Assembly: GCA_028877265.1 (NCBI GenBank)
Contig: JAPPGX010000191.1
Location: 66,144 to 130,143 of the forward strand
DNA length: 64,000 bases
From: Acidobacteriota bacterium
GTDB lineage: Bacteria; Acidobacteriota; Vicinamibacteria; Marinacidobacterales; Marinacidobacteraceae
Reading direction: 5' to 3'
Shown: one piece after another, positions 1 through 64,000 of the stretch
How positions within the stretch are numbered: the stretch's first letter is position 1
Layout: every line of letters begins with the position of its first letter
Translations under genes and position numbers: made by a program
Notes under the pieces: generated by a model
What the model was told of the DNA's origin: nothing
What the model saw: only the letters and a program-made list of their open reading frames with translations
Databases searched by the model: none

Positions 1-2
1 GG

Positions 3-920
3 GACTGGGTCGGTAACTCTGCCGCCGCCGTTCGGATCCGCGGCGAAATCGCGACTGCCGCGCTCTCCGACGATCCCGTTCTCGTGGAAGCCGAAGACGG
101 AACCGGCCGACGGCTGGCCGCCGAGCTGATCCACCGGCTGAGCCCCGGCTCGACCCCGCGTTCGGCCGAGAACTTTCTCGCCATCGAGGCTGGCGGCAGG
201 CCGACGGAAGAGCTTGGTCCACACGTTGAAGCGGTGCTCGAAAACCCGCCCGGGAACGGAAAAGGGTCGAGGGTGCGGACCCTCTATCTGAGCGGGGCGG
301 AACGGAGCGCGATCGGACGATTTGCCTCCGGGACGGCGGGCGTCGGAGCGCCTCCCCGCTTCCGCCTCATCGCATCAACCGCGCCACCCTCCGCCGTCGG
401 CGGCAACGGGCAAACCAGGCGGCCGCCGGTCACCGCGGACCCGCCGACGATCGTCATCCGGATCCCGCCCCTGCGGGAGCGAAAGATGGACATCTCCGCG
501 CTGGCGCTCAGGTTCTTCGCCGATGCCTGCGACCACGCGGGGGTGGGGCCTTACGGAATCTCCAGCCGGATGATCGCGGCCTACCACGACTACGACTGGC
601 CGGGAAACGTGGTCGAACTCCGGTCAGTCATCGAAAGCGCCGTCTCGACGGCTGCGCTTGCCCACTTCCGGGGCCGGGTCCTGCCGGACTCGTTCTGTGC
701 GATCGCCTTCGATGGAGACCGAAGCGGCAGATCGCTGAAGGAGATGATCCGGGACATGGAAAGGAGCATCCTGGAGAGCACGCTCCACCGGGTCGGCGGC
801 AACCAGGCGCACGCGGCTCGGATACTCCGGCTCAACACGACCACCCTCCACGAAAAACTCAAACGCTACGGGATGTTGCGCGCATTTCGGCACCGGGACC
901 TACCGTCGCCTCGTCAATGA
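3..920 (+). CDS. NtrC/bEBP-family (sigma-54 activator-like) transcriptional regulator. The 5' end lies outside the window and the AAA+ motifs are degenerate.
   Basis: Frame 3 is open from the window edge (DWVGNSAAAVRIRGEI...). Family blocks present are 'RLIASTA', 'IRIPPLRERKMDISALALRFF' and 'YDWPGNVVELRSVIE'. The C terminus carries a Fis-type HTH 'GGNQAHAARILRLNTTTLHEKLKRYG'. Confidence 0.7.
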   Translation, partial: DWVGNSAAAVRIRGEIATAALSDDPVLVEAEDGTGRRLAAELIHRLSPGSTPRSAENFLAIEAGGRPTEELGPHVEAVLENPPGNGKGSRVRTLYLSGAERSAIGRFASGTAGVGAPPRFRLIASTAPPSAVGGNGQTRRPPVTADPPTIVIRIPPLRERKMDISALALRFFADACDHAGVGPYGISSRMIAAYHDYDWPGNVVELRSVIESAVSTAALAHFRGRVLPDSFCAIAFDGDRSGRSLKEMIRDMERSILESTLHRVGGNQAHAARILRLNTTTLHEKLKRYGMLRAFRHRDLPSPRQ

Positions 921-978
921 AAAAGGTCGTGCTTCCCGTCCTGCTGCCGCCGGCGCCTGCCGATCGTGGACGGTCCGT

Positions 979-1419
979 TCAGGCCGCCTGACGGCGGAGC
1001 GCCCACCAGGTGACGATCGTCGAGGTGGCGAGGCTCAGCAGACCGCCGGTCAGGATGTCGATGGGAATGAGCGCCGCCGGCCAGTTGGCGATGGCGGCGA
1101 AGATGGGCACGCTGTAGGTGGCGTAGGCCGCGCAGCCCAGCACGAACGCGTTTTTCATCGCCCGCTGGAGGTTTCGCTCCCGGACTGCCGGTGCGATCGC
1201 CAGCTGGCTGTTCGCGAGCGAGATCAGCGCGAAGAACACCAGGAGGGCGACGATCTCGATGGCGCCCCAAGTGTCCATCGGCTTCCCGAAGCTCCAGTCG
1301 TTCCCGCTCGCCTCATGCAGACGCGCGTGCATCGCCACCGCCGGGGGCGACAGGCTCCAGGCCATGTCGATCACGGTGTAGACGACGAACGCGGAAAGGA
1401 AACGCGCGATCCTGCTCAT
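979..1419 (-). CDS. Small integral membrane protein, DUF2177-like
   Basis: I chose the internal ATG at 1419 (MSRIARFLSAFVVYTVIDMAWSL...) because GGAGG lies about 7 nt upstream. The protein has about four hydrophobic helices. The family assignment is from memory of DUF2177 N termini. Confidence 0.55.
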   Translation of the reverse strand: MSRIARFLSAFVVYTVIDMAWSLSPPAVAMHARLHEASGNDWSFGKPMDTWGAIEIVALLVFFALISLANSQLAIAPAVRERNLQRAMKNAFVLGCAAYATYSVPIFAAIANWPAALIPIDILTGGLLSLATSTIVTWWALRRQAA

Positions 1420-1446
1420 GTCACAACCTCCTGACCCAGGCTGCAC

Positions 1447-3162
1447 TCACCCGCCGCGCTTGATGACCACCCCCGCCAGCGCCCCGATGGACCGGCCGTC
1501 CTCGATCGCGACCTGGCCGTTGACCAGCACCCAGGGCATCCCGACCACCGGACCGTCGGGGTCCATGATGGTCGCGTTGTCCTCCACCCGGTCGTAGTCA
1601 AAGGCGACGACGTCGGCCTTGCAGCCGACCCGCAGGCAGCCGCGGTCCGTCATGCCCACGATGGCGGCCGGCAGACTCGTCGAAGAGCGGACCATGAAGG
1701 GCAGGGTGATGAGCCCGCGGTCCCGCGTGTAGTGGGCGATCTTGCGGGTGTAGCTCCCCCAGAAGCGGGGATGCCGCCCCGGGGTCGCTTCAAGCGCGAT
1801 GCCGGCATCCGTCGAGGTCGCCGTGTAGTCCTGCGCCATGTACATCTCCACATCGAACCGGTCCCCGGCGATCGGCCGGATCAGCACCCCGTGGAGCAGT
1901 TCGTCGTTTCCGGTGCGGGCGAAGTCGATCAGCGTCTCGGCGACGCTCCTGCCGCTGTCCGCCGCCACTGTGGCCACCGTCTTCCCGATCAGCGAGGGAT
2001 CCTCCGGGAAAAGGACGACGATCAGCCGGTCGGCGCCTCCGAACAGGTCGATCTGCTGCTCGAGGTCCATCATCAACTCGGCGCGGATGGCTTCGTCGGC
2101 GAGGTTCGCCTCCAGGTTTGCAAGGCTCAGCAGCCCCGGCGTCCGCCGCCACTTCGGGTCGTCGAGTCCACCGGAACGGTCCGTCCCCGGGGGCGCGAAA
2201 CCCCACACGGGGATCACCCCGACCGGTCCGCCGCCGAAGGTCTCGAAGGGGTACTGATCCAGGAAGACCTGGACCCCCTGCGCCCGCGCGAGGTTGATCG
2301 CCTGCACGTCCTTCGCGGAGTGCCCCCAGCTCGAGGGTCCCTTGGCCTTGATGTGGGTCCCGACGACCCGGATGCCGGTCTCGCGGCCAATCCGGATGGT
2401 CTCGGCCATGCCGTCGGTCCCGGTCAGGGTCGGCCCGTCCACGATGCTCGGCACCTGCCAGCGCGGCATCGGCGACTGGCTGCGCTGGTGCGAGTAGTAG
2501 AACCCGTCGTAGTCCGCGACCACGTGGGCGAGCGCGATGATCTCCTCGGTCTCCGAGAAGCGGGCCGGGCGGTATTCCGGGCCCGCCCCGAGGCCCCAGG
2601 CGCCGTCCTCCATTCCTTCCCGGACCAGCTCGGCCATCCGGGCGACTTCCTCGTCGGTCGCCGGCCGCTCGTGGTCGTCGCCCATCACTTGGAGACGGAC
2701 GGTCGAGTGGCCCACGACGGGCACCACGTTGAGTCCCACTCCTTGGCTCTCGTAGGCGGCGATCTCGTCGCGGATCGGCCAGATCGGGTTCCGGCCGTCA
2801 GCGCCCATCACCACCGTGGTGATCCCCTGGGCGACCAGGTTCAGCGCCTTCCTCTCCTCCATGTCGTCGCCGACGAGCGACCGGTCGGCGTGGGAGTGGA
2901 GGTCCACCCAGCCCGGGGACACATGGAGTCCACTCACGTCGATGGTGCGGGCCGCCTCGTGTCCCTCCTGCCCGGCGAGGCGTCCCACCGCCACGACCTC
3001 GTCGCCCCGAATGCCGACGTCCGCCCGGATGGCGGGGTTGCCGCTCCCGTCGAACACCATTCCTCCGACGAGCAGCAGGTCATAGGCGGGCTGGGCGAAC
3101 CCAGGCGCCGCCAGGAGGCTCGCGACCGCCGCAAACAGCGCACTTCCGAGGACTTTCTTCAT
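1447..3162 (-). CDS. N-acyl-D-amino-acid deacylase (D-aminoacylase) family amidohydrolase, secreted
   Basis: The ATG at 3162 is preceded by GGAGGA. A signal peptide MKKVLGSALFAAVASLLAAPGFAQ is present. Family blocks are 'LLLVGGMVFDGSGNP', 'DVGIRGDEVVAVG' and 'VSPGWVDLHSHAD', with a C-terminal 'ADVVAFD'. Confidence 0.8.
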   Translation of the reverse strand: MKKVLGSALFAAVASLLAAPGFAQPAYDLLLVGGMVFDGSGNPAIRADVGIRGDEVVAVGRLAGQEGHEAARTIDVSGLHVSPGWVDLHSHADRSLVGDDMEERKALNLVAQGITTVVMGADGRNPIWPIRDEIAAYESQGVGLNVVPVVGHSTVRLQVMGDDHERPATDEEVARMAELVREGMEDGAWGLGAGPEYRPARFSETEEIIALAHVVADYDGFYYSHQRSQSPMPRWQVPSIVDGPTLTGTDGMAETIRIGRETGIRVVGTHIKAKGPSSWGHSAKDVQAINLARAQGVQVFLDQYPFETFGGGPVGVIPVWGFAPPGTDRSGGLDDPKWRRTPGLLSLANLEANLADEAIRAELMMDLEQQIDLFGGADRLIVVLFPEDPSLIGKTVATVAADSGRSVAETLIDFARTGNDELLHGVLIRPIAGDRFDVEMYMAQDYTATSTDAGIALEATPGRHPRFWGSYTRKIAHYTRDRGLITLPFMVRSSTSLPAAIVGMTDRGCLRVGCKADVVAFDYDRVEDNATIMDPDGPVVGMPWVLVNGQVAIEDGRSIGALAGVVIKRGG

Positions 3163-3213
3163 GGCATTCCTCCGCTGGGGTGGGCCGGCCATCGTACCGG
3201 AGGGGACAGGCTG

Positions 3214-4581
3214 CTAAGCCCTGGCCCGCCGTGCCCCAACCCCGAGCGCCAACCCGGAAGCCAGGATCAGGGTTATCGCGGCCGGGAATCCGGCCCGGGC
3301 CGCGTTGCCGGCAGGTGCCGCAGGCTCGAAGCGGGGCACCTGGTCCCACTTCACCGCATCGATCGGCGCGGTGGCGAAGAAGTGCGGGAAGAAGTGGTCC
3401 TTGAGGCGTTCGTGGAAGCGGCGCACCGCGTCCTGGTAGTCGAGTTGGGCCGCAAGGTCGGTCCCGGCGAGGCGATCCAGCGCGAGCTGGGTAGCGAGGG
3501 GCGGGGCGAACAGGGACCACCTGCGAGCCCACGCATCCCTCTCGCGCAGCACCTCGCGGTAGGCCCGGGAGGCGTCGCGGGCGGCCTGGTCTCCCCGGTG
3601 ATTCATGGCGTAATACCAGCCCCACGTGAACACGTCCTCGGGAACGGCTTGGCCGCTCCACTCGGGGTAGTCCCGGTAGAACGACTCCATCGTCGCGCTG
3701 GGCGGCAGGTCCCAGGCCTCGTGGTATCCCTGGCGCTGCTGCACCGTCAGCTCCAGCGCTTCCGGAACGGGGTGAAGAACCGCGTTGGCGAGACTCAGGG
3801 CCGCCGGAGCCAGGATCGTGAGGACGACCCAGGTGCCCGCGAGGATCATGGCGTTGGCGGTCGATGACCGGTTTCCCATCGCGACTCCGAGGCAGAGGGC
3901 GAACCAGAAGATCGTGTGCAGCGCGACGAGCGCGAACATCCAGCCGGCCCGGCCGTCGAGGTCGATGCCGGCCATCAGCGCCCCGGCGGCCATCACCACC
4001 GCGGCGACCGCGCCGACGAGAATCGCGCGGGATGCGAGCTTCGCGGCCAGGAGCCTCCGGCGGGGTGCGAACAGGCGGACCAGGTTCCAGGTGCCGCCCT
4101 CCCGTTCGCCCGAGATCAGGTCGTAGCTGACCGCGATGATGAAGAGCGGCAGCAGCGCGATGAGGAGGAATGCAAGGTCCAGATAGCCGGCGGCGGCAAG
4201 CCGCGGGTTCACGGTCTCGTGCTCGTAGAGCTGCCCTTCGAGGGCCAGGAGACGGATCCGGAGGCTCTCCGTTTCCACCGCGGCCCGGCCCCGTGCCAGG
4301 GCGGAAACCGGCAGCGGGGGCTGCGGGGCGGGAAAGGCCACGTAGTAGAGCACCTCTCCCGCGTCGGTGGTCGGCGGATAGACCGAGAGGAGAAAGTCCA
4401 ACTGGTCGTCGTAGGCGGTCTCGGCCGCCGCCAACGAAGACCGGGCGACTTCCGCGTTCCGCCCGGCGCGCCACGCGCCGTAGATTCCCAGGACGAGCAG
4501 AAGGATGATCGCGGCCGCGGTCCCGGCCGACCGGGTCAGCCGCCGGAGGTCGAGCGCCAGCAGCCGCGCCCAGGCTCTCAC
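3214..4581 (-). CDS. ABC-2 type / DUF3526-like transporter permease
   Basis: The protein is multi-TM with a large periplasmic loop, and 'SGEREGGTWNL' resembles the ABC-2 permease E-x-E-x-GT block. The proposed GTG start at 4581 overlaps the upstream stop as GTGA. The ORF track allows earlier starts up to 4656. Confidence 0.65.
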   Translation of the reverse strand: MRAWARLLALDLRRLTRSAGTAAAIILLLVLGIYGAWRAGRNAEVARSSLAAAETAYDDQLDFLLSVYPPTTDAGEVLYYVAFPAPQPPLPVSALARGRAAVETESLRIRLLALEGQLYEHETVNPRLAAAGYLDLAFLLIALLPLFIIAVSYDLISGEREGGTWNLVRLFAPRRRLLAAKLASRAILVGAVAAVVMAAGALMAGIDLDGRAGWMFALVALHTIFWFALCLGVAMGNRSSTANAMILAGTWVVLTILAPAALSLANAVLHPVPEALELTVQQRQGYHEAWDLPPSATMESFYRDYPEWSGQAVPEDVFTWGWYYAMNHRGDQAARDASRAYREVLRERDAWARRWSLFAPPLATQLALDRLAGTDLAAQLDYQDAVRRFHERLKDHFFPHFFATAPIDAVKWDQVPRFEPAAPAGNAARAGFPAAITLILASGLALGVGARRARA

Positions 4582-6038
4582 GACGACCTCTCCGTTCCGA
4601 TCAGCGCCAGCCGTCTCCGCGCCAACCCGAGTCCGGTCAGCGGCAGGCCGATCCACAACCCGAGCGCGGCCAGGGAGACGGGACGGTCCGCCAGCGCTCC
4701 ACCGAGCGGCGGCGGCTCGGTCGCGAAGACGGGGAACTGCCCCCAGTGTTCGCGCGACAGCCGTTGCGCCCGGTCGTTCTCGTTCTGGATCTCGCGGATG
4801 TGGAGTTCGTTGAGACGCTGAATGATCGTGTAACGGTGCGCCTCGGCCTGGGCGAGGAACGCTTCCATCGCCTCCGGGCCGCTACCGGCGATGCCCATCG
4901 ACAGGTCCCGGGCCGCCAGGTACGGGGAGAGGAATCCCGACCATGCCATGACCCCGTTCTGGCGAAGATGACCCTTCACCAACTCCTGCCGGTGGTCCTC
5001 GAAGACCCGGCTGGTGAGTGCTTCCGATTCCCGGCTGAGCACCCCCCTCCAGTTCACCGGGAGGTCCTCGACGGCGCCGACCTGGTAGCGCTCCAGGTAC
5101 TCCTCCCGGAGCGCGTTGAAGAAGGGATCGTCCGGGCGGTGGCTATCCCCGACCTCGTTCAGCGCCTGCTCCACCTGAGCAGTGAGCTCGGCGCGCGAGG
5201 GAAGCGGATAGAGCGCTCCGGCGACGGAGGCCGCTACGCGGGGGGTGGCGACGCAGATCACCACCCACAGCGCGAGCAGTTGCGCGAGCGCGCTCCGCGA
5301 AGAGGTTCGGACGGCGGAAACGAGCACCGTGACGAGCACCCAGCCCGCGAGATAGATCCCGTAGATGCCGGCCAGGACGCCCAGCCGCGTGACGGAAGCG
5401 GGGCTGTCGAGCCCCGGCCCGGCCATGACGCCGACGGCCAGCGCGACCGGAAGCGTCGCCAGCGCCCCTACCGCTCCCGTGGCGAGAACCTTGCCCGCGA
5501 GGATCTGCGCCGGCGTCGCCCCCTGTGTCAGGAGGACGCCGAGCGTTCCCCCCTCTCGCTCGGCGCTGACCGCGGCGAAACCGGCGACAACCACCAGGAG
5601 CGGCAACAGGAGCGCGAGCACGCTCGCCGGGGTGAGGCGTCCGAAGCGCGTCATCCCGGTGGAATGACGCGCCTCGCCAAAGTTGGCCGTGTTCTGGCGA
5701 TGGCCTTCCAGGTAGATCGAGGTTCCCGCGTAATCGCTCACTCCGGGATCGACGAACTCGAGCGGCGCCTGTTCGCGAAAGACCAGGAACCCGTAGTGGA
5801 TGACCCGGTGCGGATGGCGTTCGGGCTGTTCCACCCACTGCCGATCGACCATCGCCTGGTAGCGGTCGCGCTGTTCGGTCGCGCCCGTGGCGTGATGCCG
5901 GGCGCCCACCACCGCGACCAGACCCAGGGCGATCACGAGCCCCAACAGGAACAGGACGGTGCCGTCCTGGCGAATCGCGCCCAACTGCCGTCGGGCGATG
6001 AGCAGGGTGTTGCGGAGGCCTTCCGGCGAGTTGCGCAT
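4578..6038 (-). CDS. ABC-2 type / DUF3526-like transporter permease
   Basis: The ATG at 6038 (MRNSPEGLRNTLLIARRQLG...) is preceded by GAGAGG. 'SAEREGGTLGVLLTQG' is an ABC-2 permease block. The protein is multi-TM and paralogous in architecture to the downstream gene. Confidence 0.7.
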   Translation of the reverse strand: MRNSPEGLRNTLLIARRQLGAIRQDGTVLFLLGLVIALGLVAVVGARHHATGATEQRDRYQAMVDRQWVEQPERHPHRVIHYGFLVFREQAPLEFVDPGVSDYAGTSIYLEGHRQNTANFGEARHSTGMTRFGRLTPASVLALLLPLLVVVAGFAAVSAEREGGTLGVLLTQGATPAQILAGKVLATGAVGALATLPVALAVGVMAGPGLDSPASVTRLGVLAGIYGIYLAGWVLVTVLVSAVRTSSRSALAQLLALWVVICVATPRVAASVAGALYPLPSRAELTAQVEQALNEVGDSHRPDDPFFNALREEYLERYQVGAVEDLPVNWRGVLSRESEALTSRVFEDHRQELVKGHLRQNGVMAWSGFLSPYLAARDLSMGIAGSGPEAMEAFLAQAEAHRYTIIQRLNELHIREIQNENDRAQRLSREHWGQFPVFATEPPPLGGALADRPVSLAALGLWIGLPLTGLGLARRRLALIGTERSS

Positions 6039-6417
6039 CGGTCCTCTCTTTCGGTCTGACGAGGGGGGAGCCGTGGTGTTGGTTACCGCCAGCCAAGTGG
6101 CGCGGAGTATTGCTCGCGCGGCCGCAGGGACAAAGGCGGTAGCGTCGTCCAACGGCCAGGCTCGCGCCGCCGGCCTGGAACGCCGGGTTCCCGAGCTACG
6201 AGGAATGGAGGCCGGCTGGCGCCGTCTCCCATCCCTCGTGCTCAAGGGGTCTCCGCAGAGCTATCGCTCTGCTTCGGAAACAGCCGGCACAGCGACGCGC
6301 TGGTAGAGAACGATCCCGCAGATCGACACCGCGCCGCGCACTGCGCGGTCGCGCAGCACGCGGCTGGTCAGAAGTCGGCGTTCCAGGCGCTCCGTCACCG
6401 TCCGGCGTCGGCGAGCC

Positions 6418-8862
6418 CTAGTGGAACCGCAGCGCGTAGCTCAGCCGGAACCCGCGACCCATCTCGGGGGCCCGGTCCTTGATGTACGACGTGTGGTTGC
6501 GATAGAGCTCGTTCGTCAGGTTGTAGCCCGAGAACGACAGGATGTGGGACAGGTGCTGCCGCGGCCAGACGTACGAGCCGCGCACGTTGACGACGGCATA
6601 GCCGTCGGTTTCGGTCTCGCCGCGGAACCCGTCGGTCTGCCGTCCCGCAAACTCCACCTGCGGGCTCAGCGTGAACCCGCCGTAGAGGATGTCGAGTTTC
6701 ACCGAGCCTCGGAGCGGCGGAATCCGCGGCAGCGCTTCATCGTTCGCTGTCAGCCGCGCGTCCACGTAGCCGATCCCGAGGGTCAACCAGGTCCGTCCGA
6801 CGAGCCGGGCGCCGGCCTCGGCGTCGAATCCGGCGAAGCGGCTGTCGCCCTGCAGGATGTCGAACACCGGCAGGTTGTCGATGACCGCATCCCTGCGGCT
6901 GCCGAAGATGAAGTTGTCGATCTCGTACGTGAAGAAGTTCAGGTCGCCACGGGTGCGGACCCCCCGGTGCCGCAGGCTCACGTCCAGTCCGATGGTGGAC
7001 TCGGCGTCGAGGTCCGGGTTGCCGATGTCGAACGAGAACGTGCCGGCGTGGGCGCCGAAGTTGTACAGCTCCTCGATGGCCGGGGCGCGGTGGGAGCGCG
7101 TCAGGTTGGCCACCAGCGCGTTTCCGGCGCCGAGATCCGCGTGGACTCCGACCGACGCCGACAGACCCGCGAAGCTGCGGTCGCGCACGTCGGGCGCCTC
7201 GGGCCGAGGCTCTTCCTCCTCGTGCCCGTGCTCCTCGTGTCCATGCTCCTCGTGCCCATGTTCCTCGTGCCCGTGCTCCTCTTCGTGCCCGTGCTCCTCT
7301 TCGTGCCCGGCTCCACTGCTCCGCGCCGCCACGGCGTAGTCATCGCGGTCGATCCGGGCGCCGAACTGCACTCGAAACCGCCCGAAGGTCAGTTCTTCGT
7401 AGGCGAAGGCCGCGAAGGAGCTCAGGTCGGTCCGCGGCGCCAGCGCCTCGGCTCCGGCCGCCTCGAAGTCCCGCACCTGCGCCCAGGCGCCGAATCTCCC
7501 CGACAGACGCTCCGTCTGCCGCTGGTCCACGTCGGCCCGGAAGATGTAGACCTGGTTGTCGTAGCGCGTGCCCACGCGCTCCTGCCCGGCCTCGGTCTCC
7601 AGCTCGTCATGTCCCCAGTCCACGACGCTCAGGCTGAGCCGTCCTCCCTCGATGACGCTGTTGTCGAGGTCCCTCACCCCGAAGTCGAAGCGCCCGGCGC
7701 GACGCTGCCAGTCGAGTTCGATATCGGTCGTGCCATGCATTTCCTCCTCGTGCTCGCCTTCGTGCTCGTCATGATGTTCGTCTTCGTGTCCGCCGTGCTC
7801 GTCTCCGTGGTCATCGTGGTGCACGTGGAACTCGCCGACGATCGGAACTCCATAGCGGCCGTCGTTCACCGTCACGCCGGCGCTGGTGAAGAACCGTTCG
7901 CCGGTCCAGCCGAGCCCGGCCTGCGCATGGGTCGCCTCGGTCGCGGAATTCTCGACGACCCCCGCGGGCGTGTCGTAGTCCTCCGTCCGCCGCGTGCTGC
8001 CGGAGGCCCAGTAGTGGACTCCGTTCTGCTGTGCGTGCTGCACGCTGACGTTCCCGCCCGCCTGCGCGTTCGGACTCCCCACGTCGGCGCTCAACTGCGC
8101 CCGCGTGCCTTCCGTCGGCGACGCCCGGTAGCTCTCCTGGGGCGTGATCACGTTGACGAGCCCGCCGACCGCGTTGGAGCCGTATAGCAATGTCGCCGGC
8201 CCGCGGACGATCTCGACGCGTTCCACGCCGTTGGGGTCGATGGCGACGCCATGGTCGCCGGACTCGCTCGACAGGTCTCCGGTGCGGACGCCGTCCTCCA
8301 GGATCATGACCCGGTCGCCGTCGAAGCCGCGGATGATCGGCCGGTTCGCTCCGGGACCGAAGCCGCGCACCGCAATGCCGGGCTCGTTCCGCAGGGCGTC
8401 GGCGAGATTCGTGGCCGACTCCTTGGCGATATCGAACGAGTCCATGGTGGTGACCGCGTTGAATGCCTCGAGCGCGGTCTCGGTGCCGTCCACCGAGGCG
8501 GTCACTGTCACGTCCTCGCGAACGGGTGAGAGACTGAGTTCGAAGTCCACCGTCGCCGTCCCGCCCGGAAGGACGGTGACCGTCTGCCGTCCCGCGGTGA
8601 GGAGCTCGCGTTGCGCGAGGACGTCGTAGGAGCCGGCCGGCACGCCGGCGATCGCGAACCTTCCCTGTCCGTCGGTCAACGCGAATTTGCCCGTGCCCAC
8701 GAAGAGGACGACCGCGCCGTGAACGGGGCCGTACTCCTCAAGAGTCACGGTGCCGCGAACCGCGCCGGTCTCCTGCGCCGCCACCGGCGCAGTCCCGAAG
8801 GCCGCCAGCAGGCCGGCTGCCAGGAAACAAGTCAGAAAAGAAGTGAATTTGGATCGGTACAT
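6418..8862 (-). CDS. TonB-dependent outer-membrane receptor with an N-terminal CarboxypepD_reg domain and two His/Glu-rich insertions
   Basis: A signal peptide is followed by 'GAVRGTVTLEE...GAVVLFVGTG...TDGQGRFAIAGVPAGSYDV', a carboxypeptidase-regulatory fold. The plug region reads 'IVRGPATLLYGSNAVGGLVNVIT'. The C terminus ends in the aromatic 'LSYALRFH'. GGGAGGA lies upstream of the ATG at 8862. Confidence 0.85.
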   Translation of the reverse strand: MYRSKFTSFLTCFLAAGLLAAFGTAPVAAQETGAVRGTVTLEEYGPVHGAVVLFVGTGKFALTDGQGRFAIAGVPAGSYDVLAQRELLTAGRQTVTVLPGGTATVDFELSLSPVREDVTVTASVDGTETALEAFNAVTTMDSFDIAKESATNLADALRNEPGIAVRGFGPGANRPIIRGFDGDRVMILEDGVRTGDLSSESGDHGVAIDPNGVERVEIVRGPATLLYGSNAVGGLVNVITPQESYRASPTEGTRAQLSADVGSPNAQAGGNVSVQHAQQNGVHYWASGSTRRTEDYDTPAGVVENSATEATHAQAGLGWTGERFFTSAGVTVNDGRYGVPIVGEFHVHHDDHGDEHGGHEDEHHDEHEGEHEEEMHGTTDIELDWQRRAGRFDFGVRDLDNSVIEGGRLSLSVVDWGHDELETEAGQERVGTRYDNQVYIFRADVDQRQTERLSGRFGAWAQVRDFEAAGAEALAPRTDLSSFAAFAYEELTFGRFRVQFGARIDRDDYAVAARSSGAGHEEEHGHEEEHGHEEHGHEEHGHEEHGHEEEEPRPEAPDVRDRSFAGLSASVGVHADLGAGNALVANLTRSHRAPAIEELYNFGAHAGTFSFDIGNPDLDAESTIGLDVSLRHRGVRTRGDLNFFTYEIDNFIFGSRRDAVIDNLPVFDILQGDSRFAGFDAEAGARLVGRTWLTLGIGYVDARLTANDEALPRIPPLRGSVKLDILYGGFTLSPQVEFAGRQTDGFRGETETDGYAVVNVRGSYVWPRQHLSHILSFSGYNLTNELYRNHTSYIKDRAPEMGRGFRLSYALRFH
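7210..7305 (-). repeat. In-frame tandem repeat inside the TonB receptor: four 15-nt units plus two 18-nt units encoding (HGHEE)4(HGHEEE)2
   Basis: The plus strand reads ctcctcgtgcccgtg / ctcctcgtgtccatg / ctcctcgtgcccatg / ttcctcgtgcccgtg / ctcctcttcgtgcccgtg / ctcctcttcgtgcccgg. The translated tract is GAGHEEEHGHEEEHGHEEHGHEEHGHEEHGHEEEE. Confidence 0.9.
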
Positions 8863-9067
8863 GGTTTGTCCTCCCGATTGCCTGCCCTCGGCAAGACGGT
8901 TCCGGCAGATGCCGTGCGTACCGCGGCGAACCTCGTTCTGAGGGCGTCCCGAACGGGGTCGGGGAACGCGGTGGCCGCGGGGGGACGCGCCCGGTCAGGC
9001 GACCGCTGGCGCGCGCCGGCCCGACGCCCGCCGCTTGGCGGCGGACGAGCACGGCGTGTTCTCGGAA

Positions 9068-9370
9068 CTACGCGGGAGGAGCGCGGGCGGGCTGGCGAAG
9101 GTAGAGCCGGGATCGGACCCGGACGACCTCGCGCGCTCGTTCAGGCGGATCCGCAGCATCGGCGAAGCCGATCTGCAACGAGCCGGAGAGCTCGGTGGCG
9201 GGCTGGTGTGGAGTCTGGCAGACCGCGCAGTGCTCATCGACGGAGTGCTCTTCGTGACAGAAGACCTCCGCCGCGGCGGCACCGGCCACCACCAACACCA
9301 GGAGAGCGATCCAGGCGCTCCAGCCAAGGCTGCGCCGGGCGAGCCTCGGGTGCGCGGTTCCTCGTCGCAT
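9068..9370 (-). CDS. Candidate small membrane-anchored Cys/His-motif protein (hypothetical, DUF2946-like in appearance)
   Basis: This 100-aa ORF has one N-terminal TM/signal anchor (WSAWIALLVLVVAGAAAA) followed by 'CHEEHSVDEHCAVCQTPH'. It lies upstream of, and on the same strand as, the His-rich TonB receptor. I did not check for an RBS, and the C-terminal half is low complexity. Confidence 0.35.
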   Translation of the reverse strand: MRRGTAHPRLARRSLGWSAWIALLVLVVAGAAAAEVFCHEEHSVDEHCAVCQTPHQPATELSGSLQIGFADAADPPERAREVVRVRSRLYLRQPARAPPA

Positions 9371-9572
9371 TGCTGTCGAATCGAACGGGCCAGTATACGG
9401 GCGACGAGTGTTTGCCGTAAGCCTCGTTTCGCCTCCGTCCCTGGATCATCGGTCTTCCACGTCCGGCCAAGACGCCACGCAGAACGCCTCGCAAAGGCGC
9501 AATTCGGCCGGGATCCATCTCCCGTCGGGCGCCGCCTGGGTTCTTGCCACGGGCTGCTAACGTCCACTCAAC

Positions 9573-12500
9573 ATGCTGGACCGACTCTCCGCCTGTCTCA
9601 CATTGCATCTGGTTTCCGGGTTTCTGGTGATTCCCTCGGGAGCGGCAATCGCGCAGCCCGTCCCGGTGGACTCCTCGCAGCTTGGCGGTCTCCAGTGGCG
9701 CACCATCGGGCCCGACGGGAACCGGCTGAGCGCCGCCGCTGGCGAGTGGGGCAACCCCGATGTCATCTACTTCGGCGCCGCGTCCGGGGGGATCTGGAAG
9801 ACCAGCGACCGGGGCGTCGCCTGGGAGCCGGTCTTCGACGACCAGGAGGCGGCTTCGATCAGCGCGCTCGCCGTTTCACCGTCCCATCCCGGCCAGGTGT
9901 GGGCCGGGACCGGCGAGACCTTCATCATCCGGCCGGCGCTCGCGATGGGGAACGGCATCTACCGTTCCACCGACGGCGGGCGGTCCTTCCATCACCGGGG
10001 CCTCGAGGCAACCGGGCGCATCGCCCGCATCCTGGTCCATCCCGAGGACCCGGACCTCGTCTACGCCTGCGCCCTGGGCCACTCCTATGCGCCGCAGCCG
10101 GAGCGCGGGGTCTATCGGACGCGGGACGGAGGCGCGAACTGGGACCTGGTGCTCCATGTGGACGAAGACACCGGTTGTTCCGACCTGGCGATGGACCTCC
10201 GCCATCCCGAGCGGCTGCTGGCCGGGATGTGGCAGCTCCAGATCGACACCGGCGGGCTCCGGAGCGGGGGGCCGGGCAGCGGGCTCTACCGCTCGCGCGA
10301 CGGGGGCGACTCCTGGGAACGAATTTCGGGCGCGAAGTCCGATTCCGCCGGAGGCCGGGGCCTGCCCGGCGGCGAAGACCATCCCATCGGCAAGGTCGCC
10401 GTGGGGATCGCCCCGAGCGACCCCGACCGCTGGTACGCCCTGATCGAGGACGAGAGTCCGGGCTTCTACCGCTCCGACGACGGCGGCGATTCCTGGCGCC
10501 TCATGATGACCCACCACGATCTCGCCGAACGGGCGCCCTACTACGTCCGGATCGCCGTGGATTCCGCGGACGCCAACCGCGTCTATTTCGCCTCGGTGCT
10601 CTTCAGTACCACCGTGGACGGCGGCCGCACGTTGATCGAGACCTCCTACCGCGCCGGCGGCGACAACCACGACGTCTGGGTGGATCCCTGGATGCCGGAG
10701 CGCATCCTGGTCGGGCACGACGGGGGCGGCAGCATCTCCGAGAACCGCGGCGCGAGCTGGCGCCGGGTCGTACCGCCGGTGGCCCAGATGTACCACGTCA
10801 CCGTGGACGACCGGATCCCCTACCGCGTCTACGGGAACCGCCAGGACGGCTACTCCTACCGGGGCCCCAGCCGGACCCCCGGCGGCGGAATCCCGCTCGG
10901 ACTCTGGGAGGGGGTCGGGGGCTGCGAGAGCGGCTGGGCTACCCCCGAACCCCACGACGACAACGTGGTCTGGTCGGGGTGTTACGACGGCGGGCTCGAG
11001 ATCTACGACGACCGCACGGGACACGTCCGTGACATCCGGGTCTGGCCGGAGGCGGGCTACGGCTGGGCGCCCGCGGACCTGAAGGTGCGCTGGCACTGGA
11101 ACTTCCCGATGGTCCTGTCGCGCCACGAACCGGGGACCACCTGGGTCGGCAGCCAGTTCGTGCACAAGAGCACGAACCGGGGCCAGTCGTGGGAGACCAT
11201 CAGCCCCGACCTGACCACGAACGACAAGTCGCGCCAGCAGGACTCCGGCGGCATCACCGTCGACAACCTCTACACCTTCGACGGCTCGGTGCTCTTCGCG
11301 CTCGCCGAGTCACCGGTCCAGGCGGGCCAGCTCTGGGCCGGAAGCGTGGACGGGAAGGTCCACGTCACCACCGACGGCGGGGAGACCTGGCTCGACCGCA
11401 GCGGGAACGTGCCGGAGCTCGACCAGGACGCCTGGATCAAGTTCATCGAGCCCTCGCACCACGATCCGGAGACCGCCTACCTGGCGGTGAGCTGGCACCA
11501 GTCGGGCGACTTCCGGCCGCACGTCTACCGCACCCGGAATCTCGGGGAGAGCTGGGAGCGCATCAGCGGCGGAATCCCCGAGTCCCCGTTCTCGTTCGTC
11601 CACGTGGTGCGGGAGGACCCGGGCCGCGCCGGCATCCTCTTCGCCGGCACCGACAACAAGGTCTGGGCCAGCCTCGACGACGGCGAATCCTGGTTCTCCC
11701 TCCAGCTCGACATGCCGCCGGCGCCCATCTACGGGATGGTCATCCAGGAACGCTTCCAGGACCTGGTGGTCGCGACCTACGGCCGCGGCTTCTACATCCT
11801 GGACGGTATCGGTCCGCTTCGGGATCTCGCCGAGGCGTCGAACGATCCGCTCCGGGTCTTCGATTCGCCGACCGCGTGGCGGTTCCTGCCGCGGCAGAGC
11901 ATCAAGTCGGAGCCGGGCAGCCTGGTGACCGGCCGGAACGCTCCCTATGGCGCTCCCATCTCCTGGTGGCTCGACGAGGATGCAGCTTCCGATCGGGCCG
12001 AAATCGCGATCGTGAACGCCGCAGGGGAGACCGTGCGAACGCTTCGCGGTCCCGGAGCCGCCGGGCTTTCACGGGTGTACTGGGACCTCCGCGGTGATAC
12101 CCCCGACCGGGCCACCCTCCGGACCCGGCCTCCCGACCGGGACTGGGTGGAAATGGGCGAGGACGGGCAGCGCCGGATCCGCACGTGGGACCTCGACATC
12201 TTCCCCGGTTACCGCGGTCTGCTTCAGCCACCCGGGTCCTACACTGCGCGGGTCACGGTGGGGGAGCACGCCGCGGAGACCACCCTGCGGGTGGAGGTCG
12301 ATCCCGCATCCGCCGCCACCCCCGACGACATCGGGGAGAAGTACGCGTTCCTGAACGCCATCCACGACCAGTTGAACGAACTGGCGGAGATGGTGGACGA
12401 GCTGGAGTGGGTGCGCCGCGAGATCGAGGGGCTCCGGGAGCGCCACGCCGGCGACGAGCGGTTCACCGCGCTGCTCGAAAGTGCGGGTGAGATCGCCGGC

Positions 12501-12791
12501 ACCGCGATCGCCATCGAGGGAAGGTTCTTCGACGTGGGGCTCACCGGAGCCCGCGAGGACGCTTTCCGGGCGCCGATGCGGCTCTACGGCCGCCTTGGCG
12601 CGCTCGCGAACGACGCCGGCTGGGACGGCGCCGACTTCGCGCCCACCGACCAGCAGCGCGAAGTCCACCGGGTTCTCACGGAGCGGTTCGAAACGGCCCG
12701 CGGGGAATACCGCCGGTTGATGGACGAACAGCTTCCGCCATTCTGGCGGGCGCTCGCCGAGGCGCGCGCAGGAGACGGCGGTCCGGATTAA
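9573..12791 (+). CDS. Secreted VPS10/sortilin-like BNR (Asp-box) repeat protein, the type often annotated as a glycosyl hydrolase
   Basis: The protein is 1072 aa with a signal-like N terminus. It carries repeated Asp-box motifs: 'WKTSDRGVAW', 'YRSTDGGRSF', 'YRTRDGGANW', 'YRSRDGGDSW', 'YRSDDGGDSW', 'TTDGGETW' and 'SLDDGESW'. Confidence 0.8.
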   Translation: MLDRLSACLTLHLVSGFLVIPSGAAIAQPVPVDSSQLGGLQWRTIGPDGNRLSAAAGEWGNPDVIYFGAASGGIWKTSDRGVAWEPVFDDQEAASISALAVSPSHPGQVWAGTGETFIIRPALAMGNGIYRSTDGGRSFHHRGLEATGRIARILVHPEDPDLVYACALGHSYAPQPERGVYRTRDGGANWDLVLHVDEDTGCSDLAMDLRHPERLLAGMWQLQIDTGGLRSGGPGSGLYRSRDGGDSWERISGAKSDSAGGRGLPGGEDHPIGKVAVGIAPSDPDRWYALIEDESPGFYRSDDGGDSWRLMMTHHDLAERAPYYVRIAVDSADANRVYFASVLFSTTVDGGRTLIETSYRAGGDNHDVWVDPWMPERILVGHDGGGSISENRGASWRRVVPPVAQMYHVTVDDRIPYRVYGNRQDGYSYRGPSRTPGGGIPLGLWEGVGGCESGWATPEPHDDNVVWSGCYDGGLEIYDDRTGHVRDIRVWPEAGYGWAPADLKVRWHWNFPMVLSRHEPGTTWVGSQFVHKSTNRGQSWETISPDLTTNDKSRQQDSGGITVDNLYTFDGSVLFALAESPVQAGQLWAGSVDGKVHVTTDGGETWLDRSGNVPELDQDAWIKFIEPSHHDPETAYLAVSWHQSGDFRPHVYRTRNLGESWERISGGIPESPFSFVHVVREDPGRAGILFAGTDNKVWASLDDGESWFSLQLDMPPAPIYGMVIQERFQDLVVATYGRGFYILDGIGPLRDLAEASNDPLRVFDSPTAWRFLPRQSIKSEPGSLVTGRNAPYGAPISWWLDEDAASDRAEIAIVNAAGETVRTLRGPGAAGLSRVYWDLRGDTPDRATLRTRPPDRDWVEMGEDGQRRIRTWDLDIFPGYRGLLQPPGSYTARVTVGEHAAETTLRVEVDPASAATPDDIGEKYAFLNAIHDQLNELAEMVDELEWVRREIEGLRERHAGDERFTALLESAGEIAGTAIAIEGRFFDVGLTGAREDAFRAPMRLYGRLGALANDAGWDGADFAPTDQQREVHRVLTERFETARGEYRRLMDEQLPPFWRALAEARAGDGGPD

Positions 12792-14518
12792 TGAGCGAAG
12801 AGCGCTCCCGTTTCGGATCCCGGAATCTCCTGGCGGGGGTCGCGCTGGCTGCCTACGGCTGGTTCGCCGCCGCCTACGGGCCCGACGGCTCGTTCCCCGG
12901 ATCGGACTTCGGTTCGCTCGCCTACGGACTCTCCCGGCAGGGCCTCTGGTTTCTTCCCATCGGGATCCTCATCCCGCTGGTGCTGCCCCGGATGCGAGGC
13001 GTCCTCACCGGTTTCTTCCTGGTTCTGTTTCCGTCGCTGTTGATCGGAGCCGTAATGACCGCGCTCGTGGTCGCGGCTCCGGACGCCGCTCCCTGGTTGG
13101 TGCTGGAGAGCTTCGACTTTCCGGAAGTGGCAACGCTGCTCGCGCCGTTGACCGGAATGTTCGTCGGCGCGCTGTTCGGCGCCGTCATCGCGCGGGGGCC
13201 CGGCTCGGCGCTGGTCCTCATTCCGGTGCTGGTCGCCATCGCCGCGGTCCTCCTCGCGAGCGTCGCCGTGCTGCTCCTGCTGATCACCGACCGGGTTGCG
13301 GTGACGGATCCCATCGGGCCTCCCGGGTCTCCGGACGGCCAGTACCGCGACGCCTTCGCCGACTTCTATCGGGACGGAGCGCCCGGCTCGCAGGCGGCGC
13401 TGAACGCGGCCACCTTCGCCGCCGGCTTTCGCCTGGCGCTTGCCGCCGTGGGCGTGGACCCGGGCGTGCGGCTCCACGCGGCCCCGGCCGGCGATGCGAT
13501 GGAAATCGCCGGCTCGATGCCGATTGCCCTTCCCGCGTTCGGCGGGCGTTTCCTGAACATCGCGGCGACCGCGGCGCCGACCGTCGAGGACGGCGAGTTC
13601 CGGGCCGCGTTCCGGTCCGTCCGGGTTGGAGGCATCGAGGCGCCGGCCGTGCTCGTCCGGTCCTCGTCCCGGATCCTCTCACGCTGGCTGCGCGGGAACA
13701 CTGCGGTGGCGGCGCTGCTGGCGCCCTTCGATGAGGTCCGGGTTGCGGACTCGACGATCGTGGTGCGCTGGCGGGAGAGGGAGGACACGGGTGCGGGAGT
13801 CCATTCGCGGGTGGGCGGTTACCTGACGCTGCTCGTCCGGGACGCCGATCTTCTCCGGGAGCAACCGGACCGGACCTCCGCGGTGCTCAGGCGCACGTTC
13901 GCGCTCGCCGCCGTCCGTTCGGTGGGGGGCGACCCGCTGGCCGAGAACCGGGCCGCCCTGCTCGCCCTCGGGGGGGCGTTCGGACATCCCTCGCTGCTCG
14001 ACCTGGCGCGCGTGCCCGGTGGAGGGGAGGAAGCGCGAGGACTCCTGGACCGCCTGCCGCTCAGTCTGCACGGGCGTCGCGACTGGGCGCGCCATTTCTT
14101 CCTGAGCGCCGGCATGGTGCAGGTGGCGCCCGACGGCGTTTCGGGCGGGGCCGGGCTCTTGAAGGAACAACTCGACGCCGCGGAGGGCGGGACCGGGTTT
14201 TCCTTTGCCGACCTGTTGATGGACGAGGCGGGGACCCGCTTCGGGCTCACCGCGACCGGCGATGTGGCGCGGGCGCGCTGGATGCAGGTGCGGCTCGCCA
14301 ACGGCGTCCGGGAAGACGACCTCGCGCCGACCGATGCCGGGTTGCCCGAAGGGCTCAGCGCCGCGCGGCTGGAAGCCGAATTCGGCGGGGTGGGGGGCGA
14401 GGGCTTCCGGGACGTCGAGGCGGAGATCGTGCGCCTGGTGGACGCCCTGCCGCTCTACCGGATGCAGATTCCGGGGGCGCCGGCCGGCATCGCTCCTCCT
14501 TCGGGTACCCTGCCTTAG
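12791..14518 (+). CDS. Hypothetical membrane protein with about 5-6 N-terminal TM helices and a roughly 400-aa soluble domain
   Basis: The ATG at 12791 overlaps the upstream TAA as TAATG. The N-terminal third is hydrophobic. The C-terminal block 'HGRRDWARHFFLSAGM...GGTGFSFADLLMDEAGTRFG' was not assignable by eye. Confidence 0.6.
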   Translation: MSEERSRFGSRNLLAGVALAAYGWFAAAYGPDGSFPGSDFGSLAYGLSRQGLWFLPIGILIPLVLPRMRGVLTGFFLVLFPSLLIGAVMTALVVAAPDAAPWLVLESFDFPEVATLLAPLTGMFVGALFGAVIARGPGSALVLIPVLVAIAAVLLASVAVLLLLITDRVAVTDPIGPPGSPDGQYRDAFADFYRDGAPGSQAALNAATFAAGFRLALAAVGVDPGVRLHAAPAGDAMEIAGSMPIALPAFGGRFLNIAATAAPTVEDGEFRAAFRSVRVGGIEAPAVLVRSSSRILSRWLRGNTAVAALLAPFDEVRVADSTIVVRWREREDTGAGVHSRVGGYLTLLVRDADLLREQPDRTSAVLRRTFALAAVRSVGGDPLAENRAALLALGGAFGHPSLLDLARVPGGGEEARGLLDRLPLSLHGRRDWARHFFLSAGMVQVAPDGVSGGAGLLKEQLDAAEGGTGFSFADLLMDEAGTRFGLTATGDVARARWMQVRLANGVREDDLAPTDAGLPEGLSAARLEAEFGGVGGEGFRDVEAEIVRLVDALPLYRMQIPGAPAGIAPPSGTLP

Positions 14519-14701
14519 CAGCCTGTGGACAAAGTCACGCGGCATTCGAACGCCGATGCATCCCGCCTGAACCGCGCCTCTACGAGGCGCTCTGCGTTGC
14601 GTTTCGGTCGGAATACACTCGGTATTCCTCCCTCACGCGCCTGGTCAGCCGGGCGCCTCGGCGTTCTCGGTACTCACGTCACTTCATCCACAGGCTGCTA
14701 A
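14515..14701. repeat. A 187-bp element bounded by 15-bp perfect inverted repeats (21 bp with 2 mismatches) with internal hairpins
   Basis: TTAGCAGCCTGTGGA at 14515-14529 is the reverse complement of TCCACAGGCTGCTAA at 14687-14701. Internal hairpins are gcgcctc-tac-gaggcgc (14574-14590) and ggaatac-actcg-gtattcc (14610-14628). Confidence 0.8.
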
Positions 14702-14753
14702 ACGCCATGAGGCTGATCGATCGAGCGCACCTCCCGGGAGACCGGGACCGCTG

Positions 14754-15857
14754 ATGGCCGACACGGCCTCGCTGCTCGACAGTTGGGAGAGCGAGGTCCA
14801 GGCGGCCTGGCTCTACCTGGTGCTCGCGGAGATCGAGACCGGAGAGAACAAGCGCCTCTTCGAAGCGCTCTCGGCGGACGCGCTGGAACAGAGCAAGTCG
14901 TGGGTCAAGGCGATCGAGGACGCGGGTGGTTCGCCTCCCGGCCCCTACGAGGCGCCCTTCCGGGTGCGGCTCGTGGGCACGCTGATCCGGCGGATCGGCC
15001 CGCGCTCGCTGCTGCCCGCGCTCGCCGCGCTGAAGGTGCGCGGCCTCTCCGTCTACCGGGCGGCGCCGTCGAGCCTCGAGGTGCTCATCGCGCAGGAGGC
15101 CGGTTCGAGCGTCCGCGCGGAGTCCCGCGATCACCTGCTGGGCGAAGAGCAGCGCCACCTCTACACCCGCGGGGCGGTCGCGCTTCACGCCGCGATCTTC
15201 GGGGCGAACGACGGGCTGGTGTCGAACACGGCCCTCATCCTGGCCGCGACGGGCGCCGGCGCCTCTCCGGGCACGGCGCTCCTCATCGGCGCCGCCGGAA
15301 TGGTGGCGGGCGCCGTTTCGATGGCCACCGGGGAGTACCTCGGGGTGCGCTCGCGGATCGAACTCTACGAGCGGCAGATCGCGCTCGAGGAGGAGGAGTT
15401 GCGGCTCTACCCGGACGACGAGGCCGAGGAGCTGGCGATGATCTTCGAGGCGCGTGGTCTCGAGCGCGAGGCCGCCCGCGATCTCGGCAAGCGCCTGATC
15501 AGCGAGCCCGCCCGCGCGCTCGATGTGCTGACGCGCGAGGAACTCGGCCTGAATCCGGACGATCTGGGTTCGCCCTGGGCATCGGCGCTGGCCTCGCTGC
15601 TGAGCTTCGGCGGCGGAGCGCTGGTCCCGCTGCTTCCCCTCGCGCTCCTCCCGGCGCTCGGTCTGGGCAGCGGCCCCGCACTGCTCGGAGCGGTGGCCCT
15701 GAGCGGGGTGGCGCTTTTCGTGTCGGGGGCGGCGACGAGCCTGTTCACGGGCCGTTCCGGCATTCGCAGCGGCTTTCGACTGGCCTCCGTGGGGCTTGCG
15801 CTCTCGGGTGTCCTTTACGGTCTCGGGCTCGTCGTCGGGGCGAGCCTCGGCGGCTGA
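14754..15857 (+). CDS. VIT1/CCC1-family iron/manganese transporter with an N-terminal ferritin-like domain
   Basis: 'HAAIFGANDGLVSNTALILAATGA' is the VIT family signature. The protein has a glutamate-rich cytosolic helix (EEEELRLYPDDEAEELA) and five TM segments. An N-terminal four-helix-like domain reads 'ESEVQAAWLYLVLAEIE'. Confidence 0.85.
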   Translation: MADTASLLDSWESEVQAAWLYLVLAEIETGENKRLFEALSADALEQSKSWVKAIEDAGGSPPGPYEAPFRVRLVGTLIRRIGPRSLLPALAALKVRGLSVYRAAPSSLEVLIAQEAGSSVRAESRDHLLGEEQRHLYTRGAVALHAAIFGANDGLVSNTALILAATGAGASPGTALLIGAAGMVAGAVSMATGEYLGVRSRIELYERQIALEEEELRLYPDDEAEELAMIFEARGLEREAARDLGKRLISEPARALDVLTREELGLNPDDLGSPWASALASLLSFGGGALVPLLPLALLPALGLGSGPALLGAVALSGVALFVSGAATSLFTGRSGIRSGFRLASVGLALSGVLYGLGLVVGASLGG

Positions 15858-15864
15858 GGGCGAC

Positions 15865-16749
15865 ATGTTCAGGGGACGAGCGTCTGGTGCGGCGCTCGCC
15901 GCCCTCACGCTCCTGCTGGCGCTCGCCACGGGATGCGGATCGGATGACGCTCCCGCGCCCACGGCTCCGCCGCCTCTGGAGCCGCCCCCGGTCGGGCCGC
16001 CGCCGAACACGCTCGATCTTCCCGACGACCCCGGACATTTCTTCCTGGAAGTCTGGGAGGGCCCGGGTTTCGTTCCCATCGAATACTCGCTGGGACGGCC
16101 GCCCCGCTACGCGGTGACCGTCGGGGGCGAGCTCTATAGCGAGGGGCCGACCATCCAGATCTTTCCCGGCCCGCTGCTGCCGAACATCCAGGTGGGGCGG
16201 CTCTCCGCGGAGGACTTGGCGGCGATCATCGAGGCGACCGCGTCGACCGGGATCTCCCAGCTCGGGGAGGTGAACATTCCCCAGCCCACCACGGGTCCCG
16301 TGATCGCCGACGCGCCGACCTACGAGGTGGTGCTGCGTGACCGGCAGGGTTCGCACCTGCTCCGCATCGAGGCCCTGGGCTCGATATCGCACACCGATCC
16401 CCGGGTGATCGCGGTCCGCGAACTGATGCAGCGCCTCGACGAGGCCATCGCCGACACCGAGGCCGAGGTCTACCTCGGCGAACGCGTGCAGGTGTACGTC
16501 AGCGAGGGTCCCATGCCTCCCGAGCCGTCGGTGCTGAACGAGCGGCCCTGGCCGCTTCCGGACCCGCCGCCCGGGGACGAGGATGCGGAGGGCTTCGAGT
16601 GCCGGGTGTACGGGGGACAGGTTGCCGCGGGTCTCCTCGAGATCTTCGCGGACGCCGACCATGGAACGCGGTGGGACTACCACGGCGCCCTTCACCAGAT
16701 CCTCGCCCGTTCCCTGCTGCCTCACGAGGAGGGGTGCCGCACTTCGTGA
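15865..16749 (+). CDS. Hypothetical lipoprotein
   Basis: The internal ATG at 15865 gives MFRGRASGAALAALTLLLALATGCGSDD, which contains a lipobox LATGC. It lies 7 nt after the VIT stop. No family was recognised. Confidence 0.6.
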   Translation: MFRGRASGAALAALTLLLALATGCGSDDAPAPTAPPPLEPPPVGPPPNTLDLPDDPGHFFLEVWEGPGFVPIEYSLGRPPRYAVTVGGELYSEGPTIQIFPGPLLPNIQVGRLSAEDLAAIIEATASTGISQLGEVNIPQPTTGPVIADAPTYEVVLRDRQGSHLLRIEALGSISHTDPRVIAVRELMQRLDEAIADTEAEVYLGERVQVYVSEGPMPPEPSVLNERPWPLPDPPPGDEDAEGFECRVYGGQVAAGLLEIFADADHGTRWDYHGALHQILARSLLPHEEGCRTS

Positions 16750-18266
16750 ACGGCGGCGCAAGCTTCCGGCGTGCGGCGGCCCTGCTGCTCGCGGCGGTGC
16801 TGTGGTCGGCTCCCGTTTCGGCGTTCCAGGAGTTCGACGCCGGGGAGTTCCACGCCTACGTCGAGCAGGCGGTCGCCGACTGGGACGCCACCGGTCTCGC
16901 GGTCGCCGTCGTCCGGGGGCAGGAACTGTTGTTCGCTCGCGGTTACGGCGTCCTCGAACTCGGCAAGCCCGACGCGGTGGACCCCGACACCCTGTTCTCG
17001 GTCGGCTCGACCACCAAGGCGATGACCGCGGCGACGCTCGGCATCCTCGTGGATGAGGGGAAGCTGGCCTGGGACGATCCGGTGCGCCGGCACATCCCCG
17101 AGTTCGAGGTTGACGATCCCTGGGTCAGCGAGGCGATGACCGTGCGCGACCTCCTGACGCACCGCGGCGGGCTGCCGAACACCGATCTCTTCTGGTACGG
17201 CCAGGACACCGACATGGACGAGATGCTGTCGCGGCTCCGCCACGTCGAGCCCGCCTACTCGATGCGGTCCGGGTTCATCTACCAGAACGTGATGTACGCG
17301 ACCGCCGGCGAGGTCGTGAAGCGCGTCTCCGGGATGCCGTGGCATGACTTCGTGGACTCGCGCATCTTCGACCGGCTGGGGATGGAGCGAACGGTGGCCC
17401 TGCTCGCGCTCACCCGGGGCCGCGGCAACGTGGCCTCGCCCCACCATGTGGTGGACGGCGAGACGGTGGTGATCGAGAACGCGCCGGTGGATTCGGTGGC
17501 CGCGGCGGGATCGGTCTGGAGTTCCGTCCGCGAGATGTCGCTCTGGCTGCGCATGCTCCTCGCGTCCGGAGTGGCGGCCGACGGCACGCGGATTCTCAGC
17601 GAAGCGGTGGTCGAGGAGATGTTCCGCCCCCAGGCGCTGGTGGACCGGGCCGGTTTCTACCCGACCCAGCAACTGACGAAGCCCAAGTGGGTGACCTACG
17701 GCCTCGGCTGGTTCCAGCAGGACTACGACGGAGAGGCTCTCGACTTCCACACCGGGAGCATCGACGGGATGGTGGCCATCGCCGGCCTGATCCGGGACGA
17801 GGGGATCGGCGTCTATGTCCTCGGCAACCGCGACCACGTGGAGGTGCGGCACGCGCTGATGCTGCGCGGTCTCGATTCCCTGCTGGGAAAGCCGTTCCGG
17901 GACTGGAGCGCGGAGCTGAAGGAGGTCTACGTCGGCCTGGCCGAAGCGCAGGAGAAGACGCTCGCCGCGCTGCAGGCGGCGCGGACGGAGGACTCGCGGT
18001 CCCACCTCGAGCCGTCCGCGTACGCCGGGACCTACCGCCACGAGGTGGGAGGCGAGATCGTGGTCCGCGCCGGGGAGGAAGGCATCCGCCTCGAGTACGG
18101 CCCGGGTCTTCAGGGGCCGCTCACCCACTGGAGCCACGAGACCTTCCGGGTAGCCTGGGACGCCCGCTGGCGCGGCGAGTTGCTGGTGACCTTTGACCTC
18201 GATTCCGCGGGGAATCCCGCCGGCCTTTCGCTCGGCGAAACGAGGTTCCGGCGCGTCGCGGAGTAG
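16746..18266 (+). CDS. Serine hydrolase of the beta-lactamase / penicillin-binding (class C-like) family, secreted
   Basis: The S-x-x-K motif sits in 'FSVGSTTKAMTAATLGILVDEGKL', and 'LLTHRGGLP' is also present. The proposed GTG start at 16746 overlaps the upstream TGA as GTGA and gives a signal peptide VNGGASFRRAAALLLAAVLWSAPVSA. Confidence 0.8.
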   Translation: MNGGASFRRAAALLLAAVLWSAPVSAFQEFDAGEFHAYVEQAVADWDATGLAVAVVRGQELLFARGYGVLELGKPDAVDPDTLFSVGSTTKAMTAATLGILVDEGKLAWDDPVRRHIPEFEVDDPWVSEAMTVRDLLTHRGGLPNTDLFWYGQDTDMDEMLSRLRHVEPAYSMRSGFIYQNVMYATAGEVVKRVSGMPWHDFVDSRIFDRLGMERTVALLALTRGRGNVASPHHVVDGETVVIENAPVDSVAAAGSVWSSVREMSLWLRMLLASGVAADGTRILSEAVVEEMFRPQALVDRAGFYPTQQLTKPKWVTYGLGWFQQDYDGEALDFHTGSIDGMVAIAGLIRDEGIGVYVLGNRDHVEVRHALMLRGLDSLLGKPFRDWSAELKEVYVGLAEAQEKTLAALQAARTEDSRSHLEPSAYAGTYRHEVGGEIVVRAGEEGIRLEYGPGLQGPLTHWSHETFRVAWDARWRGELLVTFDLDSAGNPAGLSLGETRFRRVAE

Positions 18267-18309
18267 CCTTGACGGCACTGTCGTTCCTTCCTATCCTGCT
18301 CGCACGAAG

Positions 18310-18462
18310 ATGAGGTCCAATACCAGTTTCTGGCAACGTCTTCCCGGCGCGAATCGCCCCGTCGTCAAGAAGATCGCCGGCGCGGCGTTCCTCTTCTTCC
18401 TGATCAAGGGCCTCGTCTGGCTCGGCGTGATTGCGGCCGGAGCGTGGGCCCTGACGCGGTAG
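18310..18462 (+). CDS. Candidate 50-aa single-pass membrane protein
   Basis: The ATG at 18310 gives MRSNTSFWQRLPGANRPVVKKIAGAAFLFFLIKGLVWLGVIAAGAWALTR. It sits between the hydrolase and heme oxygenase on the same strand. No homology was recognised. Confidence 0.35.
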   Translation: MRSNTSFWQRLPGANRPVVKKIAGAAFLFFLIKGLVWLGVIAAGAWALTR

Positions 18463-18478
18463 CCACGAGTTGTCGGCC

Positions 18479-19099
18479 ATGACCGGAGGACTCGCGGATC
18501 GCCTCAAGGCGGGGACCGCCGACCAGCACGCTGCGGCGGAGAACCACGTCTTCCAGCAAGACCTGGTCCGGGGCGAGGTTTCGCGCACGGCGCTCGTCGC
18601 GCACCAGTCCGCGATGCTCGATCTCGTCCGCCTGATCCACGCGCGCCTCCTCGCCCAGGGGCCGGACTGGCAGGACTTCGCCCAGGCCATGGGTGGCCAC
18701 GCCGGGAGGCTGGCCCACGATCTGGAGGAACTCGGCGGCGAATCTCAGGAACGGCCCTCCCGGGCGGTCATGGAGTTCGCCGGTGCGTTGGGCGGCGCGC
18801 GCTGGACTCCGGAAGCGACTCTCGCGGCCTTCTACGTGATCGAGGGCTCCATGAACGGCAACCGTTTCATCCGCCGCGTGCTCGTGGAGAACCGTCCGGA
18901 GCTGGCCGGTTGCCTGCGTTACTTCGATCCCTACGGTCAGGGTCAGCGGGCCCGCTGGAAGGAGTTCCGGAGCGCTATCGACAGGATCGGTGCGACGCTT
19001 TCCGACCCCGAGGCGGCGGTCCGCGCCGCGCGGGAGACGTTCACGCTGGCGGGAACGTTGGCGAGCGAGGCCCAGGCCGCGGACGCGGTAGCCGCCTGA
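18479..19099 (+). CDS. Heme oxygenase (biliverdin-producing) family protein
   Basis: 'LADRLKAGTADQHAAAENHVF' includes the proximal His region. 'FYVIEGSMNGNRFI' corresponds to the conserved YVxEGSxxGG block. The protein is about 200 aa. Confidence 0.7.
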   Translation: MTGGLADRLKAGTADQHAAAENHVFQQDLVRGEVSRTALVAHQSAMLDLVRLIHARLLAQGPDWQDFAQAMGGHAGRLAHDLEELGGESQERPSRAVMEFAGALGGARWTPEATLAAFYVIEGSMNGNRFIRRVLVENRPELAGCLRYFDPYGQGQRARWKEFRSAIDRIGATLSDPEAAVRAARETFTLAGTLASEAQAADAVAA

Positions 19100-19127
19100 G
19101 GCGCCAGGAGACGAAACCCGGGATCCG

Positions 19128-19472
19128 ATGGCCGACTGCTGGATCGCGCTGACGACCCTGTCGAGCCGGGAGCAGGCCGAGCAACTGGCTGAGGCGCTGG
19201 TGGCGGAACGCCTTGCCGCCTGCGTCAACGTGCTCGGACCGGTAGCGTCCATCTACCGGTGGGAGGGCAAGGTCGCGCGCGACGAAGAAGTTCTTCTCCT
19301 CATCAAGACCACGAAGACGGGCGTCGCACCGCTGCAGACACGGGTGCTCGAACTCCACCCCTACGACACCCCTGAATTCCTCGCCTTCGAGGTCGGCTCC
19401 GGCTCGGCCGGGTACCTGGACTGGGTGGTGGATTCGGTCGCATCGGCCAGGCCGGACGAAGCGGAACCCTGA
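19128..19472 (+). CDS. cutA: Divalent-cation tolerance protein CutA
   Basis: 'AEALVAERLAACVNVLGPVASIYRWEGKV..DEEVLLLIKTT' and 'LHPYDTPEFLAFEV' are classic CutA1 blocks. The protein is 114 aa. Confidence 0.85.
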   Translation: MADCWIALTTLSSREQAEQLAEALVAERLAACVNVLGPVASIYRWEGKVARDEEVLLLIKTTKTGVAPLQTRVLELHPYDTPEFLAFEVGSGSAGYLDWVVDSVASARPDEAEP

Positions 19473-19572
19473 CCCTGGGCCGCGCGGCGGCGCGCGCTGC
19501 CGCGCCCGGCGGCAACGCATTTGCGCCGGCCCCCCGCCGCGACCCATATTCAGTCTGCGGGAGGCGACGGAC

Positions 19573-22458
19573 ATGAGGCATGGTCGGACGGGGGCTCTTT
19601 CGGTATGGCCGCTTGCCGCGGCACTCGGTTGCGCGCTGCTGCCGGCGCTTGCCTGCACTCCGGACCAGGCCCCGCGAACGAGGCTGCTCATGGACGACGG
19701 GTGGCGCTTCTTTCGGGGCCGGGCGGAGGGATTCGTGCCGCTGCCTCAGGGGAATTCCGTCGAGACCTGGCGATTCCGGATGAGCGAGGCGGGGGAAGCG
19801 GAAGCGGAAACCCTGGCGGCGCCGGGGCTCGACGTCTCCGGTTGGCCGGAAGCGGCCCCGGGCGACGATGTGTTCGCGGGACAGCCGGGATTCGCCTGGT
19901 TCCGGGCGGAACTCGGTGCGCTGCCGCCGGGGCCCACCGGCCGGCCCCGGATCTACTTCCAGTCGGTGGACGACAACGCCACCGTGTACCTGAACGGCAA
20001 CCGTCTGGTGTACCACGAGGGTGCCGGGGCGCCCTTCGAGGTCACCCTGGACTCCGGTCAGGCCTGGAACCCGGGTGGGCCCAACGCGTTGGCGGTGCTG
20101 GTGGAGAACACCGGCGGCTCCGGCGGCATCGCGGGCGCCTCCTACTACAACCGGCCGGCCCATTGGCAAGACGACCCGGCAATGCGGTCGGCCCCTACGG
20201 CGGCGCCGGACTTCGACGACAGCGGCTGGGAGGAGGTCCGCGTTCCCCACGACTTCGTGGTGGGCGGCGAATTCGATCCCAGGGGGGCCGACAAGCCCGG
20301 CGGGAAGCGTCCCGGCTTCAACGAGCTCTGGTACGACCGGGACCATGGTTACAAGCCGAAGGGCGTCGGCTGGTACCGCCGGTCTTTCGACCTTCCGGCG
20401 GCCGACCGGGGAAAACGGATCTGGCTCGAGTTCGACGGGGTGTACCGGAACAGCGATGTGTGGGTGAACGGGGAGTGGCTCGGCCACCACTGGAGCGGCT
20501 ACACCGGGTTCCACTACGACATCACGGACGTGGCCGATTTCGGCGGCCGGAACGTCGTCGCGGTCCGCGCTGACGCGGACTGGGACGAGGGCTGGTGGTA
20601 CGAGGGCGGGGGCATCTACCGTCATGTCTGGCTGACCAAGCTGGACCCGCTGCACGTCGGGCGCTGGGGCACCTTCGTAACCACGCCGGAGGTGACGGAC
20701 GAATCGGCCCTGGTGCAGGTCGAGACCACCCTCGTCAATGACGGGGCCGTGCCGGCGGACGGCGCGCTCCGGATCGCGCTGATCGACGCGGAGGGCACCA
20801 CGGTCGCGACCACGGACACCACCGGCACTGTTCCCGCCCGGGGTGAGCTGGAGTTTCGCCAGGAGCTGGCGATCGAGGATCCGACGCTCTGGTCCCTGGA
20901 CGACCCCTACCTCTACACCGTGCAGACCACCGTGGAGGCGGGCGGACGGGTCACGGACCAGACCGGGACGCCGTTCGGCGTGCGGACGTTCCGCTTCGGC
21001 GGAGACGGTTTCTTCCTGAACGGCGAACACGTGAAGATCAACGGCGCCAACCTCCACACCGACTTTGCCGGGGTGGGAGTGGCCCTCCCGGACCGGATCA
21101 ACGTCTACCGGCTCGAGAAGCTCAGGGAGATGGGAGCGAACGCCATCCGCACCTCGCACAACCCGCCCGCGGCCGAGGTACTGGACGCGGCGGACCGGCT
21201 CGGGATGCTGGTGCTCGTCGAAAACCGACACATGGGCACTTCGGACGACGTGATCGGTGACGTCGAGAGCATGGTGCGGCGAGACCGGAACCATCCGAGC
21301 GTCATCGGCTGGAGCATGAACAACGAGGGCCTGCGGCAGGGTCCCGAGGTGGCCGGCGAGCAGCTGCGGGCGATGCACGCCGCGATCAAGCGGCTGGACC
21401 CCACCCGGCCCACGACGGGGAGCGTGGGTCCGCTGACCGGCGCCACTTCTCCCGACGAGATCGGGACGGAGCGGAATCTCATCAGCCTGGCGGAGGTCAT
21501 CGATGCCCGGGGGTTCGATCCGGCCAACTACGACGAGTACCACGCCGCCAACCCGGACCGGCCCATGCTGGCCCTCGAGGCCGGCTACGACCTCACCACC
21601 CGCGGGGTCTACGTGGACGACGAAGCCAGGGGCCACCACAGCTCCTATGACACCTCGGCAGCGGAGACGTGGGGACGGATCGCGGGGACCGACTACGTCT
21701 CGGGAGGTTTCGTCTGGAACGGAATGGATTACCGGGGCGAGCCGTTCCCCTTCGACTGGCCGGTCGTCACCGCCCAGTACGGCTTCATGGACACCTGCGG
21801 CTTCCCGAAGGACAACTACTACTACTACCGGTCCGCCTGGAGCTCGGACCCGCTCGTCCACCTGTTCCCGCACTGGAATGCGCCGCCCACCGCAGATGAC
21901 GGGACCGTGGAGGTCCGGTCCTTCAACAACTGCGAAGCCGTCGAACTGTTCCTCAACGGGGAGAGCCAGGGCCTGAAGGACCGCGAGCCCTACTCGGGCC
22001 TCTCGTGGGAGGTCCCGTGGGAGCCCGGGTCGCTCACGGCGACCTGTTACCGGGACGGGGAAGCCGTGGCGGAGACCCGGCGCGAGACCACCGGCGAGCC
22101 GGCCGGAATCGTGCTGGAGCCGGACCGGTCAACCATCCATGCGGATGGCGAAGACGTGTCGCTGGTCAAGGTCCTGATCGTGGATTCGGAGGGTCGGAAC
22201 GTCCCCACCGCCGGCAACGAGGTTCAGTTCCGGGTGGACGGACCGGGAGAGATCATCGGGGTGGGGAATGGCGATCCGTCGAGCCACGAGCCGGACCTGG
22301 CTGAGAGCCGCCGTGCGTTCAACGGCTTGGCCCTCGTCATCGTCCAGGCATCCAGGGAGCCCGGGACGATCCGCCTGATCGCGGAGTCGCCGGGGCTCGA
22401 GACCACCGCCGTCGAGATCACCGCGGCAACGGCGCCGATCCGCCCCCGCGTGCCGTAG
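19573..22458 (+). CDS. Glycoside hydrolase family 2 (beta-galactosidase/beta-glucuronidase-like) lipoprotein
   Basis: A lipobox is present in MRHGRTGALSVWPLAAALGCALLPALAC. Family blocks are 'VWVNGEWLGHHWSGYTGFHYDIT', 'NAIRTSHNPP' and 'WSMNNEG' (acid/base Glu region), followed by C-terminal Ig-like domains. Confidence 0.85.
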   Translation: MRHGRTGALSVWPLAAALGCALLPALACTPDQAPRTRLLMDDGWRFFRGRAEGFVPLPQGNSVETWRFRMSEAGEAEAETLAAPGLDVSGWPEAAPGDDVFAGQPGFAWFRAELGALPPGPTGRPRIYFQSVDDNATVYLNGNRLVYHEGAGAPFEVTLDSGQAWNPGGPNALAVLVENTGGSGGIAGASYYNRPAHWQDDPAMRSAPTAAPDFDDSGWEEVRVPHDFVVGGEFDPRGADKPGGKRPGFNELWYDRDHGYKPKGVGWYRRSFDLPAADRGKRIWLEFDGVYRNSDVWVNGEWLGHHWSGYTGFHYDITDVADFGGRNVVAVRADADWDEGWWYEGGGIYRHVWLTKLDPLHVGRWGTFVTTPEVTDESALVQVETTLVNDGAVPADGALRIALIDAEGTTVATTDTTGTVPARGELEFRQELAIEDPTLWSLDDPYLYTVQTTVEAGGRVTDQTGTPFGVRTFRFGGDGFFLNGEHVKINGANLHTDFAGVGVALPDRINVYRLEKLREMGANAIRTSHNPPAAEVLDAADRLGMLVLVENRHMGTSDDVIGDVESMVRRDRNHPSVIGWSMNNEGLRQGPEVAGEQLRAMHAAIKRLDPTRPTTGSVGPLTGATSPDEIGTERNLISLAEVIDARGFDPANYDEYHAANPDRPMLALEAGYDLTTRGVYVDDEARGHHSSYDTSAAETWGRIAGTDYVSGGFVWNGMDYRGEPFPFDWPVVTAQYGFMDTCGFPKDNYYYYRSAWSSDPLVHLFPHWNAPPTADDGTVEVRSFNNCEAVELFLNGESQGLKDREPYSGLSWEVPWEPGSLTATCYRDGEAVAETRRETTGEPAGIVLEPDRSTIHADGEDVSLVKVLIVDSEGRNVPTAGNEVQFRVDGPGEIIGVGNGDPSSHEPDLAESRRAFNGLALVIVQASREPGTIRLIAESPGLETTAVEITAATAPIRPRVP

Positions 22459-22696
22459 GGAACGCCGGTCTTCAGACCGGCACCGCTGCGCGAGAGCGCA
22501 GCGAAACCGCGACTCTGTACCGCGCGGTATGGCGCCCACGGCTTGGAACGCCGGCTTCAGCCGGCACAGCCCGCCGAAGGCGGGCGGCGAGACCTCATTC
22601 GCCGGGATGGCGCGGCTGCGCACGCCAATCCACCAGGGGTAGCGAAGAACCGCCCGCGGCCCTGCGGGCCGCTGTGCCGGCTGAAGCCGGCGTTCC
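22459..22696. repeat. Three copies of a roughly 26-nt REP-like hairpin unit. Copies 2 and 3 form a 26-bp perfect inverted repeat.
   Basis: Copy 1 is ggaacgccggtcttcagaccggcac (22459-22483). Copy 2 is ggaacgccggcttcagccggcacagc (22545-22570). Copy 3 (22671-22696) is the exact reverse complement of copy 2. The element lies between convergent gene ends at 22458 and 22754. Confidence 0.85.
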
Positions 22697-22753
22697 GGGC
22701 CGGCGCCACCATCACGACTAGGAACGTCTCACCCGGACGCTCCCCGGCCCCGT

Positions 22754-23719
22754 CTACTCCGCGATCCGCACCGCCGCGAGCTGCGCCCGGAGCTCCTCGT
22801 TCCCCGGCGCCTCCACGAACGTGTCGAACTCCAGGAAGTAGTTCCCCGGGTCGTAACCCACAAAGACGGTGACCCGGTCGCTCTCGCTGGTGATTCCGGT
22901 GCGGGAGCGGTAGCCCTCGGCCCTTTCGAGGTGCTCATGCCAGGGCGTCACGTCCTCCACGAAGAAGCTCACCGTCACCGCCTTGTCCTCGGTGAAGGAG
23001 TGCATGCCGCGGGTCGAATCCACCAGGCCGATGAATCCGGCGTAAGAGGTGCGCAGCCCCTTCACCCAGCCCTGGTCCAGGCTCTCGGGGAAGCCGAACG
23101 TCGTCTGGTACCAGTCGAGCATCTCGGGGATGTCCGGGTAGTAGAGCCAGACGATCATGGCCTCGAAACCCATTCCGGGCCCGGCCGCCGCCTCGTTCCC
23201 GCCGAGCGGCTCGGTAGTGTCCAGGATGGGCATCAGGTCCACGTTCTCGGCGTGGGGAAGGAAGCGCTCGAACTCCAGGATGTAGCCGCCGGGATCGAAG
23301 ACCGTGAAGCCGTGATGCGGAGCCTCGGGATCGGCCCCCTCCGCATCGAAGCGGCTCCGGAAGTTCGCGCCCGCGTCGTCGAGCCGCGCCTGCCAGTCCG
23401 CCAGCCGATCCGTGATGAGGGCGAAGGCCACCGTCTTCGGCTCGTCGGCGCTGTGCATCCCTTCGGCCTCGTCCACAAGCGTCAGATACGCGGACTCCGC
23501 GACCTGGAAGATCTTGGCGAACCCGAAGTCGGAGGCGAGCGGGAGTCCGAGCGTGTCGCGATAGAACGCCTCGGCCTCGGCCAGGTCGCTGTAGTAGAGG
23601 AAGGCGTTCTGGGCGAGGATCGGGGGCAGGGGTTCCGCCGGGTCCGCTGGCGCGTCGGCCGTTTCGGGCGGCGCCGAGCAGGCGGCGGCGAGGATCAGGG
23701 CAGGAAGAAGGCGATGCAT
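22754..23719 (-). CDS. VOC (glyoxalase/bleomycin-resistance/dioxygenase) superfamily lipoprotein with two tandem VOC domains
   Basis: A lipobox is present in MHRLLPALILAAACS. Repeated 'A..FY.DTLG(L/F)P' style N-terminal VOC strands occur twice (FYRDTLGLPL and WYQTTFGFPE), along with 'GYILEFERF' and 'NYFLEFDTF'. Confidence 0.65.
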   Translation of the reverse strand: MHRLLPALILAAACSAPPETADAPADPAEPLPPILAQNAFLYYSDLAEAEAFYRDTLGLPLASDFGFAKIFQVAESAYLTLVDEAEGMHSADEPKTVAFALITDRLADWQARLDDAGANFRSRFDAEGADPEAPHHGFTVFDPGGYILEFERFLPHAENVDLMPILDTTEPLGGNEAAAGPGMGFEAMIVWLYYPDIPEMLDWYQTTFGFPESLDQGWVKGLRTSYAGFIGLVDSTRGMHSFTEDKAVTVSFFVEDVTPWHEHLERAEGYRSRTGITSESDRVTVFVGYDPGNYFLEFDTFVEAPGNEELRAQLAAVRIAE

Positions 23720-23765
23720 GGCCCGGAAACTAACACCGGGCTTTCCACCCCGACAACGGGCTCCC

Positions 23766-25433
23766 TCAGGACGGCTTCTCCCAGAGGACCCGGCCTCCCA
23801 CGATCGTCATCTCCACCTCGATGCCGAGCACCGCTTCCGGATCCACGGCGCGCGGATCGTCCGAGAGCACCACCGCGTCGGCGAGCATCCCCGGCGCCAG
23901 CGTGCCCTTGACGTCTTCCTCCCGGGTCACGAAGGCGCCGTTCCGGGTGTAGCCGATCAGCGCCTCCTCCATGGAGATCGCCTCGTCCGGGCCGTACACC
24001 TCCCCGGACATGCCCTTGCGCGTGGTCGCGGCGTAAAGCCCCACCATCGGACCGATGGGAAGGATGTCGCTGGAAAGGACCATGAACACCCCCCGGTCCA
24101 TCGCCGAGCGGACCGGGTTGTTCCGTTCCACCCGGTAGCCGTCCAGGTATTCACGGTAGCGCCCCTCGAGGGTGTAGGTGAAGTTGGGCTGCTGGATGAT
24201 CAGGATCCCGAGGTCCGCCATCCGGTCCAGCGTCTCGTCGGACGGCGGCACGGTGAAGTGGTTCAGGGCGTGACGGTGGTCCGGCCGGGGCACCTCCGCC
24301 AGCGCTTCGGCGAAGGCGTCCACCGCCAGCTCGATCGCCGCGTCACCGATCGCGTGGAACGCGAACTGCCAGCCCATTGCGTGCGCCTCGCGGACGATCT
24401 CGCGGAACTCCGCCTCCGGACGCACGAGGCTGCCGCGGTAGGTCTCCTCGCCCCGGTAAGGCTCCTTGGTGAAGGCCGCCGGCCCGGTGAAGCCCCCGTC
24501 CACGAAGACCTTCAGCGGGCCCACCCGCAGACGCTCGTCGCCCTCGCCGCTCAGCCGGCCGAACGCCTCCATCGCCTCAGTCCCCGCCCAGCGGATCTGC
24601 ACGGCGGCGCGGGGCAGCTCTTCTCCGAACTCGGCGTAGACCGATTCCCATTCCCCGAAGCCCGAGGGCGCCACGCCGGCGTGCACGATGCTCGTGATTC
24701 CGAGGCGCAGCAGGTCGCGGAGCGCGCCGACGAAGCTCTCCCGGAGCTCCTCCGGCGTCGCGTCGGGGACGAGCCGGGAGACGAGGTCCTGCCGTTCCCG
24801 GATGACGCCGTTCAACTCGCCGTCGGGTCCGCGCTCGATGACCCCGCCGTCCGGCTGCGGCGTGCTCCGGTCCACGCCCGCGAGCGACAGCGCGAGGCTC
24901 GACGCCACCGCGCTGTGGCCGCCCGCCCGGGTGAGGATGACCGGGTTCTCGGGAGCGGCGGCGTCGAGGTCCGCCCGGAGCGGCCGCCGCTGCTCCCGGA
25001 CCTCGTCCTCCGACCAGCCGTAGCCGGTGATCCATTCGCCGGGCCCGAGTTCGTCGGCCTTGGCCGCCACCACGTCCTGGAGTTCCTCGATCGAGGAGAG
25101 GCCGCCGAGTGGGATGTGACGCCGCGCGCGGCCGCGGATGTGAATGTGCGCGTCGTTGAACCCGGGCATGGCGGTGCGTCCGGCCAGGTCGACTTCGCGG
25201 TCCACCGCATACTGGTCGCGGAGCTCGTCACCGCCCACGGCCAGTACCCTGCCGTCGCGTACGGCGAGCGCGGTCCCCGTCGTCTCCGCCTCGTCGAGCA
25301 CCAGGACGGTCCCGGAGTGGAGCAGCAGGTCGGCCGGTTCCGGGGAGCTGCAGGCCACTGGAGTGGCGGCGGCTACGCAACCGAGAGCGGCCAGCCGCAG
25401 CAGCGTGGAACCCGCTGCCGGTTTCCGCCTCAC
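23766..25433 (-). CDS. Amidohydrolase-3 family metal-dependent hydrolase, lipoprotein
   Basis: Blocks are 'PGFNDAHIHI' (HxH metal site), 'FAFHAIGDAAI', 'LSSDILP' and C-terminal 'ADAVVLSDDP'. The GTG start at 25433 overlaps the upstream stop as GTGA. Confidence 0.8.
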   Translation of the reverse strand: MRRKPAAGSTLLRLAALGCVAAATPVACSSPEPADLLLHSGTVLVLDEAETTGTALAVRDGRVLAVGGDELRDQYAVDREVDLAGRTAMPGFNDAHIHIRGRARRHIPLGGLSSIEELQDVVAAKADELGPGEWITGYGWSEDEVREQRRPLRADLDAAAPENPVILTRAGGHSAVASSLALSLAGVDRSTPQPDGGVIERGPDGELNGVIRERQDLVSRLVPDATPEELRESFVGALRDLLRLGITSIVHAGVAPSGFGEWESVYAEFGEELPRAAVQIRWAGTEAMEAFGRLSGEGDERLRVGPLKVFVDGGFTGPAAFTKEPYRGEETYRGSLVRPEAEFREIVREAHAMGWQFAFHAIGDAAIELAVDAFAEALAEVPRPDHRHALNHFTVPPSDETLDRMADLGILIIQQPNFTYTLEGRYREYLDGYRVERNNPVRSAMDRGVFMVLSSDILPIGPMVGLYAATTRKGMSGEVYGPDEAISMEEALIGYTRNGAFVTREEDVKGTLAPGMLADAVVLSDDPRAVDPEAVLGIEVEMTIVGGRVLWEKPS

Positions 25434-26029
25434 TGCTGGATTTCCACCTCGGCGGCCTCCCCGAGCCCGAGATAGATCCGGACCCGGACCAGTTCACTCC
25501 CCCGGACCCGGAAGAACGCGGCTCCCGGGATGTACCAACGGGTCCCGTCGTCGAGGCGGGTCGCGGCGATCGTGAACTGAGCCGCGATCAGCGGCCCTCC
25601 CCACGGCCCTTCCGCCTCGGCCCAGACGGTTTCGGAGACCTCGGTGGCGGTCGCCACCTCGGGACGGATGGAATGGTCCTTCCACTCTCCCAGCAGCCGG
25701 TCCACCAGCAGCCCGACCTTTTCGCGCCCCCAGTAGGTCGCGGATCCCCGCTGGTGGTCCCCGGCCGGACCCTGAATGTGGAGCGCGTCCTCCGCGTAGA
25801 GGGCGAGAAGCGCCGCCCGGCTCTCCTCGCTGCCGTCCAGAGCGTCCACCAGCCGGAACCACCGTTCCGCCAGTTCCCGCCCGCCGGGTTCGGCTTCGCC
25901 GTCCTGGGCGCTGCCGACTGCCGCGGGCGGCGCCCATCCCAGGGTCAGTAGCACGATTCCGGCCGCCAATCTCGGGAAAACGCGGGGCCGGCGACTCACG
26001 AATCGGAGCATACCGCCGCGCGCCGGCAA
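25430..26029 (-). CDS. Hypothetical secreted protein, possibly with an NTF2/SnoaL-like fold
   Basis: The ORF is about 195 aa with an N-terminal signal-like segment (AAGIVLLTLGWAPPAAVGSAQ). It is coupled to the downstream amidohydrolase. The start is ambiguous (26029 or 26011). The fold guess is weak. Confidence 0.5.
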   Translation of the reverse strand: MPARGGMLRFVSRRPRVFPRLAAGIVLLTLGWAPPAAVGSAQDGEAEPGGRELAERWFRLVDALDGSEESRAALLALYAEDALHIQGPAGDHQRGSATYWGREKVGLLVDRLLGEWKDHSIRPEVATATEVSETVWAEAEGPWGGPLIAAQFTIAATRLDDGTRWYIPGAAFFRVRGSELVRVRIYLGLGEAAEVEIQQ

Positions 26030-26039
26030 CCCAGTCCGT

Positions 26040-28982
26040 CTATCTGGCAGCGGCGCAACGGGCGATGAAGTGCTCCTGCTCGTCGCTCAGGGGCGGGTCT
26101 TCGGCACACCGCGTCAGCGTGACCGCCGCCTCGTCGAAACGGTCGAGTGCAGTGAGGGCCTCGGCGCGGAACCAGAGGGCCCGCGCCTCCTGGGCCCGGT
26201 GGGAACGGCCCACGCCGAGGTTCTCGGGATAGGTGAGCGCCCGGTCGAAGTGGCCGAGAGCCGCCTCGGCATCTCCGGCCTCGAGCGCCTGGCGGCCGAG
26301 TTCGACCTCGGCCCGCGAGAAGAGTTGCCACACCGTGGCGTCGCCCTCCCGGAAGTTGACCCGGGTCGCGTCCAGCATGGCGATCGTTTCCTCGAACCGG
26401 CCGGTGGCGTTCAGCGCCCGGGCCAGTTCGATGGTGACGTCGTGGCGGCGGCGAACGTCCGCCGGGACGATCCGCAGCGCCCGCACCGCGTCCGCCGGAC
26501 GTCCCTCGGCGAGCAGCAGCCGCGCGAGGTCCCGGTAGAGGGTCTGGTCGGCCGGCCGGGCCGCGATCGCCTGCCGGAGGCGGTTCTCGGCCTCGGCCGT
26601 CCGACCCGCGACCTTCCAGTGCACCATCCCGAGCGCCCGGTGGGCGGTCGAGAGGCCCGGGTCGAGAGCCGTCGCCGCCTCCCAGGCCGCGGTCGCCTCC
26701 TCGAAGCGGCCCAGTCCGGCCAACAGGTGGCCGAGGAGGAGGCGCGGGGTCGCCGACGCCGGAAGATGCTCCGCCGCGGACCGGAGCACCGGCAGGGACT
26801 CGGGACGCGAGGGGAAGGCGTAGTCGAGCGGCGCGGCGAGCGCTTCGTCGCGGTAGCGGCGAGCCGCTTCGCCGCTCGCCCACTCCGCCGCGTGGAACAG
26901 GAGCACCGGTCCGGGCTCGAACCCGCCGTCCCCGCGGAGGCCGTCGAGCACCTTGAGCGCCATGTCCCCGAGCCCAAGCTCGGCGAGGGTCACGAGCAGT
27001 TCGGTGAAGGCGAACTCCGGCTCCCCCGCGAGCGCCGTCATGGCCCTCGCGGCTTCGGCCCGCGCCGGGCCGCTGGCGGTGTGGAGGCGCACCGCCCAGG
27101 GAATGAGTTCGACGGTGCCCCGCTCGATCATGCGTCCGGCGAGGTCCGCGGCCCGTTCGCGGTCGCTGCCGCGAAGGTGCGCGAGCGGTAGCAGGTCGCG
27201 GCCACCGCGCCGCAGCGCCGGGACTGCTTCGGTGGCATTGCCCTGCCGGACCTTCACCCGGCCGATCAGGCGCCAGGCCGAGGCTTCGACGCCGGCGAGC
27301 TTGGTGGCCAGATAGGCCGAGTCCAGCGCGCCCGCATCGTCACCGAGCCGGTAGCCGGCGACCGCGTGGAGGAAGCGCGCGAAACCGTGCTCGGGGTCCG
27401 CGGCGGCGACCCCGGCCAGCCGGTCGGCCGCCCGCTCGTAGAGCCCGGCCTTCAGGTCGAGTGCGGCCAGTCCGACCGCGGCGTCCGCGTGGCCGGGCGC
27501 CAGCGCGAGCGCCCGCTCGTAGAGCCGGCGGGCCTCGGCGCGGTTCAGGTCCTTGTCGGCGCGTTCGGCGGCCTGGAACGCTTCCTCGGCGTTTGCCGGT
27601 TCGGTCGCCTCGACGAGCGGCGGTGGCTCCTCGACCGGGATCTCGAGCGGAGACCGATAGGCGAGGACACTTCCGCCGTCAGCGGTTACCGCGACTTCGA
27701 TCGAGGCCGCGGGTGGCCCCGGCCATTCGACGGTCGCGACCGCCTCCGGGACCAGGTCGACGGTCGTGGAGTGCGCCGTTCCGCCGCTGCTCAGCCGGAT
27801 GTCCGCTCCGGGCAGTGCTCTCGTGGCGAGGAACAGGAAGCGCGTCTCTCGATCGCCCTCGATCCGCTCGACCACCAGGTCGGGGGTCGCGTATTCGAAA
27901 CCCTCACCGAGCCCGAACACCGGCGTCCACTCTTCGCGCCAGAAGACCCGCTGGCCCGGATGGACCCAGGCGTAGTCCGACTGGGTGGGCAGGGGACCGC
28001 TCTGCACCTCGATGTAGGGGCCGTCCTCGTCCGTGAGGGCGCGCTGGTTCATCATGCCGTCGTCGCCTTGGCCCCACGTCCAGCCCTTCTTCCCGGGCAG
28101 CTCGCGATGGTCCGCGGTCTGGACGATGCCCCGGTCATCCCCCGAGTCGTAGGCGCCGAAGAAGTCGTGGACCGCCCGGTAGGCGAAGATCGAGGTCGGT
28201 TCGGGATAGTTGGGAAGCCGGGTCATGTCCACCCCGTTGTCTTCGGGGAACCGGTAGAAGGTGGTCCCGAAGTGGTCGGTGGCGAGGGACATCGGATAGA
28301 CGAAGCGCGTGCCGTCGCGCTGGGGGAAGGCGGTGTTGTTCCAGAAGTAGTAGGGATGGGGGAGATCGGTCGGGTTGAAGATGGTGATCTCCTGGTCGAG
28401 CCGGGCCGTTCCCGGGCGGAGCGTGAGGCGCACTTCCCAACCGGTGCGGAAGCTCTGCTCGATCTCGCCGATCACGAGCGTCGCCGAGCCGTCCTCGTTC
28501 TGGACTCCGGTGACGTTCACCGGCGAATAACTGGTCACGGTGTGGCCCTGCGGACCCCGGTTCCACTCAATGCCGCCCGAGATCCAGGCGCCCCGGAGCG
28601 CGATCAGGCCGGGCCGGATGACCCGGTTGTTGTAGAACATCTGTTCGTTCTCGCGCTTGTCGAGGACCCACTGGATGCGGCCCCCGATCTCGGGAAGACA
28701 GGCCACCTTCAGGTACTCGTTCTCGAGGAAGAACGCCCTCCAGGTGTGGTCGGCCCGTTCCGTGCCCAGGTTGTCCTGCATCGTGTAGGGATAGACGATG
28801 GAGTTGTCGGTCTCGCGGAACTGCGGGTTCGGATCGTCGGGAAGGAGCGCGTAGGTCGGGAGGGTGAGTTCGCCTTCCCAGACGCGGACCGGCTCCTGGG
28901 CCGCCGCGGAAACGGAAACGGCGGCAGCGAGAAACAGCGCCTTCAGCAGGGTCGGGGGGCGTGGAGCGAGCATGCGCGTCAC
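26040..28982 (-). CDS. DUF5107 domain protein with C-terminal TPR repeats
   Basis: 'FLENEYLKVACLPEIGGRIQWVLDKRENEQMFYNNRVIRPGLIALRGAWISGGIEWNRGPQGH' matches my memory of the DUF5107 core. The C-terminal 450 aa are Ala/Leu-rich TPR-like repeats. A signal peptide is present. Confidence 0.75.
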   Translation of the reverse strand: MTRMLAPRPPTLLKALFLAAAVSVSAAAQEPVRVWEGELTLPTYALLPDDPNPQFRETDNSIVYPYTMQDNLGTERADHTWRAFFLENEYLKVACLPEIGGRIQWVLDKRENEQMFYNNRVIRPGLIALRGAWISGGIEWNRGPQGHTVTSYSPVNVTGVQNEDGSATLVIGEIEQSFRTGWEVRLTLRPGTARLDQEITIFNPTDLPHPYYFWNNTAFPQRDGTRFVYPMSLATDHFGTTFYRFPEDNGVDMTRLPNYPEPTSIFAYRAVHDFFGAYDSGDDRGIVQTADHRELPGKKGWTWGQGDDGMMNQRALTDEDGPYIEVQSGPLPTQSDYAWVHPGQRVFWREEWTPVFGLGEGFEYATPDLVVERIEGDRETRFLFLATRALPGADIRLSSGGTAHSTTVDLVPEAVATVEWPGPPAASIEVAVTADGGSVLAYRSPLEIPVEEPPPLVEATEPANAEEAFQAAERADKDLNRAEARRLYERALALAPGHADAAVGLAALDLKAGLYERAADRLAGVAAADPEHGFARFLHAVAGYRLGDDAGALDSAYLATKLAGVEASAWRLIGRVKVRQGNATEAVPALRRGGRDLLPLAHLRGSDRERAADLAGRMIERGTVELIPWAVRLHTASGPARAEAARAMTALAGEPEFAFTELLVTLAELGLGDMALKVLDGLRGDGGFEPGPVLLFHAAEWASGEAARRYRDEALAAPLDYAFPSRPESLPVLRSAAEHLPASATPRLLLGHLLAGLGRFEEATAAWEAATALDPGLSTAHRALGMVHWKVAGRTAEAENRLRQAIAARPADQTLYRDLARLLLAEGRPADAVRALRIVPADVRRRHDVTIELARALNATGRFEETIAMLDATRVNFREGDATVWQLFSRAEVELGRQALEAGDAEAALGHFDRALTYPENLGVGRSHRAQEARALWFRAEALTALDRFDEAAVTLTRCAEDPPLSDEQEHFIARCAAAR

Positions 28983-29057
28983 CTCGTCTGGGCGGGAGAG
29001 GCTATACGGGTTCGGCGTCAGGGTTCTGTCGCAAGAGAGGACCCGGACGAATGTTCA

Positions 29058-29726
29058 TCAGGGGACCAGACGCAACGGGCGGAAGGCCTCCGGCACGTGG
29101 AAGCTGGGGCTGCCGGTCGGGGACCAGGCGGCGAAGACGGCGCCCGCTTCCGGGGCCTCGGGACCGCCGGGCCGCTTGATGCGGAAGACGTTGAAGCGGA
29201 TTTCGGTGCCGGGGGCGGGAGGACCGGAGAGATCGAGGCCGGCCCAGGGCAGGAACAGGGTTCCGACCCAGCGGTCCTTCGACGTCGCCACGGCCGTCCT
29301 CAAGCCGGTGACCGAGTACCCCCGATCCATCGGTCCGATGGGATCGGAAGCCGTCTCTCCCGGTCCGAGCCTCCTCAGATCGCAGACCACGTTCGCCGGG
29401 TTGAGCTCCACTTCGACGTAACGGCCGTCGCCGAGGGGATCGAGGAAGATCTCGACCACCTCCTCTTCCCAGAGCCGGTCGTCGCGCTCCGTCATGGTGA
29501 ACCACGGTGCGTCGTCCTCCGAGTCGAACCGCAGGTGGAGACCGTGCTCGTTCCAAAGCGCCCGGAACCGGGTCCGGTAGGGCTCGGGCCCCCACACGAC
29601 TTCCCGGGCGCGTTCCCACTCCGGGGCGTCCCCGGCGAGGAGGGAGGCGGCGCCCGCCGACGTATTTCGGGCTTCGTAGAAGGGTTGGGGCTGCCACCCG
29701 AGCATCAGCAGGATCAACGAGACCAT
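29058..29726 (-). CDS. Carbohydrate-binding family 9 (CBM9/DOMON-like) domain protein
   Basis: The protein is 222 aa with a signal anchor. Blocks 'YVEVELNPANVVCDL', 'FNVFRIKRP' and 'WSPTGSPSFHVPEAF' are as in CBM9-like proteins. It is the first gene of the minus-strand operon. Confidence 0.55.
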   Translation of the reverse strand: MVSLILLMLGWQPQPFYEARNTSAGAASLLAGDAPEWERAREVVWGPEPYRTRFRALWNEHGLHLRFDSEDDAPWFTMTERDDRLWEEEVVEIFLDPLGDGRYVEVELNPANVVCDLRRLGPGETASDPIGPMDRGYSVTGLRTAVATSKDRWVGTLFLPWAGLDLSGPPAPGTEIRFNVFRIKRPGGPEAPEAGAVFAAWSPTGSPSFHVPEAFRPLRLVP

Positions 29727-29921
29727 CGGTGCCGGGAATCGTTACTCAGTCTGCGTCTCGGTGACCGAAGGCCAGTGTGCAAAGAGTTGGAGTCGCCCGA
29801 TCCAATGGTCCGAATCCTCGGTCGGAACCACCGGCAGGAGTGGGTTCCAGTGGATCATCATGGAAATGTTTTTCAATGACTTGAGATCGTAACGGAGCCT
29901 TGCTGAAGCTCCGAGAACAGG

Positions 29922-29948
29922 GCATAAAATTTGCATATATGCATAAAA
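29922..29948. promoter_or_regulatory. Candidate operator/promoter core in an AT-rich divergent intergenic island: a 12-bp perfect palindrome flanked by direct repeats
   Basis: The site reads GCATAAAAtttGCATATATGCATAAAA. The palindrome TGCATATATGCA lies at 29932-29943, and the direct repeat GCATAAAA lies at 29922-29929 and 29941-29948. It sits between divergent starts at 29726 (-) and 30197 (+). Confidence 0.4.
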
Positions 29949-30196
29949 GTCACGAGATTCGCGTGGCCTGAACGGGAGTTCCAGAAGTTCCCGGAACGCC
30001 GCGTGGCGGGCGGTGTTCCATGGGGTGTTGACGGGCTTCGGATTTCGCTATCCGTCTACCTGGCTTCAGGAACGGAACCCGTCCCCCGGAATAAAACCGC
30101 TCGTTAGGGAAGACGCCCTTGTTCGGCGTCCCGAGTCCGGGAAAGCCTTGTCAGTTTCCAGCAGTTCTTCTGTTTCTCGAAGGGAGGAGGCGAACG

Positions 30197-33067
30197 ATGC
30201 GTTTCAGGAATAGACCAGTTCCAGCAGCTGTGGCGGCGGTGTCAGTCGTCGTCCTTCTCTTTCTTTCTGCGGCGCCGGAAGCGGGGGCGCAGGGAGCCGC
30301 GGCGCTCATGACCGGCACCGTGCAGGATGAGACCGGGGCGGTGCTGCCCGGGGCCACGGTGACCGCGACGAACCAGGAGAGCGGTGTACAGCGGGTAACC
30401 GTCACGGATGAGTTCGGGCGCTACCGGCTCCCCGCGCTGATTCCGGGCGTCTACCAGATCACCGGGCAGATCTCCGGTTTCGAGACGCTCACGATGACCG
30501 ACATCACGCTGCAGATCGGCCAGGAGGCGAGCCTCGACTTCACCCTCGGGGTCCGCTCGATCGAGGAGTCGGTCACCGTTACCGGAGCGTCGCCGTTGAT
30601 CGAGACCACGAAGTCGGAGATCGCTCAAGCGGTCACCGATCTCCAGATCCAGACCCTCCCGGTGAACACCCGCGAGTGGATCAACCTTGCGATGCTCGCC
30701 GCCGGCGTGAGCCAGGACAACATCCGGGGCTACTACAACAACGCCAACATCGGCGGCGGCTCGCGCTGGTACTCCAACGCCTTCGTGGTGGACGGGGTGC
30801 GGAACACCTGGGCGGAACAGGGAGAGCCGCGCCAGAACTTTCCGATGGATTCGATTGCGGAGTTCAGGGTCACCCAGTCGCTCTACAAGGCCGAGGAGGG
30901 ACTGGCCAGCGGCGGACTGCTCACCGCCGTGACGAAGTCGGGCACGAACACGCTGACCGGCAGCACCTTCCTCTACCTGCGCGACAAGGCGCTGAACGCG
31001 CTCGGCGAATTCGAGGACGAAAAGCCCGCCTTCAAGCGCTACCAGTTCGGAGGCAGCCTGGGCGGTCCCATCGTCGAGGACCGGACCCATTTCTTCTTCT
31101 CGTACGAGCGCACCGAGCTGGATCACTTCTTCACCGTGAACACCGGTGGCGCGCTGCCGGCGGAAGAGGGCACCTTCCCACGCGACGACTACCGGCAGAT
31201 GTACGTCCTTCGCTTCGACCACCTCTTCAACCCCTACCACTCCATGATGGTCCGCTATGCGCAGGAGGACGAGCGGCAGGAGGACATCGGGGCAGGCGGC
31301 ACCCGTCTGAAAGGCTCCGGCTTTACCCAGCACATCCCCCGCCGCGCCGTGGTCGGCACCTACTCGTGGATTCCGAACAACGATGCGCTGAACGAGTTCC
31401 GGGTCCAGTGGGCGTTCGCCGCCTACCAGATCTGGCCGGGCAGTTCCGCCGAGAACTTCACCGAGAACGGCATCTGGAGCGAGGCGCGCTTCAACGCGCT
31501 CGACCAGGTCATCATCCGGCCCAGCTCGCGTCGGGGCTTTTCCTGGGCCGACGTTGGGCCCGAGGTGCGTCTCCAGTTCCGCGACGACTTCTCCTACTTC
31601 GTGACGGGCCGGGGAGGCGAACACGCCATCAAGATGGGCGTGGACTACTCCTGGGTGGACTTCAGCGACGACTGGTCGGGGAACCCCCGCGGCACCTTCC
31701 GTTTCCCGACCGACGCGCCCTATGACCCCGGCAACCCGGAGACCCATCCCACCCTCTTCACCGCGTCCGGTCCCTTCGCTCTCCTCCGCGCGTTCCAGTA
31801 CGGCGGCTTTCCGGCCGAGTGGAACACCAACGTCAAGTCCGCCTACTACTCCGCGTACATCCAGGATGACTGGAAGCCCAATGACCGGATGACGCTGAAC
31901 CTCGGCCTCCGCTACGACCTCCAGACCGGCGTCTTCAACAAGGATCTGGACCGCTCCATCTCTCCTTTCATCGAGCCGGACGCGAGGGGCGACAACAACA
32001 ACTTCGGTCCCCGCTTCGGCTTCGCCTACGACCTTACGGGGGACGGCCGGTCGGTGATGCGCGGGGGCTACGGGCTCTACTACGACAACATCCGCACGTT
32101 GCCGCAGTTCGGTGAACGACGGAACTTCCAGTACATCAACCTGCAGATCCGGAACCCGGGGTATCCCGATCCGTTCGGCGGCCGGGACTTCCTCGAGTTC
32201 GCCTCCACCGCGGCCCCCGGGATCACCATTACCGACAACGGCTACGTGAACCCGTATTCCCACCAGGCGAACGTCAGCTTCACCCGGCAGATCAGTTCCG
32301 ACCTGGCCATGTCGGTGGACTTCAACTACACAAAGGGAAATGCGTACCGCTCGGTGCGGGACATCAACATCTTCCCCGGGCCGGGCCTCGCGCGCCCCAA
32401 CCCGGAGTACGCGCGCATCACGGAAGTCGGGAACCTCGGTGGGACGGAGTACAAGGCGATGTTCGTCCGCCTCGACAAGCGGTTCGCCGACAACTGGCAG
32501 TTGATGGCCTCCTACACCCTCTCGAAGTCGGACGACTATCCCGACGGTTTCCCCCAGGATCACACCAATGTGGATAACGACTGGGGGCCGGACAGCACCG
32601 ACCGGCGTCACCGGGCGGTGATCAGCGGCATCTGGATGCTTCCCTACGGCATCGAGTTGAGCGGTATTGCCGACATCCGGTCCGCTCGCCCGGTGAACAT
32701 CACCGCGGGCACCGACCTGAACGGAGATGCGATCAGCGGTGACCGGCCGCCGGGGGTGACCCGAAACCAGGGCTGCCGCGATCTCGATTTCGGCGCCGTC
32801 AACGCCTACCGGCAGTCGATCGGCCTCTCCGCGGTGAACGAAGGCGCCTTCGAATGCCCGAACTATTTCAACGTGGACTTTCGGCTGAGCAAGCGCTTCA
32901 ACATCGGGGGACCCCGGGATCTGGAACTCTTCGTCCAGGCGTTCAACCTGTTCAACCGTGCGCATTTCGCGATCCCGGTCGGTAACGTGCGTTCCGGCGC
33001 CTTCGGAACGTCGGTCAGCGCCGGGTTCCCGCGCCAGGTCGAGCTGGCGGCAAGGATCCATTTCTGA
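30197..33067 (+). CDS. Oar-like TonB-dependent receptor (CarboxypepD_reg domain plus a large beta-barrel)
   Basis: GGAGGAGG lies 7 nt upstream of the ATG at 30197. A signal peptide is present. 'GTVQDETGAVLPGATVTATNQESGVQRVTVTDEFGRYRLPALIPGVYQI' marks the N-terminal domain, and 'TPLIETT' type plug motifs follow. The C-terminal strand is 'RQVELAARIHF'. Confidence 0.85.
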   Translation: MRFRNRPVPAAVAAVSVVVLLFLSAAPEAGAQGAAALMTGTVQDETGAVLPGATVTATNQESGVQRVTVTDEFGRYRLPALIPGVYQITGQISGFETLTMTDITLQIGQEASLDFTLGVRSIEESVTVTGASPLIETTKSEIAQAVTDLQIQTLPVNTREWINLAMLAAGVSQDNIRGYYNNANIGGGSRWYSNAFVVDGVRNTWAEQGEPRQNFPMDSIAEFRVTQSLYKAEEGLASGGLLTAVTKSGTNTLTGSTFLYLRDKALNALGEFEDEKPAFKRYQFGGSLGGPIVEDRTHFFFSYERTELDHFFTVNTGGALPAEEGTFPRDDYRQMYVLRFDHLFNPYHSMMVRYAQEDERQEDIGAGGTRLKGSGFTQHIPRRAVVGTYSWIPNNDALNEFRVQWAFAAYQIWPGSSAENFTENGIWSEARFNALDQVIIRPSSRRGFSWADVGPEVRLQFRDDFSYFVTGRGGEHAIKMGVDYSWVDFSDDWSGNPRGTFRFPTDAPYDPGNPETHPTLFTASGPFALLRAFQYGGFPAEWNTNVKSAYYSAYIQDDWKPNDRMTLNLGLRYDLQTGVFNKDLDRSISPFIEPDARGDNNNFGPRFGFAYDLTGDGRSVMRGGYGLYYDNIRTLPQFGERRNFQYINLQIRNPGYPDPFGGRDFLEFASTAAPGITITDNGYVNPYSHQANVSFTRQISSDLAMSVDFNYTKGNAYRSVRDINIFPGPGLARPNPEYARITEVGNLGGTEYKAMFVRLDKRFADNWQLMASYTLSKSDDYPDGFPQDHTNVDNDWGPDSTDRRHRAVISGIWMLPYGIELSGIADIRSARPVNITAGTDLNGDAISGDRPPGVTRNQGCRDLDFGAVNAYRQSIGLSAVNEGAFECPNYFNVDFRLSKRFNIGGPRDLELFVQAFNLFNRAHFAIPVGNVRSGAFGTSVSAGFPRQVELAARIHF

Positions 33068-33206
33068 CGTTCTCGTCGATGCGGAGCGCTGGAGCCTGCC
33101 AGCCAGCGCTCCGCTCAAGCGCCCCCGACCCATCGGGGCGCGTATGATGGAGATTCGGCCGGCCGCGAACCTTGCGGATCGGCCTTCAGGCAAGGGAGAC
33201 GGACGG

Positions 33207-34916
33207 ATGAACAGAAAACGACTTTTTCTGACCATGGCGAGTGCGGGGTTGGGACTCGCGCTGCTGCTCGGACCGGTGCTCCATGAGCCCGCCGAAGGCG
33301 GCGGGATGAGCGTCAACGGGATGGTGGTGACTTCTCATCCGCTCGCCGCCCAGGCCGGGCTCCGGATGCTCCAGGCCGGCGGGAACGCCTTTGACGCGGC
33401 GGTGGCGAGCGCGGCCGTGAAGGCGGTCGTGGAACCCCTCATGTCCGGCCTCGGTGGCGTGGGCGGCTACGCGCTGATCCATGACGCCGAAAAGGGGGAG
33501 ATCCGGTCGGTGGACTTCATCGGTGCCGCGCCCGCAGCGGCCGAACCCGAGGCCTTCACTGCGGGCAGCCGTCTCTGGGACCGGACCCATCCCGCCCGCG
33601 ACAGCTTCCTGGCGCCGCTCGTTCCCGGAAATCTCGCTGGCTGGGCGGCGCTGCTCGAGGAATACGGCTCCATGTCCTGGGCGGAGGTCCTGGCTCCGGC
33701 GATCGAGTACGCCGAGGGTGGCTTCGCGGTGTCCCCGGCGGTTCACGGTCCATTCGGAAGCAGCGGTTTCGGCGCCGATGTCGCCCGCTATCCCTACGGC
33801 GCCAGCATCTTCTTCAAGGACGGGAAGCCTTGGCCCGTGGGCGAGGTCTTGAAGCAACCCGATCTGGCCAAGACCTTCAAGGCCATCGCCGCCGACGGGC
33901 CGGGGGCCTTTTATGGCGGGCCGATCGCGGAATCCGTCGTGAACTTCTTCCAGCAGAACGGGGGCATCCTCACCGTTGAGGACTTCGCGAACTACCGGGC
34001 GCGGTGGAGCGAGCCGCTCTCGACCACCTACCGCGGCTACACGGTGTACAGCAACCCCCCCGGCGGCTCGGGGATGACGATCCTGCAGACCCTGAACATC
34101 CTGGAGCAGTTCGACGTGCCGGCGCTCGAGCACAACTCCGAGGAGTTCGTCCATCTGGTTGCGGAAGCGATGAAGCTGGCCTTCGTGGACGAGGACACCT
34201 GGAACACCGGCAAGGACTACGCCGACATTCCGCTCGACCGGCTGCTCTCGAAGGAGTATGCGGAGCAGCAGGCGGCTCGGATCGATCTCTCCCGGGCACA
34301 GTTCCATGCGGCGGTCCGTCCCGAGAGCGACGCTCCCACCGCGGTGGAGCACACCACGCACCACACCGTGGTGGACAAGGACCACAACGTGGTGACGATC
34401 ACCCAGACGCTGATGCTCCCCGCCGGGGTGGTGGTGCCCGAGACCGGGGTCATATTCAACAACGGCATGTCCTACTTCAGCCTCGATCCGGAGAGCGTGA
34501 ACCTGATCGAAGGCGGCCAGCGCCCGCGCTTCGTGATGAGCCCGACGATCGTGACCCGCTACGACAAACCCTATTTCGCGCTCGGGTCGGCGGGCGGCTG
34601 GACGATTCCCCAGACGATCCTGCAGGTGCTGGTGCGGGCCCTCGACTACGACATGGACGCGGCGGCGGCGGTGGATGCGCCGCGTTTCGTTGTCCGCTAC
34701 CTGGCGAACTCGATTCCCTACATGGATGGGACCGACCTCGTGCTGGAGAAGGATTTCTCGGACGAGGTCCGGGAGGCGCTGAACGCCAAGGGGCACCGCC
34801 TCCGTGAGCCTCCCAACCGGATCGGGATGCTGAACGCGATCAGGATCTTCCCTGGCTCGGGAGTACTGTCCGGGGGGCCTGACAAGCGCCGCGAGGGGGC
34901 CGCGGCAGGCTGGTAG
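33207..34916 (+). CDS. ggt: Gamma-glutamyltransferase
   Basis: Blocks are 'SHPLAAQAGLRMLQAGGNAFDAAVA', the autoprocessing/catalytic Thr region 'EHTTHHTVVDKDHNVVTITQT', and 'GSAGGWTIPQT'. I chose the ATG at 33207, which precedes a signal-like N terminus. Confidence 0.85.
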   Translation: MNRKRLFLTMASAGLGLALLLGPVLHEPAEGGGMSVNGMVVTSHPLAAQAGLRMLQAGGNAFDAAVASAAVKAVVEPLMSGLGGVGGYALIHDAEKGEIRSVDFIGAAPAAAEPEAFTAGSRLWDRTHPARDSFLAPLVPGNLAGWAALLEEYGSMSWAEVLAPAIEYAEGGFAVSPAVHGPFGSSGFGADVARYPYGASIFFKDGKPWPVGEVLKQPDLAKTFKAIAADGPGAFYGGPIAESVVNFFQQNGGILTVEDFANYRARWSEPLSTTYRGYTVYSNPPGGSGMTILQTLNILEQFDVPALEHNSEEFVHLVAEAMKLAFVDEDTWNTGKDYADIPLDRLLSKEYAEQQAARIDLSRAQFHAAVRPESDAPTAVEHTTHHTVVDKDHNVVTITQTLMLPAGVVVPETGVIFNNGMSYFSLDPESVNLIEGGQRPRFVMSPTIVTRYDKPYFALGSAGGWTIPQTILQVLVRALDYDMDAAAAVDAPRFVVRYLANSIPYMDGTDLVLEKDFSDEVREALNAKGHRLREPPNRIGMLNAIRIFPGSGVLSGGPDKRREGAAAGW

Positions 34917-35001
34917 CCGCCCGGGACCGCCGGCCTCTCTCGTTTCCGGACCCGCGTCCTCTGAAATAGACTCGGCTCATGGGGCTCGGCAGAATGTCCC
35001 G

Positions 35002-36531
35002 GTGGGCTTGAGGAATCGCGTTCTCCTGGCGGCGATCCTTCTTGGCGGGGGATTTGTGTTTCCGGCGGCGGGCGGTTGCGCCCTGCGGTCGGGAGGTTCC
35101 CCCGACCTGGCGCAGGAGGCGGCCCCCGAACTGCCCTCCGACTTTGCCGAGAATCCAGCCAGCGGAGCCCGCCAGGCGCAGGAGTGGTGGCGGGCGTTCG
35201 CCGATCCCGCGCTCGACCACGTGGTCGAATCGGTACTGGACTCCAATTTCTCCGTGGCGGAAGCGGTAGCGCGGGTCGAGCAGGCCCGAACGCGGGCCCG
35301 GCTGGCCGACGCGGCGATCCTGCCCACGGTCGGAGCGAGCCTCACCGCGGAAACCTTCGACCTGCCCACGAACGCCGCGATCGGCGCCCAACTCGAGGAC
35401 CTCGGTCTCGATTTCCCGCTGCCCGACCGGCTGGGCTTCCCGACCTATACCCTGGGCGCGGACTTTGCCTACGAAGCGGATTTCTGGGGCCGCGTCCGGC
35501 ACACCGCACTCGCGGCGGGATCCGAACTGCTGGCCTCGGAGTTCGACCTGCGGGTCGCCCGCATCGGCATCCTCGCCGAGACGATCTCGGCCTACTTCGA
35601 AATCGGCCATCTCCGGCAACAACTCGCCATCGCTCGAGGGCACGTGGAACTGCTCGAGGAACGCGAGCGGCTGGTCGAGAGCCGCTACGAACGTGGGCTT
35701 GCCGTCTCGCTCGAACTGCACGGCGTGCGTCAGGCTCTCTCGAGCGCCCGGGCCGGCGTGCCGCAGGTCGAGAATCAACTCGCCGAGACCGAGTCGCGGC
35801 TCGCCGTGCTGCTGGGAGGCTACCGGGAGGATGTCGCGGCGATCCTTCCCGAATCCCTCTCCCCGGAATCTCCAGCCGAACCGGTGCCCGCAGGCATTCC
35901 GGCCGACCTCCTTTCGCAGCGCCCGGACGTGCAGGCCGCGGGTCACCGGCTGGAAGCCGCCGGACACACCGTCGAAGCCCGTCGGGCCGCGTTGATGCCG
36001 CAGCTTTCGCTCTCCGGATCCATTGGACTCCGGAGTACGGACGCCGGAGGCCTCTTCGACGTCAAGCAGTGGTTCACGAACCTCGCCGGCAACCTCCTTC
36101 GTCCGGTGTTCGACGGCGGCCGGCTCGCGAGCGGCGTGGAACTGGCCGAGGCCCGCTTCGACGAGTTGGCGGCGGCCTACGGCCGGACCATCGTTACCGC
36201 GGTCAACGAGGTGGAAGCGGCCCTGGCCACCCTCAGGAACGAAGGCCGGCGGCAGGAATCTCTCGCCGCGCAGCACGAGGAGGCCCGCGCCTCCGTCGAA
36301 GCTCAGTCCAGGCGCTATGAGGCGGGCATCAGCGGCTATGGCGATCTGCTCGATGCGAATGCCAGACTGCTGGATGCGGAATCGGCGCTCGCGGGTTCGG
36401 CGCGGAACCTGGCGCTCGCCCGCCTCGCCATCCACCGGGCTCTGGGGGGCGCCTGGACCGCCCCGGACGAGATGGCCAGCGCGCCGGCGAGCACGCCGGA
36501 TGCCCGCGCCAAAGGACCGGCCGACCGATGA
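35002..36531 (+). CDS. RND efflux outer-membrane factor lipoprotein (NodT family)
   Basis: A lipobox is present in LLGGGFVFPAAGGC. 'WWRAFADPALDHVVESVLDSNFSVAEAVARVEQAR' is the typical NodT N-terminal repeat. The second repeat reads 'LLSQRPDVQAAGHRLEAA'. Confidence 0.85.
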   Translation: MGLRNRVLLAAILLGGGFVFPAAGGCALRSGGSPDLAQEAAPELPSDFAENPASGARQAQEWWRAFADPALDHVVESVLDSNFSVAEAVARVEQARTRARLADAAILPTVGASLTAETFDLPTNAAIGAQLEDLGLDFPLPDRLGFPTYTLGADFAYEADFWGRVRHTALAAGSELLASEFDLRVARIGILAETISAYFEIGHLRQQLAIARGHVELLEERERLVESRYERGLAVSLELHGVRQALSSARAGVPQVENQLAETESRLAVLLGGYREDVAAILPESLSPESPAEPVPAGIPADLLSQRPDVQAAGHRLEAAGHTVEARRAALMPQLSLSGSIGLRSTDAGGLFDVKQWFTNLAGNLLRPVFDGGRLASGVELAEARFDELAAAYGRTIVTAVNEVEAALATLRNEGRRQESLAAQHEEARASVEAQSRRYEAGISGYGDLLDANARLLDAESALAGSARNLALARLAIHRALGGAWTAPDEMASAPASTPDARAKGPADR

Positions 36532-37745
36532 ATCGAACGAAGGGATTCATCCTGGCGGCGATCATCCTGCTGGGATCGTTCGGGATCGCAACCCTGCTGA
36601 TCGCGCAGCGGCCGGAGCCCGAGCGGCGCGAACCTCCCTCCCGGATTCCGTTCGTCGTCACGGCGCCCGCGGTCGCGGGTTCGGGGCCGATCCCGGTCCA
36701 CGGCGCCGGGACGGTCCGGCCCCGCGTCCAGGTGGAGGTGGCCGCCGGGGTGAGTGGACGGGTCGTCCGGGTTGATCCGGGCTTCGAGAGCGGCGGCCGG
36801 GTCAGCGAGGGTCAGGCGCTCTTCCGCCTCGACGACGCCGACTACCGCTTCCGGGTGGAGCAGGCCCGTTCCGGCGTCGCCGTACAGCAGGTGGAACTGC
36901 TGAAGGTCGAGGAGGAAGCGCGGATCGCCCGCGAGCAGTACGAAGCGTTCCAGAGCCGCCGTGGCGCCGCCGGGGACGCGGAAGCGAGTCCCCTGGCGCA
37001 CTGGGAGCCGCAGCTCGAGGCGGCGCGGGCCGGTGTGGAACGGGCCCGCGCGCTCCTCGCGGAAGCCGAACTCCTGCTCGCGCGAACCGAAGTTCGGGCG
37101 CCCTTCGACGCCGTGGTGCGCTCCGAGAGCGTCGGGGTCGGACAGTTCGTGACCGCAGGGGTCGGCGTCGGCCGGATTTACGCCTCCGATGCGGTCGAGA
37201 TCGTCGTCCCGCTGTCCGACGCCGATGCGGCGCTCGTCCCGGGTCTGTGGGACCTGAGGCCGGGAGTCGCGGATCGTCGGGCGGCGGCCCGGGTCACCGC
37301 GGACTACGGGACCGGCGCCTATGCCTGGGACGGGTACGTGGACCGGGTCGAGGCCGCACTGGATGAAACGACGCGCACCCTCGATGTGATCGTGCGCGTT
37401 CCGAACCCCTTCACGGGTGGTTCCCGGGTGCAAGCGGGAGAAGCGAGCGCGGACGCCGGATCCGCGCCGCCGCTCCTGATCGGCCAGTTCGCGAACGTCG
37501 AGATATCGGGGATCGCGCCGGAGGAGTACTTCCGGATCCGGCGGCTGGGGCTCCGGCCGGGCAACGAGGTCTGGGCGGTGGACGGCGAGGCGGTGACCAT
37601 CGTTCCGGTCCGCGTGCTGCAGCGCTTCGACGACACCGTCTACGTCACCGGCGGGCTGCAGGAAGGCCAGGAGGTAGTCCTGAGTGGCATTCAGTTCGCG
37701 ACCGAGGGACTGAGGGTGCGGACCGCCGCGAACCCGGACCCTTGA
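36528..37745 (+). CDS. RND efflux periplasmic adaptor (membrane fusion protein)
   Basis: The start overlaps the OMF stop as ATGA. An N-terminal TM anchor is followed by 'VSEGQALFRLDDADYR', a coiled-coil hairpin, 'TEVRAPFDAVV', and a beta-barrel/MPD ending 'VVLSGIQ'. Confidence 0.8.
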   Translation: MNRTKGFILAAIILLGSFGIATLLIAQRPEPERREPPSRIPFVVTAPAVAGSGPIPVHGAGTVRPRVQVEVAAGVSGRVVRVDPGFESGGRVSEGQALFRLDDADYRFRVEQARSGVAVQQVELLKVEEEARIAREQYEAFQSRRGAAGDAEASPLAHWEPQLEAARAGVERARALLAEAELLLARTEVRAPFDAVVRSESVGVGQFVTAGVGVGRIYASDAVEIVVPLSDADAALVPGLWDLRPGVADRRAAARVTADYGTGAYAWDGYVDRVEAALDETTRTLDVIVRVPNPFTGGSRVQAGEASADAGSAPPLLIGQFANVEISGIAPEEYFRIRRLGLRPGNEVWAVDGEAVTIVPVRVLQRFDDTVYVTGGLQEGQEVVLSGIQFATEGLRVRTAANPDP

Positions 37746-37854
37746 ACCTGCGGGACGTTGTAAGGCCCGGAGCGCAGGTCGATCGCCCGCAGTCGGATCC
37801 GCCGGGGTGGGGCGGAGGAGGAAGGACCTTGGGCGAGAATGCCGGTCAGGACGC

Positions 37855-38850
37855 ATGAGTGAAGACGTGCTCTCCCCGTTCCCGGAGGGTTGGTATTTCG
37901 TTACCACCCGGGGATCACTGGAGAAGGCGAGGCTCATCCAGAAGACCTGGATGGGAAAGGACATCGTCGTCTGGTGCGACGACGCCGGCGGAATCTCCGT
38001 GGCCGAGTCGGTCTGTCCTCACCTGGGGTCCGAACTGGGCCCCGCCGCCGGCGGCCGAGTGCGGGATGGCCGTCTCGTGTGTCCTTTTCACGGCTACGAG
38101 TTCGACGTCAGCGGGCAATGCGTCGCCACGCCCTTCGCCCCGCCGCCGAAGACCGCGAGGCTGAGGTCGTTCGAGACTCGGGAGGTCCTGGGCATCGTCT
38201 TCGCCTGGTGGGGAATCGACGGACGGCCCCCGCAGTGGAGCCTTCCCGAGGACCCGCCGGCCGGCGCCGACTGGTGCGAACCGGCGTTCCGGACTCTCCG
38301 GTTTCGGGGGCACCCCCAGGAAACGAGCGAGAACGCCGTGGACATGGCGCACCTCCGGTACGTGCACGGCTACGGCAACGTCGGCCGGGTCGGCAAGGTA
38401 ACGGTGGACGGCGCGTATCTGCGGAGCTGCTTTGATTTCAAGCGCACCCAGCGCATCGCCGGAGCCATCAATCTCACCTTCGACGTCTCCGCCACCGCGC
38501 ATGTCGTCGGACTCGGATACTCGCTCGTGGAGTTCCACGAGCGCTCCATTGGAATGGACGGACGCCTCTGGGTCCTTGCGACGCCCGTCGACGGCACGCT
38601 CATCGACCTGGTGCTGGTCGGACAGTTGCGAAGAATCCGGAAACCGAAGCGGCTGATCGTCGGGTTGCGGTTCCTGCCGCCTGCTCTCCGTACCGGGACC
38701 ATGAACAAGCTGATGCTGTTCTTCCAAAGGCACGACGTCATGCAGGACGTGGAGATCTGGAGCCGGAAGCGGTACCGGTCGCGCCCGAGCCTCAGCCGGG
38801 CCGACGGCGAGATCGGGTTGTACCGGCGCTACTGCAGGCAGTTCTACTAG
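37855..38850 (+). CDS. Rieske [2Fe-2S] non-heme-iron oxygenase (KshA / Neverland-like architecture)
   Basis: The Rieske motif is 'CPHLGSELG...(x19)...CPFHGYEF'. The mononuclear iron motif E-x3-D-x2-H-x4-H lies in 'ENAVDMAHLRYVHG'. The N terminus 'GWYFV' is typical for this class. I chose the ATG at 37855. Confidence 0.8.
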   Translation: MSEDVLSPFPEGWYFVTTRGSLEKARLIQKTWMGKDIVVWCDDAGGISVAESVCPHLGSELGPAAGGRVRDGRLVCPFHGYEFDVSGQCVATPFAPPPKTARLRSFETREVLGIVFAWWGIDGRPPQWSLPEDPPAGADWCEPAFRTLRFRGHPQETSENAVDMAHLRYVHGYGNVGRVGKVTVDGAYLRSCFDFKRTQRIAGAINLTFDVSATAHVVGLGYSLVEFHERSIGMDGRLWVLATPVDGTLIDLVLVGQLRRIRKPKRLIVGLRFLPPALRTGTMNKLMLFFQRHDVMQDVEIWSRKRYRSRPSLSRADGEIGLYRRYCRQFY

Positions 38851-38872
38851 CGCGGCCAGGCGCCCGCCTGGC

Positions 38873-40252
38873 TCAGGCGCTCCGGAACCGCCAGCCGTAC
38901 ATCACCCGGCCGTAGAAGTTGAACCACTTTCTGGCCTCCGGGTCCTCGAACGGATAGTCCGCGCCGAGCTGTCTCGCCGTGACGAGGCCGGACACGAAAC
39001 AGGTCTCCTGGCTGTTGACCAGGGTGTGCGCGCCACAGTGCCAACTCCGCCGCTTTCCCTGGACGAAGCGAAACAACTGGGTCAGGAAGGCGACGTGAGG
39101 CACGTCGTGCACGATGTGCTGAAACCACCACCTCTTGACGATCCTGCTCTCGTCGATACGGCTGATCGGGTTGTAGGTCACGAGACACGGCTTGTCCGAC
39201 GTGTTCGCCCAGGGCTGCTGGTTGTGCATGATGTAGGTGATCTCGTAGTTGTCGGGCCGCGCGCCGTACTGCTCGATGTGGTTGCTCCGGGTGGCGAGCG
39301 GCCTGGCCTCGTTGTCGGGGAGGACCGAGGCGTCCGAATGCACGACCGTGTGGTTGTGCAGTTCGCTTTCGTACCGGATCGAGGAGAGGAGCCAACCCTC
39401 CAGCCGCGTCGGCCTGTCGAGGAGCATCAGCGTCTGGTTCGCGTTGCACGCGAAGACGACTTCGTCGAAGGTTTCGGTCCTTCCGTCCTCGTCCTCCACG
39501 ACAACCTCGTTACGGCGCCGGTGGACCCTTCGCACCGGCCGGTTCAGATAGATCTTCTCGCGAAAGGCTGCGGACAGATCCCGGTAGATCCGCCGGGTGC
39601 CCTGATCCCAGGTCTGCATCGGCGTCGCGGTCTCGATGTCGAAGAAGTCCAGGTACCGCGAAAAGAGCGACGCCGGCATGTCGAACACGTTCGTCGCCAT
39701 CAGGAAGTTGACGAACATGGGCTTCAGGACCTTGTACCGGAAGTCCCCCGAGTACCTTCCCAGGTTCAGCAGCGCTCCCATGCTGACGTAGTTGAACGGG
39801 TTAAGGGAGCTGAGCAGCTTCGACCTCGAGACGTTGAGCCGGCCGAACCACTTCAGACGTCTCAGGAGACGCTGGAACTTCTGGATTTCCGGTTGCAGTT
39901 GCCTCCTGATGTCGGAGTCGAAGTCGTGGGCATAGATTCCGCCTCGATACTTCACGCTGTAGTTGAACCGCGTTTCGAGCAGCTCGATGCCGTGCTGTTG
40001 CATGAGCAGGACGAAGTGGTGGTATGCCGACGGTATGCACGCGGTGACCGAGATATCGAACGGCACCGTGCTGCCGTCGTCCTGCGGCATGTCCGCAGTG
40101 ATCGCATTGCCGCCGAGCTGCGCCTGCGCTTCGAAGAGCCGAAAATCGAAACGGTCCCGGTGGCGGTTGAGCGCCCACGCCGTCCCGAGCCCCGAGGCGC
40201 CCCCACCGACAATGGCAACCCTTCTCGGCGCGCCGCCCTTCGCTTCACCCAC
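38873..40252 (-). CDS. Rossmann-fold NAD(P)/FAD-dependent oxidoreductase (amine-oxidase/COG2907-like)
   Basis: The N-terminal dinucleotide motif is 'RVAIVGGGASGLGTAWAL...LFEAQAQLGGN'. The protein is 459 aa. The C-terminal 'WHCGAHTLVNSQETCFVSG' resembles the COG2907 tail. Confidence 0.7.
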   Translation of the reverse strand: MGEAKGGAPRRVAIVGGGASGLGTAWALNRHRDRFDFRLFEAQAQLGGNAITADMPQDDGSTVPFDISVTACIPSAYHHFVLLMQQHGIELLETRFNYSVKYRGGIYAHDFDSDIRRQLQPEIQKFQRLLRRLKWFGRLNVSRSKLLSSLNPFNYVSMGALLNLGRYSGDFRYKVLKPMFVNFLMATNVFDMPASLFSRYLDFFDIETATPMQTWDQGTRRIYRDLSAAFREKIYLNRPVRRVHRRRNEVVVEDEDGRTETFDEVVFACNANQTLMLLDRPTRLEGWLLSSIRYESELHNHTVVHSDASVLPDNEARPLATRSNHIEQYGARPDNYEITYIMHNQQPWANTSDKPCLVTYNPISRIDESRIVKRWWFQHIVHDVPHVAFLTQLFRFVQGKRRSWHCGAHTLVNSQETCFVSGLVTARQLGADYPFEDPEARKWFNFYGRVMYGWRFRSA

Positions 40253-40431
40253 ATTCCTACTCTACCTTTGGGGTGCGGCCGCCCCGTCCGCTCGCCGCCG
40301 CCGCAGTAGGCGGTCCGGGGACCCTGCCGACCCCTTGCCCGCCCGCTCCATCGACTAGACTCTGACCCGGACCATCCAGTGGCGGCGGATCGGTGGGGCT
40401 GTCGAGCCGCCTCGGCTGGAGGTTGAGCACC

Positions 40432-42450
40432 ATGAGCGAGGGCACCCGGTTTCCGATCCGAATCGCCGAGGAGTTGATCCTCCTCATGCTGGACGAGCAG
40501 AGCGGCTACCTCGAGATGGTTCCGAACTGGGACTTCTCCTGTGTCATGGCCGGGGCCGTGCTCGCCGACCTGGCCCTGGAGCGTCGCATCGAGACCGACC
40601 TGGAGCGGTTGTACCTGGTCGATCCCTCACCGACCGGAGATGAGTTGCTCGACCCGACGCTCAAGGACATCGCCGAATCCGACGAAAAATCGGACGCCCA
40701 GTTCTGGATCGAACGGAACACCCGCCAAGCCGACGAAATCGTCGCAGCCGCCCTCGAGCGCCTGGTGGAGCGGAACATCCTTACCCACGAGAGCGGCGGA
40801 TTCTGGGGGCTCTCGCGCTCTGTCGCCCGTTCAGGGACTTTTCCGACCCAGGCTGTCGCGACCCGCCGGGAATCCAAGGTGAGGGTCCTGAGCGTCATCC
40901 TGAACGACGAGATCCCGGACCCGCGGGACGCCATCCTGGTCGCGCTGATGCACACCTGCGGCGGCTTCAAGCTGCTGCTGGAGGAAGAGGACTACGAAGA
41001 GCGGCTCGCCCGCATCGAACTCGTCGCCAAGCTGGACCTCATCGGACGGACGGTCGCCGCCGCCGTGAAGGACAGCACGGCGAGGCCCAAGACCCGTCGC
41101 GTCGTTCAGACGAAGCCCATTCCCAAGCCTGGGTATCTCGTACTGCTACAGCGCGACTTCCTCTCCGGCAACATCTCGAAGGCGATGTACGGCATGTATC
41201 GAAAACACGGGCCGGTCGTCAGGATGCCCTTCAAGATCCGCGGCAAGCCCGTCGTTTCGTTGATGGGTGCCGATGTCAATCACTGGGTCAATCGGCACGG
41301 ACGGTTCTATCTCCGCTCGAAGGACTACATCGAAGGGCTGGAGCACGCGTTTGGCGCATCCCGGAGTCTCCCCGGAATGGATGGCGCCGAACACTATCGA
41401 ATGCGCAGGGAACTCCAGACTGCGTATTCCCGCGCCACGCTCGCGCAGCGGCTGCCGGAGCTGATCGACGACTGCCGGAAATCGCTGAGCCGTTGGAAGG
41501 AAGGGGATGTCTTCCGCGCCACCGAGAGCTTTCAGAACCACATCAGCAGTCAGATCTCCAATTTCGCGATGGGAGTGGATTGCAGCCACTATGTCGACGA
41601 ACTGTTGGCCTTTGAACACCGTGCACTGATAACGCGGGTCCAGGGCGCATTGCCGGATTTCATGCTGTCCACCCCAAGAATGAAACGGTATGGGAAGCGT
41701 GTCAGGGAACTCCAGGAGGCGATCACCGCGGGACACACGACGGCGCTGCGCAAGGGAAAGCCCCGGGATCTGGCCGACGCGATTCTCGATCTCCACAAGA
41801 GGGACCCGCAGTTCCTTCCCGAAACGGACCTCACCTTTCCCTTCGTGGCTTCCATGGTTGCGAGCATCTATCTCGGCAGCGGACTGGCCTTCACTGTTTA
41901 CAACATGGTTCGAAACCCGGACGTGTACGCGAGGGTCCGGAGCGAGGCCGAGTCGCTGTTCGGCAACGGTCGTGAACTTGCGGGAGATGACTTCAATCAC
42001 CAGAGCATCGACGTCACGGTGCGTCTCTGCATGGAATCCTCGCGTATGTACCCGGTGATTCCATGGCAGTTGAGAACGGTCATGAACGAGTGCATCGTCA
42101 GTGGTTACGAGATACCGCCGAAGACGATGTTGCTGATTTGCCAGACTGCGCCGCACTATGCCGAGGATCTGTACCGGGATCCGTTGAAGTTCGATATCGA
42201 TCGGTACTTGCCGGACCGGGCCGAGCATCTGCAACCGGGCGCCTATGCGCCCTACGGCCTGGGTACGCACATGTGCCTCGGCCACCGGTGGGTGGAACTT
42301 CAGATGGCCGTCAACGTCCTGCTCATCGCGCATCACCTGCAGCTCGAAGTGGTGCCCGGCAACTACAAGATGGGAATCAATCCGTTCCCGACCTTGGCCC
42401 CCAACAGGAAGCTGAAGTTCCGCGTCGCCGGGGTCCCGCGTCCCGTGTGA
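40432..42450 (+). CDS. Fusion protein: an N-terminal GPP34/GOLPH3-like domain joined to a C-terminal cytochrome P450
   Basis: GGAGG lies 10 nt upstream of the ATG at 40432. GPP34 blocks are 'IAEELILLMLDEQSGYL', 'VMAGAVLADLALERRI' and 'PDPRDAILVALMHTCG'. P450 blocks are the ExxR 'ESSR' followed by 'MYP' and the heme-Cys loop 'YAPYGLGTHMCLGHRW'. Confidence 0.8.
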   Translation: MSEGTRFPIRIAEELILLMLDEQSGYLEMVPNWDFSCVMAGAVLADLALERRIETDLERLYLVDPSPTGDELLDPTLKDIAESDEKSDAQFWIERNTRQADEIVAAALERLVERNILTHESGGFWGLSRSVARSGTFPTQAVATRRESKVRVLSVILNDEIPDPRDAILVALMHTCGGFKLLLEEEDYEERLARIELVAKLDLIGRTVAAAVKDSTARPKTRRVVQTKPIPKPGYLVLLQRDFLSGNISKAMYGMYRKHGPVVRMPFKIRGKPVVSLMGADVNHWVNRHGRFYLRSKDYIEGLEHAFGASRSLPGMDGAEHYRMRRELQTAYSRATLAQRLPELIDDCRKSLSRWKEGDVFRATESFQNHISSQISNFAMGVDCSHYVDELLAFEHRALITRVQGALPDFMLSTPRMKRYGKRVRELQEAITAGHTTALRKGKPRDLADAILDLHKRDPQFLPETDLTFPFVASMVASIYLGSGLAFTVYNMVRNPDVYARVRSEAESLFGNGRELAGDDFNHQSIDVTVRLCMESSRMYPVIPWQLRTVMNECIVSGYEIPPKTMLLICQTAPHYAEDLYRDPLKFDIDRYLPDRAEHLQPGAYAPYGLGTHMCLGHRWVELQMAVNVLLIAHHLQLEVVPGNYKMGINPFPTLAPNRKLKFRVAGVPRPV

Positions 42451-42517
42451 CCGCGGGGGCGCGTAACGGCGCGGCCGACCCCGGAGTGTTTCTCAGGACT
42501 CGCTTCCACACGTATCG

Positions 42518-45500
42518 ATGAGTTCCGATCCAGGCAACCACGCGGAACCCCGTGGACCGATCGCCTACATGGCGAGCAACGGCGTGGCGTCCAACTTGCT
42601 GATGTTCGGCATCCTCGCGGTGGGCCTCGTGTCGCTGACCGGCCTCGAGCAGCAAGCGTGGCCCACGGTGCCTTTCAACCAGTTCGAGATCTCGGTGCCG
42701 TTCCCGGGCGCAACGCCCCAAGAGGTGGAGGAGGCCATCGTCGTCAAGATCGAGGATGAGGTCAGGGGATTGGCGGAGGTGAAGACGGTCCGGTCCGTAG
42801 CGGCCCCGGGAATGGCGTCCGTCAGGGTCGAAGTCAACTCCGGTACGGACATGGGCGCGAAGAGGGACGAAATCGAGTCGGCGGTCGCGCGGATTCAGAC
42901 CTTCCCGGGTGGGGCCGAGCGGCCCCAGATCCGTGAAATGACGAACGCCCAGAGCATGATGCGTCTCGTCCTCTACGGCGACGTTCCAGAGCGCTCGCTG
43001 AAGGAGCTCGCCCACCGGATCGAAGACGATCTCGCGTCGCTCCCGAACGTGTCCCTGGTCGAGACCAGCGGGGTGCGCAACTACGAGATCTCGATCGAAG
43101 TGCCGCTCGAGCGGCTGCGGGCCCTTGGGCTCACGCTGACCGACATCGCCAACACGGTTCGCCGCGGTTCCCTGGACCTGTCGGCGGGCAGCATCGATAC
43201 CGCGCAATCCCGGGTGCGGATTCGGACCCTCGGCCAGAGCTACGACCAGCAGGACTTCGAGGACATCGTCGTCCTCGGCCGCGCCGACGGCACGGTGGTG
43301 CGCCTGGGTGAGATTGCCGAGGTGCGCGACGGCTTCCACGACTCAGGTTTGCTGGTGCGGTACCAGGGCGAGCCAGCCGTGTTCGTCGAGGTTTCGCGAG
43401 CCGATGGCGAGAGGGTGATGGACGTGGCGCGCGCCGTTCGGGAACACGTCGCGAACGAGATAGCGCCCTCGCTCCCGGACGGCATGGGCATCGACATCTG
43501 GAACGACGACTCTTCGGTCTTCTCGGAACGTGCCCTCCTTCTCCTCAAGAATGGAGCCTTGGGGCTGTTGCTGGTCCTGATCGCGCTGGGTCTGTTTCTC
43601 CAGCTTCGGCTGGCGTTCTGGGTCGCCGTCGGCCTCGGCGTTTCCGCGATCGGCGCCCTGGCCGCCATGATGGTGTTCGACATCCCGCTCCACGAGATTT
43701 CGCTCTTCGCCTTCGTGCTCGCCATCGGCATCGTCGTGGACGATGCGATCGTCGTGTCGGAGCACATCCACGAGGAACGAAAGCGCGGCACGCCGGGACT
43801 CGCGGCGGCGATCCGGGGCGCGCGACGCATCAAGGTGCCGCTGGTCTTCGCGGTGCTGACGACCATCGTGGCGTTCCTTCCGCTGCTCTTCATACCCGCG
43901 GGGTTCGGAGAGGTGTGGAAGGCACTGCCGATCGTCGCTATTGCCACGCTGCTCTTTTCGCTGGTCGAATCGCTCCTGGTGCTGCCCAATCATCTGTCCC
44001 ATCATCTGCACGGCCCGGATTGGGCGCCCCGGACGGGCATGGAGCGGTTCGTCGCCCGGATCCAGAATCGGGTCGATTCCTGGTTGAACCGCTTCATCCA
44101 GGGACCCGTGGACCGCGGGATCCAGTTGGCGACGGACTGGCCCGGGGTGACGGTTTCGGCGGCCGTTGCGCTGCTCGTCCTGAGCATTTCCCTTCTTCCG
44201 GCCGGCATCGTTCCCACCACCTTCGCGACGAAGGTCGAAGGCGACTTCGCGATCGCCACCCTTGAGATGCCGGAAGGAACGACCGCGCCGCAAACGTACG
44301 CCGTGGCGCAACACCTGGAATCGGCCGGCCGCCGGGCCGTCGAGCGGCTCTCCCAAAGCCGGCCCGCTGACGCGCCTCCCCTCTTGTCCGGAGTTACGGT
44401 CGTCGTCGGCCAGCGGTCGCGGCTCGAAACCGGAGGCCTCAATCCCTCGCCCACTTTGAACCCGGAAGCCAATGTCGCGACCATCGAGTTCAAGCTCCTG
44501 AGCGCCCAGCTGCGGAGCATCACTTCGGGAGACGTCGTGCAGGCATGGCGCGAGGAGGTGGGTGTCCTGCCTCAGGTACGCGCGGTCACCTTCATCAGCG
44601 AGATCTACACATTGGGCAACCCCGTCGAGGCGGCGCTGTCCCACCCGGATCCGGAACGCCTCAACGAGATCGCGAATTCCACCGTCGCCGGCCTCGGCAG
44701 GGTCGGAGGCGTCTTCGACATACGCTCGGATCACACTCCCGGGATCCCGGAAGTCCAGGTGGGACTACTTCCCGAAGCGCGCACCCTGGGCCTCACGCTG
44801 GATGATCTTGCCCGGCAGACGCGAGCGGCCTTCTTCGGTGAGGAGGCCGTGCGGGTGCAGCGGGGACGTGACGAAGTTCGGGTCTACGTCCGGTTACCCG
44901 AGGAGCAACGGAACGCGATCACCGACGTCGAGAGTTACCGGCTCCGGACGCCAACTGGCGCCGACGTGCCGGTCAGCCGCGTGGCTTCGCTGAGTTCGGG
45001 CACCTCGCCGCCGGCCATCCGGCGCCAGGACGGCCAGCGGATTGTGACCGTTACCGCGGATGTCGATCCGAGTGTGACTTCCGCCGCGACCGCCAACGAC
45101 ATTCTGGAGAACACCATCCTGGCGGGGCTCATCGCGGAGAACCCGGAACTGACCTATACCTTCGGAGGGGAACAGCAACAACAGCTCGACTCCCTGGGCG
45201 GTCTCTATCGCGGATTCGTGATCGCGCTGCTCCTGATCTTCGCGCTGCTGGCCATTCCCCTGCGCTCCTACACGAAACCGTTCATTGTCATGGCCATCAT
45301 CCCGTTCGGGTTCGTCGGGGTGATCCTGGGTCACTGGATGCTGGGGGTCGCCGTGAGCGCGGAGTCCTTCGTCGGGATCTTCGGGTTGGCCGGCGTGGTC
45401 GTCAACGACTCCCTGGTGATGATCGATTTCACCGACCAGAAGCTCCGGGACGGCATCCCGGTGCGAACCGCGATCATCGAGGGCGCGAAGGGACGCTTCC

Positions 45501-45721
45501 GCCCGATCATGCTGACTTCCCTGACGACCTTCCTGGGTTTCACCCCCCTGATTCTCGAGGACGCGATTCAGGCGCAGTTCTTTGTTCCCTTCTCCGCCTC
45601 GATCGGTTGCGGCATTCTCTTCACCACGGTGATCATCATGTTTCTGGTGCCCGCGCTTTCCTCGATCCACCTGCGCCTTGGCTCGGCCCGGCAACAACTG
45701 GCCGCCGAGGGTTCCGGTTGA
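42518..45721 (+). CDS. RND efflux permease (AcrB/HAE-like inner-membrane transporter)
   Basis: The protein is 1067 aa. Blocks are 'ASNLLMFGILAVGLVSL', the TM4 block 'LAIGIVVDDAIVVSEHI', and the second half-repeat 'AGVVVNDSLVMIDF'. It lies 67 nt downstream of the P450 gene on the same strand. Confidence 0.85.
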   Translation: MSSDPGNHAEPRGPIAYMASNGVASNLLMFGILAVGLVSLTGLEQQAWPTVPFNQFEISVPFPGATPQEVEEAIVVKIEDEVRGLAEVKTVRSVAAPGMASVRVEVNSGTDMGAKRDEIESAVARIQTFPGGAERPQIREMTNAQSMMRLVLYGDVPERSLKELAHRIEDDLASLPNVSLVETSGVRNYEISIEVPLERLRALGLTLTDIANTVRRGSLDLSAGSIDTAQSRVRIRTLGQSYDQQDFEDIVVLGRADGTVVRLGEIAEVRDGFHDSGLLVRYQGEPAVFVEVSRADGERVMDVARAVREHVANEIAPSLPDGMGIDIWNDDSSVFSERALLLLKNGALGLLLVLIALGLFLQLRLAFWVAVGLGVSAIGALAAMMVFDIPLHEISLFAFVLAIGIVVDDAIVVSEHIHEERKRGTPGLAAAIRGARRIKVPLVFAVLTTIVAFLPLLFIPAGFGEVWKALPIVAIATLLFSLVESLLVLPNHLSHHLHGPDWAPRTGMERFVARIQNRVDSWLNRFIQGPVDRGIQLATDWPGVTVSAAVALLVLSISLLPAGIVPTTFATKVEGDFAIATLEMPEGTTAPQTYAVAQHLESAGRRAVERLSQSRPADAPPLLSGVTVVVGQRSRLETGGLNPSPTLNPEANVATIEFKLLSAQLRSITSGDVVQAWREEVGVLPQVRAVTFISEIYTLGNPVEAALSHPDPERLNEIANSTVAGLGRVGGVFDIRSDHTPGIPEVQVGLLPEARTLGLTLDDLARQTRAAFFGEEAVRVQRGRDEVRVYVRLPEEQRNAITDVESYRLRTPTGADVPVSRVASLSSGTSPPAIRRQDGQRIVTVTADVDPSVTSAATANDILENTILAGLIAENPELTYTFGGEQQQQLDSLGGLYRGFVIALLLIFALLAIPLRSYTKPFIVMAIIPFGFVGVILGHWMLGVAVSAESFVGIFGLAGVVVNDSLVMIDFTDQKLRDGIPVRTAIIEGAKGRFRPIMLTSLTTFLGFTPLILEDAIQAQFFVPFSASIGCGILFTTVIIMFLVPALSSIHLRLGSARQQLAAEGSG

Positions 45722-45758
45722 CGGGGCGGGCGGACGAAGAGCCCGTCGGGGCGCCGGG

Positions 45759-46814
45759 CTAGCCCGAAAGGGGCCGGCGCGCCACGAAACAGTAGAGCGG
45801 GGTGAAGATCCCCGTCTTGCCCCCCGCGACGTAAGCGTCCGCGGTCCGGTCCAGGAGAGCCACCACCTCCGCCGAGCCCCTCGGGAACGCACCGAAGAAC
45901 TCGGCCAGCCGGACTCCCCACCGCAGCGCCTTGCGGCCCATCGGAATCCGGCGGAACGCGCTGCCGGGCAACCCGCGGAGGGTTTCCATGGGCTGATACC
46001 ACGGCGTGTCCTGACGGTGCCCGTCGGCGGCGAGGTCCTCACCCTCCAGGACTTCGAATCCTGCGGTTGCGAGCGCCCGGTTGACCTCCCCGAACGTCGC
46101 AATGTCCTTGAGCGCGATGCCGTGCATGAGCTCCTGCTTGATGGCGCGGTGCCGGTCGTCCCCCGGGTCGTACAGGTCCGTCATGCACATTTCCTGGCCC
46201 CAGAAGAGGGCTCCAGGTTTCAGCACTCGGTAGATCTCGGCGAACGCGCCCGCCTTGTCGTCCGCGTGGCAGGTTGATTCGATCGCGTAGCCGCGGTCGA
46301 AGGTCCGGTCCGCGATCGCGCTCATGTCCATGAAGCTGCACTGGAGACAGTCGGTCTGGCCGGCGAGCCCCGCGGCCTCGTTCAAGCGCCTTGCGTTGTT
46401 GCACTGGACTTCGCTGGCGTTGATTCCGACAACGCGGACTCCAACCTCCCTCGCCACGCGGCGCATCGGACCGCCGATCCCGCATCCGACATCCACGACG
46501 GTCATGCCCGGACGCAGTTCGAGCCTGGACATCATGAGTCTCTGGTGCCGGATCTTGGAGTCCTCCAGGCTTTCGCCGGGCGACAGCGGCGCAAAGTGCA
46601 GGGACTCTCCCCAACCCATGACCATGAACTCGGTGCAAAGGTCGTAGTACTCCTTGACGGTCCGCGTGTGGTCGTACCCCCCGTCGGCATCCCCCCGGGG
46701 GGATGCCCTGTCGGTCCATCCTTCGAAGTCCCGCACGCGGTTCGTGACGTTTGATCCGCCGAACGCAGTTCTCAACCCATCGGATAGCCCACGGATTTGT
46801 CCGGTGAACTTCAC
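45759..46814 (-). CDS. Sterol 24-C-methyltransferase (ERG6/SMT) family SAM-dependent methyltransferase
   Basis: Blocks, compared with ERG6/SMT1 from memory: 'EYYDLCTEFMVMGWGESLHFAP' (SMT region I, YEYGWGxSFHF); SAM motif 'VVDVGCGIGGP'; 'YAIESTCHA' (ERG6 YAIEATCHA); 'IYRVLKPGA'; 'PWYQPM'; and the C-terminal 'YVAGGKTGIFTPLYCFVARRP' (ERG6 LVAGGKSKLFTPMMLFVARKP). The start at 46814 is GTG. Confidence 0.85.
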   Translation of the reverse strand: MKFTGQIRGLSDGLRTAFGGSNVTNRVRDFEGWTDRASPRGDADGGYDHTRTVKEYYDLCTEFMVMGWGESLHFAPLSPGESLEDSKIRHQRLMMSRLELRPGMTVVDVGCGIGGPMRRVAREVGVRVVGINASEVQCNNARRLNEAAGLAGQTDCLQCSFMDMSAIADRTFDRGYAIESTCHADDKAGAFAEIYRVLKPGALFWGQEMCMTDLYDPGDDRHRAIKQELMHGIALKDIATFGEVNRALATAGFEVLEGEDLAADGHRQDTPWYQPMETLRGLPGSAFRRIPMGRKALRWGVRLAEFFGAFPRGSAEVVALLDRTADAYVAGGKTGIFTPLYCFVARRPLSG

Positions 46815-47147
46815 GGCGTGTTCTGGCCCGGTTCCGGCTCTCGCAGGCCACCCGGACGTGCGAAACCGGTTCTTCGCACCGGGGGCCGTTGAAGACGGGG
46901 CCCCGCGGGTCGCGGTTCCGCCAGCGGTCGCGGGGACGCACGGCGGATAGCCGCCACGTCAGCCGGCACCCGGACTTCCCTCCCCCCCAAGACAGTGGAT
47001 AGTCTAGTGGAGGCGTTGCGGACCCCGGGAGCACGCCGAAGGAGATGGACGGATGCGCAGGAAACGCCAACTCTCGCTGTTTCCGGCCGTATCCGGGGTG
47101 CTCTCTGGACGCCCGGACCACCGCCGCGAAGGAGCCGCTGCCGGTTG

Positions 47148-48851
47148 GTGACGTTTCGCTATCTCCTTGTTGCGGGCCTCCTCGGGTTCGCCGGTTGTGC
47201 GCCGGGGCCGGCGGAAACCCGTTTCGAGGTTTCCTTCCCGGCGGAGCTTCACGAAGGACCGATCACCGGCAGGGCCTACGTGGTCATCGGGACCGAGCCG
47301 GACATCGCGGCGATCCGGCAGCGGAGCCTCGGTCACCAGCCGGTGTCCGCCGCGCGCGGCGTCCCGTTCTTCGCGGTGGACGTCGAGGGGCTGGCGTCCG
47401 GCCAACCCGCGGTGATCGACGGTTCCACCCTGGGATACCCGGTTGAGCGCCTCGCCGAACTCCCCGCCGGGGACTACTACGTGCAGGCGCTCCTCGTCCC
47501 GTACACCGAGTTTCACCGCGCCGACGGGCACGTGATCTGGGCCCACCGGGACGAGTGGGAAGGGCAGCACTTCAACTGGGCCCCCGGCACCCTGCTCAGC
47601 GACGCGGAGAGAGTCCGGCTCGATCCGGCGAGCGGCTTCTCCTTCCGCCTGCGCCTCGTCGAGGAACTTCCCGAGATCGAGGTGCCGCCCGACGACATGT
47701 GGGTGCGGCGGGTGAAATTCGAGAGCCCGATGCTCAGCGAGTTCTGGGGCCAACCGGTCTATCTCGGAGCCACCGTGCTGCTTCCGGAGGGATACGACTC
47801 GCATCCGGACACCTGGTACCCAACGGTGTATCAGCAGGGCCATTTCAGCCTCGACCCGCCGTTCGGGTTTTCGGCGGACCCGGTGGAGGAATCGGCAGCC
47901 GCCCGCGCCGCAAGGCTCGAACGCGGGGTCGAGAACGGTTTCGAGTTCTTCGAGTCCTGGCGGTCTCCAGGCTTCCCGCGGATGGTCGCGGTCACCTTCC
48001 AGCACCCGACCCCTTATTTCGACGACTCCTACGCGGTGAATTCGGCCAACAACGGCCCCTACCAGGACGCCCTCATGACCGAGTTGATCCCTTACCTCGA
48101 GGAGCGGTTCCGGATGATCCCGGAGGGGTGGGCGCGCCTGCTCACCGGCGGATCCACCGGCGGATACGAAGCGCTCGCCCTCCAGGCGCACCGGCCGACC
48201 GACTTCGGGGGCGCCTGGGTCTTCTATCCGGATCCCATCGACTTCCGGCGGTTCTTCCTGATCAACATCTACGAGGACGAGAACGCGTTTCGCGCGCCCG
48301 GCTGGAGTGACGGGCAACTCGCTCCCGAGCGCTACGCGTTCCGCGACGATGACGGCCAGCCGCTGCAGAGCATCCGCGAGCTGAGTCGACTGGCGTCCGT
48401 CCTCGGCAGCCGCGGGAGGTCGACCGACTATCTGGAAGCTTGGGAAGCGTCCTTCGGGCCCGTCGGCGAGGACGGCTACCCCCGTCCTCTCTGGGACAAG
48501 CGGACCGGTGTCATCGACCGCGAGGTGGCGCGCTACTGGCGGGAGAACGGCTACGACCTCCGCCACTACCTCGAGACGAACTGGGGAGAGATCGGCCCCG
48601 ACCTGGTGGGCAAACTCCACTTCATCTGCGGGGACATGGACAACTACTACTTCAACCACCCGGTCTATCTCATCGAGGAATTCCTGGAGGCCACCGAGAG
48701 CCCCCACTACGGCGGTTCGTTCCGCTACGGGCGGCCCAACAAGGGACACGGCTGGACGCCGATCACGAACGCGGAGCTGTTCCGGGAAATGGCGGCGCAC
48801 CTGACGCGGAACGCGCCGCCGGGCGCCGACACCCGCGGGTGGAAGTACTGA
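47148..48851 (+). CDS. Esterase-like alpha/beta-hydrolase lipoprotein (putative esterase / enterochelin-esterase-like)
   Basis: The proposed GTG start at 47148 gives VTFRYLLVAGLLGFAGC, which contains a lipobox. A G-x-S-x-G nucleophile elbow lies in 'LLTGGSTGGYEALALQ'. The family call is tentative. Confidence 0.5.
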   Translation: MTFRYLLVAGLLGFAGCAPGPAETRFEVSFPAELHEGPITGRAYVVIGTEPDIAAIRQRSLGHQPVSAARGVPFFAVDVEGLASGQPAVIDGSTLGYPVERLAELPAGDYYVQALLVPYTEFHRADGHVIWAHRDEWEGQHFNWAPGTLLSDAERVRLDPASGFSFRLRLVEELPEIEVPPDDMWVRRVKFESPMLSEFWGQPVYLGATVLLPEGYDSHPDTWYPTVYQQGHFSLDPPFGFSADPVEESAAARAARLERGVENGFEFFESWRSPGFPRMVAVTFQHPTPYFDDSYAVNSANNGPYQDALMTELIPYLEERFRMIPEGWARLLTGGSTGGYEALALQAHRPTDFGGAWVFYPDPIDFRRFFLINIYEDENAFRAPGWSDGQLAPERYAFRDDDGQPLQSIRELSRLASVLGSRGRSTDYLEAWEASFGPVGEDGYPRPLWDKRTGVIDREVARYWRENGYDLRHYLETNWGEIGPDLVGKLHFICGDMDNYYFNHPVYLIEEFLEATESPHYGGSFRYGRPNKGHGWTPITNAELFREMAAHLTRNAPPGADTRGWKY

Positions 48852-48911
48852 CCGGCGGTCGTCCGCCGTTCGGGCTGAGACTGCGGCTCCCCGGAGCGTC
48901 GGTTCCAGAGC

Positions 48912-50171
48912 ATGCGTGAGGCCGGACCGGACCGGGCCTTCCGGCGGTTGCGGCTGCTCCTGGCGGCGCTCCTCTTCGTCGGCTACGCGGGCTACTACCT
49001 CGGCCGGGTCACGGTTCCGGTGGCGCTGCCCCTCATCGGCGAAGCCTTCGGTTACTCGAACACCGAGGTCGGCCTGATCCTCTCCGTGTATTTCGCGGTG
49101 TACGCCGCCTCGAAACTCGTGAACGGTTTCCTGGGCGACCGGATCGGCGGCAAGGCGATGTTCTTCATCGGACTGTTCGGGTCCGTCCTGATGAATGCGG
49201 CCTTCGGTTTCGGCCGGGAGCTCTTCCTTTTCGTCGCGATCTGGGGGGTCAACGCCTATTTCCAGACGATGGGCTGGCTCGCCGTCATGCCGATCATGGC
49301 CCGCTGGTACCCGAGCCGCGAGAGCGGCCGCGTGATGGGCTTCATGTCGATCAGCTATCAACTCGGCGACTTCCTCGCCCGGGCCTCGGCCGCGGTGCTG
49401 ATCGTGGCGCTCGGATGGTCGGGACTCTTCTGGGCGCACGCCGTCCTGCTCGCCCTGTTCGGCCTGGCGCTCTTCCGTCTCATCAGACCCGAGCCGCCGT
49501 CGGCAACCTATCCGGCCGGGCTGCGGGAGGCGCAGCCGGAGCCGGCGGCTCCGGGAGCCGAACGGAGCCGATCGCGCCACCGGATGCTCACGAGTCCGGC
49601 CTTCTGGATCCTGTGCACGAGCTACGTCCTCCTTTCCGTCGTCCGTTACAGCTTCTGGGGCTGGTCCGTGGACTATCTGGTCCAGGCCGGTGCCGGGATC
49701 GGCGCGGCGGCCGCGACGTCCGCCCTCTTCCCGCTGCTCGGCTCGGCCGGATCGATCACCGCGGGGTGGGTCTCGGACCGGCTGGGTGCTCGCCGGGGGC
49801 CGGTGCTCGCCGTCATGTGCGCGGTGCTGACCCTTTCCATCTACGTCTTCAGCCGCCTGCCGGTCGCGGAGGGGCCCTGGCTCGCGGCCGCCCTTGGGCT
49901 CGTGGGCTTCACGCTCTACGGCCCGTATTCGCTGATGTCGGGGGCCATGGTCATGGACTTCGGGGGGACGGAGGCCTCGGCCTCCGCTTCGGGCATCGTG
50001 GACGGGATCGGGGCGGCCGGGGCCGTCTTCGCGGGAGTCGGGATGGGGTACCTGATCGATGCCTATGGCTGGGACGGCGCGTTTGGCATCATCGTGGCGA
50101 TGGCTTCGGTCGCGACCGTCCTGAACGCTCTGCTCTGGAGCCATAGGCCGCTGCGCGCGGAGCGCGGCTGA
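48912..50171 (+). CDS. MFS transporter (organophosphate:Pi antiporter-like)
   Basis: The protein has 12 hydrophobic segments. 'GYAGYYLGRVTVPVALPLI' and 'KLVNGFLGDRIGGK' (the MFS D-R-x-G-R-K loop) resemble GlpT/UhpC-type carriers. Confidence 0.75.
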   Translation: MREAGPDRAFRRLRLLLAALLFVGYAGYYLGRVTVPVALPLIGEAFGYSNTEVGLILSVYFAVYAASKLVNGFLGDRIGGKAMFFIGLFGSVLMNAAFGFGRELFLFVAIWGVNAYFQTMGWLAVMPIMARWYPSRESGRVMGFMSISYQLGDFLARASAAVLIVALGWSGLFWAHAVLLALFGLALFRLIRPEPPSATYPAGLREAQPEPAAPGAERSRSRHRMLTSPAFWILCTSYVLLSVVRYSFWGWSVDYLVQAGAGIGAAAATSALFPLLGSAGSITAGWVSDRLGARRGPVLAVMCAVLTLSIYVFSRLPVAEGPWLAAALGLVGFTLYGPYSLMSGAMVMDFGGTEASASASGIVDGIGAAGAVFAGVGMGYLIDAYGWDGAFGIIVAMASVATVLNALLWSHRPLRAERG

Positions 50172-50186
50172 TCCGGGGGAACGAAC

Positions 50187-51200
50187 ATGCAGGCATCACG
50201 CTGGCTGAATGCGGTGGACACCCACACCGAGGGAGAGCCCACCCGGATCATCACCGGCGGGGTCGGCCATCTGGCCGGCGACTCGGTTTCCGCGAAGCGG
50301 GACTCCTTCCGGCGCCACCTCGACCATCTGCGCACCGCGCTCGTCGCGGAGCCCCGCGGACACAAGGACATGTTCGGATGCGTGCTGACCGAGCCGGCGG
50401 GTCCGGACGCCGAGTTCGGCATGTTCTTCATGGACAACGGCGGCTACCAGGACATGTGCGGTCACGCGACCATCGGGGTTTCGACGGCGCTCGTCGAACT
50501 GGGGATGGCTCCCGGTGAGGGCCCGCGCCGCCGCATCCGGTTCGAGACCCCGGCCGGACCCGTCGAGTCCGTGGTGGCGGTCGAAGACGGGCGGGCCGTC
50601 TCGGTCACATTCCGCGGCGTCCCCTCGTTCGTGGCGCACCTGAACGCCTCCCTGCCGGCGCCCGGGTTCGGCGATCTGAAGGTCGACGTCGCCTACGGTG
50701 GCAACTGGTTCGTCTTCGTGGACGCCGGCGAGCTGGGACTCGAGGTTTCACTCCGGAACATCCGCGAGGTCGTGGATCTGGGGATGCGGGCGCGGGAAGC
50801 CGCGAACCGGATCCTGCCGGTCCGCCATCCGGAAATCCCCGGGAGCGACCACATCAACATCGCCACCGTGCTGGCGCGCCCGGAGAACCCCGCGGCGACC
50901 TATCGGAACGTGCACGTCTTCGGGCCGCGTCAGTTCGACCGCTCCCCCGGCGGCACCGGCAACTGCGCCCGCCTGGCGGTGCTGCATCGGAAAGGAGAGC
51001 TGGGCCCGAAGCGCTCGGTACGCATCGAGAGCGTGACCGGCGGGACGTTCGTGGCGCGGATGCTTGGGGAGACCCGGGTTGGGGACCGGCAGGCCGTCGT
51101 GCCGGAAATCACGGGCTCCGCGCACGTCACCGGGTTCCACCAGTTCCCGCTGGATCCCCGCGACCGCCTGGGTCACGGGTTCTCGACGGAATCGGTGTAA
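50187..51200 (+). CDS. Proline racemase / 4-hydroxyproline epimerase superfamily protein with a non-canonical second catalytic position
   Basis: Blocks are 'AVDTHTEGEPTRIITGG', the first catalytic Cys in 'YQDMCGHATIG', and a second site reading 'DRSPGGTGNCARLA' instead of the canonical DRSPCGTG. Confidence 0.8.
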   Translation: MQASRWLNAVDTHTEGEPTRIITGGVGHLAGDSVSAKRDSFRRHLDHLRTALVAEPRGHKDMFGCVLTEPAGPDAEFGMFFMDNGGYQDMCGHATIGVSTALVELGMAPGEGPRRRIRFETPAGPVESVVAVEDGRAVSVTFRGVPSFVAHLNASLPAPGFGDLKVDVAYGGNWFVFVDAGELGLEVSLRNIREVVDLGMRAREAANRILPVRHPEIPGSDHINIATVLARPENPAATYRNVHVFGPRQFDRSPGGTGNCARLAVLHRKGELGPKRSVRIESVTGGTFVARMLGETRVGDRQAVVPEITGSAHVTGFHQFPLDPRDRLGHGFSTESV

Positions 51201-51222
51201 CCGTCGAGCGACCCCGGCGGAC

Positions 51223-52011
51223 TTAACCGGGCTCTTCGACGAGGGACAACGTCAGCTCCGCGAACGGCTCCTCCCGCACACTCGCGGGCAGTTCCTGAAT
51301 GAGGCCGATCGGTTCATGGGGTGTGACATCGGCGTTCCGGGCGGTGAACGTCGCCCCGCTGTCGGTCCCCGAGTCGTAGCCGATCAGCTCCACCCCGATT
51401 CGTTCCATCCAGCATCCACCGGCTTCCATCAGGGGCATCCCGCTCACCCCGACGAACCAGTCGGGGCTGGGTGCGATCATCGAGACCAGAGTCATCAGCG
51501 GGTGTTCTGCCGTCGCCTCGAAGATCAGCCCGACCGATCCCGGCGACGGGAAGGAGGCCTCCGAGCCTCTCACGCAGGTGGTGCTCCCACCGCGATCCGC
51601 CTCCGCGTCGATTTCCCGGCAGAGCGAGGACACGCTGCCGGTCTCAGCCATGTTCTCGATGCCCGGAGTGGCAATGCCGCCGGAACTCCAGAACGAAACC
51701 TCCGGCGCGTGGGCTGCCCCGGCCACGCGGGAAAAGTGCGCTCCCGACGGGAAGGGCGGCTGGTTGCCGTGCGAGGACGCATTCCAGACGGCCCGGAACG
51801 TCACCGCGTAGGTCGCTGAATCCGGGCACTCGGGTTCGGGTTCCGGCATCGGCGTCGGAGCCGGCGAAGGCGGAGCCGGGGGCGCAGGCGCCGGGGGAGG
51901 CGTCGGCGCCGGCGTGGAAGGTGCATCGGACCCGCACGCCAGCGCGAACAGAGCGAGGACGAGACAGGCGAACGCGCCAAGGCGGGAAGTGCGCGTGACT
52001 GACGGGAGCAT
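51223..52011 (-). CDS. Spondin_N domain lipoprotein with a Pro/Ala-rich linker
   Basis: The ATG at 52011 gives MLPSVTRTSRLGAFACLVLALFALACG, which contains a lipobox. A linker PSTPAPTPPPAPAPPAPPSPAPTPMPEPEPE follows. Spondin_N blocks are 'YAVTFRAVWNASSH', 'AHFSRVAGAAH' and 'SMIAPSPDWFVGVSG'. Confidence 0.7.
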   Translation of the reverse strand: MLPSVTRTSRLGAFACLVLALFALACGSDAPSTPAPTPPPAPAPPAPPSPAPTPMPEPEPECPDSATYAVTFRAVWNASSHGNQPPFPSGAHFSRVAGAAHAPEVSFWSSGGIATPGIENMAETGSVSSLCREIDAEADRGGSTTCVRGSEASFPSPGSVGLIFEATAEHPLMTLVSMIAPSPDWFVGVSGMPLMEAGGCWMERIGVELIGYDSGTDSGATFTARNADVTPHEPIGLIQELPASVREEPFAELTLSLVEEPG

Positions 52012-52071
52012 CCCCCGCCACGGTAGCGCAGCGCCCGACGGATTCACCGAGCAGCCCCGTCCGCGCGCCGG

Positions 52072-54018
52072 TCAGCGGATCAGGAAGGGGAGTTCTCCGA
52101 CTGCCGAGCGATTGCGGCTGGCGTCGGTGACCCGGATCACCGCGGTGTATCTCCCGGCCCGGAGCGGCCCGGTCTGGAGCGGCAGCATGATGGGCGTCCC
52201 TTCCAGGCGACGCGGATCGAGATCGAAGCGTCCCGGCCGTTCGGCCTCGACGGCAACGTCGCCGATCGCGTTCCGGATCTCGTAGGCCACCCGCACCTGG
52301 GAGACCGGATCCTCGTTCCCCGGAAAGATGAAGAAGGCCACCCGGGCATCCTCCGCCTGCGCGAACGTGGCGACGGGCCTCACCGGCGGGCCGACCGCTT
52401 CCGGTGCGTGAGCCTCGGCGACGAAAGGAAAGACGCTCGAGAGCGAGAAGGTTTCTCCGAATCCGGTGGGGATGACCAACGCGGACGACCCCGCGTGCAC
52501 CCTTTCTCCTCCCCGCTCCACCACCAGCTCGAGCCGGTGTTCTCCGGATGGCAACTCCGCGGGCGTTGAAACCCAGAAACGCCGGATGTCCACCCGCCCG
52601 GCCGCCTCGCTCAGGACCGCCCCGCCGGGCCCCACCACGCGCAGCCGCACCTCGGCCGGCTCTTCCAGGTATGACTCCGGCAGTGCGGCGGCGAGCACCC
52701 CGAAGGCGCCGTGTGGACTGGGGTTCAGCAGGTATGCGTAGGTGTTCAGATCCTCCGGGAAGGCGTAGTCGTAGTCGCCGCGCGCGGCCGCTTCGACCAC
52801 GTCGCCGCGGCGCCGCGCGAAATAGCCCGGTCGGGCGATGACCCGCAGGTCGGGCCGATCCCGTACCCGGACCTCGATCTGCCGGTACTCGCCGTCCAGT
52901 TCCGTCTTCGTCGGTGAAAACGACAGGAGGTAGTAGAGCTGGTTCTGGATGCCGATTCGGTTCAGGGCGACGGCGAAGTTGGTCTGGTTCGGGAAGTAGG
53001 TGCCCCCGGTCGCCACCGCGAGGGAGGCGGTGCCGCCCTCCATCGGGACGTTGGCCGCCGCATCCATGCGCGTCAAGGGGTGGTCGTCCGGCTCGACCGG
53101 CAGGGGATTCCCCATCACGTCGAAGGCGTTCAGCGCAGGATTCAGGATGTTGTTTTCGAAGCCGTACACCCCCGCGAGATTCACCGCGTAGAGCGTCGCA
53201 TTGGCGTGGTTCAACTGGAGGATCGCATCCCGGAGCGAGTTCGTTTCGTCGAGGGCGCGCCGTCCCGGGAACTCATCCACCTCGGTTCCGGCGATCTCGC
53301 CGACGACCTGGCGTGGATCCGCAAAGGTCTGGAGGTCCATGGACAGGAACACCACGATCTTGCGGCCTTCCACCCTCTCGAGCGCTTCCGCGAGCGCGAA
53401 GAGCATGCGGAACGAGTCGCGGGCGTCGATTTCGGGACCGACGGGACTCTGGTAGGTGCCCGGCACGATCCGCCGCACGTTGGCCAGCGTCTGTTCCTTT
53501 CCGGAATAGAACTCCTGGAGAACCCGGACGGTGTGCGCGAACTCCAGGATCATGGTTTCGTCGCCGTCCACCATGTGCTGGGACACGAATTCCTCGAGGC
53601 CCCGCTTGGCGCGCCGCAGGTTCACGGGGTCGGCGCCGCGACGGTTGAAGACGATCACGAACCGGCGGGGCGACGCGTTGCCGGCGTCGTCCGCCTCGAG
53701 TTCCGGCGCCGGGGGCGGGACATCGTCCGGGACGGCCTCCCCGAGTTCGTAGCGTTCCCAGTCCACGACGTCGAGGCTCGCTACGCGCTGCTCCTCTCCG
53801 TCCTCGAACAGTTCGAAATCCCCGGGGCTCAGACCGGGAACGGGGTTCCCGTCGCCGTCGAGCACCAGTACGTCCACGATGACCCGGGTGGCGGCGGCCC
53901 GGAACCGGAAGGTCTGGCCGGCCGCCGCGGCGGCAGCAAGGACGGCCCCGAGGACGATCAGCCCGCAAGCGAGTCTCGTCCCTCGGAGGGTCTTCACCGA
54001 GTCGGGTTTCCGGAGCAT
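52072..54018 (-). CDS. VWA domain protein, TIGR03436 (Acidobacteria-type VWFA-related) family, with a long C-terminal extension
   Basis: The ATG at 54018 is followed by a signal. 'VIVDVLVLDGDGNPVPGLSPGDFELFEDGEEQRV' is the family's N-terminal Ig-like module. The VWA core includes 'FVIVFNRRG', 'KIVVFLSMD' and 'NATLYAVNL'. Confidence 0.75.
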   Translation of the reverse strand: MLRKPDSVKTLRGTRLACGLIVLGAVLAAAAAAGQTFRFRAAATRVIVDVLVLDGDGNPVPGLSPGDFELFEDGEEQRVASLDVVDWERYELGEAVPDDVPPPAPELEADDAGNASPRRFVIVFNRRGADPVNLRRAKRGLEEFVSQHMVDGDETMILEFAHTVRVLQEFYSGKEQTLANVRRIVPGTYQSPVGPEIDARDSFRMLFALAEALERVEGRKIVVFLSMDLQTFADPRQVVGEIAGTEVDEFPGRRALDETNSLRDAILQLNHANATLYAVNLAGVYGFENNILNPALNAFDVMGNPLPVEPDDHPLTRMDAAANVPMEGGTASLAVATGGTYFPNQTNFAVALNRIGIQNQLYYLLSFSPTKTELDGEYRQIEVRVRDRPDLRVIARPGYFARRRGDVVEAAARGDYDYAFPEDLNTYAYLLNPSPHGAFGVLAAALPESYLEEPAEVRLRVVGPGGAVLSEAAGRVDIRRFWVSTPAELPSGEHRLELVVERGGERVHAGSSALVIPTGFGETFSLSSVFPFVAEAHAPEAVGPPVRPVATFAQAEDARVAFFIFPGNEDPVSQVRVAYEIRNAIGDVAVEAERPGRFDLDPRRLEGTPIMLPLQTGPLRAGRYTAVIRVTDASRNRSAVGELPFLIR

Positions 54019-54386
54019 GGACAGTCTGCCCGCGGCCCTATTCCGGGGCGGAGCTCGGCGCCGGCAGCACGGTGCAGCCGCTGCATCCCGGGACCCGGAC
54101 CTGCAGGACTCCGGATTCTCTCTCGCCGGCCTCCGTTTCTCCAACACGCCGCACGAACGTCAGGCGGTACCAGACCCGGTGGCGGGCTTCGATGCAGTCG
54201 AGCGGCCGCCGGAACCCGGTGGCGCGGGCGAAGTAGAGCCCGCCGGTTGCAGCCGCCAAGCCGGAAAGGATGTCGTCCTCCCTGCGGGGCGAGACGGTTC
54301 GGACACGGCTTTCATGGGAGGTGGAGGAAAAGGCCCGGAACGGGTTCGACTCGTCGCGTTCGGCCGTCAGGATGCGCTACTCGTGG

Positions 54387-55559
54387 TCAGTTGGGGACCA
54401 CGTGACCCGGGCGGACGACCACCCGCAGACCGGGAATCTTGCGCACCCGGACTTCGTGGGCTTGATAGCGGCCGGGGACGTTGCTGCCGAAGGGCTCGAA
54501 GCTGAGTTCGTACCAGAGCCGGTTCGAGTACTCGATGTCCTCCAGGATTCGGGCGAAATCGGTCGCCCTGGCGGTGTAAGTTCCGCCGGTGTCGGAAGCG
54601 AGGGAAGAGAGGAAATCATCGCCAGGCCGATCGAAAGCGTTCATTCTCCGGCCGGACAGCGAAGCGGATGAGTTTCGCACTCGGCGTGCTGTTATCCCGC
54701 GGCCATCCCCATAGTCCCTCATCGGACCGGAGTACTCGTCCCGATTGGACACGAGAATGCCTTCCTCCTGGCGCCGCGCCCCTTCGAGATGGATCGTGTA
54801 GAGGGAGGCGTTCGCCGCGCTGAAGACGTGAGCGAGCATGCTTGGAGCGTCATCCGAGCCTGCCTTGGACGAGGGAAAGTCCGCCCAGCCCCAGGGCGCT
54901 ACCGGTTCGAGATCGCCTCCCGGAGTTCCGACAAAGGTGCTGAGGCTCCCTGAGAAGACCACGACCACTTTCCTGCCCGGAAGCTCGCGGAGGCGCTCGG
55001 CGAGCGCGGAGAACATGAAAACAGCGTCTGCGGTGTCCTCGGCGGGCCCGAGGGCACTCCGGAAACCCATCGCGGGGATGTTCTCCACCTCGGGAAGCAG
55101 GTCGCCGGGCCCCCGCCGCCAACCACGGGTGATTCGCGGCGCCGCGGCGAAATCGATGACGAGCGCTTGGTCCCGACTGCGGAAGCGTGTCGATACGAAC
55201 TCGGCCAGTCCATCCTTCACGCGCCGGAGTTGGGCCGGCAGGGCGCCACGCCGGTTGACGACGAAGACGAAACGGCGGGGGCCCACGTCGGCCTCGACCA
55301 TCCTGGCGTCGGAGACCGGACGGACCCGCTCTCCGATGATGACCTCGAAGTCCCCGCGGTTCAGTCCGCGCACCGGGTTCCCATCCTGGTCGAGCACCAG
55401 CGCGTCCACCATGACCCGCGCCTCTTCAGGGGGCGGGACGGCGAGGGCGGACGACGCCGCGAGCAGAACCGCGACCAGCGCGCCCGGGGCGACACGGGAT
55501 CGTCGCGAGCCGCCCGCCCGCGAGCCGGTATTGGCAAGTACCACCTGTTTCTTCGGCAT
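54387..55559 (-). CDS. VWA domain protein, TIGR03436 family (shorter paralog)
   Basis: The start is the ATG at 55559 (MPKKQVVL...). Blocks are 'VMVDALVLDQDGNPVRGLNRGDFEVIIGERV', 'FVFVVNRRG', 'KVVVVFSGS' and 'NASLYTIHL', with the C-terminal 'VRVRKIPGLRVVVRPGHV' as in its neighbour. Confidence 0.75.
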   Translation of the reverse strand: MPKKQVVLANTGSRAGGSRRSRVAPGALVAVLLAASSALAVPPPEEARVMVDALVLDQDGNPVRGLNRGDFEVIIGERVRPVSDARMVEADVGPRRFVFVVNRRGALPAQLRRVKDGLAEFVSTRFRSRDQALVIDFAAAPRITRGWRRGPGDLLPEVENIPAMGFRSALGPAEDTADAVFMFSALAERLRELPGRKVVVVFSGSLSTFVGTPGGDLEPVAPWGWADFPSSKAGSDDAPSMLAHVFSAANASLYTIHLEGARRQEEGILVSNRDEYSGPMRDYGDGRGITARRVRNSSASLSGRRMNAFDRPGDDFLSSLASDTGGTYTARATDFARILEDIEYSNRLWYELSFEPFGSNVPGRYQAHEVRVRKIPGLRVVVRPGHVVPN

Positions 55560-55949
55560 GGGAGCGACCTCCGTCCGGATCACGACGCGAAGAACATGTC
55601 CGGACCCGCAGATCCGGGCGTAACGGGATGTCACGTCCTTGCAATTTCGTTGCCACGAGCGCCGGCCTGGAGCGCCGGACTCTGGCCGGCATCGCGGCGA
55701 CAGGCCGCGAAACGCACCCCGCCACGGACCCGTGTGACGCGAGCCTCGGAGCGCCAGCCTCCGGCTGGCATCGCCGACCGCAGGGAGGCGAAACAAGCGC
55801 CGCCACCGATCCAGGTGGCGTGAGCCCGACCGCACGCGGCGCACCGCCGCCCGAGAGAAGCCGAGCGGCGCCCATCAGGCTGAACGCAGCGCCGCGAGCA
55901 CTGGTTTCGCGCTCCCGCGCGATGCCGGCCGGAGGCCGGCGCTCCGAGC

Positions 55950-58304
55950 TCAGATCCTGAACAAATAGTTCAGCTTGACCGAGAGGCTGCGGTTCCGCAC
56001 GAAGAACATGTCGGACCACTCGTCGACTTCCGTGTAGACGAGGAAGAAGTCGGTGCCCGGTTTCGGGATCCAGTTGAAGCGGACGTTCGAGGCCAGATCG
56101 CCCGTCGTGTTGTTGTACTGGAAGAGGCCGAGGAGGATCAGGTCGTTGCGGAGGGCGAGCTGCATCCGGGTGGAAACGAGATGGGTGTCGAGGTCCCCGC
56201 GCGGCAGCCGGATCCGGTTGTAGGCGTAGTTGCCGCGCAGCCCGAAGTTCTTGTTGATCCGGTAGTTGCCCCCGAGCCGCCAGAGGTCCCGCGTGCCGCC
56301 CCAGAAACCGCCGAACTCGTAGCTCGCGCGGACCGATGCGTAGCGGCGCCGGTAGGTGTTGAGCGAGAACTGCATCCTTCGGAACGGGTATTCCCCGGCA
56401 GGGACGACCACGTCGCTGATCGAGTAGTCGTAGGTGGTGAACTCGTACTGGTCGGTCACTTCTACCGAGATTTCGTCGCCGCTCTCGAAGGTGGCGCGGC
56501 TGGTCAGGCTGGCGCGCCGCGTTTCCAGGACGTTCTCGAGGTTCAGGGTGTTGTTCAGGCTCGCCTGCAGGTGGACCTGCCGGAGCCGCGGGACCTCGGG
56601 ACGGGGCGAGACTCGCGCCTGAAGGTACGTCTTGCGCATCCCCTTCCGCTGCACGAAGCCGATTCCGGGGTCGAAGTTCTCTCCGATCTCGATGAACTTG
56701 ACCGTGCCTCCCAGCAGGTCGTCGTTGTAGTCCAGCCGACCGGTGGCGAGCCCCGTGCTGCTCTGCCCGGTCTCCTCGAACACCTGCGCCCAGATGCCCT
56801 CGAAGCTCCACGCATCGCGAAAATGGAGGCTCGTGTCCAGCCCGGCCACCCGGTTGAAGGCGCCGTCGCTGCTCCGGTCGGTGAAGACCGCGCCGATCGT
56901 GGAGCGGGAGAAGATGTCCCGCCGCACCCTGGCGACGGTGAAACGCTCGGCGACGGAGTTCTCGGTGGCGCCGGTCGACATTCCCATCAGACCCACGGTG
57001 TAGGCGCCCTGGCGTCCGGAGAGCCGGGCGCCGCCCGTGATCGGGACTGCGTGGCCGTCGTCGGAGAGCCCGATCCGCCGGGTGAACACGATGTCGGCGT
57101 CACGCCGCTCGCTGAAGGTGAAGTTGCGCTGGCCCTCGAGGAAGATCTGCCGTTTCTCGGGAAAACGAAGCGAGAACCGGGTGAAGTTGATCTGGAGGTC
57201 GTCCACCTCCTCCTGGGCGAAGTCGGTGTTCCAGGTGAAGTCCGCGGTGAGGCCGGGAGTCACGCCCCACTTGAGGTCGAGTCCGCCGTCGCTGCGCCCC
57301 CGGTCGCCGGTCCACTCCCCGCCTCCGTTCACCTGGCCGAGCGCGTAAGGCCGGATCTCCACGTGGCGGCCGGGCTGGATTCCTTCGATTCCCCGGAGCT
57401 TGCCGAGTTCGGCCGGCCGGTACCAGGTGGAGTCGTTGGGGACGAAGGGCCAGTAGACCTCCTCGGTCTTCACGGGGATGTTCCGCTTGAAGCCGACTCC
57501 GAACACCACCTCCTGGCCCGGCAGGTGGCGCCGGAAGCGGAGGGACTTGAACGGGATCCGGATTTCGGCTGTCCAGCCGCCGGGGATCGTCTGCCCGCGC
57601 GACTCCCAGACCGCGTCCCAGTTCATGTTGCGGGTCTCCGGCCCCTGGCCGTTCTGGCTCATGTCGAACAGGATGCCGTTCGCGTTGGTCGCCAGGAAGA
57701 TGGCGCTGCGCTGGTCGTTGTAGGCGTCCAGCATGACGGCCACCGCGTCGTCGCTCCCGATGTTCTCGTCGCGGAACATCGTGCGCGGACGGCTGTCCTC
57801 GGCGGAGCGCCGCGCGTGCGCCGTCTCGTGCCCCTCGTCCATGTTCTCGCCGACCGTGCAATAGAACCCGAAGTAGAGGTTCTCGTCGTCGTAGGCGACG
57901 CGCACGATGGTCCGTTCCGTGGAGGGCAGCCCCTCGTCGGTTTCCTGTTCGTAGAAGTCGCCGATCGGACGGGCGCGTTCCCAGACCGCCTCGTCCAGCC
58001 AGCCGTCCATCTCGATGGGTTCCCGGACCCGTTCGGCGTGGATCTCCCACGTCCGGGCTCTGAGGGCCCGGACCCGTTCCTCCCGGGTCATGCGGCGGAG
58101 TTCCGCGCCGCTCGGCGACGTTGCCGGAGGCGCCGGCAGACTGGCGGCGACGGACGAACGGCCAGAGGCGGTACTGCCCTGCAGCCGGTCGCCCTGCGGG
58201 TCGTCCCTGTCCTGGCCGGCGCCGGCCGCAGCCAGTCCGAGCGCCACGATTGCCGACGCGCCAGCACGCCGGGTGCGCACCGTTACCGGTCCTTCGTGGG
58301 ACAC
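55950..58304 (-). CDS. DUF5916 / CBM9-domain outer-membrane-like protein
   Basis: 'IEMDGWLDEAVWERARPIGDFYEQETDEGLPSTERTIVRVAYDDENLYFGF' is a CBM9-like N terminus. The long C-terminal beta-rich region ends in the aromatic 'KLNYLFRI'. The start at 58304 is GTG. Confidence 0.7.
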   Translation of the reverse strand: MSHEGPVTVRTRRAGASAIVALGLAAAGAGQDRDDPQGDRLQGSTASGRSSVAASLPAPPATSPSGAELRRMTREERVRALRARTWEIHAERVREPIEMDGWLDEAVWERARPIGDFYEQETDEGLPSTERTIVRVAYDDENLYFGFYCTVGENMDEGHETAHARRSAEDSRPRTMFRDENIGSDDAVAVMLDAYNDQRSAIFLATNANGILFDMSQNGQGPETRNMNWDAVWESRGQTIPGGWTAEIRIPFKSLRFRRHLPGQEVVFGVGFKRNIPVKTEEVYWPFVPNDSTWYRPAELGKLRGIEGIQPGRHVEIRPYALGQVNGGGEWTGDRGRSDGGLDLKWGVTPGLTADFTWNTDFAQEEVDDLQINFTRFSLRFPEKRQIFLEGQRNFTFSERRDADIVFTRRIGLSDDGHAVPITGGARLSGRQGAYTVGLMGMSTGATENSVAERFTVARVRRDIFSRSTIGAVFTDRSSDGAFNRVAGLDTSLHFRDAWSFEGIWAQVFEETGQSSTGLATGRLDYNDDLLGGTVKFIEIGENFDPGIGFVQRKGMRKTYLQARVSPRPEVPRLRQVHLQASLNNTLNLENVLETRRASLTSRATFESGDEISVEVTDQYEFTTYDYSISDVVVPAGEYPFRRMQFSLNTYRRRYASVRASYEFGGFWGGTRDLWRLGGNYRINKNFGLRGNYAYNRIRLPRGDLDTHLVSTRMQLALRNDLILLGLFQYNNTTGDLASNVRFNWIPKPGTDFFLVYTEVDEWSDMFFVRNRSLSVKLNYLFRI

Positions 58305-58308
58305 CGCA

Positions 58309-59307
58309 CTAGTTGTCGGGCCCGGCGCTCACGTTCCCGGCGCTGCTCGCGAACCGGGTGGCGATCTCGGCGAGCCAGGGCTCGATGGCGCGGTAGAGGG
58401 TGTTGCGGCAGTGGAAGCGGTACAGGTAGGTCTTGCCGTCCACCAGGTTGTAGATCACCCACTCCAGATAGTCGGCGAGCTGGGTTTCCACCGAGTAGAG
58501 CACCGCGATCCCGCGGCCGTCGTCGAGGATGTCGTGGCGGAGCATCCGGTAGTTCTCGCCGAGGCTCTCGGCGGCCGCGCTGTAGAAGCCCTCGAGCGTC
58601 GTCCCGGGTTCCGCGTTGGCGACGGTGACCTCGAGGGTCGCGTGCACCGTGGTGCCGTCGGTATCCACCGCGAGCGGTCCGCTCCGGAAGCCGACGAAGA
58701 GCGTTTCGCCGGGTTCGCGGAGAAAGTGGGAGCGCGTCCAGCTCTGCGGGTACCCCAGGGCGAGATCGAACTCCGGATCCTCGTATACGTCGAAATAGTC
58801 GGCGGACTCGATGGAAAAGCCCTCGTACATGCGGTCAAGAGTCGGCCCGTAGGCCTGGACGCTCCGCGCCTCGCCGGTGGCGAAGACTCCGTAGAGGAGT
58901 CCTTCCCGCTCGATGAGGAGCAGTCGCCCGGATTGCGGCCGCCGTTCCCACTCGAAGGTCCAGAGAAAGCCCTCCTCCGAACCGATCCGCACCGGCTCCT
59001 CCGAGAGCACGATCTGTTCGCCGATGTAGAACCGGTCCGCGACCTCCCGGAGCGTCTGGTCCGCCGGGGCCGGACCGGCCATGACCTGCACCTGGATTCC
59101 GTCCCGCTCCGGGACGTCCACCGAAGGACCGCTGAAGGTGGTCATCCGGTAGCCGCCCTGCTGGTTGGCGGCCGAGGTCCATCCCTGCGGAAGGGGCAGG
59201 GACACGGCGATGTCGGGCACGTACACGGTGATGAGGCGCGGCTGGCCGGTTGGCAGGCAGGAGAGCGAAAGGGTCGTCCCGAGCGCCAGGACCAGGAAAC
59301 CGGCCAT
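58309..59307 (-). CDS. Hypothetical lipoprotein
   Basis: The ATG at 59307 gives MAGFLVLALGTTLSLSC, which contains a lipobox, and GAGGGGG lies upstream. The ORF track allows a start at 59364. The gene ends 4 nt before the DUF5916 start. No family was recognised. Confidence 0.55.
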   Translation of the reverse strand: MAGFLVLALGTTLSLSCLPTGQPRLITVYVPDIAVSLPLPQGWTSAANQQGGYRMTTFSGPSVDVPERDGIQVQVMAGPAPADQTLREVADRFYIGEQIVLSEEPVRIGSEEGFLWTFEWERRPQSGRLLLIEREGLLYGVFATGEARSVQAYGPTLDRMYEGFSIESADYFDVYEDPEFDLALGYPQSWTRSHFLREPGETLFVGFRSGPLAVDTDGTTVHATLEVTVANAEPGTTLEGFYSAAAESLGENYRMLRHDILDDGRGIAVLYSVETQLADYLEWVIYNLVDGKTYLYRFHCRNTLYRAIEPWLAEIATRFASSAGNVSAGPDN

Positions 59308-59577
59308 CCCCCTCACGCCGGGGAAACCGGTTCGCGAAAGGCCGGTGCCGAGTGTGGTCATCACCGACCACCTGTGGCGAGTGCATCACGCCATCCATTC
59401 GCGGCGCAAGGCGCCGCGGGGGAGGGGTTTCCCCTCCCCGCGAAAAAGGATGGCGCGGATCGCGGAGCGAACCGCGCCATCACCCGTGGGAGGGGCGCCC
59501 CGCGCCTGAAACCCTCCGGCGGATGCGGCGTGTGCATCACGTCGAGTGTCACGCGGGGTGCTCTTTTCACGGGTGGC

Positions 59578-61038
59578 TTATTCCAACCGGTAGTTCGGCG
59601 CTTCCTTGGTCACCACGATGTCGTGCGCGTGGCTCTCCCGGTGCCCGGCGCCGGTCACCTGGACGAAATCCTCGTACTCCATCAACTCCCGAATGTTGCG
59701 GCAGCCGGTGTAGCCCATGCCGGAGCGCAGGCCCCCGATGAGCTGTTCCACGACTCCGGCGAGCGGTCCCTTGGTCGGCACCCGGCCCTCGATGCCCTCC
59801 GGCACCAGCTTCGAGGCCGGCCGGCCGGCCTGGTAGTAGCGGTCGGCCGACTCGCCGCTCATGGCGCCGAGCGACCCCATCCCGCGATAGCTCTTGAAGG
59901 TGCGTCCCTGGTAGAGGATCGTCTCGCCGGGGCTCTCGTCGCTGCCGGCGAGCAGGTTGCCGGCCATGACGCATTCCGCCCCGGCGGCGATCGCCTTCAC
60001 GATGTCCCCGCTGAAGCGGATCCCACCGTCGGCGATGACCGGCACTTCGGCGGCCGTGCGCACCTGCCGGATAGCCGAGAACTGAGGCATTCCGGTCCCC
60101 GCCACCACCCGCGTGGTGCAGATCGAGCCGGGGCCCATGCCGACCTTCACCCCATCGGCGCCGGCTTCCTTGAGGTCGCGCGCCGCTTCGGGGGTGGCGA
60201 TGTTCCCGGCCACCACGTCCACCGTATCGGGAAGCGCCGCCTTGAGCCGCCGCACCGTTTCGAGTCCGCTTTCGGTGTGGCCGTGGGCGGTGTCCATCAC
60301 GATCGCGTCCACCTGGCGCTCGGCCAGCAGCTCGGCGCGGGCGATCGCGCCATCCCCGACCCCCACGGCGGCGGCGCAGCGGAGCCTGCCCAGCTCGTCC
60401 TTGGTGGCGTTGGGATAGGCCATCGCCTTCTGGATGTCCTTGACGGTCAGGAGCCCGGCCAGCGCCCCCCGGTCGTCCAGCACCGGCAGCTTCTCCACCC
60501 GGTGCTCGTGGAGAATGGCCTTGGCCTCTTCGAGCGTGGTCCCGAGCGGTGCCGTGTGGAGCGGCGCCCGGGTCATGAGTTCGCGGACCCGGAGGTCGTA
60601 GCGGGATTCGAAACGCAGATCCCGGCTGGTCAGGATGCCCACCAGCCGGCCGTCCTCGATCACGGGGAGCCCGGAGATGCCGTGCCGCTGCATCAGCTCG
60701 AGAGCGGCCGCGATGGGGGCGTCGGGAGGGACCGTCACCGGATCCACGACCATGCCGCTCTCCGAGCGCTTCACCTTGGCCACCTCGGCGGCCTGCGCCT
60801 CGGCCGAGAGGTTGCGGTGGATGACCCCGATGCCTCCGAGCTGGGCGATGGCGATCGCGAGGCGGGCTTCCGTGACCGTGTCCATCGCGGCGCTCACCAG
60901 GGGGATCGCGAGGCCGATGTGGCGGCTGAACCGGGTGCCGAGGTCCGCTTCGGCCGGGAGCACGTCCGAATAGCGCGGACGCAGCAGGACGTCGTCGAAG
61001 GTCAGGGCCGGGCGCGGCAGGTTGGGCAGCTCGGTCAT
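59578..61038 (-). CDS. guaB: Inosine-5'-monophosphate dehydrogenase
   Basis: Blocks are '[17 protein letters not shown]', tandem CBS domains, the catalytic loop '[23 protein letters not shown]', and 'GMGSLGAM'. Confidence 0.95.
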
Positions 61039-61045
61039 TGGGGTC

Positions 61046-63832
61046 TCACGCGGCGTGGCACTTCTTGTACTTCTTCCCGCTGCCGCAGGGACACGGGTCG
61101 TTCCTCCCCACCTTCTTCTGGCCGCTCTTCACCTGGACGAGGCGGCCGCCCGCCGGCGCGGCGGCGGGCGCCGGAGCTCCCTCGGGAGCCTGCAGACCGC
61201 CGCCGCCAGCCCCTACCGCGGCGAGGCCGGCGCCCGCGTTCGAACCCGCTCCGCTGAACGTAAGCGGCCGCCTCGCCGGCGCGGGCGGTTTCGGGGCGGG
61301 GGCCGCCCGGACCGCCTTGAGCACGAACAGGAGGCGGACCGTTTCCCGCTCGATCCGGTCCCACATCTCCTCGAACAGAACGAAGGACTCCTTCTTGTAT
61401 TCGATCAGCGGGTTGCGCTGGCCGTAGCCGCGGAGTCCGATGCCCTGCTTGAGGTGGTCCATCGCGTAGAGATGGTCCTTCCACTGCGCATCCAGGATGT
61501 GGAGCATGATGTAGCGCTCCTGGATCCGCATCAGTTCGGCGCCGATCTCCGCTTCCTTCTCCGCGTAGCGGGCGGGCACCGCCTCCTCGAGCAGCGACTT
61601 CATCTCATCCCGGCCCAGTTCATTGAACGCGTGTCCGTCCGGCGACTCCGGGATGAAGCCGTACTGGCCGCGGATGCCTTCCTGGAGACCCGGGTAGTCC
61701 CACTCGTCCGGGTCCGTCTCGGTCGAGAGCCAGGTGTCGATGAGCGAATCGGCGGCGACCGCGGCGAGGTCGAGGACGTAGTCGCGCTGGTCCTGCCCTT
61801 CCAGGATGCGGCGGCGGAGGCCGTAGATCGCAACCCGCTGCTTGTTCATCACGTCGTCGTATTCGAGGAGGTGCTTGCGGTAGGCGAAGTTCTGCGCCTC
61901 GACCTGCTTCTGCGCGCGCTCGATGGCCCGCGTCACCATCCCGGCCTCCACCGGAACGCCTTCCTCCATCCCCAGACGCTGCATCAGTCCGCTCATCCGG
62001 TCGCTGCCGAAGATCCGCATCAGGTCGTCCTCGAGCGAGAGGAAGAAGCGGGAACTGCCGGGGTCCCCCTGGCGGCCGGCGCGGCCCCGGAGCTGGTTGT
62101 CGATCCGGCGGGCCTCGTGGCGCTCGGTGCCCACGATGTGGAGGCCGCCGAGCGCGACCACGTCGTCGTGGGCCGCCTTCGTTTCGTCCCGCGCCCGGGA
62201 CACCGCGCCTTCCCAGACCGCGGCCTCGGCCTCGGCCCAGTCCACCCCTTCCTTGCGGAGACGCGCCTTGGCGATTTCGTCCGGGTTCCCGCCGAGCAGG
62301 ATGTCCGTCCCGCGGCCCGCCATGTTCGTCGAGATCGTCACGGAGCCGCTCCGTCCCGCCTGGGCCACGATCTCGGCCTCTTTCTGGTGGTACTTGGCGT
62401 TCAGCACCACGTGCTGAACCTGCTGGCGCTTCAGCACCCGGGAGAGCCGCTCGCTCTTCTCGATCGAAGTGGTGCCGACGAGGATGGGACGGCCGCGCTG
62501 CTGCTCGGCCTTGATCTCCTCGGCGATGGCGTTCAGCTTCTCCCGCTCGGTCCGGTACACGACGTCCGCATGCTCCACCCGCACCAGATCGCGGTTCGTC
62601 GGGATCGGGACGACTTCGAGGTCGTAGATCTTCTCGAACTCCGCCGCCTCCGTCTCGGCGGTTCCGGTCATGCCCGCCAGCTTTCCGTACATGCGGAAGT
62701 AGTTCTGGAAGGTGATGGTGGCGAGCGTCTGGTTCTCCCGCTCGATCTTGACGTTTTCCTTGGCTTCGACCGCCTGGTGGAGGCCGTCGGACCAGCGCCG
62801 TCCCGGCATCAGGCGTCCGGTGAACTCGTCCACGATGACGACCTGGCCGTCCTTCACCGTGTAGTCCTTCTCCCGCTTGTAGAGAGCGTGGGCCCGGAGC
62901 GCCTGCAGCAGGTGATGGAGAAGCGTCATCTGGGCCGGGTCGTAGAGGTTGTCGACGTGCAGGAGTTCCTCGGCCTTCGGCACTCCCTCCTCGGTCAGGG
63001 TGACGGAGCGCGACTTCTCGTCCACCGTGAAGTCGAGCTCGCGGCGGAGTCTCGGAATGATCCGGTCCACCGTGTAGTACAGGTCGGTGGAGTCCTCGGC
63101 GGGGCCGCTGATGATGAGGGGGGTCCGCGCCTCGTCGATGAGGATCGAATCCACCTCGTCCACGATCGCGTAGTGGAAGAGCCGCTCCACCTGCTTGCCG
63201 TCGCGGTCGCGTTCGGTGCGCGGGTAGGTGCGATGGACGAAGTTCTCGGCGCGGAACTTCATGTTGTCCCGCAGGTAGTCGAAACCGAACTCGTTGTTGG
63301 TCCCGTAGGTGATGTCGGCCCCGTAGGCCGCGCGCCGCTCCTCGTCGCTCAGGTCGTGCTGGATCACACCGACGCTGAGGCCCAGGAACTTGTAGAGGCG
63401 GCCCATCCACTCCGAGTCGCGGCGCGCGAGGTAGTCGTTCACGGTGACCACGTGGACGCCCTTGCCGGAGAGCGCGTTCAGGACCGCCGGGAGGGTCGCC
63501 ACCAGCGTCTTGCCCTCGCCGGTCTTCATTTCGGCGATGCGGCCCCGGTGCAGGATGGCGCCGCCCAGGAGTTGCACGTCGAAGTGGCGCATTCCCAGCG
63601 TACGCCGGGCGCCTTCCCGGCACACGGCGAACACGTCGGCCATCAGCTCCTCAAGGGGCTCACCGTTCTCCGCGCGGGTGCGGAGCCCCGCGATCCGGCC
63701 GGCGAGTTCCGGATCCTCGAGTTCCTGCAGCTCGGGCTCGAGCGCGCCGACTTCGGCGACCCACGACCGGAGCCGTTTCAGTTCCCGGTCGGATTTCTTC
63801 CCGACGATCTTGGTCAGGACGTTCTGAAACAC
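61046..63832 (-). CDS. secA: Preprotein translocase ATPase SecA
   Basis: Blocks are '[14 protein letters not shown]' (Walker A), '[23 protein letters not shown]', '[10 protein letters not shown]', and the C-terminal zinc motif '[13 protein letters not shown]'. The start at 63832 is GTG. Confidence 0.95.
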
Positions 63833-63958
63833 GCGTCGGAGCCGGGTAAACCGGATGAATTTAGCATTTGGGGAGGGTCAGAGAGGTGGGCGTTTCCACC
63901 TGTGCTCGCCCCCGATCAGCTTCAGGTGCTCTCGTCGGTGCGCCATTCGGGGGGAAAG

Positions 63959-63988
63959 TGTGAAAGGGGGGCTGGCCCCCCTTTCACA
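63959..63988. other. Strong GC hairpin (13-bp stem) upstream of secA
   Basis: tgtgaaaggggggc (63959-63972) is the reverse complement of gcccccctttcaca (63975-63988). Neither strand is followed by a U-tract. Confidence 0.6.
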
Positions 63989-64000
63989 AGAAGACAGCGC

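What the first reader, a model, noticed from the sequence alone, without database searches (positions are those of the whole stretch)
37855..38850. Rieske oxygenase of the sterol-active (KshA/Neverland/SdmA-like) type between the MFP and the rest of the cluster
Seen: both cofactor sites are complete. These are the Rieske centre C-x-H-x19-C-x2-H and the mononuclear iron motif E-x3-D-x2-H-x4-H in 'ENAVDMAHLRYVHG'. The protein has a single-subunit architecture of about 330 aa, and no adjacent beta subunit, ferredoxin or reductase gene is present.

Established: single-component alpha-only Rieske oxygenases of this size include KshA, cholesterol 7-desaturase and the bacterial C4-demethylase SdmA.

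Inference: together with the nearby SMT and P450 genes, a steroid or triterpenoid ring substrate is plausible. Motifs alone cannot decide the substrate.
Basis: partly seen in the sequence, partly recalled or inferred. Interest (0 to 1): 0.55.

Follow-up and report, generated by a model that had tools for sequence, protein, structure and literature searches.

The report
Sponge-symbiont sterol-island Rieske oxygenase
The gene encodes an intact KshA-type iron-sulfur oxygenase that travels with a P450, a sterol methyltransferase, a flavoprotein and a lipid exporter as a gene island shared by sponge-associated bacteria of more than ten phyla. The enzyme probably edits sterols, but its exact reaction is unknown.

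Summary
Window 37855-38850 (+) encodes a 331-aa alpha-only Rieske oxygenase with a complete Rieske centre (C54/H56/C76/H79) and a complete iron site (H166/H171/D298, bridging D163).

- **Class.** It has a Rieske domain plus a full-length KshA_C domain. Its closest solved relatives by sequence and fold are KshA steroid 9-alpha-hydroxylases (TM 0.78-0.81, 22-23% identity).
- **Not SdmA or VanA/DdmC type.** SdmA-like genes, which carry a VanA_C domain, occur as separate genes in some related loci.
- **Distribution.** The family is very conserved. At least 585 species-level genomes encode a relative. The best 80 are all MAGs, 64-98% identical, from more than ten phyla, and many have sponge-symbiont names.
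- **Neighbours.** Of 65 loci with full 10-kb flanks, 61 carry the sponge-symbiont-specific GPP34-P450 fusion and 53 carry an RND or MMPL/sterol-sensing-domain transporter. 31 carry a sterol methyltransferase and 28 a highly conserved flavoprotein. Gene order is shuffled between phyla.
- **Missing partners.** No reductase, ferredoxin or steroid-catabolic gene recurs nearby.

Best reading: a sterol-tailoring oxygenase in a horizontally spread sterol edit-and-export island. Its regiochemistry and its relation to Neverland remain untested.

The parts
37855..38850 (+). Rieske non-heme-iron oxygenase, 331 aa, KshA_C class (alternative GTG start at 37807)
   Evidence: ORF. Pfam Rieske plus KshA_C. 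Best PDB match is KshA. AF2 model has pLDDT 81.5, and Foldseek gives KshA TM 0.78-0.81.
38014..38091 (+). Rieske [2Fe-2S] motif C54-x-H56-x19-C76-x2-H79
   Evidence: Regex on the translation. Invariant in 31 orthologues. KshA has 16 residues in this spacer where this family has 19 (alignment).
38329..38367 (+). Mononuclear-iron motif E159-x3-D163-x2-H166-x4-H171
   Evidence: Invariant in the family. Aligns with the KshA motif N-x2-D-x2-H-x4-H.
38746..38748 (+). D298, predicted third iron ligand
   Evidence: Aligns with D304 of KshA 2zyl in the QDVEIW block. Invariant in the family.
35002..36531 (+). Outer-membrane efflux protein (OEP), first gene of the OEP-MFP-Rieske run
   Evidence: Pfam OEP, 3e-44. 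Found near the Rieske orthologue in 28 of 83 loci, median 52% identity.
36528..37745 (+). Membrane-fusion protein (HlyD type), ending about 110 bp upstream of the Rieske gene
   Evidence: Pfam HlyD_3. Found in 34 of 83 loci.
38873..40252 (-). FAD-dependent amine-oxidase-family flavoprotein, convergent with the Rieske gene
   Evidence: Pfam Amino_oxidase and NAD_binding_8. Best PDB match is LkcE, 6e-27. Found in 35 of 83 loci at a median of 81.5% identity.
40393..42450 (+). GPP34-cytochrome P450 fusion (the 'GPP34_L' form)
   Evidence: Pfam GPP34 (24-226) plus p450 (243-664). Best PDB matches are CYP46A1, CYP170A1 and CYP51. Within 10 kb of the Rieske orthologue in 73-74 of 83 loci. This architecture is reported as exclusive to sponge symbionts (PMC11706023).
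42518..45721 (+). RND inner-membrane transporter (AcrB family)
   Evidence: Pfam ACR_tran, 4.7e-153. Found in 37 of 83 loci at a median of 69% identity. It is replaced by MMPL/sterol-sensing-domain transporters in 23 other loci.
45759..46814 (-). Sterol C-24-methyltransferase-like SAM methyltransferase
   Evidence: Pfam CMAS, Methyltransf_11 and Sterol_MT_C (59 bits). Found in 35 of 83 loci. All 120 listed homologues carry Sterol_MT_C, and one source names its copy 'sterol 24-C-methyltransferase'.

Best explanation
The gene encodes the oxygenase component of a KshA-fold, alpha-only Rieske non-heme-iron oxygenase.

Proposed chemistry, inferred from the general mechanism of Rieske oxygenases:
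1. Electrons from an unlinked ferredoxin or reductase enter the [2Fe-2S] centre (C54/H56/C76/H79).
2. They pass through the bridging Asp163 to the mononuclear Fe(II) held by H166, H171 and D298.
3. O2 is activated there, and a C-H bond of a lipid substrate is hydroxylated or desaturated.

The substrate is most likely a sterol. The enzyme is one member of a horizontally spread 'sterol edit-and-export' island of sponge-associated bacteria.
- The constant partner is a GPP34-P450 fusion.
- Frequent partners are a flavoprotein, a sterol C-24 methyltransferase and an RND-superfamily transporter.
- The transporter is a tripartite RND pump in diderm bacteria and an MMPL type with a sterol-sensing domain elsewhere. 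It would move the tailored sterol out of the cytoplasmic membrane.

No sterol-synthesis core gene (cyclase or epoxidase) lies in the window or recurs in the flanks. Host sterols are therefore a likely input.

Shown here: cofactor sites, fold class, family conservation and gene linkage. Inferred: the sterol substrate, electron supply from elsewhere, and export. Open: which carbon is attacked. A Neverland-like C7(8)-desaturation and a KshA-like ring hydroxylation are the two obvious candidates.
For: Enzyme class.
- Pfam finds Rieske plus a full-length KshA_C domain.
- KshA is the best solved relative by sequence (3.8e-24), by family profile (8.5e-32) and by fold (TM 0.78-0.81).
- All metal ligands are invariant in 31 orthologues.

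Gene linkage.
- In 83 loci from more than ten phyla, the GPP34 and P450 domains lie within 10 kb in 74 and 73 loci. RND is present in 37, the flavoprotein in 35, the SMT in 35, MFP in 34 and OEP in 28.
- Among 65 loci with full flanks, 61 have the P450 and 53 have an RND or MMPL transporter.
- Order and orientation differ between phyla, which argues for functional linkage rather than shared synteny.
- The link persists down to the 58%-identical family member P0121. It is lost in paralogues of 35-42% identity.

Sterol context.
- The SMT carries a Sterol_MT_C domain. Brown et al. found that 8 of 10 tested sponge-symbiont SMTs methylate desmosterol in vitro (PMC10070321).
- Nitrospirales and Binatia loci carry an SdmA-like gene (407 bits over the full model length) and an SdmB-like gene (303 bits).
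- MMPL transporters with Sterol-sensing/Patched hits occur in Dehalococcoidia, Alphaproteobacteria and other loci.
- The P450's nearest solved relatives are CYP46A1 (cholesterol 24-hydroxylase) and CYP51.
- In Capsaspora, salvage of cholesterol into ergosterol uses the same three enzyme classes: a Rieske C7-desaturase, a P450 C22-desaturase and an SMT (PMC4967820).

Horizontal spread.
- Identity is 64-98% across phyla.
- Binatia, Alphaproteobacteria, Gammaproteobacteria and Rhodothermales are polyphyletic in a neighbour-joining tree.
- The island has 64.4% GC against about 70% in the flanks.
Against: - No biochemical data exist for any member of the family.
- Identity to KshA is only 22-23%, so substrate and regiochemistry cannot be transferred from KshA.
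- The SMT and the flavoprotein are present in only about half of the loci.
- The tripartite RND pump is of the generic multidrug type by NCBIfam and does not match the BstA model.
- No oxidosqualene cyclase or squalene epoxidase was seen in the window or flanks, so the source of sterol is assumed.
- The link to sponges rests on MAG names, on one check that SB06xx bins include sponge Poribacteria, and on the published GPP34_L distribution. It does not rest on sample metadata.
- The relation to Neverland was not tested.
Confidence: 0.6

Rival explanations
1. It is a catabolic 3-ketosteroid 9-alpha-hydroxylase (KshA orthologue). On this reading it opens ring B of host steroids for use as a carbon source. 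Holert et al. read sponge-only KshA homologues this way.
For: KshA is the best PDB match by sequence and by fold. Holert et al. 2018 describe a KshA 'cluster IV' made only of sponge-MAG proteins and suggest horizontal transfer (PMC5790920).
Against: - Identity to KshA is only 22-23%.
- The Rieske spacer has 19 residues against 16 in KshA. The protein is also 331 aa against 386-394 aa for KshA.
- Clustering of ORFs from 83 loci found no recurrent 9,10-seco pathway gene (KstD, Hsa-type) and no KshB-type reductase. These genes were not searched for by name. The recurrent neighbours are an anabolic methyltransferase, a P450 and exporters.
Confidence: 0.12
2. The cluster is a detoxification and efflux system for non-sterol host or environmental lipophiles, such as sponge terpenoids, brominated alkaloids or other lipids. 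The Rieske enzyme and the P450 would oxidise the compound, and the RND pump would expel it.
For: The pump is of the generic multidrug RND type with OEP and MFP. Rieske enzymes and P450s are classic xenobiotic oxidisers. The SMT and the flavoprotein are missing from about half of the loci.
Against: - The methyltransferase carries a Sterol_MT_C domain.
- SdmA/SdmB-like genes lie in some loci.
- Sterol-sensing-domain MMPL transporters replace the RND pump in 23 loci.
- The very high cross-phylum conservation fits one universal host molecule better than the chemistry of individual sponge species.
Confidence: 0.2
3. The protein is not a catalyst in its own right. It would serve as the iron-sulfur electron donor for the neighbouring GPP34-P450, which has no redox partner encoded nearby.
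For: The gene lies within 10 kb of the P450 in most loci, within 500 bp of it in 25 of 73, and no ferredoxin is encoded in the flanks.
Against: The full catalytic domain and the 2-His-1-carboxylate triad are invariant across the family. That conservation is not expected for a pure electron carrier. Rieske centres generally have potentials too high to reduce P450s; this last point is established knowledge and was not tested here.
Confidence: 0.03

Closest known systems
KshA, oxygenase of 3-ketosteroid 9-alpha-hydroxylase (PDB 2zyl, 4qck, 4qdc, 4qdd, 4qdf)
   Same: It has the same Rieske plus KshA_C architecture, the same iron ligands and bridging Asp, and the conserved QDVEIW block. The fold matches at TM 0.78-0.81, and both are alpha-only.
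   Different: - Identity is 22-23%.
- The Rieske motif spacer is 19 residues against 16.
- The protein is about 55 residues shorter.
- It has no KshB, KstD or Hsa neighbours. It sits with a methyltransferase, a P450 and exporters.
Neverland / DAF-36 / Des7 cholesterol 7-desaturases of animals and protists
   Same: These are single-component Rieske enzymes acting on the sterol nucleus. In Capsaspora one works with a P450 C22-desaturase and an SMT to remodel acquired cholesterol, the same three enzyme classes as in this island (PMC4967820). UniRef automatically names a 33%-identical Streptomyces relative 'cholesterol 7-desaturase'.
   Different: They are eukaryotic and membrane-bound (from knowledge). 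The window protein has no hydrophobic anchor. No Neverland sequence could be obtained, so the sequence relation is untested.
SdmA/SdmB bacterial sterol C-4 demethylase
   Same: SdmA is also a bacterial Rieske oxygenase used in sterol tailoring. SdmA/SdmB-like genes lie near orthologues of this gene in Nitrospirales and Binatia loci.
   Different: SdmA-like proteins carry a VanA_C catalytic domain. The window protein scores 37 bits against the SdmA cutoff of 600, and only over the Rieske domain. It aligns with an SdmA-like protein only over the N-terminal 190 residues, at 25% identity.
GPP34_L (GPP34-P450) proteins of sponge symbionts (PMC11706023)
   Same: They share the same taxonomic spread and are physically linked to this Rieske gene in 73 of 83 loci.
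   Different: That paper proposes PI4P binding and interference with phagocytosis. Its main text does not mention the Rieske, SMT or transporter neighbours.
SxtT / GxtA saxitoxin hydroxylases and DdmC / NdmA O- and N-demethylases
   Same: These are alpha-only Rieske oxygenases of similar size and the next-best structural matches, at TM 0.65-0.72.
   Different: Their scores are clearly weaker than KshA's: profile E-values of 2e-19 and 1.5e-13 against 8.5e-32. Pfam does not assign a VanA_C domain to the window protein.
HpnN / BstA lipid transporters of the RND superfamily
   Same: Transporter genes recur next to the island. The MMPL versions give weak hits to the HpnN, BstA and Patched/sterol-sensing models.
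   Different: All scores fall far below the equivalog cutoffs. The window's own pump is a tripartite multidrug-type RND.

Membership tests
Rieske non-heme-iron oxygenase, KshA_C class (Pfam PF00355 + PF19298) | Rieske [2Fe-2S] ligands C-x-H...C-x2-H | tested here: met
   C54, H56, C76 and H79 are present and invariant in 31 orthologues. Pfam Rieske scores 5.7e-16.
Rieske non-heme-iron oxygenase, KshA_C class (Pfam PF00355 + PF19298) | 2-His-1-carboxylate iron site plus the bridging Asp | tested here: met
   D163, H166 and H171 lie in the motif. D298 aligns with KshA D304. All are invariant.
Rieske non-heme-iron oxygenase, KshA_C class (Pfam PF00355 + PF19298) | Full-length KshA_C catalytic domain and KshA-like fold | tested here: met
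   KshA_C scores 87.3 bits over 2-207 of 207 positions. Foldseek gives KshA TM 0.78-0.81 with a model of pLDDT 81.5.
KshA (3-ketosteroid 9-alpha-hydroxylase) orthologue | Close sequence relationship to characterised KshA proteins | tested here: not met
   Identity is only 22-23%. HMMER aligns only the N-terminal half and the last 36 residues. The family forms its own group of at least 58% identity, with a gap down to paralogues of 30-42%.
KshA (3-ketosteroid 9-alpha-hydroxylase) orthologue | Genomic association with KshB, KstD and other 9,10-seco pathway genes | tested here: not met
   No such gene was found in the window, and none appeared among the recurrent gene clusters of 83 loci. These genes can be unlinked, so this is weak negative evidence.
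KshA (3-ketosteroid 9-alpha-hydroxylase) orthologue | 9-alpha-hydroxylation of 3-keto-4-ene steroids | not testable with these tools
   Needs an enzyme assay.
Neverland/DAF-36 cholesterol 7-desaturase | Phylogenetic clustering with animal and ciliate Nvd, DAF-36 or Des7 | not testable with these tools
   No reference sequence could be retrieved. afdb50 was unavailable and the key papers are not held. The only hint is the UniRef automatic name on a 33%-identical Streptomyces homologue.
Neverland/DAF-36 cholesterol 7-desaturase | Membrane anchoring, as in the eukaryotic microsomal enzyme (from knowledge) | tested here: not met
   There is no hydrophobic N-terminus. The maximum 19-residue Kyte-Doolittle score is 1.6, and it falls inside a beta-strand of the catalytic domain.
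SdmA (4-beta-methylsterol monooxygenase) | Match to the NCBIfam equivalog model NF052579 over its full length | tested here: not met
   The score is 37 bits against a cutoff of 600, covering residues 13-94 only. A real SdmA-like protein (L034:3724-4851) scores 407 bits over 4-344 of 351 positions.
SdmA (4-beta-methylsterol monooxygenase) | VanA_C-type catalytic domain and an adjacent sdmB | tested here: not met
   The window protein has KshA_C, not VanA_C. No SdmB-like SDR is present in the window.
VanA/DdmC-type aromatic O-demethylase oxygenases | VanA_C domain, or best similarity to VanA or DdmC | tested here: not met
   There is no VanA_C hit. DdmC scores 1.7e-13 and 1.5e-13 against KshA's 3.8e-24 and 8.5e-32. 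The fold match is TM about 0.65 against 0.8 for KshA.
Sponge-symbiont GPP34_L-linked island (proposed here) | Rieske orthologue within 10 kb of a GPP34-P450 gene | tested here: met
   In the window the GPP34-P450 gene starts 1.5 kb downstream. The link holds in 73 of 83 related loci, and in 61 of 65 with full flanks.

The most novel reading that the evidence does not exclude
The Rieske oxygenase, the GPP34-P450, the flavoprotein, the sterol methyltransferase and an RND/MMPL exporter together form one mobile 'sterol editing and export' module. Unrelated bacteria would have acquired it on becoming sponge (and perhaps coral) symbionts. The module would convert host sterols into modified sterols and place them in or beyond the bacterial envelope.

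Two consequences would follow:
- Symbionts would be a source of some 'sponge' sterols.
- The GPP34-P450 family would be a sterol-handling device rather than, or as well as, a PI4P-binding effector against phagocytosis.
Probability: 0.3. Interest if true: 0.85.

Novelty: new variant of a known kind. Interest (0 to 1): 0.64.

Why it matters
Three separate threads of the literature turn out to describe parts of one gene island:
- sponge-only KshA homologues, read as steroid catabolism (PMC5790920);
- sterol methyltransferases in sponge symbionts, which complicate the 24-isopropylcholestane 'oldest animal' biomarker (PMC10070321);
- GPP34-P450 fusions found only in sponge symbionts, read as phagocytosis modulators (PMC11706023).

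If the island edits sterols, three things follow:
- It offers a concrete and testable route by which bacteria reshape the sterol pool of sponges.
- It gives a different function for the GPP34-P450 family.
- It identifies a candidate symbiosis determinant spread by horizontal transfer across more than ten phyla.

The Rieske enzyme is the most constant partner of the P450, which makes it a good entry point for biochemistry.

Tried and rejected
- **Foldseek against afdb50.** This would have shown Neverland models. The library was not available.
- **Neverland reference sequences.** None appeared among the listed homologues, none in PDB, and the two key papers are not held. The KshA-versus-Neverland phylogeny was therefore not done.
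- **Supplements of Brown et al. 2023.** They hold no protein sequences and no mention of Rieske, P450 or RND. Whether the window's SMT is one of the tested enzymes is unknown.
- **Supplements of the GPP34 paper.** They are not held.
- **P0154, a 645-aa Acidimicrobiia fusion.** I suspected a GPP34-Rieske fusion, but its N-terminal 300 residues have no Pfam hit and no similarity to the window's GPP34 domain.
- **Context of paralogues at 35-42% identity (P0136, P0291).** Their neighbourhoods are unrelated to sterols, so they do not inform function.
- **Promoter and terminator scan of 34.7-47.2 kb.** Counts did not exceed the shuffled controls.
- **Mobile-element scars.** No tRNA gene lies in the window, and no convincing flanking repeats were found.
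- **Conserved small ferredoxin genes in the flanks.** None was found.
- **JGI record names.** They gave no environmental information.
- **SMT in PDB.** No solved sterol methyltransferase was found to anchor it.
Full report
**1. The observation**

The window has an ORF at 37807..38850 on the + strand. Its third-position GC of 0.84 marks the coding frame. From the ATG at 37855 it encodes 331 aa, and an AGGA lies a few bases upstream of that ATG. Conservation among orthologues starts at L6, so either start is possible.

The translation contains the Rieske motif CPHLGSELGPAAGGRVRDGRLVCPFH. This is C54-x-H56-x19-C76-x2-H79, at nt 38014-38091. It also contains the iron motif ENAVDMAHLRYVH, which is E159-x3-D163-x2-H166-x4-H171, at nt 38329-38367. 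It aligns with D304 of M. tuberculosis KshA in a conserved QDVEIW block. All of these residues are invariant in 31 orthologues.

Pfam finds a Rieske domain (5.7e-16) and a full-length KshA_C domain (1.9e-24, positions 2-207 of 207).

No beta-subunit, ferredoxin or reductase is encoded in any substantial ORF of the 64-kb window.

**2. Class of enzyme**

- By sequence, the best solved relatives are the KshA steroid 9-alpha-hydroxylases, at 3.8e-24 to 2.5e-20. DdmC and SxtT follow at about 1e-13.
- With a family profile the order is KshA 8.5e-32, SxtT/GxtA 2e-19, DdmC 1.5e-13.
- An AlphaFold2 model (pLDDT 81.5, pTM 0.81) matches KshA best, at TM 0.78-0.81 and 22-23% identity. GxtA/SxtT come next at about 0.7, and DdmC/NdmA at about 0.65.
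- The NCBIfam SdmA model matches only the Rieske domain, with 37 bits against a cutoff of 600.
- A genuine SdmA-like protein found in a related locus carries a VanA_C domain. It aligns with the window protein only over the N-terminal 190 residues, at 25% identity.

The protein therefore belongs to the KshA_C class.

It is not a KshA orthologue either. Identity is low, the Rieske spacer is 19 residues against 16, and the protein is about 55 residues shorter. The protein has no hydrophobic anchor.

**3. The family**

The large protein search returned more than 2,000 hits. The 120 best all have the Rieske plus KshA_C architecture and are at least 66% identical. None carries a functional name.

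In the 50%-identity representative library the family reaches down to 58% identity (P0121, which keeps the island context). The next full-length representatives are at about 51%, and below them lie full-length paralogues at 30-42%.

The best 80 are all MAGs at 64-98% identity. They come from:
- Acidobacteriota (Vicinamibacteria, Bryobacterales, Terriglobia);
- Alphaproteobacteria and Gammaproteobacteria;
- Rhodothermales;
- Nitrospirales and Nitrospinota;
- Latescibacterota and Binatia;
- Dehalococcoidia;
- Ca. Poriferihabitaceae, Ca. Porisulfidus, Ca. Palauibacter and Ca. Versatilivorator.

Many isolate names are those of sponge metagenome bins. The SB06xx series, for example, includes sponge Entoporibacteria. 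The window's closest relatives are Acidobacteria/Vicinamibacteria MAGs at 91-98%.

**4. The neighbourhood**

In the window the gene order is as follows:

| Coordinates | Strand | Gene |
|---|---|---|
| 35002-36531 | + | OEP |
| 36528-37745 | + | MFP |
| 37855-38850 | + | Rieske oxygenase |
| 38873-40252 | - | FAD amine-oxidase-family flavoprotein |
| 40393-42450 | + | GPP34-P450 fusion |
| 42518-45721 | + | RND permease |
| 45759-46814 | - | Methyltransferase with a Sterol_MT_C domain |

The three pump components are thus split by the tailoring enzymes.

I searched the window proteins against 83 related loci, each covering 10 kb on either side of the Rieske orthologue:

| Neighbour | Loci (of 83) | Median identity to the window protein |
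|---|---|---|
| GPP34 domain | 74 | 46% |
| P450 domain | 73 | 47% |
| RND permease | 37 | 69% |
| Flavoprotein | 35 | 81.5% |
| SMT | 35 | 68.5% |
| MFP | 34 | 54% |
| OEP | 28 | 52% |

- Gene order and orientation differ from phylum to phylum. This is the classic signature of functional rather than merely syntenic linkage.
- De novo clustering of all ORFs added two MMPL/HAE3 transporter families with Sterol-sensing/Patched domain hits. One occurs in 12 of the 13 Dehalococcoidia/Chloroflexota loci, which lack OEP, MFP and RND. The other occurs in Alphaproteobacteria, Nitrospirales and other loci.
- RND and MMPL types are mutually exclusive.
- Among 65 loci with complete flanks, 61 have the GPP34-P450, 53 a transporter, 31 the SMT and 28 the flavoprotein.
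- The linkage still holds for the most divergent family representative, P0121 at 58% identity, which sits beside an MMPL/SSD transporter and a GPP34-P450.
- The linkage is absent for paralogues of 35-42% identity.
- Nitrospirales and Binatia loci also carry SdmA-like and SdmB-like genes, scoring 407 and 303 bits over the full length of the NCBIfam models.
- No ferredoxin or reductase gene recurs in the flanks.
- The ORF clustering also turned up no recurrent steroid-catabolic gene. These genes were not searched for by name.

**5. What is known about the partners**

- A 2025 study found that the GPP34-P450 architecture occurs only in sponge symbionts across many phyla. It proposed PI4P binding and interference with phagocytosis. 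Its main text mentions no sterol, methyltransferase or efflux neighbour (PMC11706023).
- Brown et al. showed that 8 of 10 tested sponge-symbiont SMTs methylate desmosterol in vitro and that some build the 24-isopropyl side chain (PMC10070321).
- All 120 listed homologues of the window's SMT carry Sterol_MT_C, and one source names its copy sterol 24-C-methyltransferase.
- Holert et al. noticed a KshA cluster made only of sponge-MAG proteins. They suggested horizontal transfer and read these proteins as catabolic (PMC5790920). That cluster may be this family, but I could not check.
- The P450 domain's nearest solved relatives are CYP46A1 (cholesterol 24-hydroxylase), CYP170A1 and CYP51.
- The flavoprotein is closest to LkcE, and more distantly to the Propionibacterium fatty-acid isomerase.
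- I found no paper in the library that connects these pieces.

**6. Mechanism**

The cofactor sites and fold show a working Rieske oxygenase. The electron path from the Rieske centre, through the bridging Asp163, to the Fe(II) held by H166, H171 and D298 follows from the established mechanism of this enzyme class. It needs an external ferredoxin or reductase, which must be encoded elsewhere.

The recurring company points to a sterol substrate and to export of the product from the cytoplasmic membrane. That company is an SMT, a P450 of the CYP46/CYP51 neighbourhood, SdmA/B-like genes and sterol-sensing-domain or RND transporters.

A precedent for this enzyme set exists in Capsaspora. There a Rieske C7-desaturase, a P450 C22-desaturase and an SMT together convert acquired cholesterol into ergosterol (PMC4967820).

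Neither the window nor the flanks carry a cyclase or epoxidase, so host sterol is a plausible input. This is inference only. Which carbon the Rieske enzyme attacks is open.

**7. Horizontal spread**

- Identity stays at 64-76% between phyla.
- In a neighbour-joining tree (no support values), Binatia, Alphaproteobacteria, Gammaproteobacteria and Rhodothermales are each split over several clades.
- In the window, the segment from the Rieske gene to the SMT has 64.4% GC. The flanks and the OEP/MFP genes have about 70%.
- The RND permease is conserved across phyla like the enzymes, at 69%. OEP and MFP are not, at about 52%. The permease therefore appears to travel with the island.
- No tRNA gene or repeat boundary was found.

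**8. Rival explanations**

- **Catabolic KshA.** The fold match fits, but the neighbours, the low identity and the lack of recurrent pathway genes do not.
- **Generic detoxification and efflux.** The multidrug-type pump fits, but Sterol_MT_C, the SdmA/B-like genes and the sterol-sensing-domain transporters do not.
- **Pure electron donor for the P450.** The invariant catalytic triad argues against this.

**9. Verdict**

The protein founds or represents a distinct, uncharacterised subfamily of KshA_C Rieske oxygenases. It is a new variant of a known kind. Its interest lies in its membership of a cross-phylum sterol-type island associated with sponge symbionts.

Noticed in passing
window 38873-40252 (-): The FAD amine-oxidase-family flavoprotein is the most conserved gene of the island, at 72-97% identity across phyla with a median of 81.5%. 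Its best solved relative is LkcE, and its function here is unknown. One idea, from memory and untested: it may act on the methylene product of the SMT, as the FAD oxidoreductase partners of fatty-acid methyltransferases do.
   Followed up: partly
window 40393-42450 (+): The GPP34-P450 orthologues fall into two identity classes relative to the window protein, about 65-97% and about 40-48%. Both classes pair with the same Rieske family, which suggests at least two GPP34-P450 subfamilies.
   Followed up: no
L034:3724-4851 (-) and L038:4600-5724 (-): SdmA-like (Rieske plus VanA_C, 407 bits) and SdmB-like (303 bits) genes lie within 10 kb of the Rieske orthologue in Nitrospirales and Binatia MAGs. 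Both score below the NCBIfam equivalog cutoff of 600.
   Followed up: partly
L082:3976-6453 (+), L048:14497-16824 (-), L087:5328-7727 (+): MMPL/HAE3 transporters with Sterol-sensing/Patched hits take the place of the tripartite RND pump in Dehalococcoidia and several other lineages. The two transporter types never occur together in one locus.
   Followed up: partly
window 35002-37745 versus 42518-45721: The RND permease has island-like GC (65%) and 69% cross-phylum identity. OEP and MFP have host-like GC (70-71%) and only about 52% identity. The permease seems to move with the island, while the outer components appear to be local.
   Followed up: partly
window 51223-52047 (-) and 9573-12791 (+): Two eukaryote-like domain proteins are present: a Spondin_N protein and a Sortilin-Vps10/BNR protein. 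The Spondin_N gene also lies near the SMT in a related JGI contig (L089). This fits a host-associated lifestyle.
   Followed up: no
P0154 / P0281 (Acidimicrobiia, 645 aa, seen on 88 contigs): This is a 40%-identical Rieske plus KshA_C protein fused to a 300-residue N-terminal region. That region has no Pfam hit and no similarity to GPP34.
   Followed up: partly
L003, L010, L012, L015, L032 (about 14.5-18 kb in each locus): Five Acidobacteriota loci share a second RND permease (seen in L003), an unannotated 474-aa protein, a GMC oxidoreductase with a Gluconate_2-dh3 partner, and in three of them a thiolase, all downstream of the Rieske gene. GMC enzymes include cholesterol oxidases.
   Followed up: no
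L038 (JAAXIB010000027, isolate Plut_88904): The isolate name suggests a coral (Porites lutea) rather than a sponge source. This reading is from memory and was not checked. The island may not be strictly limited to sponges.
   Followed up: no
P0217 (Streptomyces racemochromogenes, 384 aa): UniRef automatically names this 33%-identical full-length homologue 'cholesterol 7-desaturase'. This is an annotation-rule name, not evidence of function.
   Followed up: partly

Follow-up and report, generated by a model that had tools for sequence, protein, structure and literature searches.

Low GC content in the middle of an efflux-pump gene cluster raises the question of whether the segment was inserted recently or belongs to the cluster itself. 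The DNA analysed here (the window) comprises 64,000 nt of contig JAPPGX010000191.1, in which the low-GC patch occupies positions 38873-42450 (3578 bp). A preliminary description interpreted this patch as a recent insertion of a lower-GC, divergently transcribed FAD-oxidase/P450 pair into a contiguous operon encoding an outer-membrane factor (OMF), a periplasmic adaptor (MFP), a Rieske protein and an RND permease. We consider it probable that the patch instead forms the central part of a conserved cluster of seven genes for enzymes and pump components, horizontally shared and internally reshuffled, which would serve to tailor a sterol-like lipid and export it.

Gene Organization of the Cluster

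The following features were delineated, mainly from Pfam matches:

35002-36531, plus strand: OMF of a tripartite efflux pump (Pfam OEP, 151 bits); opens the cluster
36528-37745, plus strand: MFP, periplasmic adaptor of the pump (TIGR01730 RND_mfp)
37807-38850, plus strand: Rieske/KshA_C oxygenase, KshA-type, non-haem-iron (Pfam Rieske and KshA_C)
38873-40252, minus strand: FAD amine-oxidase-fold flavoprotein (Pfam Amino_oxidase and NAD_binding_8); left half of the patch
40253-40431, no strand: 179-bp spacer separating the divergent FAD and fusion genes (GC 0.72)
40393-42450, plus strand: open reading frame of the GPP34-P450 fusion; true start ATG 40432, 672 aa
40432-41139, plus strand: GPP34 (GOLPH3-like) N-terminal domain (Pfam GPP34, 117 bits)
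41140-42450, plus strand: cytochrome P450 catalytic domain (Pfam p450, 124 bits); lowest-GC part of the patch
42518-45721, plus strand: AcrB-type RND inner-membrane permease, 'type A' (Pfam ACR_tran, 512 bits)
45759-46814, minus strand: SMT, sterol-type C-methyltransferase (Pfam Sterol_MT_C, 59 bits; Methyltransf_11; CMAS); closes the cluster

The OMF and MFP genes overlap by 4 nt, and their products matched the NCBIfam models TIGR01845 outer_NodT (284.6 bits at a cutoff of 210) and RND_mfp (152 bits at a cutoff of 94.9), respectively. The probable true start of the Rieske gene is ATG 37855, giving a protein of 331 aa, the length also obtained in independent gene calls. The RND gene starts 67 bp 3' of the co-directional fusion gene, a terminator-like site being absent between P450 and RND, and is convergent with the SMT gene across a 37-bp gap. 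The 179-bp intergenic region presumably holds divergent promoters; a sigma-70-like consensus was not found in it, and a GGAGG motif lies at 40418-40422, 5' of the fusion ATG. The gene coordinates agree with the placement of the patch between the MFP/Rieske genes and the RND gene. Its description as the site of the only strand switch holds from OMF to RND, where the FAD gene alone is on the minus strand, but not beyond, as the SMT gene directly past RND is also on that strand.

Composition of the Low-GC Patch

The GC content of the patch is 0.623 vs 0.686 across the remaining window, which is the lowest value among all sliding windows of 3578 bp (mean 0.683, sd 0.022); the runner-up (29651-33228, 0.633) corresponds to a TonB-dependent receptor gene. 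The hand counts of 60-nt lines from which the dip had originally been noticed, 13 in number, were right within 0-4 percentage points. Together with this minimum, the codon usage of the fusion gene, the most deviant in the window (z 5.8), and the low GC3 of its P450 half are what compositional analysis offers in favor of a recent insertion.

The distribution of the deficit over codon positions is, however, at odds with such an origin. Positions 1 and 2 account for 101% of the deficit in the FAD gene, 87% in the GPP34 half of the fusion and 65% in its P450 half, and the FAD gene (GC1/2/3 of 0.58/0.42/0.872) does not differ at the third position from the background of 0.869. The fraction of F, Y, M, I, N and K residues is 0.239 in the FAD protein and 0.217 in the fusion, as compared to 0.161 ± 0.034 in other genes. 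Enrichment of both proteins in these residues and their paucity in G, A, R and P would lower GC1 and GC2 in every host, with codon position 3 following the host GC. This was examined in 79 related loci with GC contents of 0.47-0.72: the FAD gene was below local GC in 25/25 loci (mean difference -0.050) and the fusion gene in 96% of the 79 (mean -0.037), while GC3 correlated with host GC across these loci (r 0.86-0.95). The OMF and MFP genes were never below local GC (means +0.041 and +0.033, respectively), and the contrast between the patch and these intrinsically GC-rich neighbours would thereby be sharpened; the GC of the OMF gene in the window is 0.70. Since the deficit lies mainly at codon positions 1 and 2 and the dip is intrinsic to these protein families, recurring in every host, it is mostly not a signal of foreign DNA. 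The low-GC patch is thus real, but reflects mostly the amino-acid make-up of two highly conserved enzymes and not a recent insertion.

Amino-acid composition cannot explain the whole dip, because the P450 catalytic half has an anomalous GC3 of 0.774 (0.4th percentile among segments of equal length from other genes), a depression confined to the clade of the window. In all 12 members of this clade, and in no others, GC3 drops from ~0.85, the value of the GPP34 domain, to ~0.77 at the linker of the fusion. Codon-level analysis therefore bore out the suspicion of compositional outliers for the fusion and its P450 half, and did not for the background-like FAD gene.

Conservation of Gene Order and Absence of Mobility Signatures

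Bacterial symbionts of several phyla, from sponges and at least one coral, share this cluster. Relatives with identities of 51-98% were found in at least five symbiont phyla in unrelated chromosomal contexts, and the seven genes co-localise in symbionts from Acidobacteriota, Rhodothermales, Gammaproteobacteria and Actinobacteria, with shuffled order and unrelated flanks. Neighbours were counted outward from the fusion gene at 56 loci with full 10-kb flanks; cluster-type genes were present within 10 kb at 47 loci for RND, 47 for MFP, 39 for Rieske, 27 each for OMF and SMT and 20 for FAD, and three or more partner families at 45/56. The most frequent direct neighbour of the fusion was RND (29/56 loci, on the same strand in 19). 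The flanks consisted of housekeeping genes, and no further gene family recurred across phyla at the fusion loci, each additional one being lineage-restricted and found at 10 loci or fewer; in some lineages, a TetR regulator and a second pump accompany the cluster. In this respect the preliminary description holds: these genes have a horizontal history.

In all close relatives (L001-L008, L053, L080/81) the order OMF(+)-MFP(+)-Rieske(+)-FAD(-)-P450(+)-RND(+)-SMT(-) is kept. Nucleotide identity of the patch among them (89-97%) is no lower than that of the flanks, with no break in the identity profile at 38873 or 42450, and presence/absence polymorphism was not seen; in L010, which to judge from its isolate label is from a Porites lutea coral MAG, the FAD gene is reduced to a truncated remnant. 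The recent-insertion model is already contradicted by this synteny. In its favor, OMF, MFP and RND genes are contiguous beside P450 in other lineages (L054, L056, L060, L064-L067), and in six other Acidobacteriota loci the cluster genes are nested in a different pump operon. A scan of all ~37 best-supported gene calls in the window gave no transposase or integrase gene, in line with what was noted before; no tRNA gene was found in the window, and repeats in it were at chance level only, with none flanking the patch. Local compositional deviation and cross-phylum gene sharing are features that the patch has in common with a classical genomic island. Unlike an island, it lacks an integrase, a tRNA and repeats and shows no presence/absence polymorphism, its deviation lies mainly at amino-acid-determined positions, and its GC3 is ameliorated save in the P450 half.

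Mosaic Structure and the Variable Right-Hand End

Two types of mosaic loci bear on whether the FAD and P450 genes form a unit. In L083 and L049 the segment OMF-MFP-Rieske-FAD(-)-P450 is kept, with a different, inverted RND. Identities of L083 to the window are 76% for OMF, 80% for MFP, 79% for Rieske, 87% for FAD, 90% for GPP34 and 79% for the P450 domain, and its inverted RND, of type B, is 66% identical. The reciprocal picture is seen in L009, with 60% for OMF and MFP, 68% for Rieske, 82% for FAD and GPP34, 86% for the P450 domain, 87% for RND and 82% for SMT; the P450-RND-SMT part as such is shared with the window at 84/87/82%.

Bryobacterales and Terriglobia have RND copies 86-90% identical to that of the window, and in the Bryobacterales loci the MFP adjoining such a copy is only 50-53% identical to its window counterpart. 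In neighbour-joining trees, which were computed from tblastn segments with neither bootstrap support nor a species tree, the MFP grouped with copies of Vicinamibacterales and Marinacidobacterium, apart from Bryobacterales MFPs located beside type-A RNDs; SMT was adjacent in every case within the type-A RND clade, and the window FAD copy was nested within a Vicinamibacteria clade. The RND and MFP trees, together with these identities, indicate discordant histories of the two pump components. From this discordance and the L083/L049 and L009 mosaics it follows that FAD and P450 are not a single acquired unit and that RND is not the resident part; the idea of one acquired pair that split a pre-existing OMF-MFP-(Rieske)-RND operon is contradicted on both counts. 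Considering also the codon-position and synteny data, we regard the recent insertion as extremely improbable.

As judged from these comparisons, P450, RND and SMT travel together, and the RND side is the variable end of the cluster. Phylogenetic affinity likewise switches within the fusion, at its interdomain linker (about 41140). GPP34 domains are 83-93% identical inside the clade, same-genome paralogs included. The nearest out-of-clade relatives of the P450 domain are from Rhodothermales and Bryobacterales (75-76%), as opposed to 66-70% for other Vicinamibacterales. Each of L011 and L082 has two paralogs of the fusion, whose GPP34 domains are 89-93% and whose P450 domains are 64-66% identical, with the step at about residue 236; at this point identity to the window also falls in copy 2 of L011. 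The cluster would then be an old, horizontally shared module with internal reshuffling, in which OMF-MFP-Rieske-FAD(-)-GPP34 would constitute the stable backbone in this lineage and the P450 catalytic domain, type-A RND and SMT an exchangeable right-hand part. The junction of the two parts would lie at the interdomain linker, in agreement with the restriction of the remaining GC3 depression to the P450 catalytic half.

In a more specific scenario, recombination before diversification of the clade brought in the P450 catalytic domain, either alone or along with type-A RND and SMT. The donor would have been a symbiont of lower GC similar to Bryobacterales, Terriglobia or Rhodothermales, and incomplete amelioration would account for the low GC3 seen in the P450 half. 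It agrees with the clade-specific GC3 step at the linker, the reciprocal mosaics, the RND identities given above together with 77-78% identity of SMT to Bryobacterales copies adjoining type-A RNDs, and the affinities of the P450 domain, while the nearest copies of OMF and MFP are in Vicinamibacterales. The closest out-of-clade OMFs, those of L049, L054 and L029, are 60-64% identical. Yet GC3 of RND (0.837) and SMT (0.847) is barely depressed, though these genes are closer to the putative donors than P450; the second P450 domain type (Y) of L011 and L082 is equally low in GC3; and a deficit of 0.09 that has persisted across a clade diverged by as much as ~20% (nt) is hard to fit to simple amelioration. 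We regard this scenario as a tentative possibility, short of an even chance. For the low GC3 shared by both P450 domain types, selection or some local effect of mutation would be as good an explanation as incomplete amelioration. The scenario is a sharper form of one part of the shared-module reading preferred here.

The GPP34-P450 Fusion Protein

The fusion corresponds to the long-form proteins (GPP34_L) reported from sponge symbionts (PMC11706023) in its two-domain architecture and length (672 aa), in its hosts, which are sponge-symbiont MAGs of many phyla, and in patchy multi-copy distribution. These were proposed to be secreted effectors that bind PI4P of the host and block phagosome maturation (PMC11706023), in which case the neighbouring genes would be unrelated. 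The GPP34 domain is indeed a true homologue of GOLPH3/Vps74 (profile match to human GOLPH3 with E 1e-9), and the long form was reported to be exclusive to sponge symbionts and expressed in Aplysina (PMC11706023). The pocket residues needed for PI4P binding have been defined (PMC2806290); in the window protein, V, A, D/E and V take the places of GOLPH3 W81, R90, R171 and R174, so that the pocket arginines are absent, and K/R was found at any of the three basic positions in 0/85 homologues. A signal-peptide-like N-terminus was not seen by inspection of the fusion, and its GPP34 domain is joined to a haem enzyme that requires cytoplasmic redox partners. In at least five phyla, moreover, the gene is repeatedly found in tight linkage with a pump and with enzymes of lipid modification, while the earlier report contains no analysis of long-form neighbours and no mention of sterols or pumps (PMC11706023). 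With these facts in mind, the effector role appears very unlikely for the fusion, and the GPP34 domain may rather be a lipid- or membrane-targeting module for P450. Structure prediction was unsuccessful (mean pLDDT 34).

Predicted Functions of the Enzymes and the Pump

Three of the enzymes display steroid-type affinities. Among solved structures, the P450 domain is closest to CYP46A1 cholesterol 24-hydroxylase (E 1e-20) and to CYP51s, and the Rieske protein, which carries the CPH...CPFH and DMAHLRYVH motifs, to KshA 3-ketosteroid 9-alpha-hydroxylases (E 2e-24); against the SdmA equivalog model the latter scored 37 bits at a cutoff of 600. The SMT contains GWGESLHF, VDVGCGIGGP and YAIESTCHA, its first motif reading MVMGWG where the Erg6 counterpart is YEYGWG. 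For the FAD protein, the best solved relative is LkcE (E 6e-27, full length), an enzyme that does not belong to sterol metabolism; next comes 2b9w, a putative aminooxidase of P. acnes.

Given these affinities, and 19 loci in which P450 and RND are direct neighbours on one strand, the cluster probably tailors a sterol-like lipid and exports it. In the cytoplasm or at the inner membrane, SMT would perform side-chain C-methylation, Rieske and P450 oxygenation, and the flavoprotein desaturation or isomerisation, after which the tripartite pump would export the product across the envelope. No redox partner for P450 or Rieske was found within the 64-kb window.

Alternatively, the enzymes may modify toxic hydrophobic compounds of the host or its diet, such as sponge terpenoids, sterols or alkaloids, to be expelled by the pump. 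The AcrB/HAE1-like pump is of the classical multidrug type, the NCBIfam matches of P450 are terpenoid oxygenases, the flavoprotein is amine-oxidase-like, core biosynthetic genes are absent from the window, and the TetR regulator and second pump of some lineages would also suit detoxification. A Sterol_MT_C methyltransferase is, on the other hand, unusual for such a system, and the very high conservation of the FAD protein across phyla (>120 protein clusters with identities of at least 80%, spread over several phyla) suggests one specific substrate and not the handling of a broad range of xenobiotics. We therefore find detoxification rather unlikely.

Comparison with Known Systems

Sterol-synthesis clusters (ERG24-CYP51-LSS, SMT being an optional member) are common among symbionts of sponges (PMC9531527), and their occurrence in many phyla, horizontal spread and strong purifying selection are paralleled here, as is a Sterol_MT_C-type SMT; in vitro, sponge-symbiont SMTs alkylate sterol side chains (PMC10070321). 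In contrast to them, no sterol-synthesis gene (oxidosqualene cyclase, ERG24 or CYP51 included) was found within the 64-kb window, which instead encodes the KshA-like Rieske protein, the amine-oxidase-fold flavoprotein, the tripartite pump and, in fusion with GPP34, a P450 other than CYP51. The window cluster looks like a tailoring-and-export module, not one for core sterol synthesis.

The pairing of SMT with a flavoprotein possibly follows the logic of furan fatty acid synthesis, in which UfaM, a CMAS-type SAM methylase, acts at a lipid double bond and the FAD-binding, phytoene-desaturase-like UfaD desaturates the methylated product (PMC7380195), the likeness being an analogy only, as the Ufa substrate is a phospholipid acyl chain.

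A transporter of the RND superfamily beside sterol-modifying genes, a Rieske gene among them, is known from Methylococcus, where BstABC is located next to sdmA/sdmB (PMC10942540). BstA is MMPL/HpnN-like and has BstB and BstC as partners, whereas the window RND is AcrB-type, is accompanied by MFP and OMF, and scored ~28 bits against HpnN models with cutoffs of 752 and 1100. For BstABC and HpnN, as for the window pump, the cargo would be a polycyclic lipid moving toward the outer envelope.

Gene organization of the cluster

The low-GC patch (38873-42450) lies within a cluster of seven genes, and the identities given to the genes in the patch and its flanks by the preliminary description agree with their Pfam assignments:

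35002-36531, + strand, OMF
36528-37745, + strand, MFP
37807-38850, + strand, Rieske protein (RIE) with a KshA-type C-terminal domain; the start is probably ATG 37855, not 37807
38873-40252, - strand, FAD protein of the amine-oxidase fold
40393-42450, + strand, GPP34+P450 fusion; GTG 40393 is the mechanical ORF start
42518-45721, + strand, AcrB-type RND
45759-46814, - strand, methyltransferase (SMT) with a sterol-MT C-terminal domain

Judging from homologue lengths, independent gene calls and the GGAGG at 40418-40422, the real start of the fusion gene is ATG 40432, with a predicted product of 672 aa. The spacing of the genes along the cluster (-4, 109, 22, 179, 67 and 37 nt) points to four transcription units, OMF-MFP-RIE, FAD, P450-RND and SMT; a scan for sigma-70-like promoter sites found none, and terminator-like sites, none of them at a gene boundary, occurred no more often than in shuffled sequence. 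The window holds SecA and IMPDH and is therefore chromosomal. The reported lack of a transposase, integrase or flanking repeat was borne out: a scan of all of the approximately 37 best-supported gene calls turned up no mobility domains, the window contains no tRNA genes, and the only flanking repeats were chance-level matches of 16-43 nt at 63-90% in GC-rich DNA, none of them at the edges of the patch or the cluster.

Origin of the GC dip

The low GC content of the patch, originally estimated from 13 hand counts that proved correct to within 0-4 points, was confirmed: it amounts to 0.623 vs. 0.686 in the rest of the window and is the lowest of all 3578-bp sliding windows (mean 0.683, sd 0.022), and the 1-kb profile goes down to 0.60-0.64 at 38.5-42.5 kb, the window average being 0.683. 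The second-lowest 3578-bp stretch (29651-33228, GC 0.633) is that of a TonB-dependent receptor gene (TBDR). Genes were called by frame-specific GC, and the deficit was split per codon position against the background GC1/2/3 of 0.697/0.495/0.869. Positions 1 and 2 give 101% of the deficit in the FAD gene (0.58/0.42/0.872), 87% in the GPP34 half of the fusion (0.672/0.41/0.852) and 65% in its P450 catalytic half (0.601/0.417/0.774). GC3 is thus atypical in the P450 half and not in the FAD gene, where it matches the background; the codon-bias z of the fusion is 5.8.

Both proteins of the patch are low in G, A, R and P, and the share of F/Y/M/I/N/K reaches 0.239 in the FAD protein and 0.217 in the fusion vs. 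0.161 ± 0.034 in other genes. OMF and MFP are of the opposite make-up (FYMINK about 0.11, GC 0.70-0.71), and the patch edge is sharper because these two are intrinsically GC-rich and FYMINK-low. The same bias was found among the loci with relatives of the fusion gene in other genomes, 79 of which were kept from 303 found in a scan of species-representative genomes (GC 0.47-0.72). The FAD gene falls short of local GC in 25 of 25 loci (mean -0.050) and the fusion in 96% of loci (mean -0.037), OMF (+0.041) and MFP (+0.033) do so in no locus, and GC3 tracks host GC across loci (r 0.86-0.95). The flavoprotein is represented by more than 120 protein clusters at at least 80% identity, with names including Acidobacteriota, Bacteroidetes, Gamma- and Alphaproteobacteria, and its amino-acid composition is, to judge from these comparisons, effectively fixed across phyla.

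The GC dip is mostly a property of the FAD and fusion protein families. The use of bulk GC as evidence of foreign DNA is consequently not supported, since the FAD deficit lies wholly in positions 1 and 2 and the dip recurs in all hosts. In a 68% GC genome, a GC drop of 6 points can stem almost entirely from the composition of two constrained proteins, and the codon-position split combined with orthologue comparison across hosts tells such an effect from foreign DNA.

Amino-acid composition as the sole cause of the dip is ruled out by the clade-specific GC3 drop in the P450 half. Among 428-codon segments taken from the other genes in the window, its GC3 ranks at the 0.4th percentile and is equalled only by a segment of the gene at 54387-55844. 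The latter gene encodes a VWA domain; its whole-gene GC3 of 0.778 is the lowest in the window, and its codon-bias z is 3.4. The depression is -0.064 relative to other cluster genes in the 12 loci of the clade that comprises the window and its close relatives, vs. -0.011 in 55 other loci. It could reflect incomplete amelioration after domain replacement, but both P450 domain types of the clade have the same depression, RND and SMT are barely depressed, and the drop persists across about 20% nucleotide divergence.

Comparison with close relatives

The order OMF+ MFP+ RIE+ FAD- P450+ RND+ SMT- was found by tblastn of the window's proteins vs. all loci in every close relative (L001-L008 and L053), and the same cluster order occurs in L080/L081, a 98-100% identical contig of a sponge-MAG set. 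Presence/absence polymorphism with an intact empty site was encountered in none of these loci. L010, apparently without FAD, retains a 3' FAD remnant. In the nucleotide profile the patch is 89-97% identical to the relatives, equal to or above the flanks, and the profile runs unbroken across 38873 and 42450; the closest relative shifts along the locus, from L003 at TBDR-GGT to L004 at OMF-FAD and L001 at P450-RND.

Indels among the relatives fall outside the cluster, at TBDR and GGT. The window, L001, L003, L006 and L080/81 carry the TBDR gene (30119-33067), and L002, L004, L005, L007, L008, L011 and L053 lack it; its GC is 0.633-0.643, yet its GC3 is normal (0.87), and it shows the true presence/absence polymorphism that the patch does not. 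The GGT gene (32958-34916 in the window) has a genome-dependent position, upstream of OMF or downstream of SMT, the latter in L005 and L053. Among close relatives, the cluster diverges most in the MFP gene and the MFP-Rieske spacer (36500-38000), with nucleotide identities of 74-83% in L001, L003, L005 and L053 and 97-98% in L004, a pattern that indicates allelic mosaicism via recombination within the population.

Distribution of the cluster across phyla

The fusion is represented by more than 120 homologue clusters of the same GPP34+P450 architecture at at least 69% identity, and nearly all of the 79 loci come from MAGs of sponge or coral symbionts. Among Acidobacteriota, the Vicinamibacteria are closest (84-98%), with further loci in Bryobacterales, Terriglobia and Ca. 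Marinacidobacterium; the other lineages are Rhodothermales, Gammaproteobacteria (Pseudomonadales, Thiotrichales, Ca. Porisulfidus), Latescibacterota and Acidimicrobiia (Ca. Poriferisodalis). The same fusion in one ORF characterizes the GPP34_L family (GPP34+P450), whose members related to the window's protein come from symbiont MAGs, e.g., Ca. Porisulfidus, Ca. Poriferisodalis and the ROBB21 set.

In the 56 loci whose 10-kb flanks are complete, RND and MFP were each found 47 times no more than 10 kb from the fusion, Rieske 39, OMF and SMT 27 each, and FAD 20 times, with at least three partner families in 45 of the 56. The gene most often directly beside the fusion is RND (29 loci, 19 co-oriented), and FAD directly adjoins the fusion in 17 of the 20 loci that bear it. 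Clustering of the other ORFs yielded no further family in more than 10 loci, each such family being lineage-confined, and the flanks are unrelated (pyrB, prs, rplY and pth in Rhodothermales); the cluster is therefore a recurring element with shuffled order. Its RNDs are 60-69% identical across phyla vs. 36-40% for generic RNDs of the same loci. A search of metagenome contigs with the MFP recovered just close relatives (76-83%) and generic MFPs (31-35%) and is uninformative on P450-free orthologous pumps.

In six other Acidobacteriota loci (L026, L031, L034, L051, L062 and L076; about 6.3-22 kb), cluster genes are nested in a second, generic pump, TetR-OMF-MFP...RND, which is 29-32%, 30-32% and 36-40% identical to the window's OMF, MFP and RND. 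The nested genes, located between its MFP and RND, are P450, sometimes SMT, and the cluster RND, MFP and Rieske genes; a related pump is contiguous in L030 (3-6144). The nesting of cluster genes inside a pump operon, as initially proposed, thus exists, in these other lineages and with a larger cassette. Homology between pump genes might aid integration of the cluster.

Two records concern the origin of individual loci. L028 (CAZHTD010000039.1), with a fusion 72% identical to the window's, is labelled 'uncultured Bifidobacteriaceae', which probably reflects mis-binning. The isolate label Plut_88867 of L010 (JAAXGQ010000013.1) points to a MAG from the coral Porites lutea, in which case the fusion would not be strictly limited to sponges.

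Mosaicism and probable polarity of exchange

The cluster RNDs form two clades. The tight type A includes the window's clade together with Bryobacterales and Terriglobia at 86-90%, always with an adjacent SMT, and the broad type B holds the remaining cluster RNDs. The MFPs beside the Bryobacterales type-A RNDs are just 50-53% identical to the window's MFP, which in the tree groups with Vicinamibacterales and Marinacidobacterium copies. Two of the loci are, on their identity profiles, reciprocal mosaics:

Percent identity to the window of the cluster parts in two loci
L083: OMF 76, MFP 80, RIE 79, FAD 87, GPP34 90, P450 domain 79, RND 66 (type B, inverted), SMT absent
L009: OMF 60, MFP 60, RIE 68, FAD 82, GPP34 82, P450 domain 86, RND 87, SMT 82

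In L049 (Ca. Marinacidobacterium), OMF+ MFP+ RIE+ FAD- P450+ precede a type-B RND in inverted orientation. In L011 (10001-12034 and 13636-15654) and L082 (9388-11418 and 12991-15039), two fusion paralogs flank the FAD gene; the two copies are 89-93% identical in the GPP34 domain and just 64-66% in the P450 domain, the identity to the window dropping at about residue 236, i.e., window position about 41140. The pattern points to gene conversion affecting the N-terminal domain, or to a domain swap at the linker.

From these identity patterns, the left part of the cluster, OMF through the GPP34 domain, would be the stable backbone, and the right side, with the P450 catalytic domain, RND and SMT, the exchanged part. 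The polarity is opposite to that of the preliminary description, in which an acquired FAD-P450 pair had entered a resident OMF-MFP-(Rieske)-RND operon. The acquired unit is unsupported, as FAD falls in the left backbone and the P450 catalytic domain in the exchanged part, and so is the resident operon, given that RND histories are discordant with that of MFP and that L083 and L049 carry a different RND. What stands of the proposed horizontal history is that exchange shaped the locus and that the synonymous-site anomaly of the P450 half is real; the unit, the resident operon, the timing and the bulk-GC evidence do not. Internal mosaicism with a junction at a domain linker represents module evolution without classical mobile-element machinery.

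The GPP34 domain and PI4P binding

The GPP34-P450 fusion is among the few genes that have been reported only from sponge symbionts. The GPP34+P450 form was proposed to be a secreted PI4P-binding anti-phagocytosis effector exclusive to these symbionts, in a study that mentions no sterols, pump or methyltransferase, names Rieske just as another GPP34 fusion partner and leaves the neighbours and pocket residues of the long form outside its analysis (PMC11706023). The window's GPP34 domain is well supported (PF05719, 117 bits vs. a cutoff of 29.1), and its profile matches GOLPH3 (3kn1, E 1.3e-9, residues 60-275). The PI4P pocket of GOLPH3 consists of W81, R90, R171 and R174, mutation of which abolishes binding (PMC2806290). 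In the profile-to-sequence alignment of a domain profile from at least six phyla, these positions correspond to V, A, D/E and V, and K or R occurs at the three basic positions in 0 of 85 homologues. The pocket alignment weakens the PI4P-effector reading for the long form. AlphaFold2 on the fusion (12-sequence alignment A1) gave no usable model (mean pLDDT 34, pTM 0.23).

Predicted enzymes and pump

The best solved relatives of the P450 domain are CYP46A1 cholesterol 24-hydroxylase and then CYP51s, which score just 68 bits, below CYP46A1. The Rieske protein (Pfam Rieske 58.5 bits, KshA_C 87 bits) retains the cluster-ligand and iron motifs and matches KshA steroid-hydroxylase structures (E 2e-24) over residues 25-187 only. 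Its identification as SdmA was rejected (NF052579, 37 bits vs. a cutoff of 600, Rieske domain only). No KshB-like ferredoxin-reductase gene was found in the cluster or the rest of the window, and none is recurrent in the 79 loci; nor does the window hold a redox partner for the P450 or Rieske protein. Among solved structures, the flavoprotein is similar to LkcE and to the P. acnes putative aminooxidase 2b9w, a fatty-acid double-bond isomerase. Matches to HpnE and protoporphyrinogen oxidase were limited to the dinucleotide-binding N-terminus, and these identities were discarded.

The SMT (Methyltransf_11 62.5 bits; Sterol_MT_C 59 bits vs. a cutoff of 21.7) carries GWGESLHF, VDVGCGIGGP and YAIESTCHA, the hallmark SMT motifs of Erg6 and plant SMTs. 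Its first sterol-MT motif (residues about 60-75) reads FMVMGWGESLHF, with MVM in place of aromatics. Yeast Erg6 has YEYGWG here, and the plant enzymes have YEWGWG. The Met/Val substitution might alter how the substrate is positioned or how many methyl groups are added; the predicted activity is delta-24 sterol side-chain methylation. SMTs of sponge symbionts alkylate sterol side chains in vitro, and the supplements of that work gave no hit to Acidobacteria, nor to a P450, Rieske or efflux gene context for the SMTs assayed there (PMC10070321). A precedent for an SMT with a flavoprotein, by analogy only, is UfaM/UfaD, a methylase followed by an FAD desaturase (PMC7380195).

OMF (TIGR01845, 284.6 vs. 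210), MFP (TIGR01730, 152 vs. 94.9) and RND (ACR_tran, 512 bits) are genes of a tripartite HAE1-type pump, not contiguous in the window; the RND is below NCBIfam subfamily cutoffs (396 vs. 1250). An HpnN/BstA identity was dismissed, the HpnN models scoring about 28 bits vs. cutoffs of 752 and 1100. BstABC combines an MMPL/HpnN-like RND with BstB and BstC (PMC10942540), whereas the window's pump is AcrB-type, tripartite and of other architecture.

A possible sterol-tailoring module

Sterol-synthesis clusters are common in sponge symbionts, with horizontal transfer (PMC9531527). [quoted passage not shown] The literature search likewise returned no paper linking the GPP34-P450 fusion with sterols, SMT or an RND pump. 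We tentatively propose, while considering it rather unlikely, that the fusion is the core enzyme of a sterol-tailoring-and-export module shared horizontally across sponge-symbiont phyla. The SMT, KshA-like oxygenase, flavoprotein desaturase/isomerase and P450 would make modified sterols, e.g., side-chain-alkylated or oxygenated ones, which the dedicated tripartite pump would deliver to the host milieu; if true, bacteria would be a direct source of unusual 'sponge' sterols. The recurrent cross-phylum linkage to SMT, Rieske, flavoprotein and pump, together with the missing PI4P pocket, turns this proposal into a concrete rival of the effector hypothesis that can be put to the test. Bacterial side-chain alkylation bears on 24-isopropylcholestane as a sponge biomarker (PMC10070321), and a symbiont module for sterol tailoring and export would therefore matter to that debate.

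Proteins with the eukaryote-like domains Sortilin-Vps10/BNR and Spondin_N are encoded in the window at 9573-12791 and 51223-52047, as well as in the close relative L004 at 20787-22058. Eukaryote-like domain proteins of such kinds are typical of sponge-symbiont genomes, and their presence in the window is independent support for its symbiont origin.

Follow-up and report, generated by a model that had tools for sequence, protein, structure and literature searches.

A GPP34_L fusion of a GPP34 domain and a cytochrome P450 with a remodelled I-helix, encoded beside RND efflux, sterol-type methyltransferase and Rieske oxygenase genes

The 64-kb stretch of DNA analysed here (the window) encodes a 672-aa protein with an N-terminal GPP34 (GOLPH3-like) domain and a C-terminal cytochrome P450; the gene is a genuine member of GPP34_L, the GPP34-P450 fusions of sponge-associated bacteria. 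Three features are new beyond the published description of this family (PMC11706023): the PI4P pocket of the GPP34 domain is replaced and the domain is acidic, the P450 has a derived Tyr-aliphatic I-helix, and the neighbourhood of RND efflux, sterol-type methyltransferase (SMT) and Rieske oxygenase genes is conserved. Our best explanation, drawn from sequence and held with moderate confidence, is that the fusion provides the cytoplasmic P450 step in a shared module that tailors a sterol-like lipid and is coupled to RND export.

The initial annotation had read the 672-aa ORF as a fusion of GPP34 and P450. Both domain calls and the fusion itself hold; the novelty it had claimed for the architecture does not, as the family was described in 2025 under the name GPP34_L, comprising 656 sponge-symbiont proteins (Microbiome, PMC11706023). 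The architecture is already in the literature and is therefore not news. The same paper reports GPP34_L from host-associated bacteria only, with in situ expression. The features of the fusion gene are (coordinates, strand, description):

40418..40422, +, Shine-Dalgarno-like GGAGG, 9 nt 5' of ATG 40432 (read from the sequence)
40432..42450, +, GPP34-P450 fusion gene, 672 aa, stop codon included (ORF list, Pfam, full-length homologues, AlphaFold2)
40462..41070, +, GPP34 (GOLPH3-like) domain, residues 11-213 (Pfam PF05719, E 1.1e-33)
40780..40812, +, beta-hairpin LTHESGGFWGL, residues 117-127, corresponding to the beta3/beta4 hairpin of GOLPH3 (profile alignment)
41071..41166, +, basic linker and proline-rich start of the P450, residues 214-245 (net charge +5, pI 11)
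41119..42384, +, cytochrome P450 domain, residues 230-651 (Pfam PF00067)
41860..41877, +, I-helix motif A477-S-I-Y480-L481-G482 replacing AGxD/ET, with a one-residue deletion (alignments; inside helix 468-494)
42034..42045, +, ExxR motif E535-S-S-R538 (E535 and R538 invariant in the family alignment)
42250..42282, +, heme-thiolate loop PYGLGTHMCLG with Cys615 (G609, H613 and C615 invariant)

The ORF list offers two starts for the + strand frame that ends at 42450, GTG 40393 and ATG 40432; the alignment of homologues begins at residue 1 of the ATG 40432 start. GC3 of the gene is 0.81, matching the real genes nearby, and the AlphaFold2 model of the protein has a mean pLDDT of 89.7 and a pTM of 0.85. 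Reading of the N-terminal sequence shows no signal peptide, and a promoter and terminator scan around the gene returned no sites, which is weakly informative in a non-model organism with 65% GC. NCBIfam holds no equivalog for the fusion or its neighbours, the best matches being far under the cut-offs.

The GPP34 half

The match to PF05719 covers profile positions 1-199 of 201 with 117.5 bits (cut-off 29.1), and a profile of the family finds the solved structures of human GOLPH3 (E 1e-13) and Vps74 (E 2e-11). The hairpin is retained: its strands are residues 117-120 and 124-127 (DSSP on the AlphaFold2 model), and its GGFW is conserved in the window clade. The residues that form the PI4P pocket of GOLPH3 and Vps74 are W81, R90, R171 and R174 in human numbering (PMC2806290), and the equivalents in the fusion are all replaced: W81 by V30/P31, R90 by A40, R171 by D101 and R174 by V104. 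At the R90 position, nearly all 51 family members have Ala or Gly. W33 lies two residues off the W81 position and is a possible substitute for it. The domain has a net charge of -16 and a pI of 4.6.

Because all four pocket residues are replaced and a net charge of -16 is the opposite of an anionic-membrane-binding surface, membrane recognition of the GOLPH3/PI4P type appears doubtful for this domain. The idea that a lipid- or membrane-recognition domain delivers the P450 to a membrane-embedded substrate survives in part: a lipid substrate is probable from the SMT, KshA-like Rieske and RND neighbours (see below), and recognition in the manner of GOLPH3 and PI4P is made doubtful by the lost pocket and the acidity.

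Whether the domain could still serve as a peripheral membrane anchor or lipid-recognition domain, setting the P450 on the inner membrane beside a membrane-embedded substrate, is a separate matter, and we regard this as a tentative possibility. The GPP34 domain sits where microsomal P450s have an N-terminal membrane anchor and is followed by the basic linker and a proline-rich hinge (P231, in this stretch, is invariant in the family alignment); the Phe-Trp hairpin is conserved in the window clade and the genomic context points to lipid substrates. However, a strongly acidic domain without a phosphoinositide pocket is expected to bind anionic bacterial membranes poorly, and the hairpin of GOLPH3 and Vps74 also mediates oligomerisation (PMC2806290), so that its retention is no proof of membrane insertion. 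Most likely the GPP34 domain would act as a docking or oligomerisation adaptor, less likely as a PI4P sensor. Rare GPP34-Rieske and GPP34-ABC-ATPase fusions also exist (PMC11706023), so that this adaptor is also found attached to the module's second type of oxygenase and to a transporter.

Neighbouring genes and the proposed module

The fusion gene is surrounded by the following genes (coordinates, strand, description):

35002..36531, +, outer-membrane efflux channel of the NodT/TolC type (Pfam OEP; TIGR01845, 284.6 bits, cut-off 210)
36528..37745, +, RND periplasmic adaptor, a membrane fusion protein (Pfam HlyD_3; TIGR01730 RND_mfp, 152 bits, cut-off 94.9)
37807..38850, +, KshA-like Rieske non-heme-iron oxygenase (Pfam Rieske and KshA_C)
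38873..40252, -, FAD amine-oxidase-like oxidoreductase, LkcE-like (Pfam Amino_oxidase; PDB LkcE, 6e-27)
42518..45721, +, AcrB/MexB-type RND efflux permease (Pfam ACR_tran, E 5e-153; PDB matches to HAE1-type pumps)
45759..46814, -, sterol-type C-methyltransferase, SMT (Methyltransf_11, 62.5 bits, cut-off 21.2; Sterol_MT_C, 59 bits, cut-off 21.7)

The RND permease gene has the same orientation as the fusion and begins 67 nt 3' of it; the gap contains no terminator-like site. The Rieske protein has the motifs CPHLG...CPFHG and DMAHLRYVH (read from the sequence), and its best solved relative is KshA, the 3-ketosteroid 9alpha-hydroxylase (E 2e-24), with a match that spans residues 25-187 only. An assignment as the sterol C-4 demethylase SdmA was rejected: NF052579 scores 37 bits against a cut-off of 600, through the Rieske domain only. 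The SMT has the combination of Methyltransf_11 and Sterol_MT_C by which SMTs were recognised in PMC10070321 (Nat Commun 2023), where sponge-symbiont SMTs with these two domains methylate sterols in vitro; methylation of a sterol side chain is a putative activity of the protein encoded here. PF08498 is found in 120 of 120 SMT homologues among the matches listed, one of which is named sterol 24-C-methyltransferase by JGI.

The window fusion is carried by a Vicinamibacteria-type Acidobacteriota MAG. We compared 49 related loci from species-representative genomes, all of them uncultured MAGs; the closest is an Acidobacteria MAG with 98% identity. Among all ORFs of these loci, only six families recur widely: the fusion (47 loci), the RND permease (36-40), the adaptor (at least 30), the SMT (26-28), the Rieske oxygenase (24-29) and the outer-membrane channel (about 20). 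SMT and Rieske genes lie near the fusion in three phyla, and the genes stand in different orders in Acidobacteriota, Gammaproteobacteria and Rhodothermales. Cross-phylum identity is alike for all module genes (55-68%) and the GC content of the module is 0.645, compared with 0.69 in the flanks; the similar identities and the lower GC fit joint horizontal transfer. The amine-oxidase-like gene is limited to Acidobacteriota loci, as a lineage-specific accessory, and no redox partner is conserved near the fusion at the 49 loci. More distant fusions likewise have a KshA-type Rieske gene and transporter genes of the RND or MMPL class beside them. Relatives with a canonical I-helix (see below) have sulfotransferase or glycosyltransferase genes as neighbours, not SMT, and FMO-like genes too; substrates may therefore differ across the family. 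A literature search found no earlier account of this sterol/P450/RND symbiont module.

The conserved neighbours of the fusion, namely SMT, KshA-like Rieske oxygenase and RND pump, make a lipid its probable substrate. The fusion protein would be cytoplasmic and would supply the P450 reaction of a horizontally shared module that also includes the sterol-type C-methyltransferase and the KshA-like Rieske oxygenase. This module would tailor a sterol-like lipid, probably taken from the host, and hand the product to the adjacent tripartite AcrB-type RND pump for export. A sterol-like substrate is supported by all three enzymes: among solved proteins the Rieske protein is nearest to the steroid hydroxylase KshA, the SMT has Sterol_MT_C, and the best solved relatives of the P450 include CYP46A1 and CYP51. 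Against it, the similarity of the P450 to sterol P450s is weak (about 20%) and generic for E-class enzymes, and AcrB-type pumps are generalists. Among the 33 proteins of the 64-kb window that were scanned there is no oxidosqualene cyclase, squalene epoxidase, CYP51 or sdmAB; because no sterol-synthesis genes are among them, the lipid is probably host-derived.

The module could instead serve general detoxification and efflux of lipophilic xenobiotics of the sponge, such as terpenoids and halogenated aromatics, and not be a sterol system. Phase I would then fall to the P450 and the Rieske oxygenase, phase II to the methyltransferase and phase III to the RND pump. The pump indeed belongs to the AcrB/MexB multidrug group, the P450 has a generic fold assignment, and the sulfotransferases, glycosyltransferases and FMO-like genes beside the canonical-I-helix relatives would suit such a role. 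We nevertheless consider it unlikely, though worth keeping in mind, both for the module as a whole and for this division of roles: Sterol_MT_C is specific to ERG6/SMT and present in 120 of 120 methyltransferase homologues among the matches listed, and the Rieske partner is closest to a steroid enzyme, KshA.

The sole published functional idea for the family is that GPP34_L is a secreted PI4P-binding effector that tampers with the host phagosome (PMC11706023): GPP34 would bind host PI4P and block phagosome maturation in sponge cells. The restriction to host-associated bacteria and the in situ expression fit this proposal, the GOLPH3 fold is clearly present and W33 may stand in for W81. However, none of the four PI4P-pocket residues is retained and one position has Asp, the domain carries a net charge of -16, and the N-terminus has no visible signal peptide. 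The P450 half depends on heme and probably on redox partners of the cytoplasm, and the genes that constantly accompany the fusion encode an efflux pump, an SMT and a Rieske oxygenase; secretion genes are not among them. The effector idea is hard to square with the pocket loss, the acidity and the efflux and sterol-type tailoring partners; we think it improbable, and the context suggests sterol-like lipid tailoring over phagosome tampering.

Taking sterol-like tailoring further, we tentatively propose an undescribed, horizontally mobile module (GPP34-P450 with a Tyr-based I-helix, KshA-like Rieske oxygenase, SMT and tripartite RND pump) with which sponge and coral symbionts that are unable to make sterols may remodel those of the host and give the products back, the GOLPH3 fold being re-purposed from a PI4P sensor to an adaptor for enzymes and transporters. 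The changes could include side-chain alkylation and unusual oxidation or rearrangement. If the module acts on sterols, very abundant sponge symbionts of several phyla would alter the sterols of their hosts while making none. Bacteria would then have a second way, which does not depend on de novo synthesis, of reaching the unusual sponge sterols behind the disputed 'sponge biomarker' steranes, and this would bear directly on who produces these sterols, which are used as the oldest claimed animal biomarkers.

The P450 half and its I-helix

The P450 half matches PF00067 with 124 bits (cut-off 22.8; E 9.4e-36) over profile positions 7-447 of 462. As judged from its motifs, it retains all that is needed for thiolate heme binding: the Cys loop, residues P607 to G617, agrees with FxxGxR/HxCxG and has the proximal Cys, ExxR is present as ESSR, and there is a PERF-like F587-D-I-D-R-Y-L with an invariant R591. 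The family alignment, which consists of 51 sequences, shows no variation at E535, R538, G609, H613 and C615. The closest solved P450 relatives are CYP46A1 (E 7e-21), CYP170A1 and CYP51 (E 3e-18). Foldseek against the PDB returns generic E-class P450s only (TM about 0.8), the best matches being a mix of CYP102, CYP51, CYP184 and CYP90B1; GOLPH3 matches are swamped. Orthology to CYP51 or CYP46A1 was rejected, as identity is about 20% and the I-helix differs.

The canonical acid-alcohol pair, (A/G)Gx(D/E)T(T/S), is absent from the fusion. In the HMMER alignment to CYP46A1, A477-S-I-Y480-L481 lies over A-G-H-E-T with one residue deleted, and in the family alignment the ASIYL residues fall on the AG[LI]D/ET motif of distant fusion relatives; the acid is therefore replaced by Tyr480 and the Thr by Leu481. 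The initial annotation had called the pair missing from an ungapped hand alignment: the loss is borne out by both alignments, including the profile alignment in which a normal pair might have appeared and which instead gives ASIYL-G with a deletion, while the ungapped register, with Ile for the acid and Tyr for the Thr, was off by one. The motif lies in the middle of an uninterrupted helix (468-494) in the AlphaFold2 model, and A477, Y480 and G482 are invariant across 43 orthologues of 55-98% identity. The 51-sequence alignment has D/E-T in 25 proteins, H-T in 4 and Tyr-aliphatic in 15. As most of the distant fusion relatives have the canonical AGxD/ET, the Tyr-aliphatic I-helix marks a derived subclade. 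Such a fixed replacement, nested among canonical relatives, is a natural experiment in how P450 oxygen chemistry changes.

The remodelled I-helix predicts atypical chemistry. Oxygen activation might be helped by the substrate or by Tyr480, or the reaction might be other than hydroxylation; the sequence supports no assignment of a reaction type. A catalytically dead P450, or a purely structural heme domain, would also explain the loss of both acid and Thr and the deletion of a residue. This is very improbable, since the replacement is fixed over 55-98% identity, the Cys loop, ExxR and the PERF-like motif are invariant, and conservation is equal in the two halves of the protein, about 20% of the positions being invariant in each.

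Spread of the fusion and comparison with known systems

A search with the fusion gave 727 matches at E <= 1e-5; architecture was noted for the 120 listed, and 120 of 120 homologues among the matches listed combine the two Pfam domains in a single protein about 673 aa long. The single-ORF fusion spans at least three phyla. Several relatives have isolate names that we take to belong to sponge MAG series, one (Plut_88867) is presumably coral-derived, and one distant member is from a TARA sample. That the fusion is an assembly or frameshift artefact joining two genes found no support and is refuted with near certainty by the same uninterrupted ORF at 43 of the 49 loci, independently assembled, and in more than 120 database clusters, complete chromosomes included.

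The protein has the architecture of GPP34_L, N-terminal GPP34 and C-terminal P450 in about 670 aa, and its relatives come from the same taxa (Acidobacteriota, Proteobacteria and Bacteroidota MAGs) among many phyla. PMC11706023 covers architecture and distribution, without the loss of the PI4P pocket, the acidic charge, the two I-helix classes or the RND/SMT/Rieske neighbourhood; in its full text the words 'sterol', 'methyltransferase' and 'efflux' occur zero times. With GOLPH3 and Vps74 (PDB 3KN1, 9QPQ, 2ZIH) the GPP34 half shares the fold, by sequence profile, and the projecting beta-hairpin. In contrast to these proteins, its pocket is replaced, the domain is acidic instead of basic, and it is fused to an enzyme.

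The P450 half resembles CYP46A1 (cholesterol 24-hydroxylase) and CYP51 (sterol 14alpha-demethylase) in Cys loop, ExxR and overall fold but has ASIYL-G in the I-helix, where CYP46A1 has AGHET and CYP51 AGQHTS. P450s without the acid-alcohol pair include the allene oxide synthase CYP74, the endoperoxide isomerases CYP8A1 and CYP5A1 and the CYP152 peroxygenases, as well as EryF, in which oxygen activation is substrate-assisted. The fusion shares with them the loss of the I-helix Thr and acid, which predicts chemistry other than standard monooxygenation. CYP74 has an altered Cys loop and CYP152 has Arg-Pro, each a diagnostic change of its own family; in contrast, the Cys loop of the fusion is ordinary, and a conserved Tyr takes the place of the acid.

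The Rieske protein is similar to KshA in its Rieske and KshA_C domains and in both metal-binding motifs, but no KshB-type reductase gene adjoins it. The text and supplements of Brown et al. 2023 mention no P450, GPP34, Rieske or efflux gene. The bacterial sterol clusters of sponge metagenomes carry the genes for de novo synthesis, OSC, SMO, CYP51, ERG24 and sdmA/sdmB (PMC10070321). They share with the module a methyltransferase with Methyltransf_11 and Sterol_MT_C, a Rieske oxygenase in the cluster and the origin from sponge-associated bacteria, whereas the module has, in addition, the GPP34-P450 fusion and a tripartite RND pump, both absent from that paper, and lacks OSC, SMO, CYP51, ERG24 and sdmA/sdmB.

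The GPP34-P450 gene and its family

In the ORF list of the window, the fusion is a single reading frame on the plus strand that starts at 40393 (GTG) or 40432 (ATG) and ends at 42450. Since GGAGG lies 9 nt 5' of the ATG at 40432 and homologues align starting at residue 1, the 672-aa reading is right. Its third-position GC (0.81) matches that of the neighbouring real genes, unlike that of the antisense overlapping ORFs. Pfam identifies two domains:

fusion residues 11-213: GPP34 (PF05719), E 1.1e-33
fusion residues 230-651: p450 (PF00067), E 9.4e-36

NCBIfam has no specific family for it: the hits, to a mixed set of P450s, are weak and stay below threshold. Both Pfam domains are present in all 120 listed homologues from a search of 5.8 billion proteins (~673 aa, 68-94% identity). 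Scanning one genome per bacterial species yielded 49 loci, each on a MAG from an uncultured bacterium. They fall in Acidobacteriota (Vicinamibacteria, Bryobacterales), Gammaproteobacteria (Pseudomonadales and relatives) and Rhodothermales/Bacteroidota, plus a single Alphaproteobacterium. The closest is 98% identical to the window protein, and 43 of the 49 encode the fusion in an uninterrupted single ORF. The initial annotation's claim of GPP34 and P450 in one ORF is thus borne out by Pfam, by the 43 loci and by the listed homologues, and an assembly artefact joining two genes, against which it had asked for a check, is excluded by the independent loci with the same ORF. When 50%-identity cluster representatives were searched without a word index, 338 clusters scored below E 1e-30, and some 50 of these are full-length fusions (26-63% identity). 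Four loci of Gamma- and Alphaproteobacteria MAGs (L044, L046, L048, L049; match regions from 10001) have only partial or shortened matches, for example to residues 467-672 or 519-666, which may be pseudogene remnants.

The architecture had been thought undescribed; this was wrong, and as an architecture it is not novel. A 2025 paper reports 656 proteins combining GPP34 and cytochrome P450, named GPP34_L, all from sponge-symbiont genomes, together with rare GPP34-Rieske and GPP34-ABC-ATPase variants (PMC11706023). In some genomes a second GPP34-P450 paralogue lies within a few kilobases of the first (locus L011, 10001-12019 and ~13594; loci L059/L060, 572-2575 and 10001-11998). In L059/L060, whose record name begins with TARA_, both paralogues flank an OEP-adaptor-RND operon; this sample may be non-sponge, and such an origin would bear on the published claim that only sponge symbionts have the fusion.

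The I-helix of the P450 half

In a HMMER alignment to CYP46A1, A477-S-I-Y480-L481 falls on A-G-H-E-T and one residue is deleted. That the acid-alcohol pair is missing, as first proposed, is confirmed by the CYP46A1 and family alignments, but the proposed register was off by one residue. In the family alignment (the window protein and 50 members, down to 26% identity), the two I-helix columns are D/E-T in 25 of the 51 sequences and H-T in four; 15 sequences, the window protein and relatives down to ~39% identity, carry Tyr and then Leu, Ile, Val or Gly, and a few are intermediate forms, for example AGHYT. A477, Y480 and G482 are invariant across 43 orthologues (55-98% identity). From these alignments, the Tyr-aliphatic I-helix is a derived state that has become fixed in a single subclade of an otherwise canonical family. 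The sequences with His-Thr in alignment A1 are the distant fusion proteins P0128, P0152, P0153 and P0175 (AG[LIM]HT, ANLHT in P0152); this arrangement is typical of the sterol 14alpha-demethylase CYP51.

Otherwise the P450 machinery is intact: in the family alignment the ExxR motif, the PERF-like FDIDRY and the Cys loop show little or no variation. In a confident AlphaFold2 model of the fusion (pLDDT 89.7, pTM 0.85) the I-helix motif lies mid-way in an unbroken helix (468-494), and the structural neighbours are generic E-class P450s (CYP102, CYP51, CYP184A1, CYP90B1 and CYP46A1; TM ~0.8). The best solved sequence matches of the P450 half are CYP46A1 (7e-21), CYP170A1 and CYP51; the resemblance to the sterol P450s CYP46A1 and CYP51 is suggestive but weak.

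The GPP34 half

A profile built from the GPP34 domains of 25 fusions hits human GOLPH3 (E 1e-13) and yeast Vps74 (2e-11). PI4P binding was tested by double alanine substitutions of W81, R90, R171 and R174 (PMC2806290); the numbering of the profile-GOLPH3 alignment reproduces these published pocket residues, which correspond to the following positions of the window protein:

GOLPH3 W81: V30 or P31
GOLPH3 R90: A40
GOLPH3 R171: D101
GOLPH3 R174: V104

At the R90 position, nearly all of the 51 family members have Ala or Gly. The domain has a net charge of -16 and a pI of 4.6 in the window protein and is acidic in nearly every family member. The pI is 11 for the basic linker and 9.2 for the P450 half. 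Judged by its sequence, the GPP34 domain is probably not a PI4P reader. It is conserved to the same degree as the P450 half, which argues that it is functional, and it retains the beta-hairpin, whose strands span 117-120 and 124-127 and which includes a conserved Phe-Trp. The hairpin of GOLPH3/Vps74 also mediates oligomerisation, and these proteins serve as adaptors to cytosolic tails of membrane enzymes (PMC2806290); docking or oligomerisation would be the most economical role for the fused domain.

The conserved module and its proposed role

The fusion lies among genes for efflux and for sterol-type enzymes:

35002-36531: outer-membrane efflux channel
36528-37745: RND adaptor
37807-38850: Rieske oxygenase with KshA_C domain; best solved relative 3-ketosteroid 9alpha-hydroxylase (E 2e-24)
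38873-40252, minus strand: LkcE-like FAD oxidase (FAD amine-oxidase-like); best solved relative LkcE (E 6e-27)
42518-45721, plus strand: AcrB/MexB-type RND permease, beginning 67 nt 3' of the fusion
45759-46814, minus strand: methyltransferase with Methyltransf_11 and Sterol_MT_C

A scan between fusion and permease found no terminator-like site. When all ORFs of the 49 related loci were clustered, only six families were widely recurrent: the fusion (47 loci), RND permease (40), adaptor (30), methyltransferase (26), Rieske oxygenase (24) and outer-membrane channel (~20), counts that are lower bounds, since many contigs break off after a few kilobases. These six families, the module, are present in all three main phyla, with their order and orientation reshuffled. 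Cross-phylum identities are alike for all members (55-68%), and the GC of the module (37807-46814) is 0.645 versus 0.69 in the flanks (0.596 in the P450 part); both findings fit transfer as a unit.

The LkcE-like gene, which separates the Rieske gene from the fusion, occurs only in Acidobacteriota versions. The window encodes two TonB-dependent-receptor-like outer-membrane proteins with CarboxypepD_reg (30119-33067, plus strand; 6418-8862, minus strand); the former is followed by a gamma-glutamyltranspeptidase gene just 5' of the efflux genes, and this pair recurs in close Acidobacteriota relatives only. A Sortilin-Vps10/BNR protein is encoded at 9573-12791, and a 274-aa Spondin_N protein (51223-52047, minus strand; Pfam E 1.8e-39) is eukaryote-like, since its domain belongs to the extracellular matrix of animals and here stands in a bacterial MAG. 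More distant fusions have similar neighbours, as with the paralogue pair around the OEP-adaptor-RND operon. The fusion P0123 (42% identical; L056/L057, 12301-22021) adjoins two MMPL transporters, a Rieske/KshA_C gene, DUF1329/TP_0789-like genes, DUF1302 genes and a BNR/Sortilin-type protein, surroundings that look like a lipid-transport cluster.

Fusions with a canonical I-helix adjoin RND genes, a glycosyltransferase or sulfotransferases, suggesting that their loci are variants of the module that would first hydroxylate, then conjugate and then export. One or two sulfotransferases follow directly, or a GT4 glycosyltransferase and an RND permease flank the fusion (L051, 10345-11589; L055, 9163-11362; L052, 1403-2563 and 4694-7855). 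Sulfated sterols are well-known sponge metabolites.

The module methyltransferase carries both domains by which Brown et al. selected bacterial SMTs, and most bacterial SMTs picked in this way methylated sterols in vitro (PMC10070321). Sterol_MT_C is present in all 120 listed homologues, from MAGs of several phyla, one of them named sterol 24-C-methyltransferase by JGI.

We put at about an even chance that the fusion is a cytoplasmic P450 that would tailor a sterol-like lipid by atypical oxygen chemistry, coupled to export, with the GOLPH3-fold domain as a putative adaptor. The initial annotation, its observation confirmed and its interpretation supported in part, had proposed GPP34 as a membrane anchor; this could hold in a form independent of PI4P and is unlikely. 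General xenobiotic detoxification and efflux is slightly less probable still as the role of the module. One limit of the sterol link is that AcrB-type pumps are generalists. The published proposal, in which secreted GPP34 proteins bind PI4P and act as effectors to stop the phagosome from maturing (PMC11706023), is very unlikely for the fusion, opposed by pocket residues, charge and gene context. A dead P450 half is scarcely credible, as the replacement I-helix motif has become fixed and the heme motifs do not vary.

The GPP34_L study analysed flanking genes for the short single-domain form only, and its text has no mention of sterols, methyltransferases or efflux (PMC11706023). The points of interest here are the subclade with the derived I-helix, the case against the published PI4P model and the conserved cross-phylum module with sterol-type enzymes and an efflux pump; we found none of these in PMC11706023, PMC10070321 or literature searches. 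The bacterial sterol clusters of Brown et al. differ from the module in that they make sterols de novo and contain OSC, squalene epoxidase, CYP51, ERG24 and sdmA/sdmB (PMC10070321), none of which was found among the 33 proteins scanned in the 64-kb window; the Rieske protein was rejected as SdmA. The substrate would thus be a sterol from elsewhere in the genome or a host sterol, the latter being more likely for a sponge symbiont.
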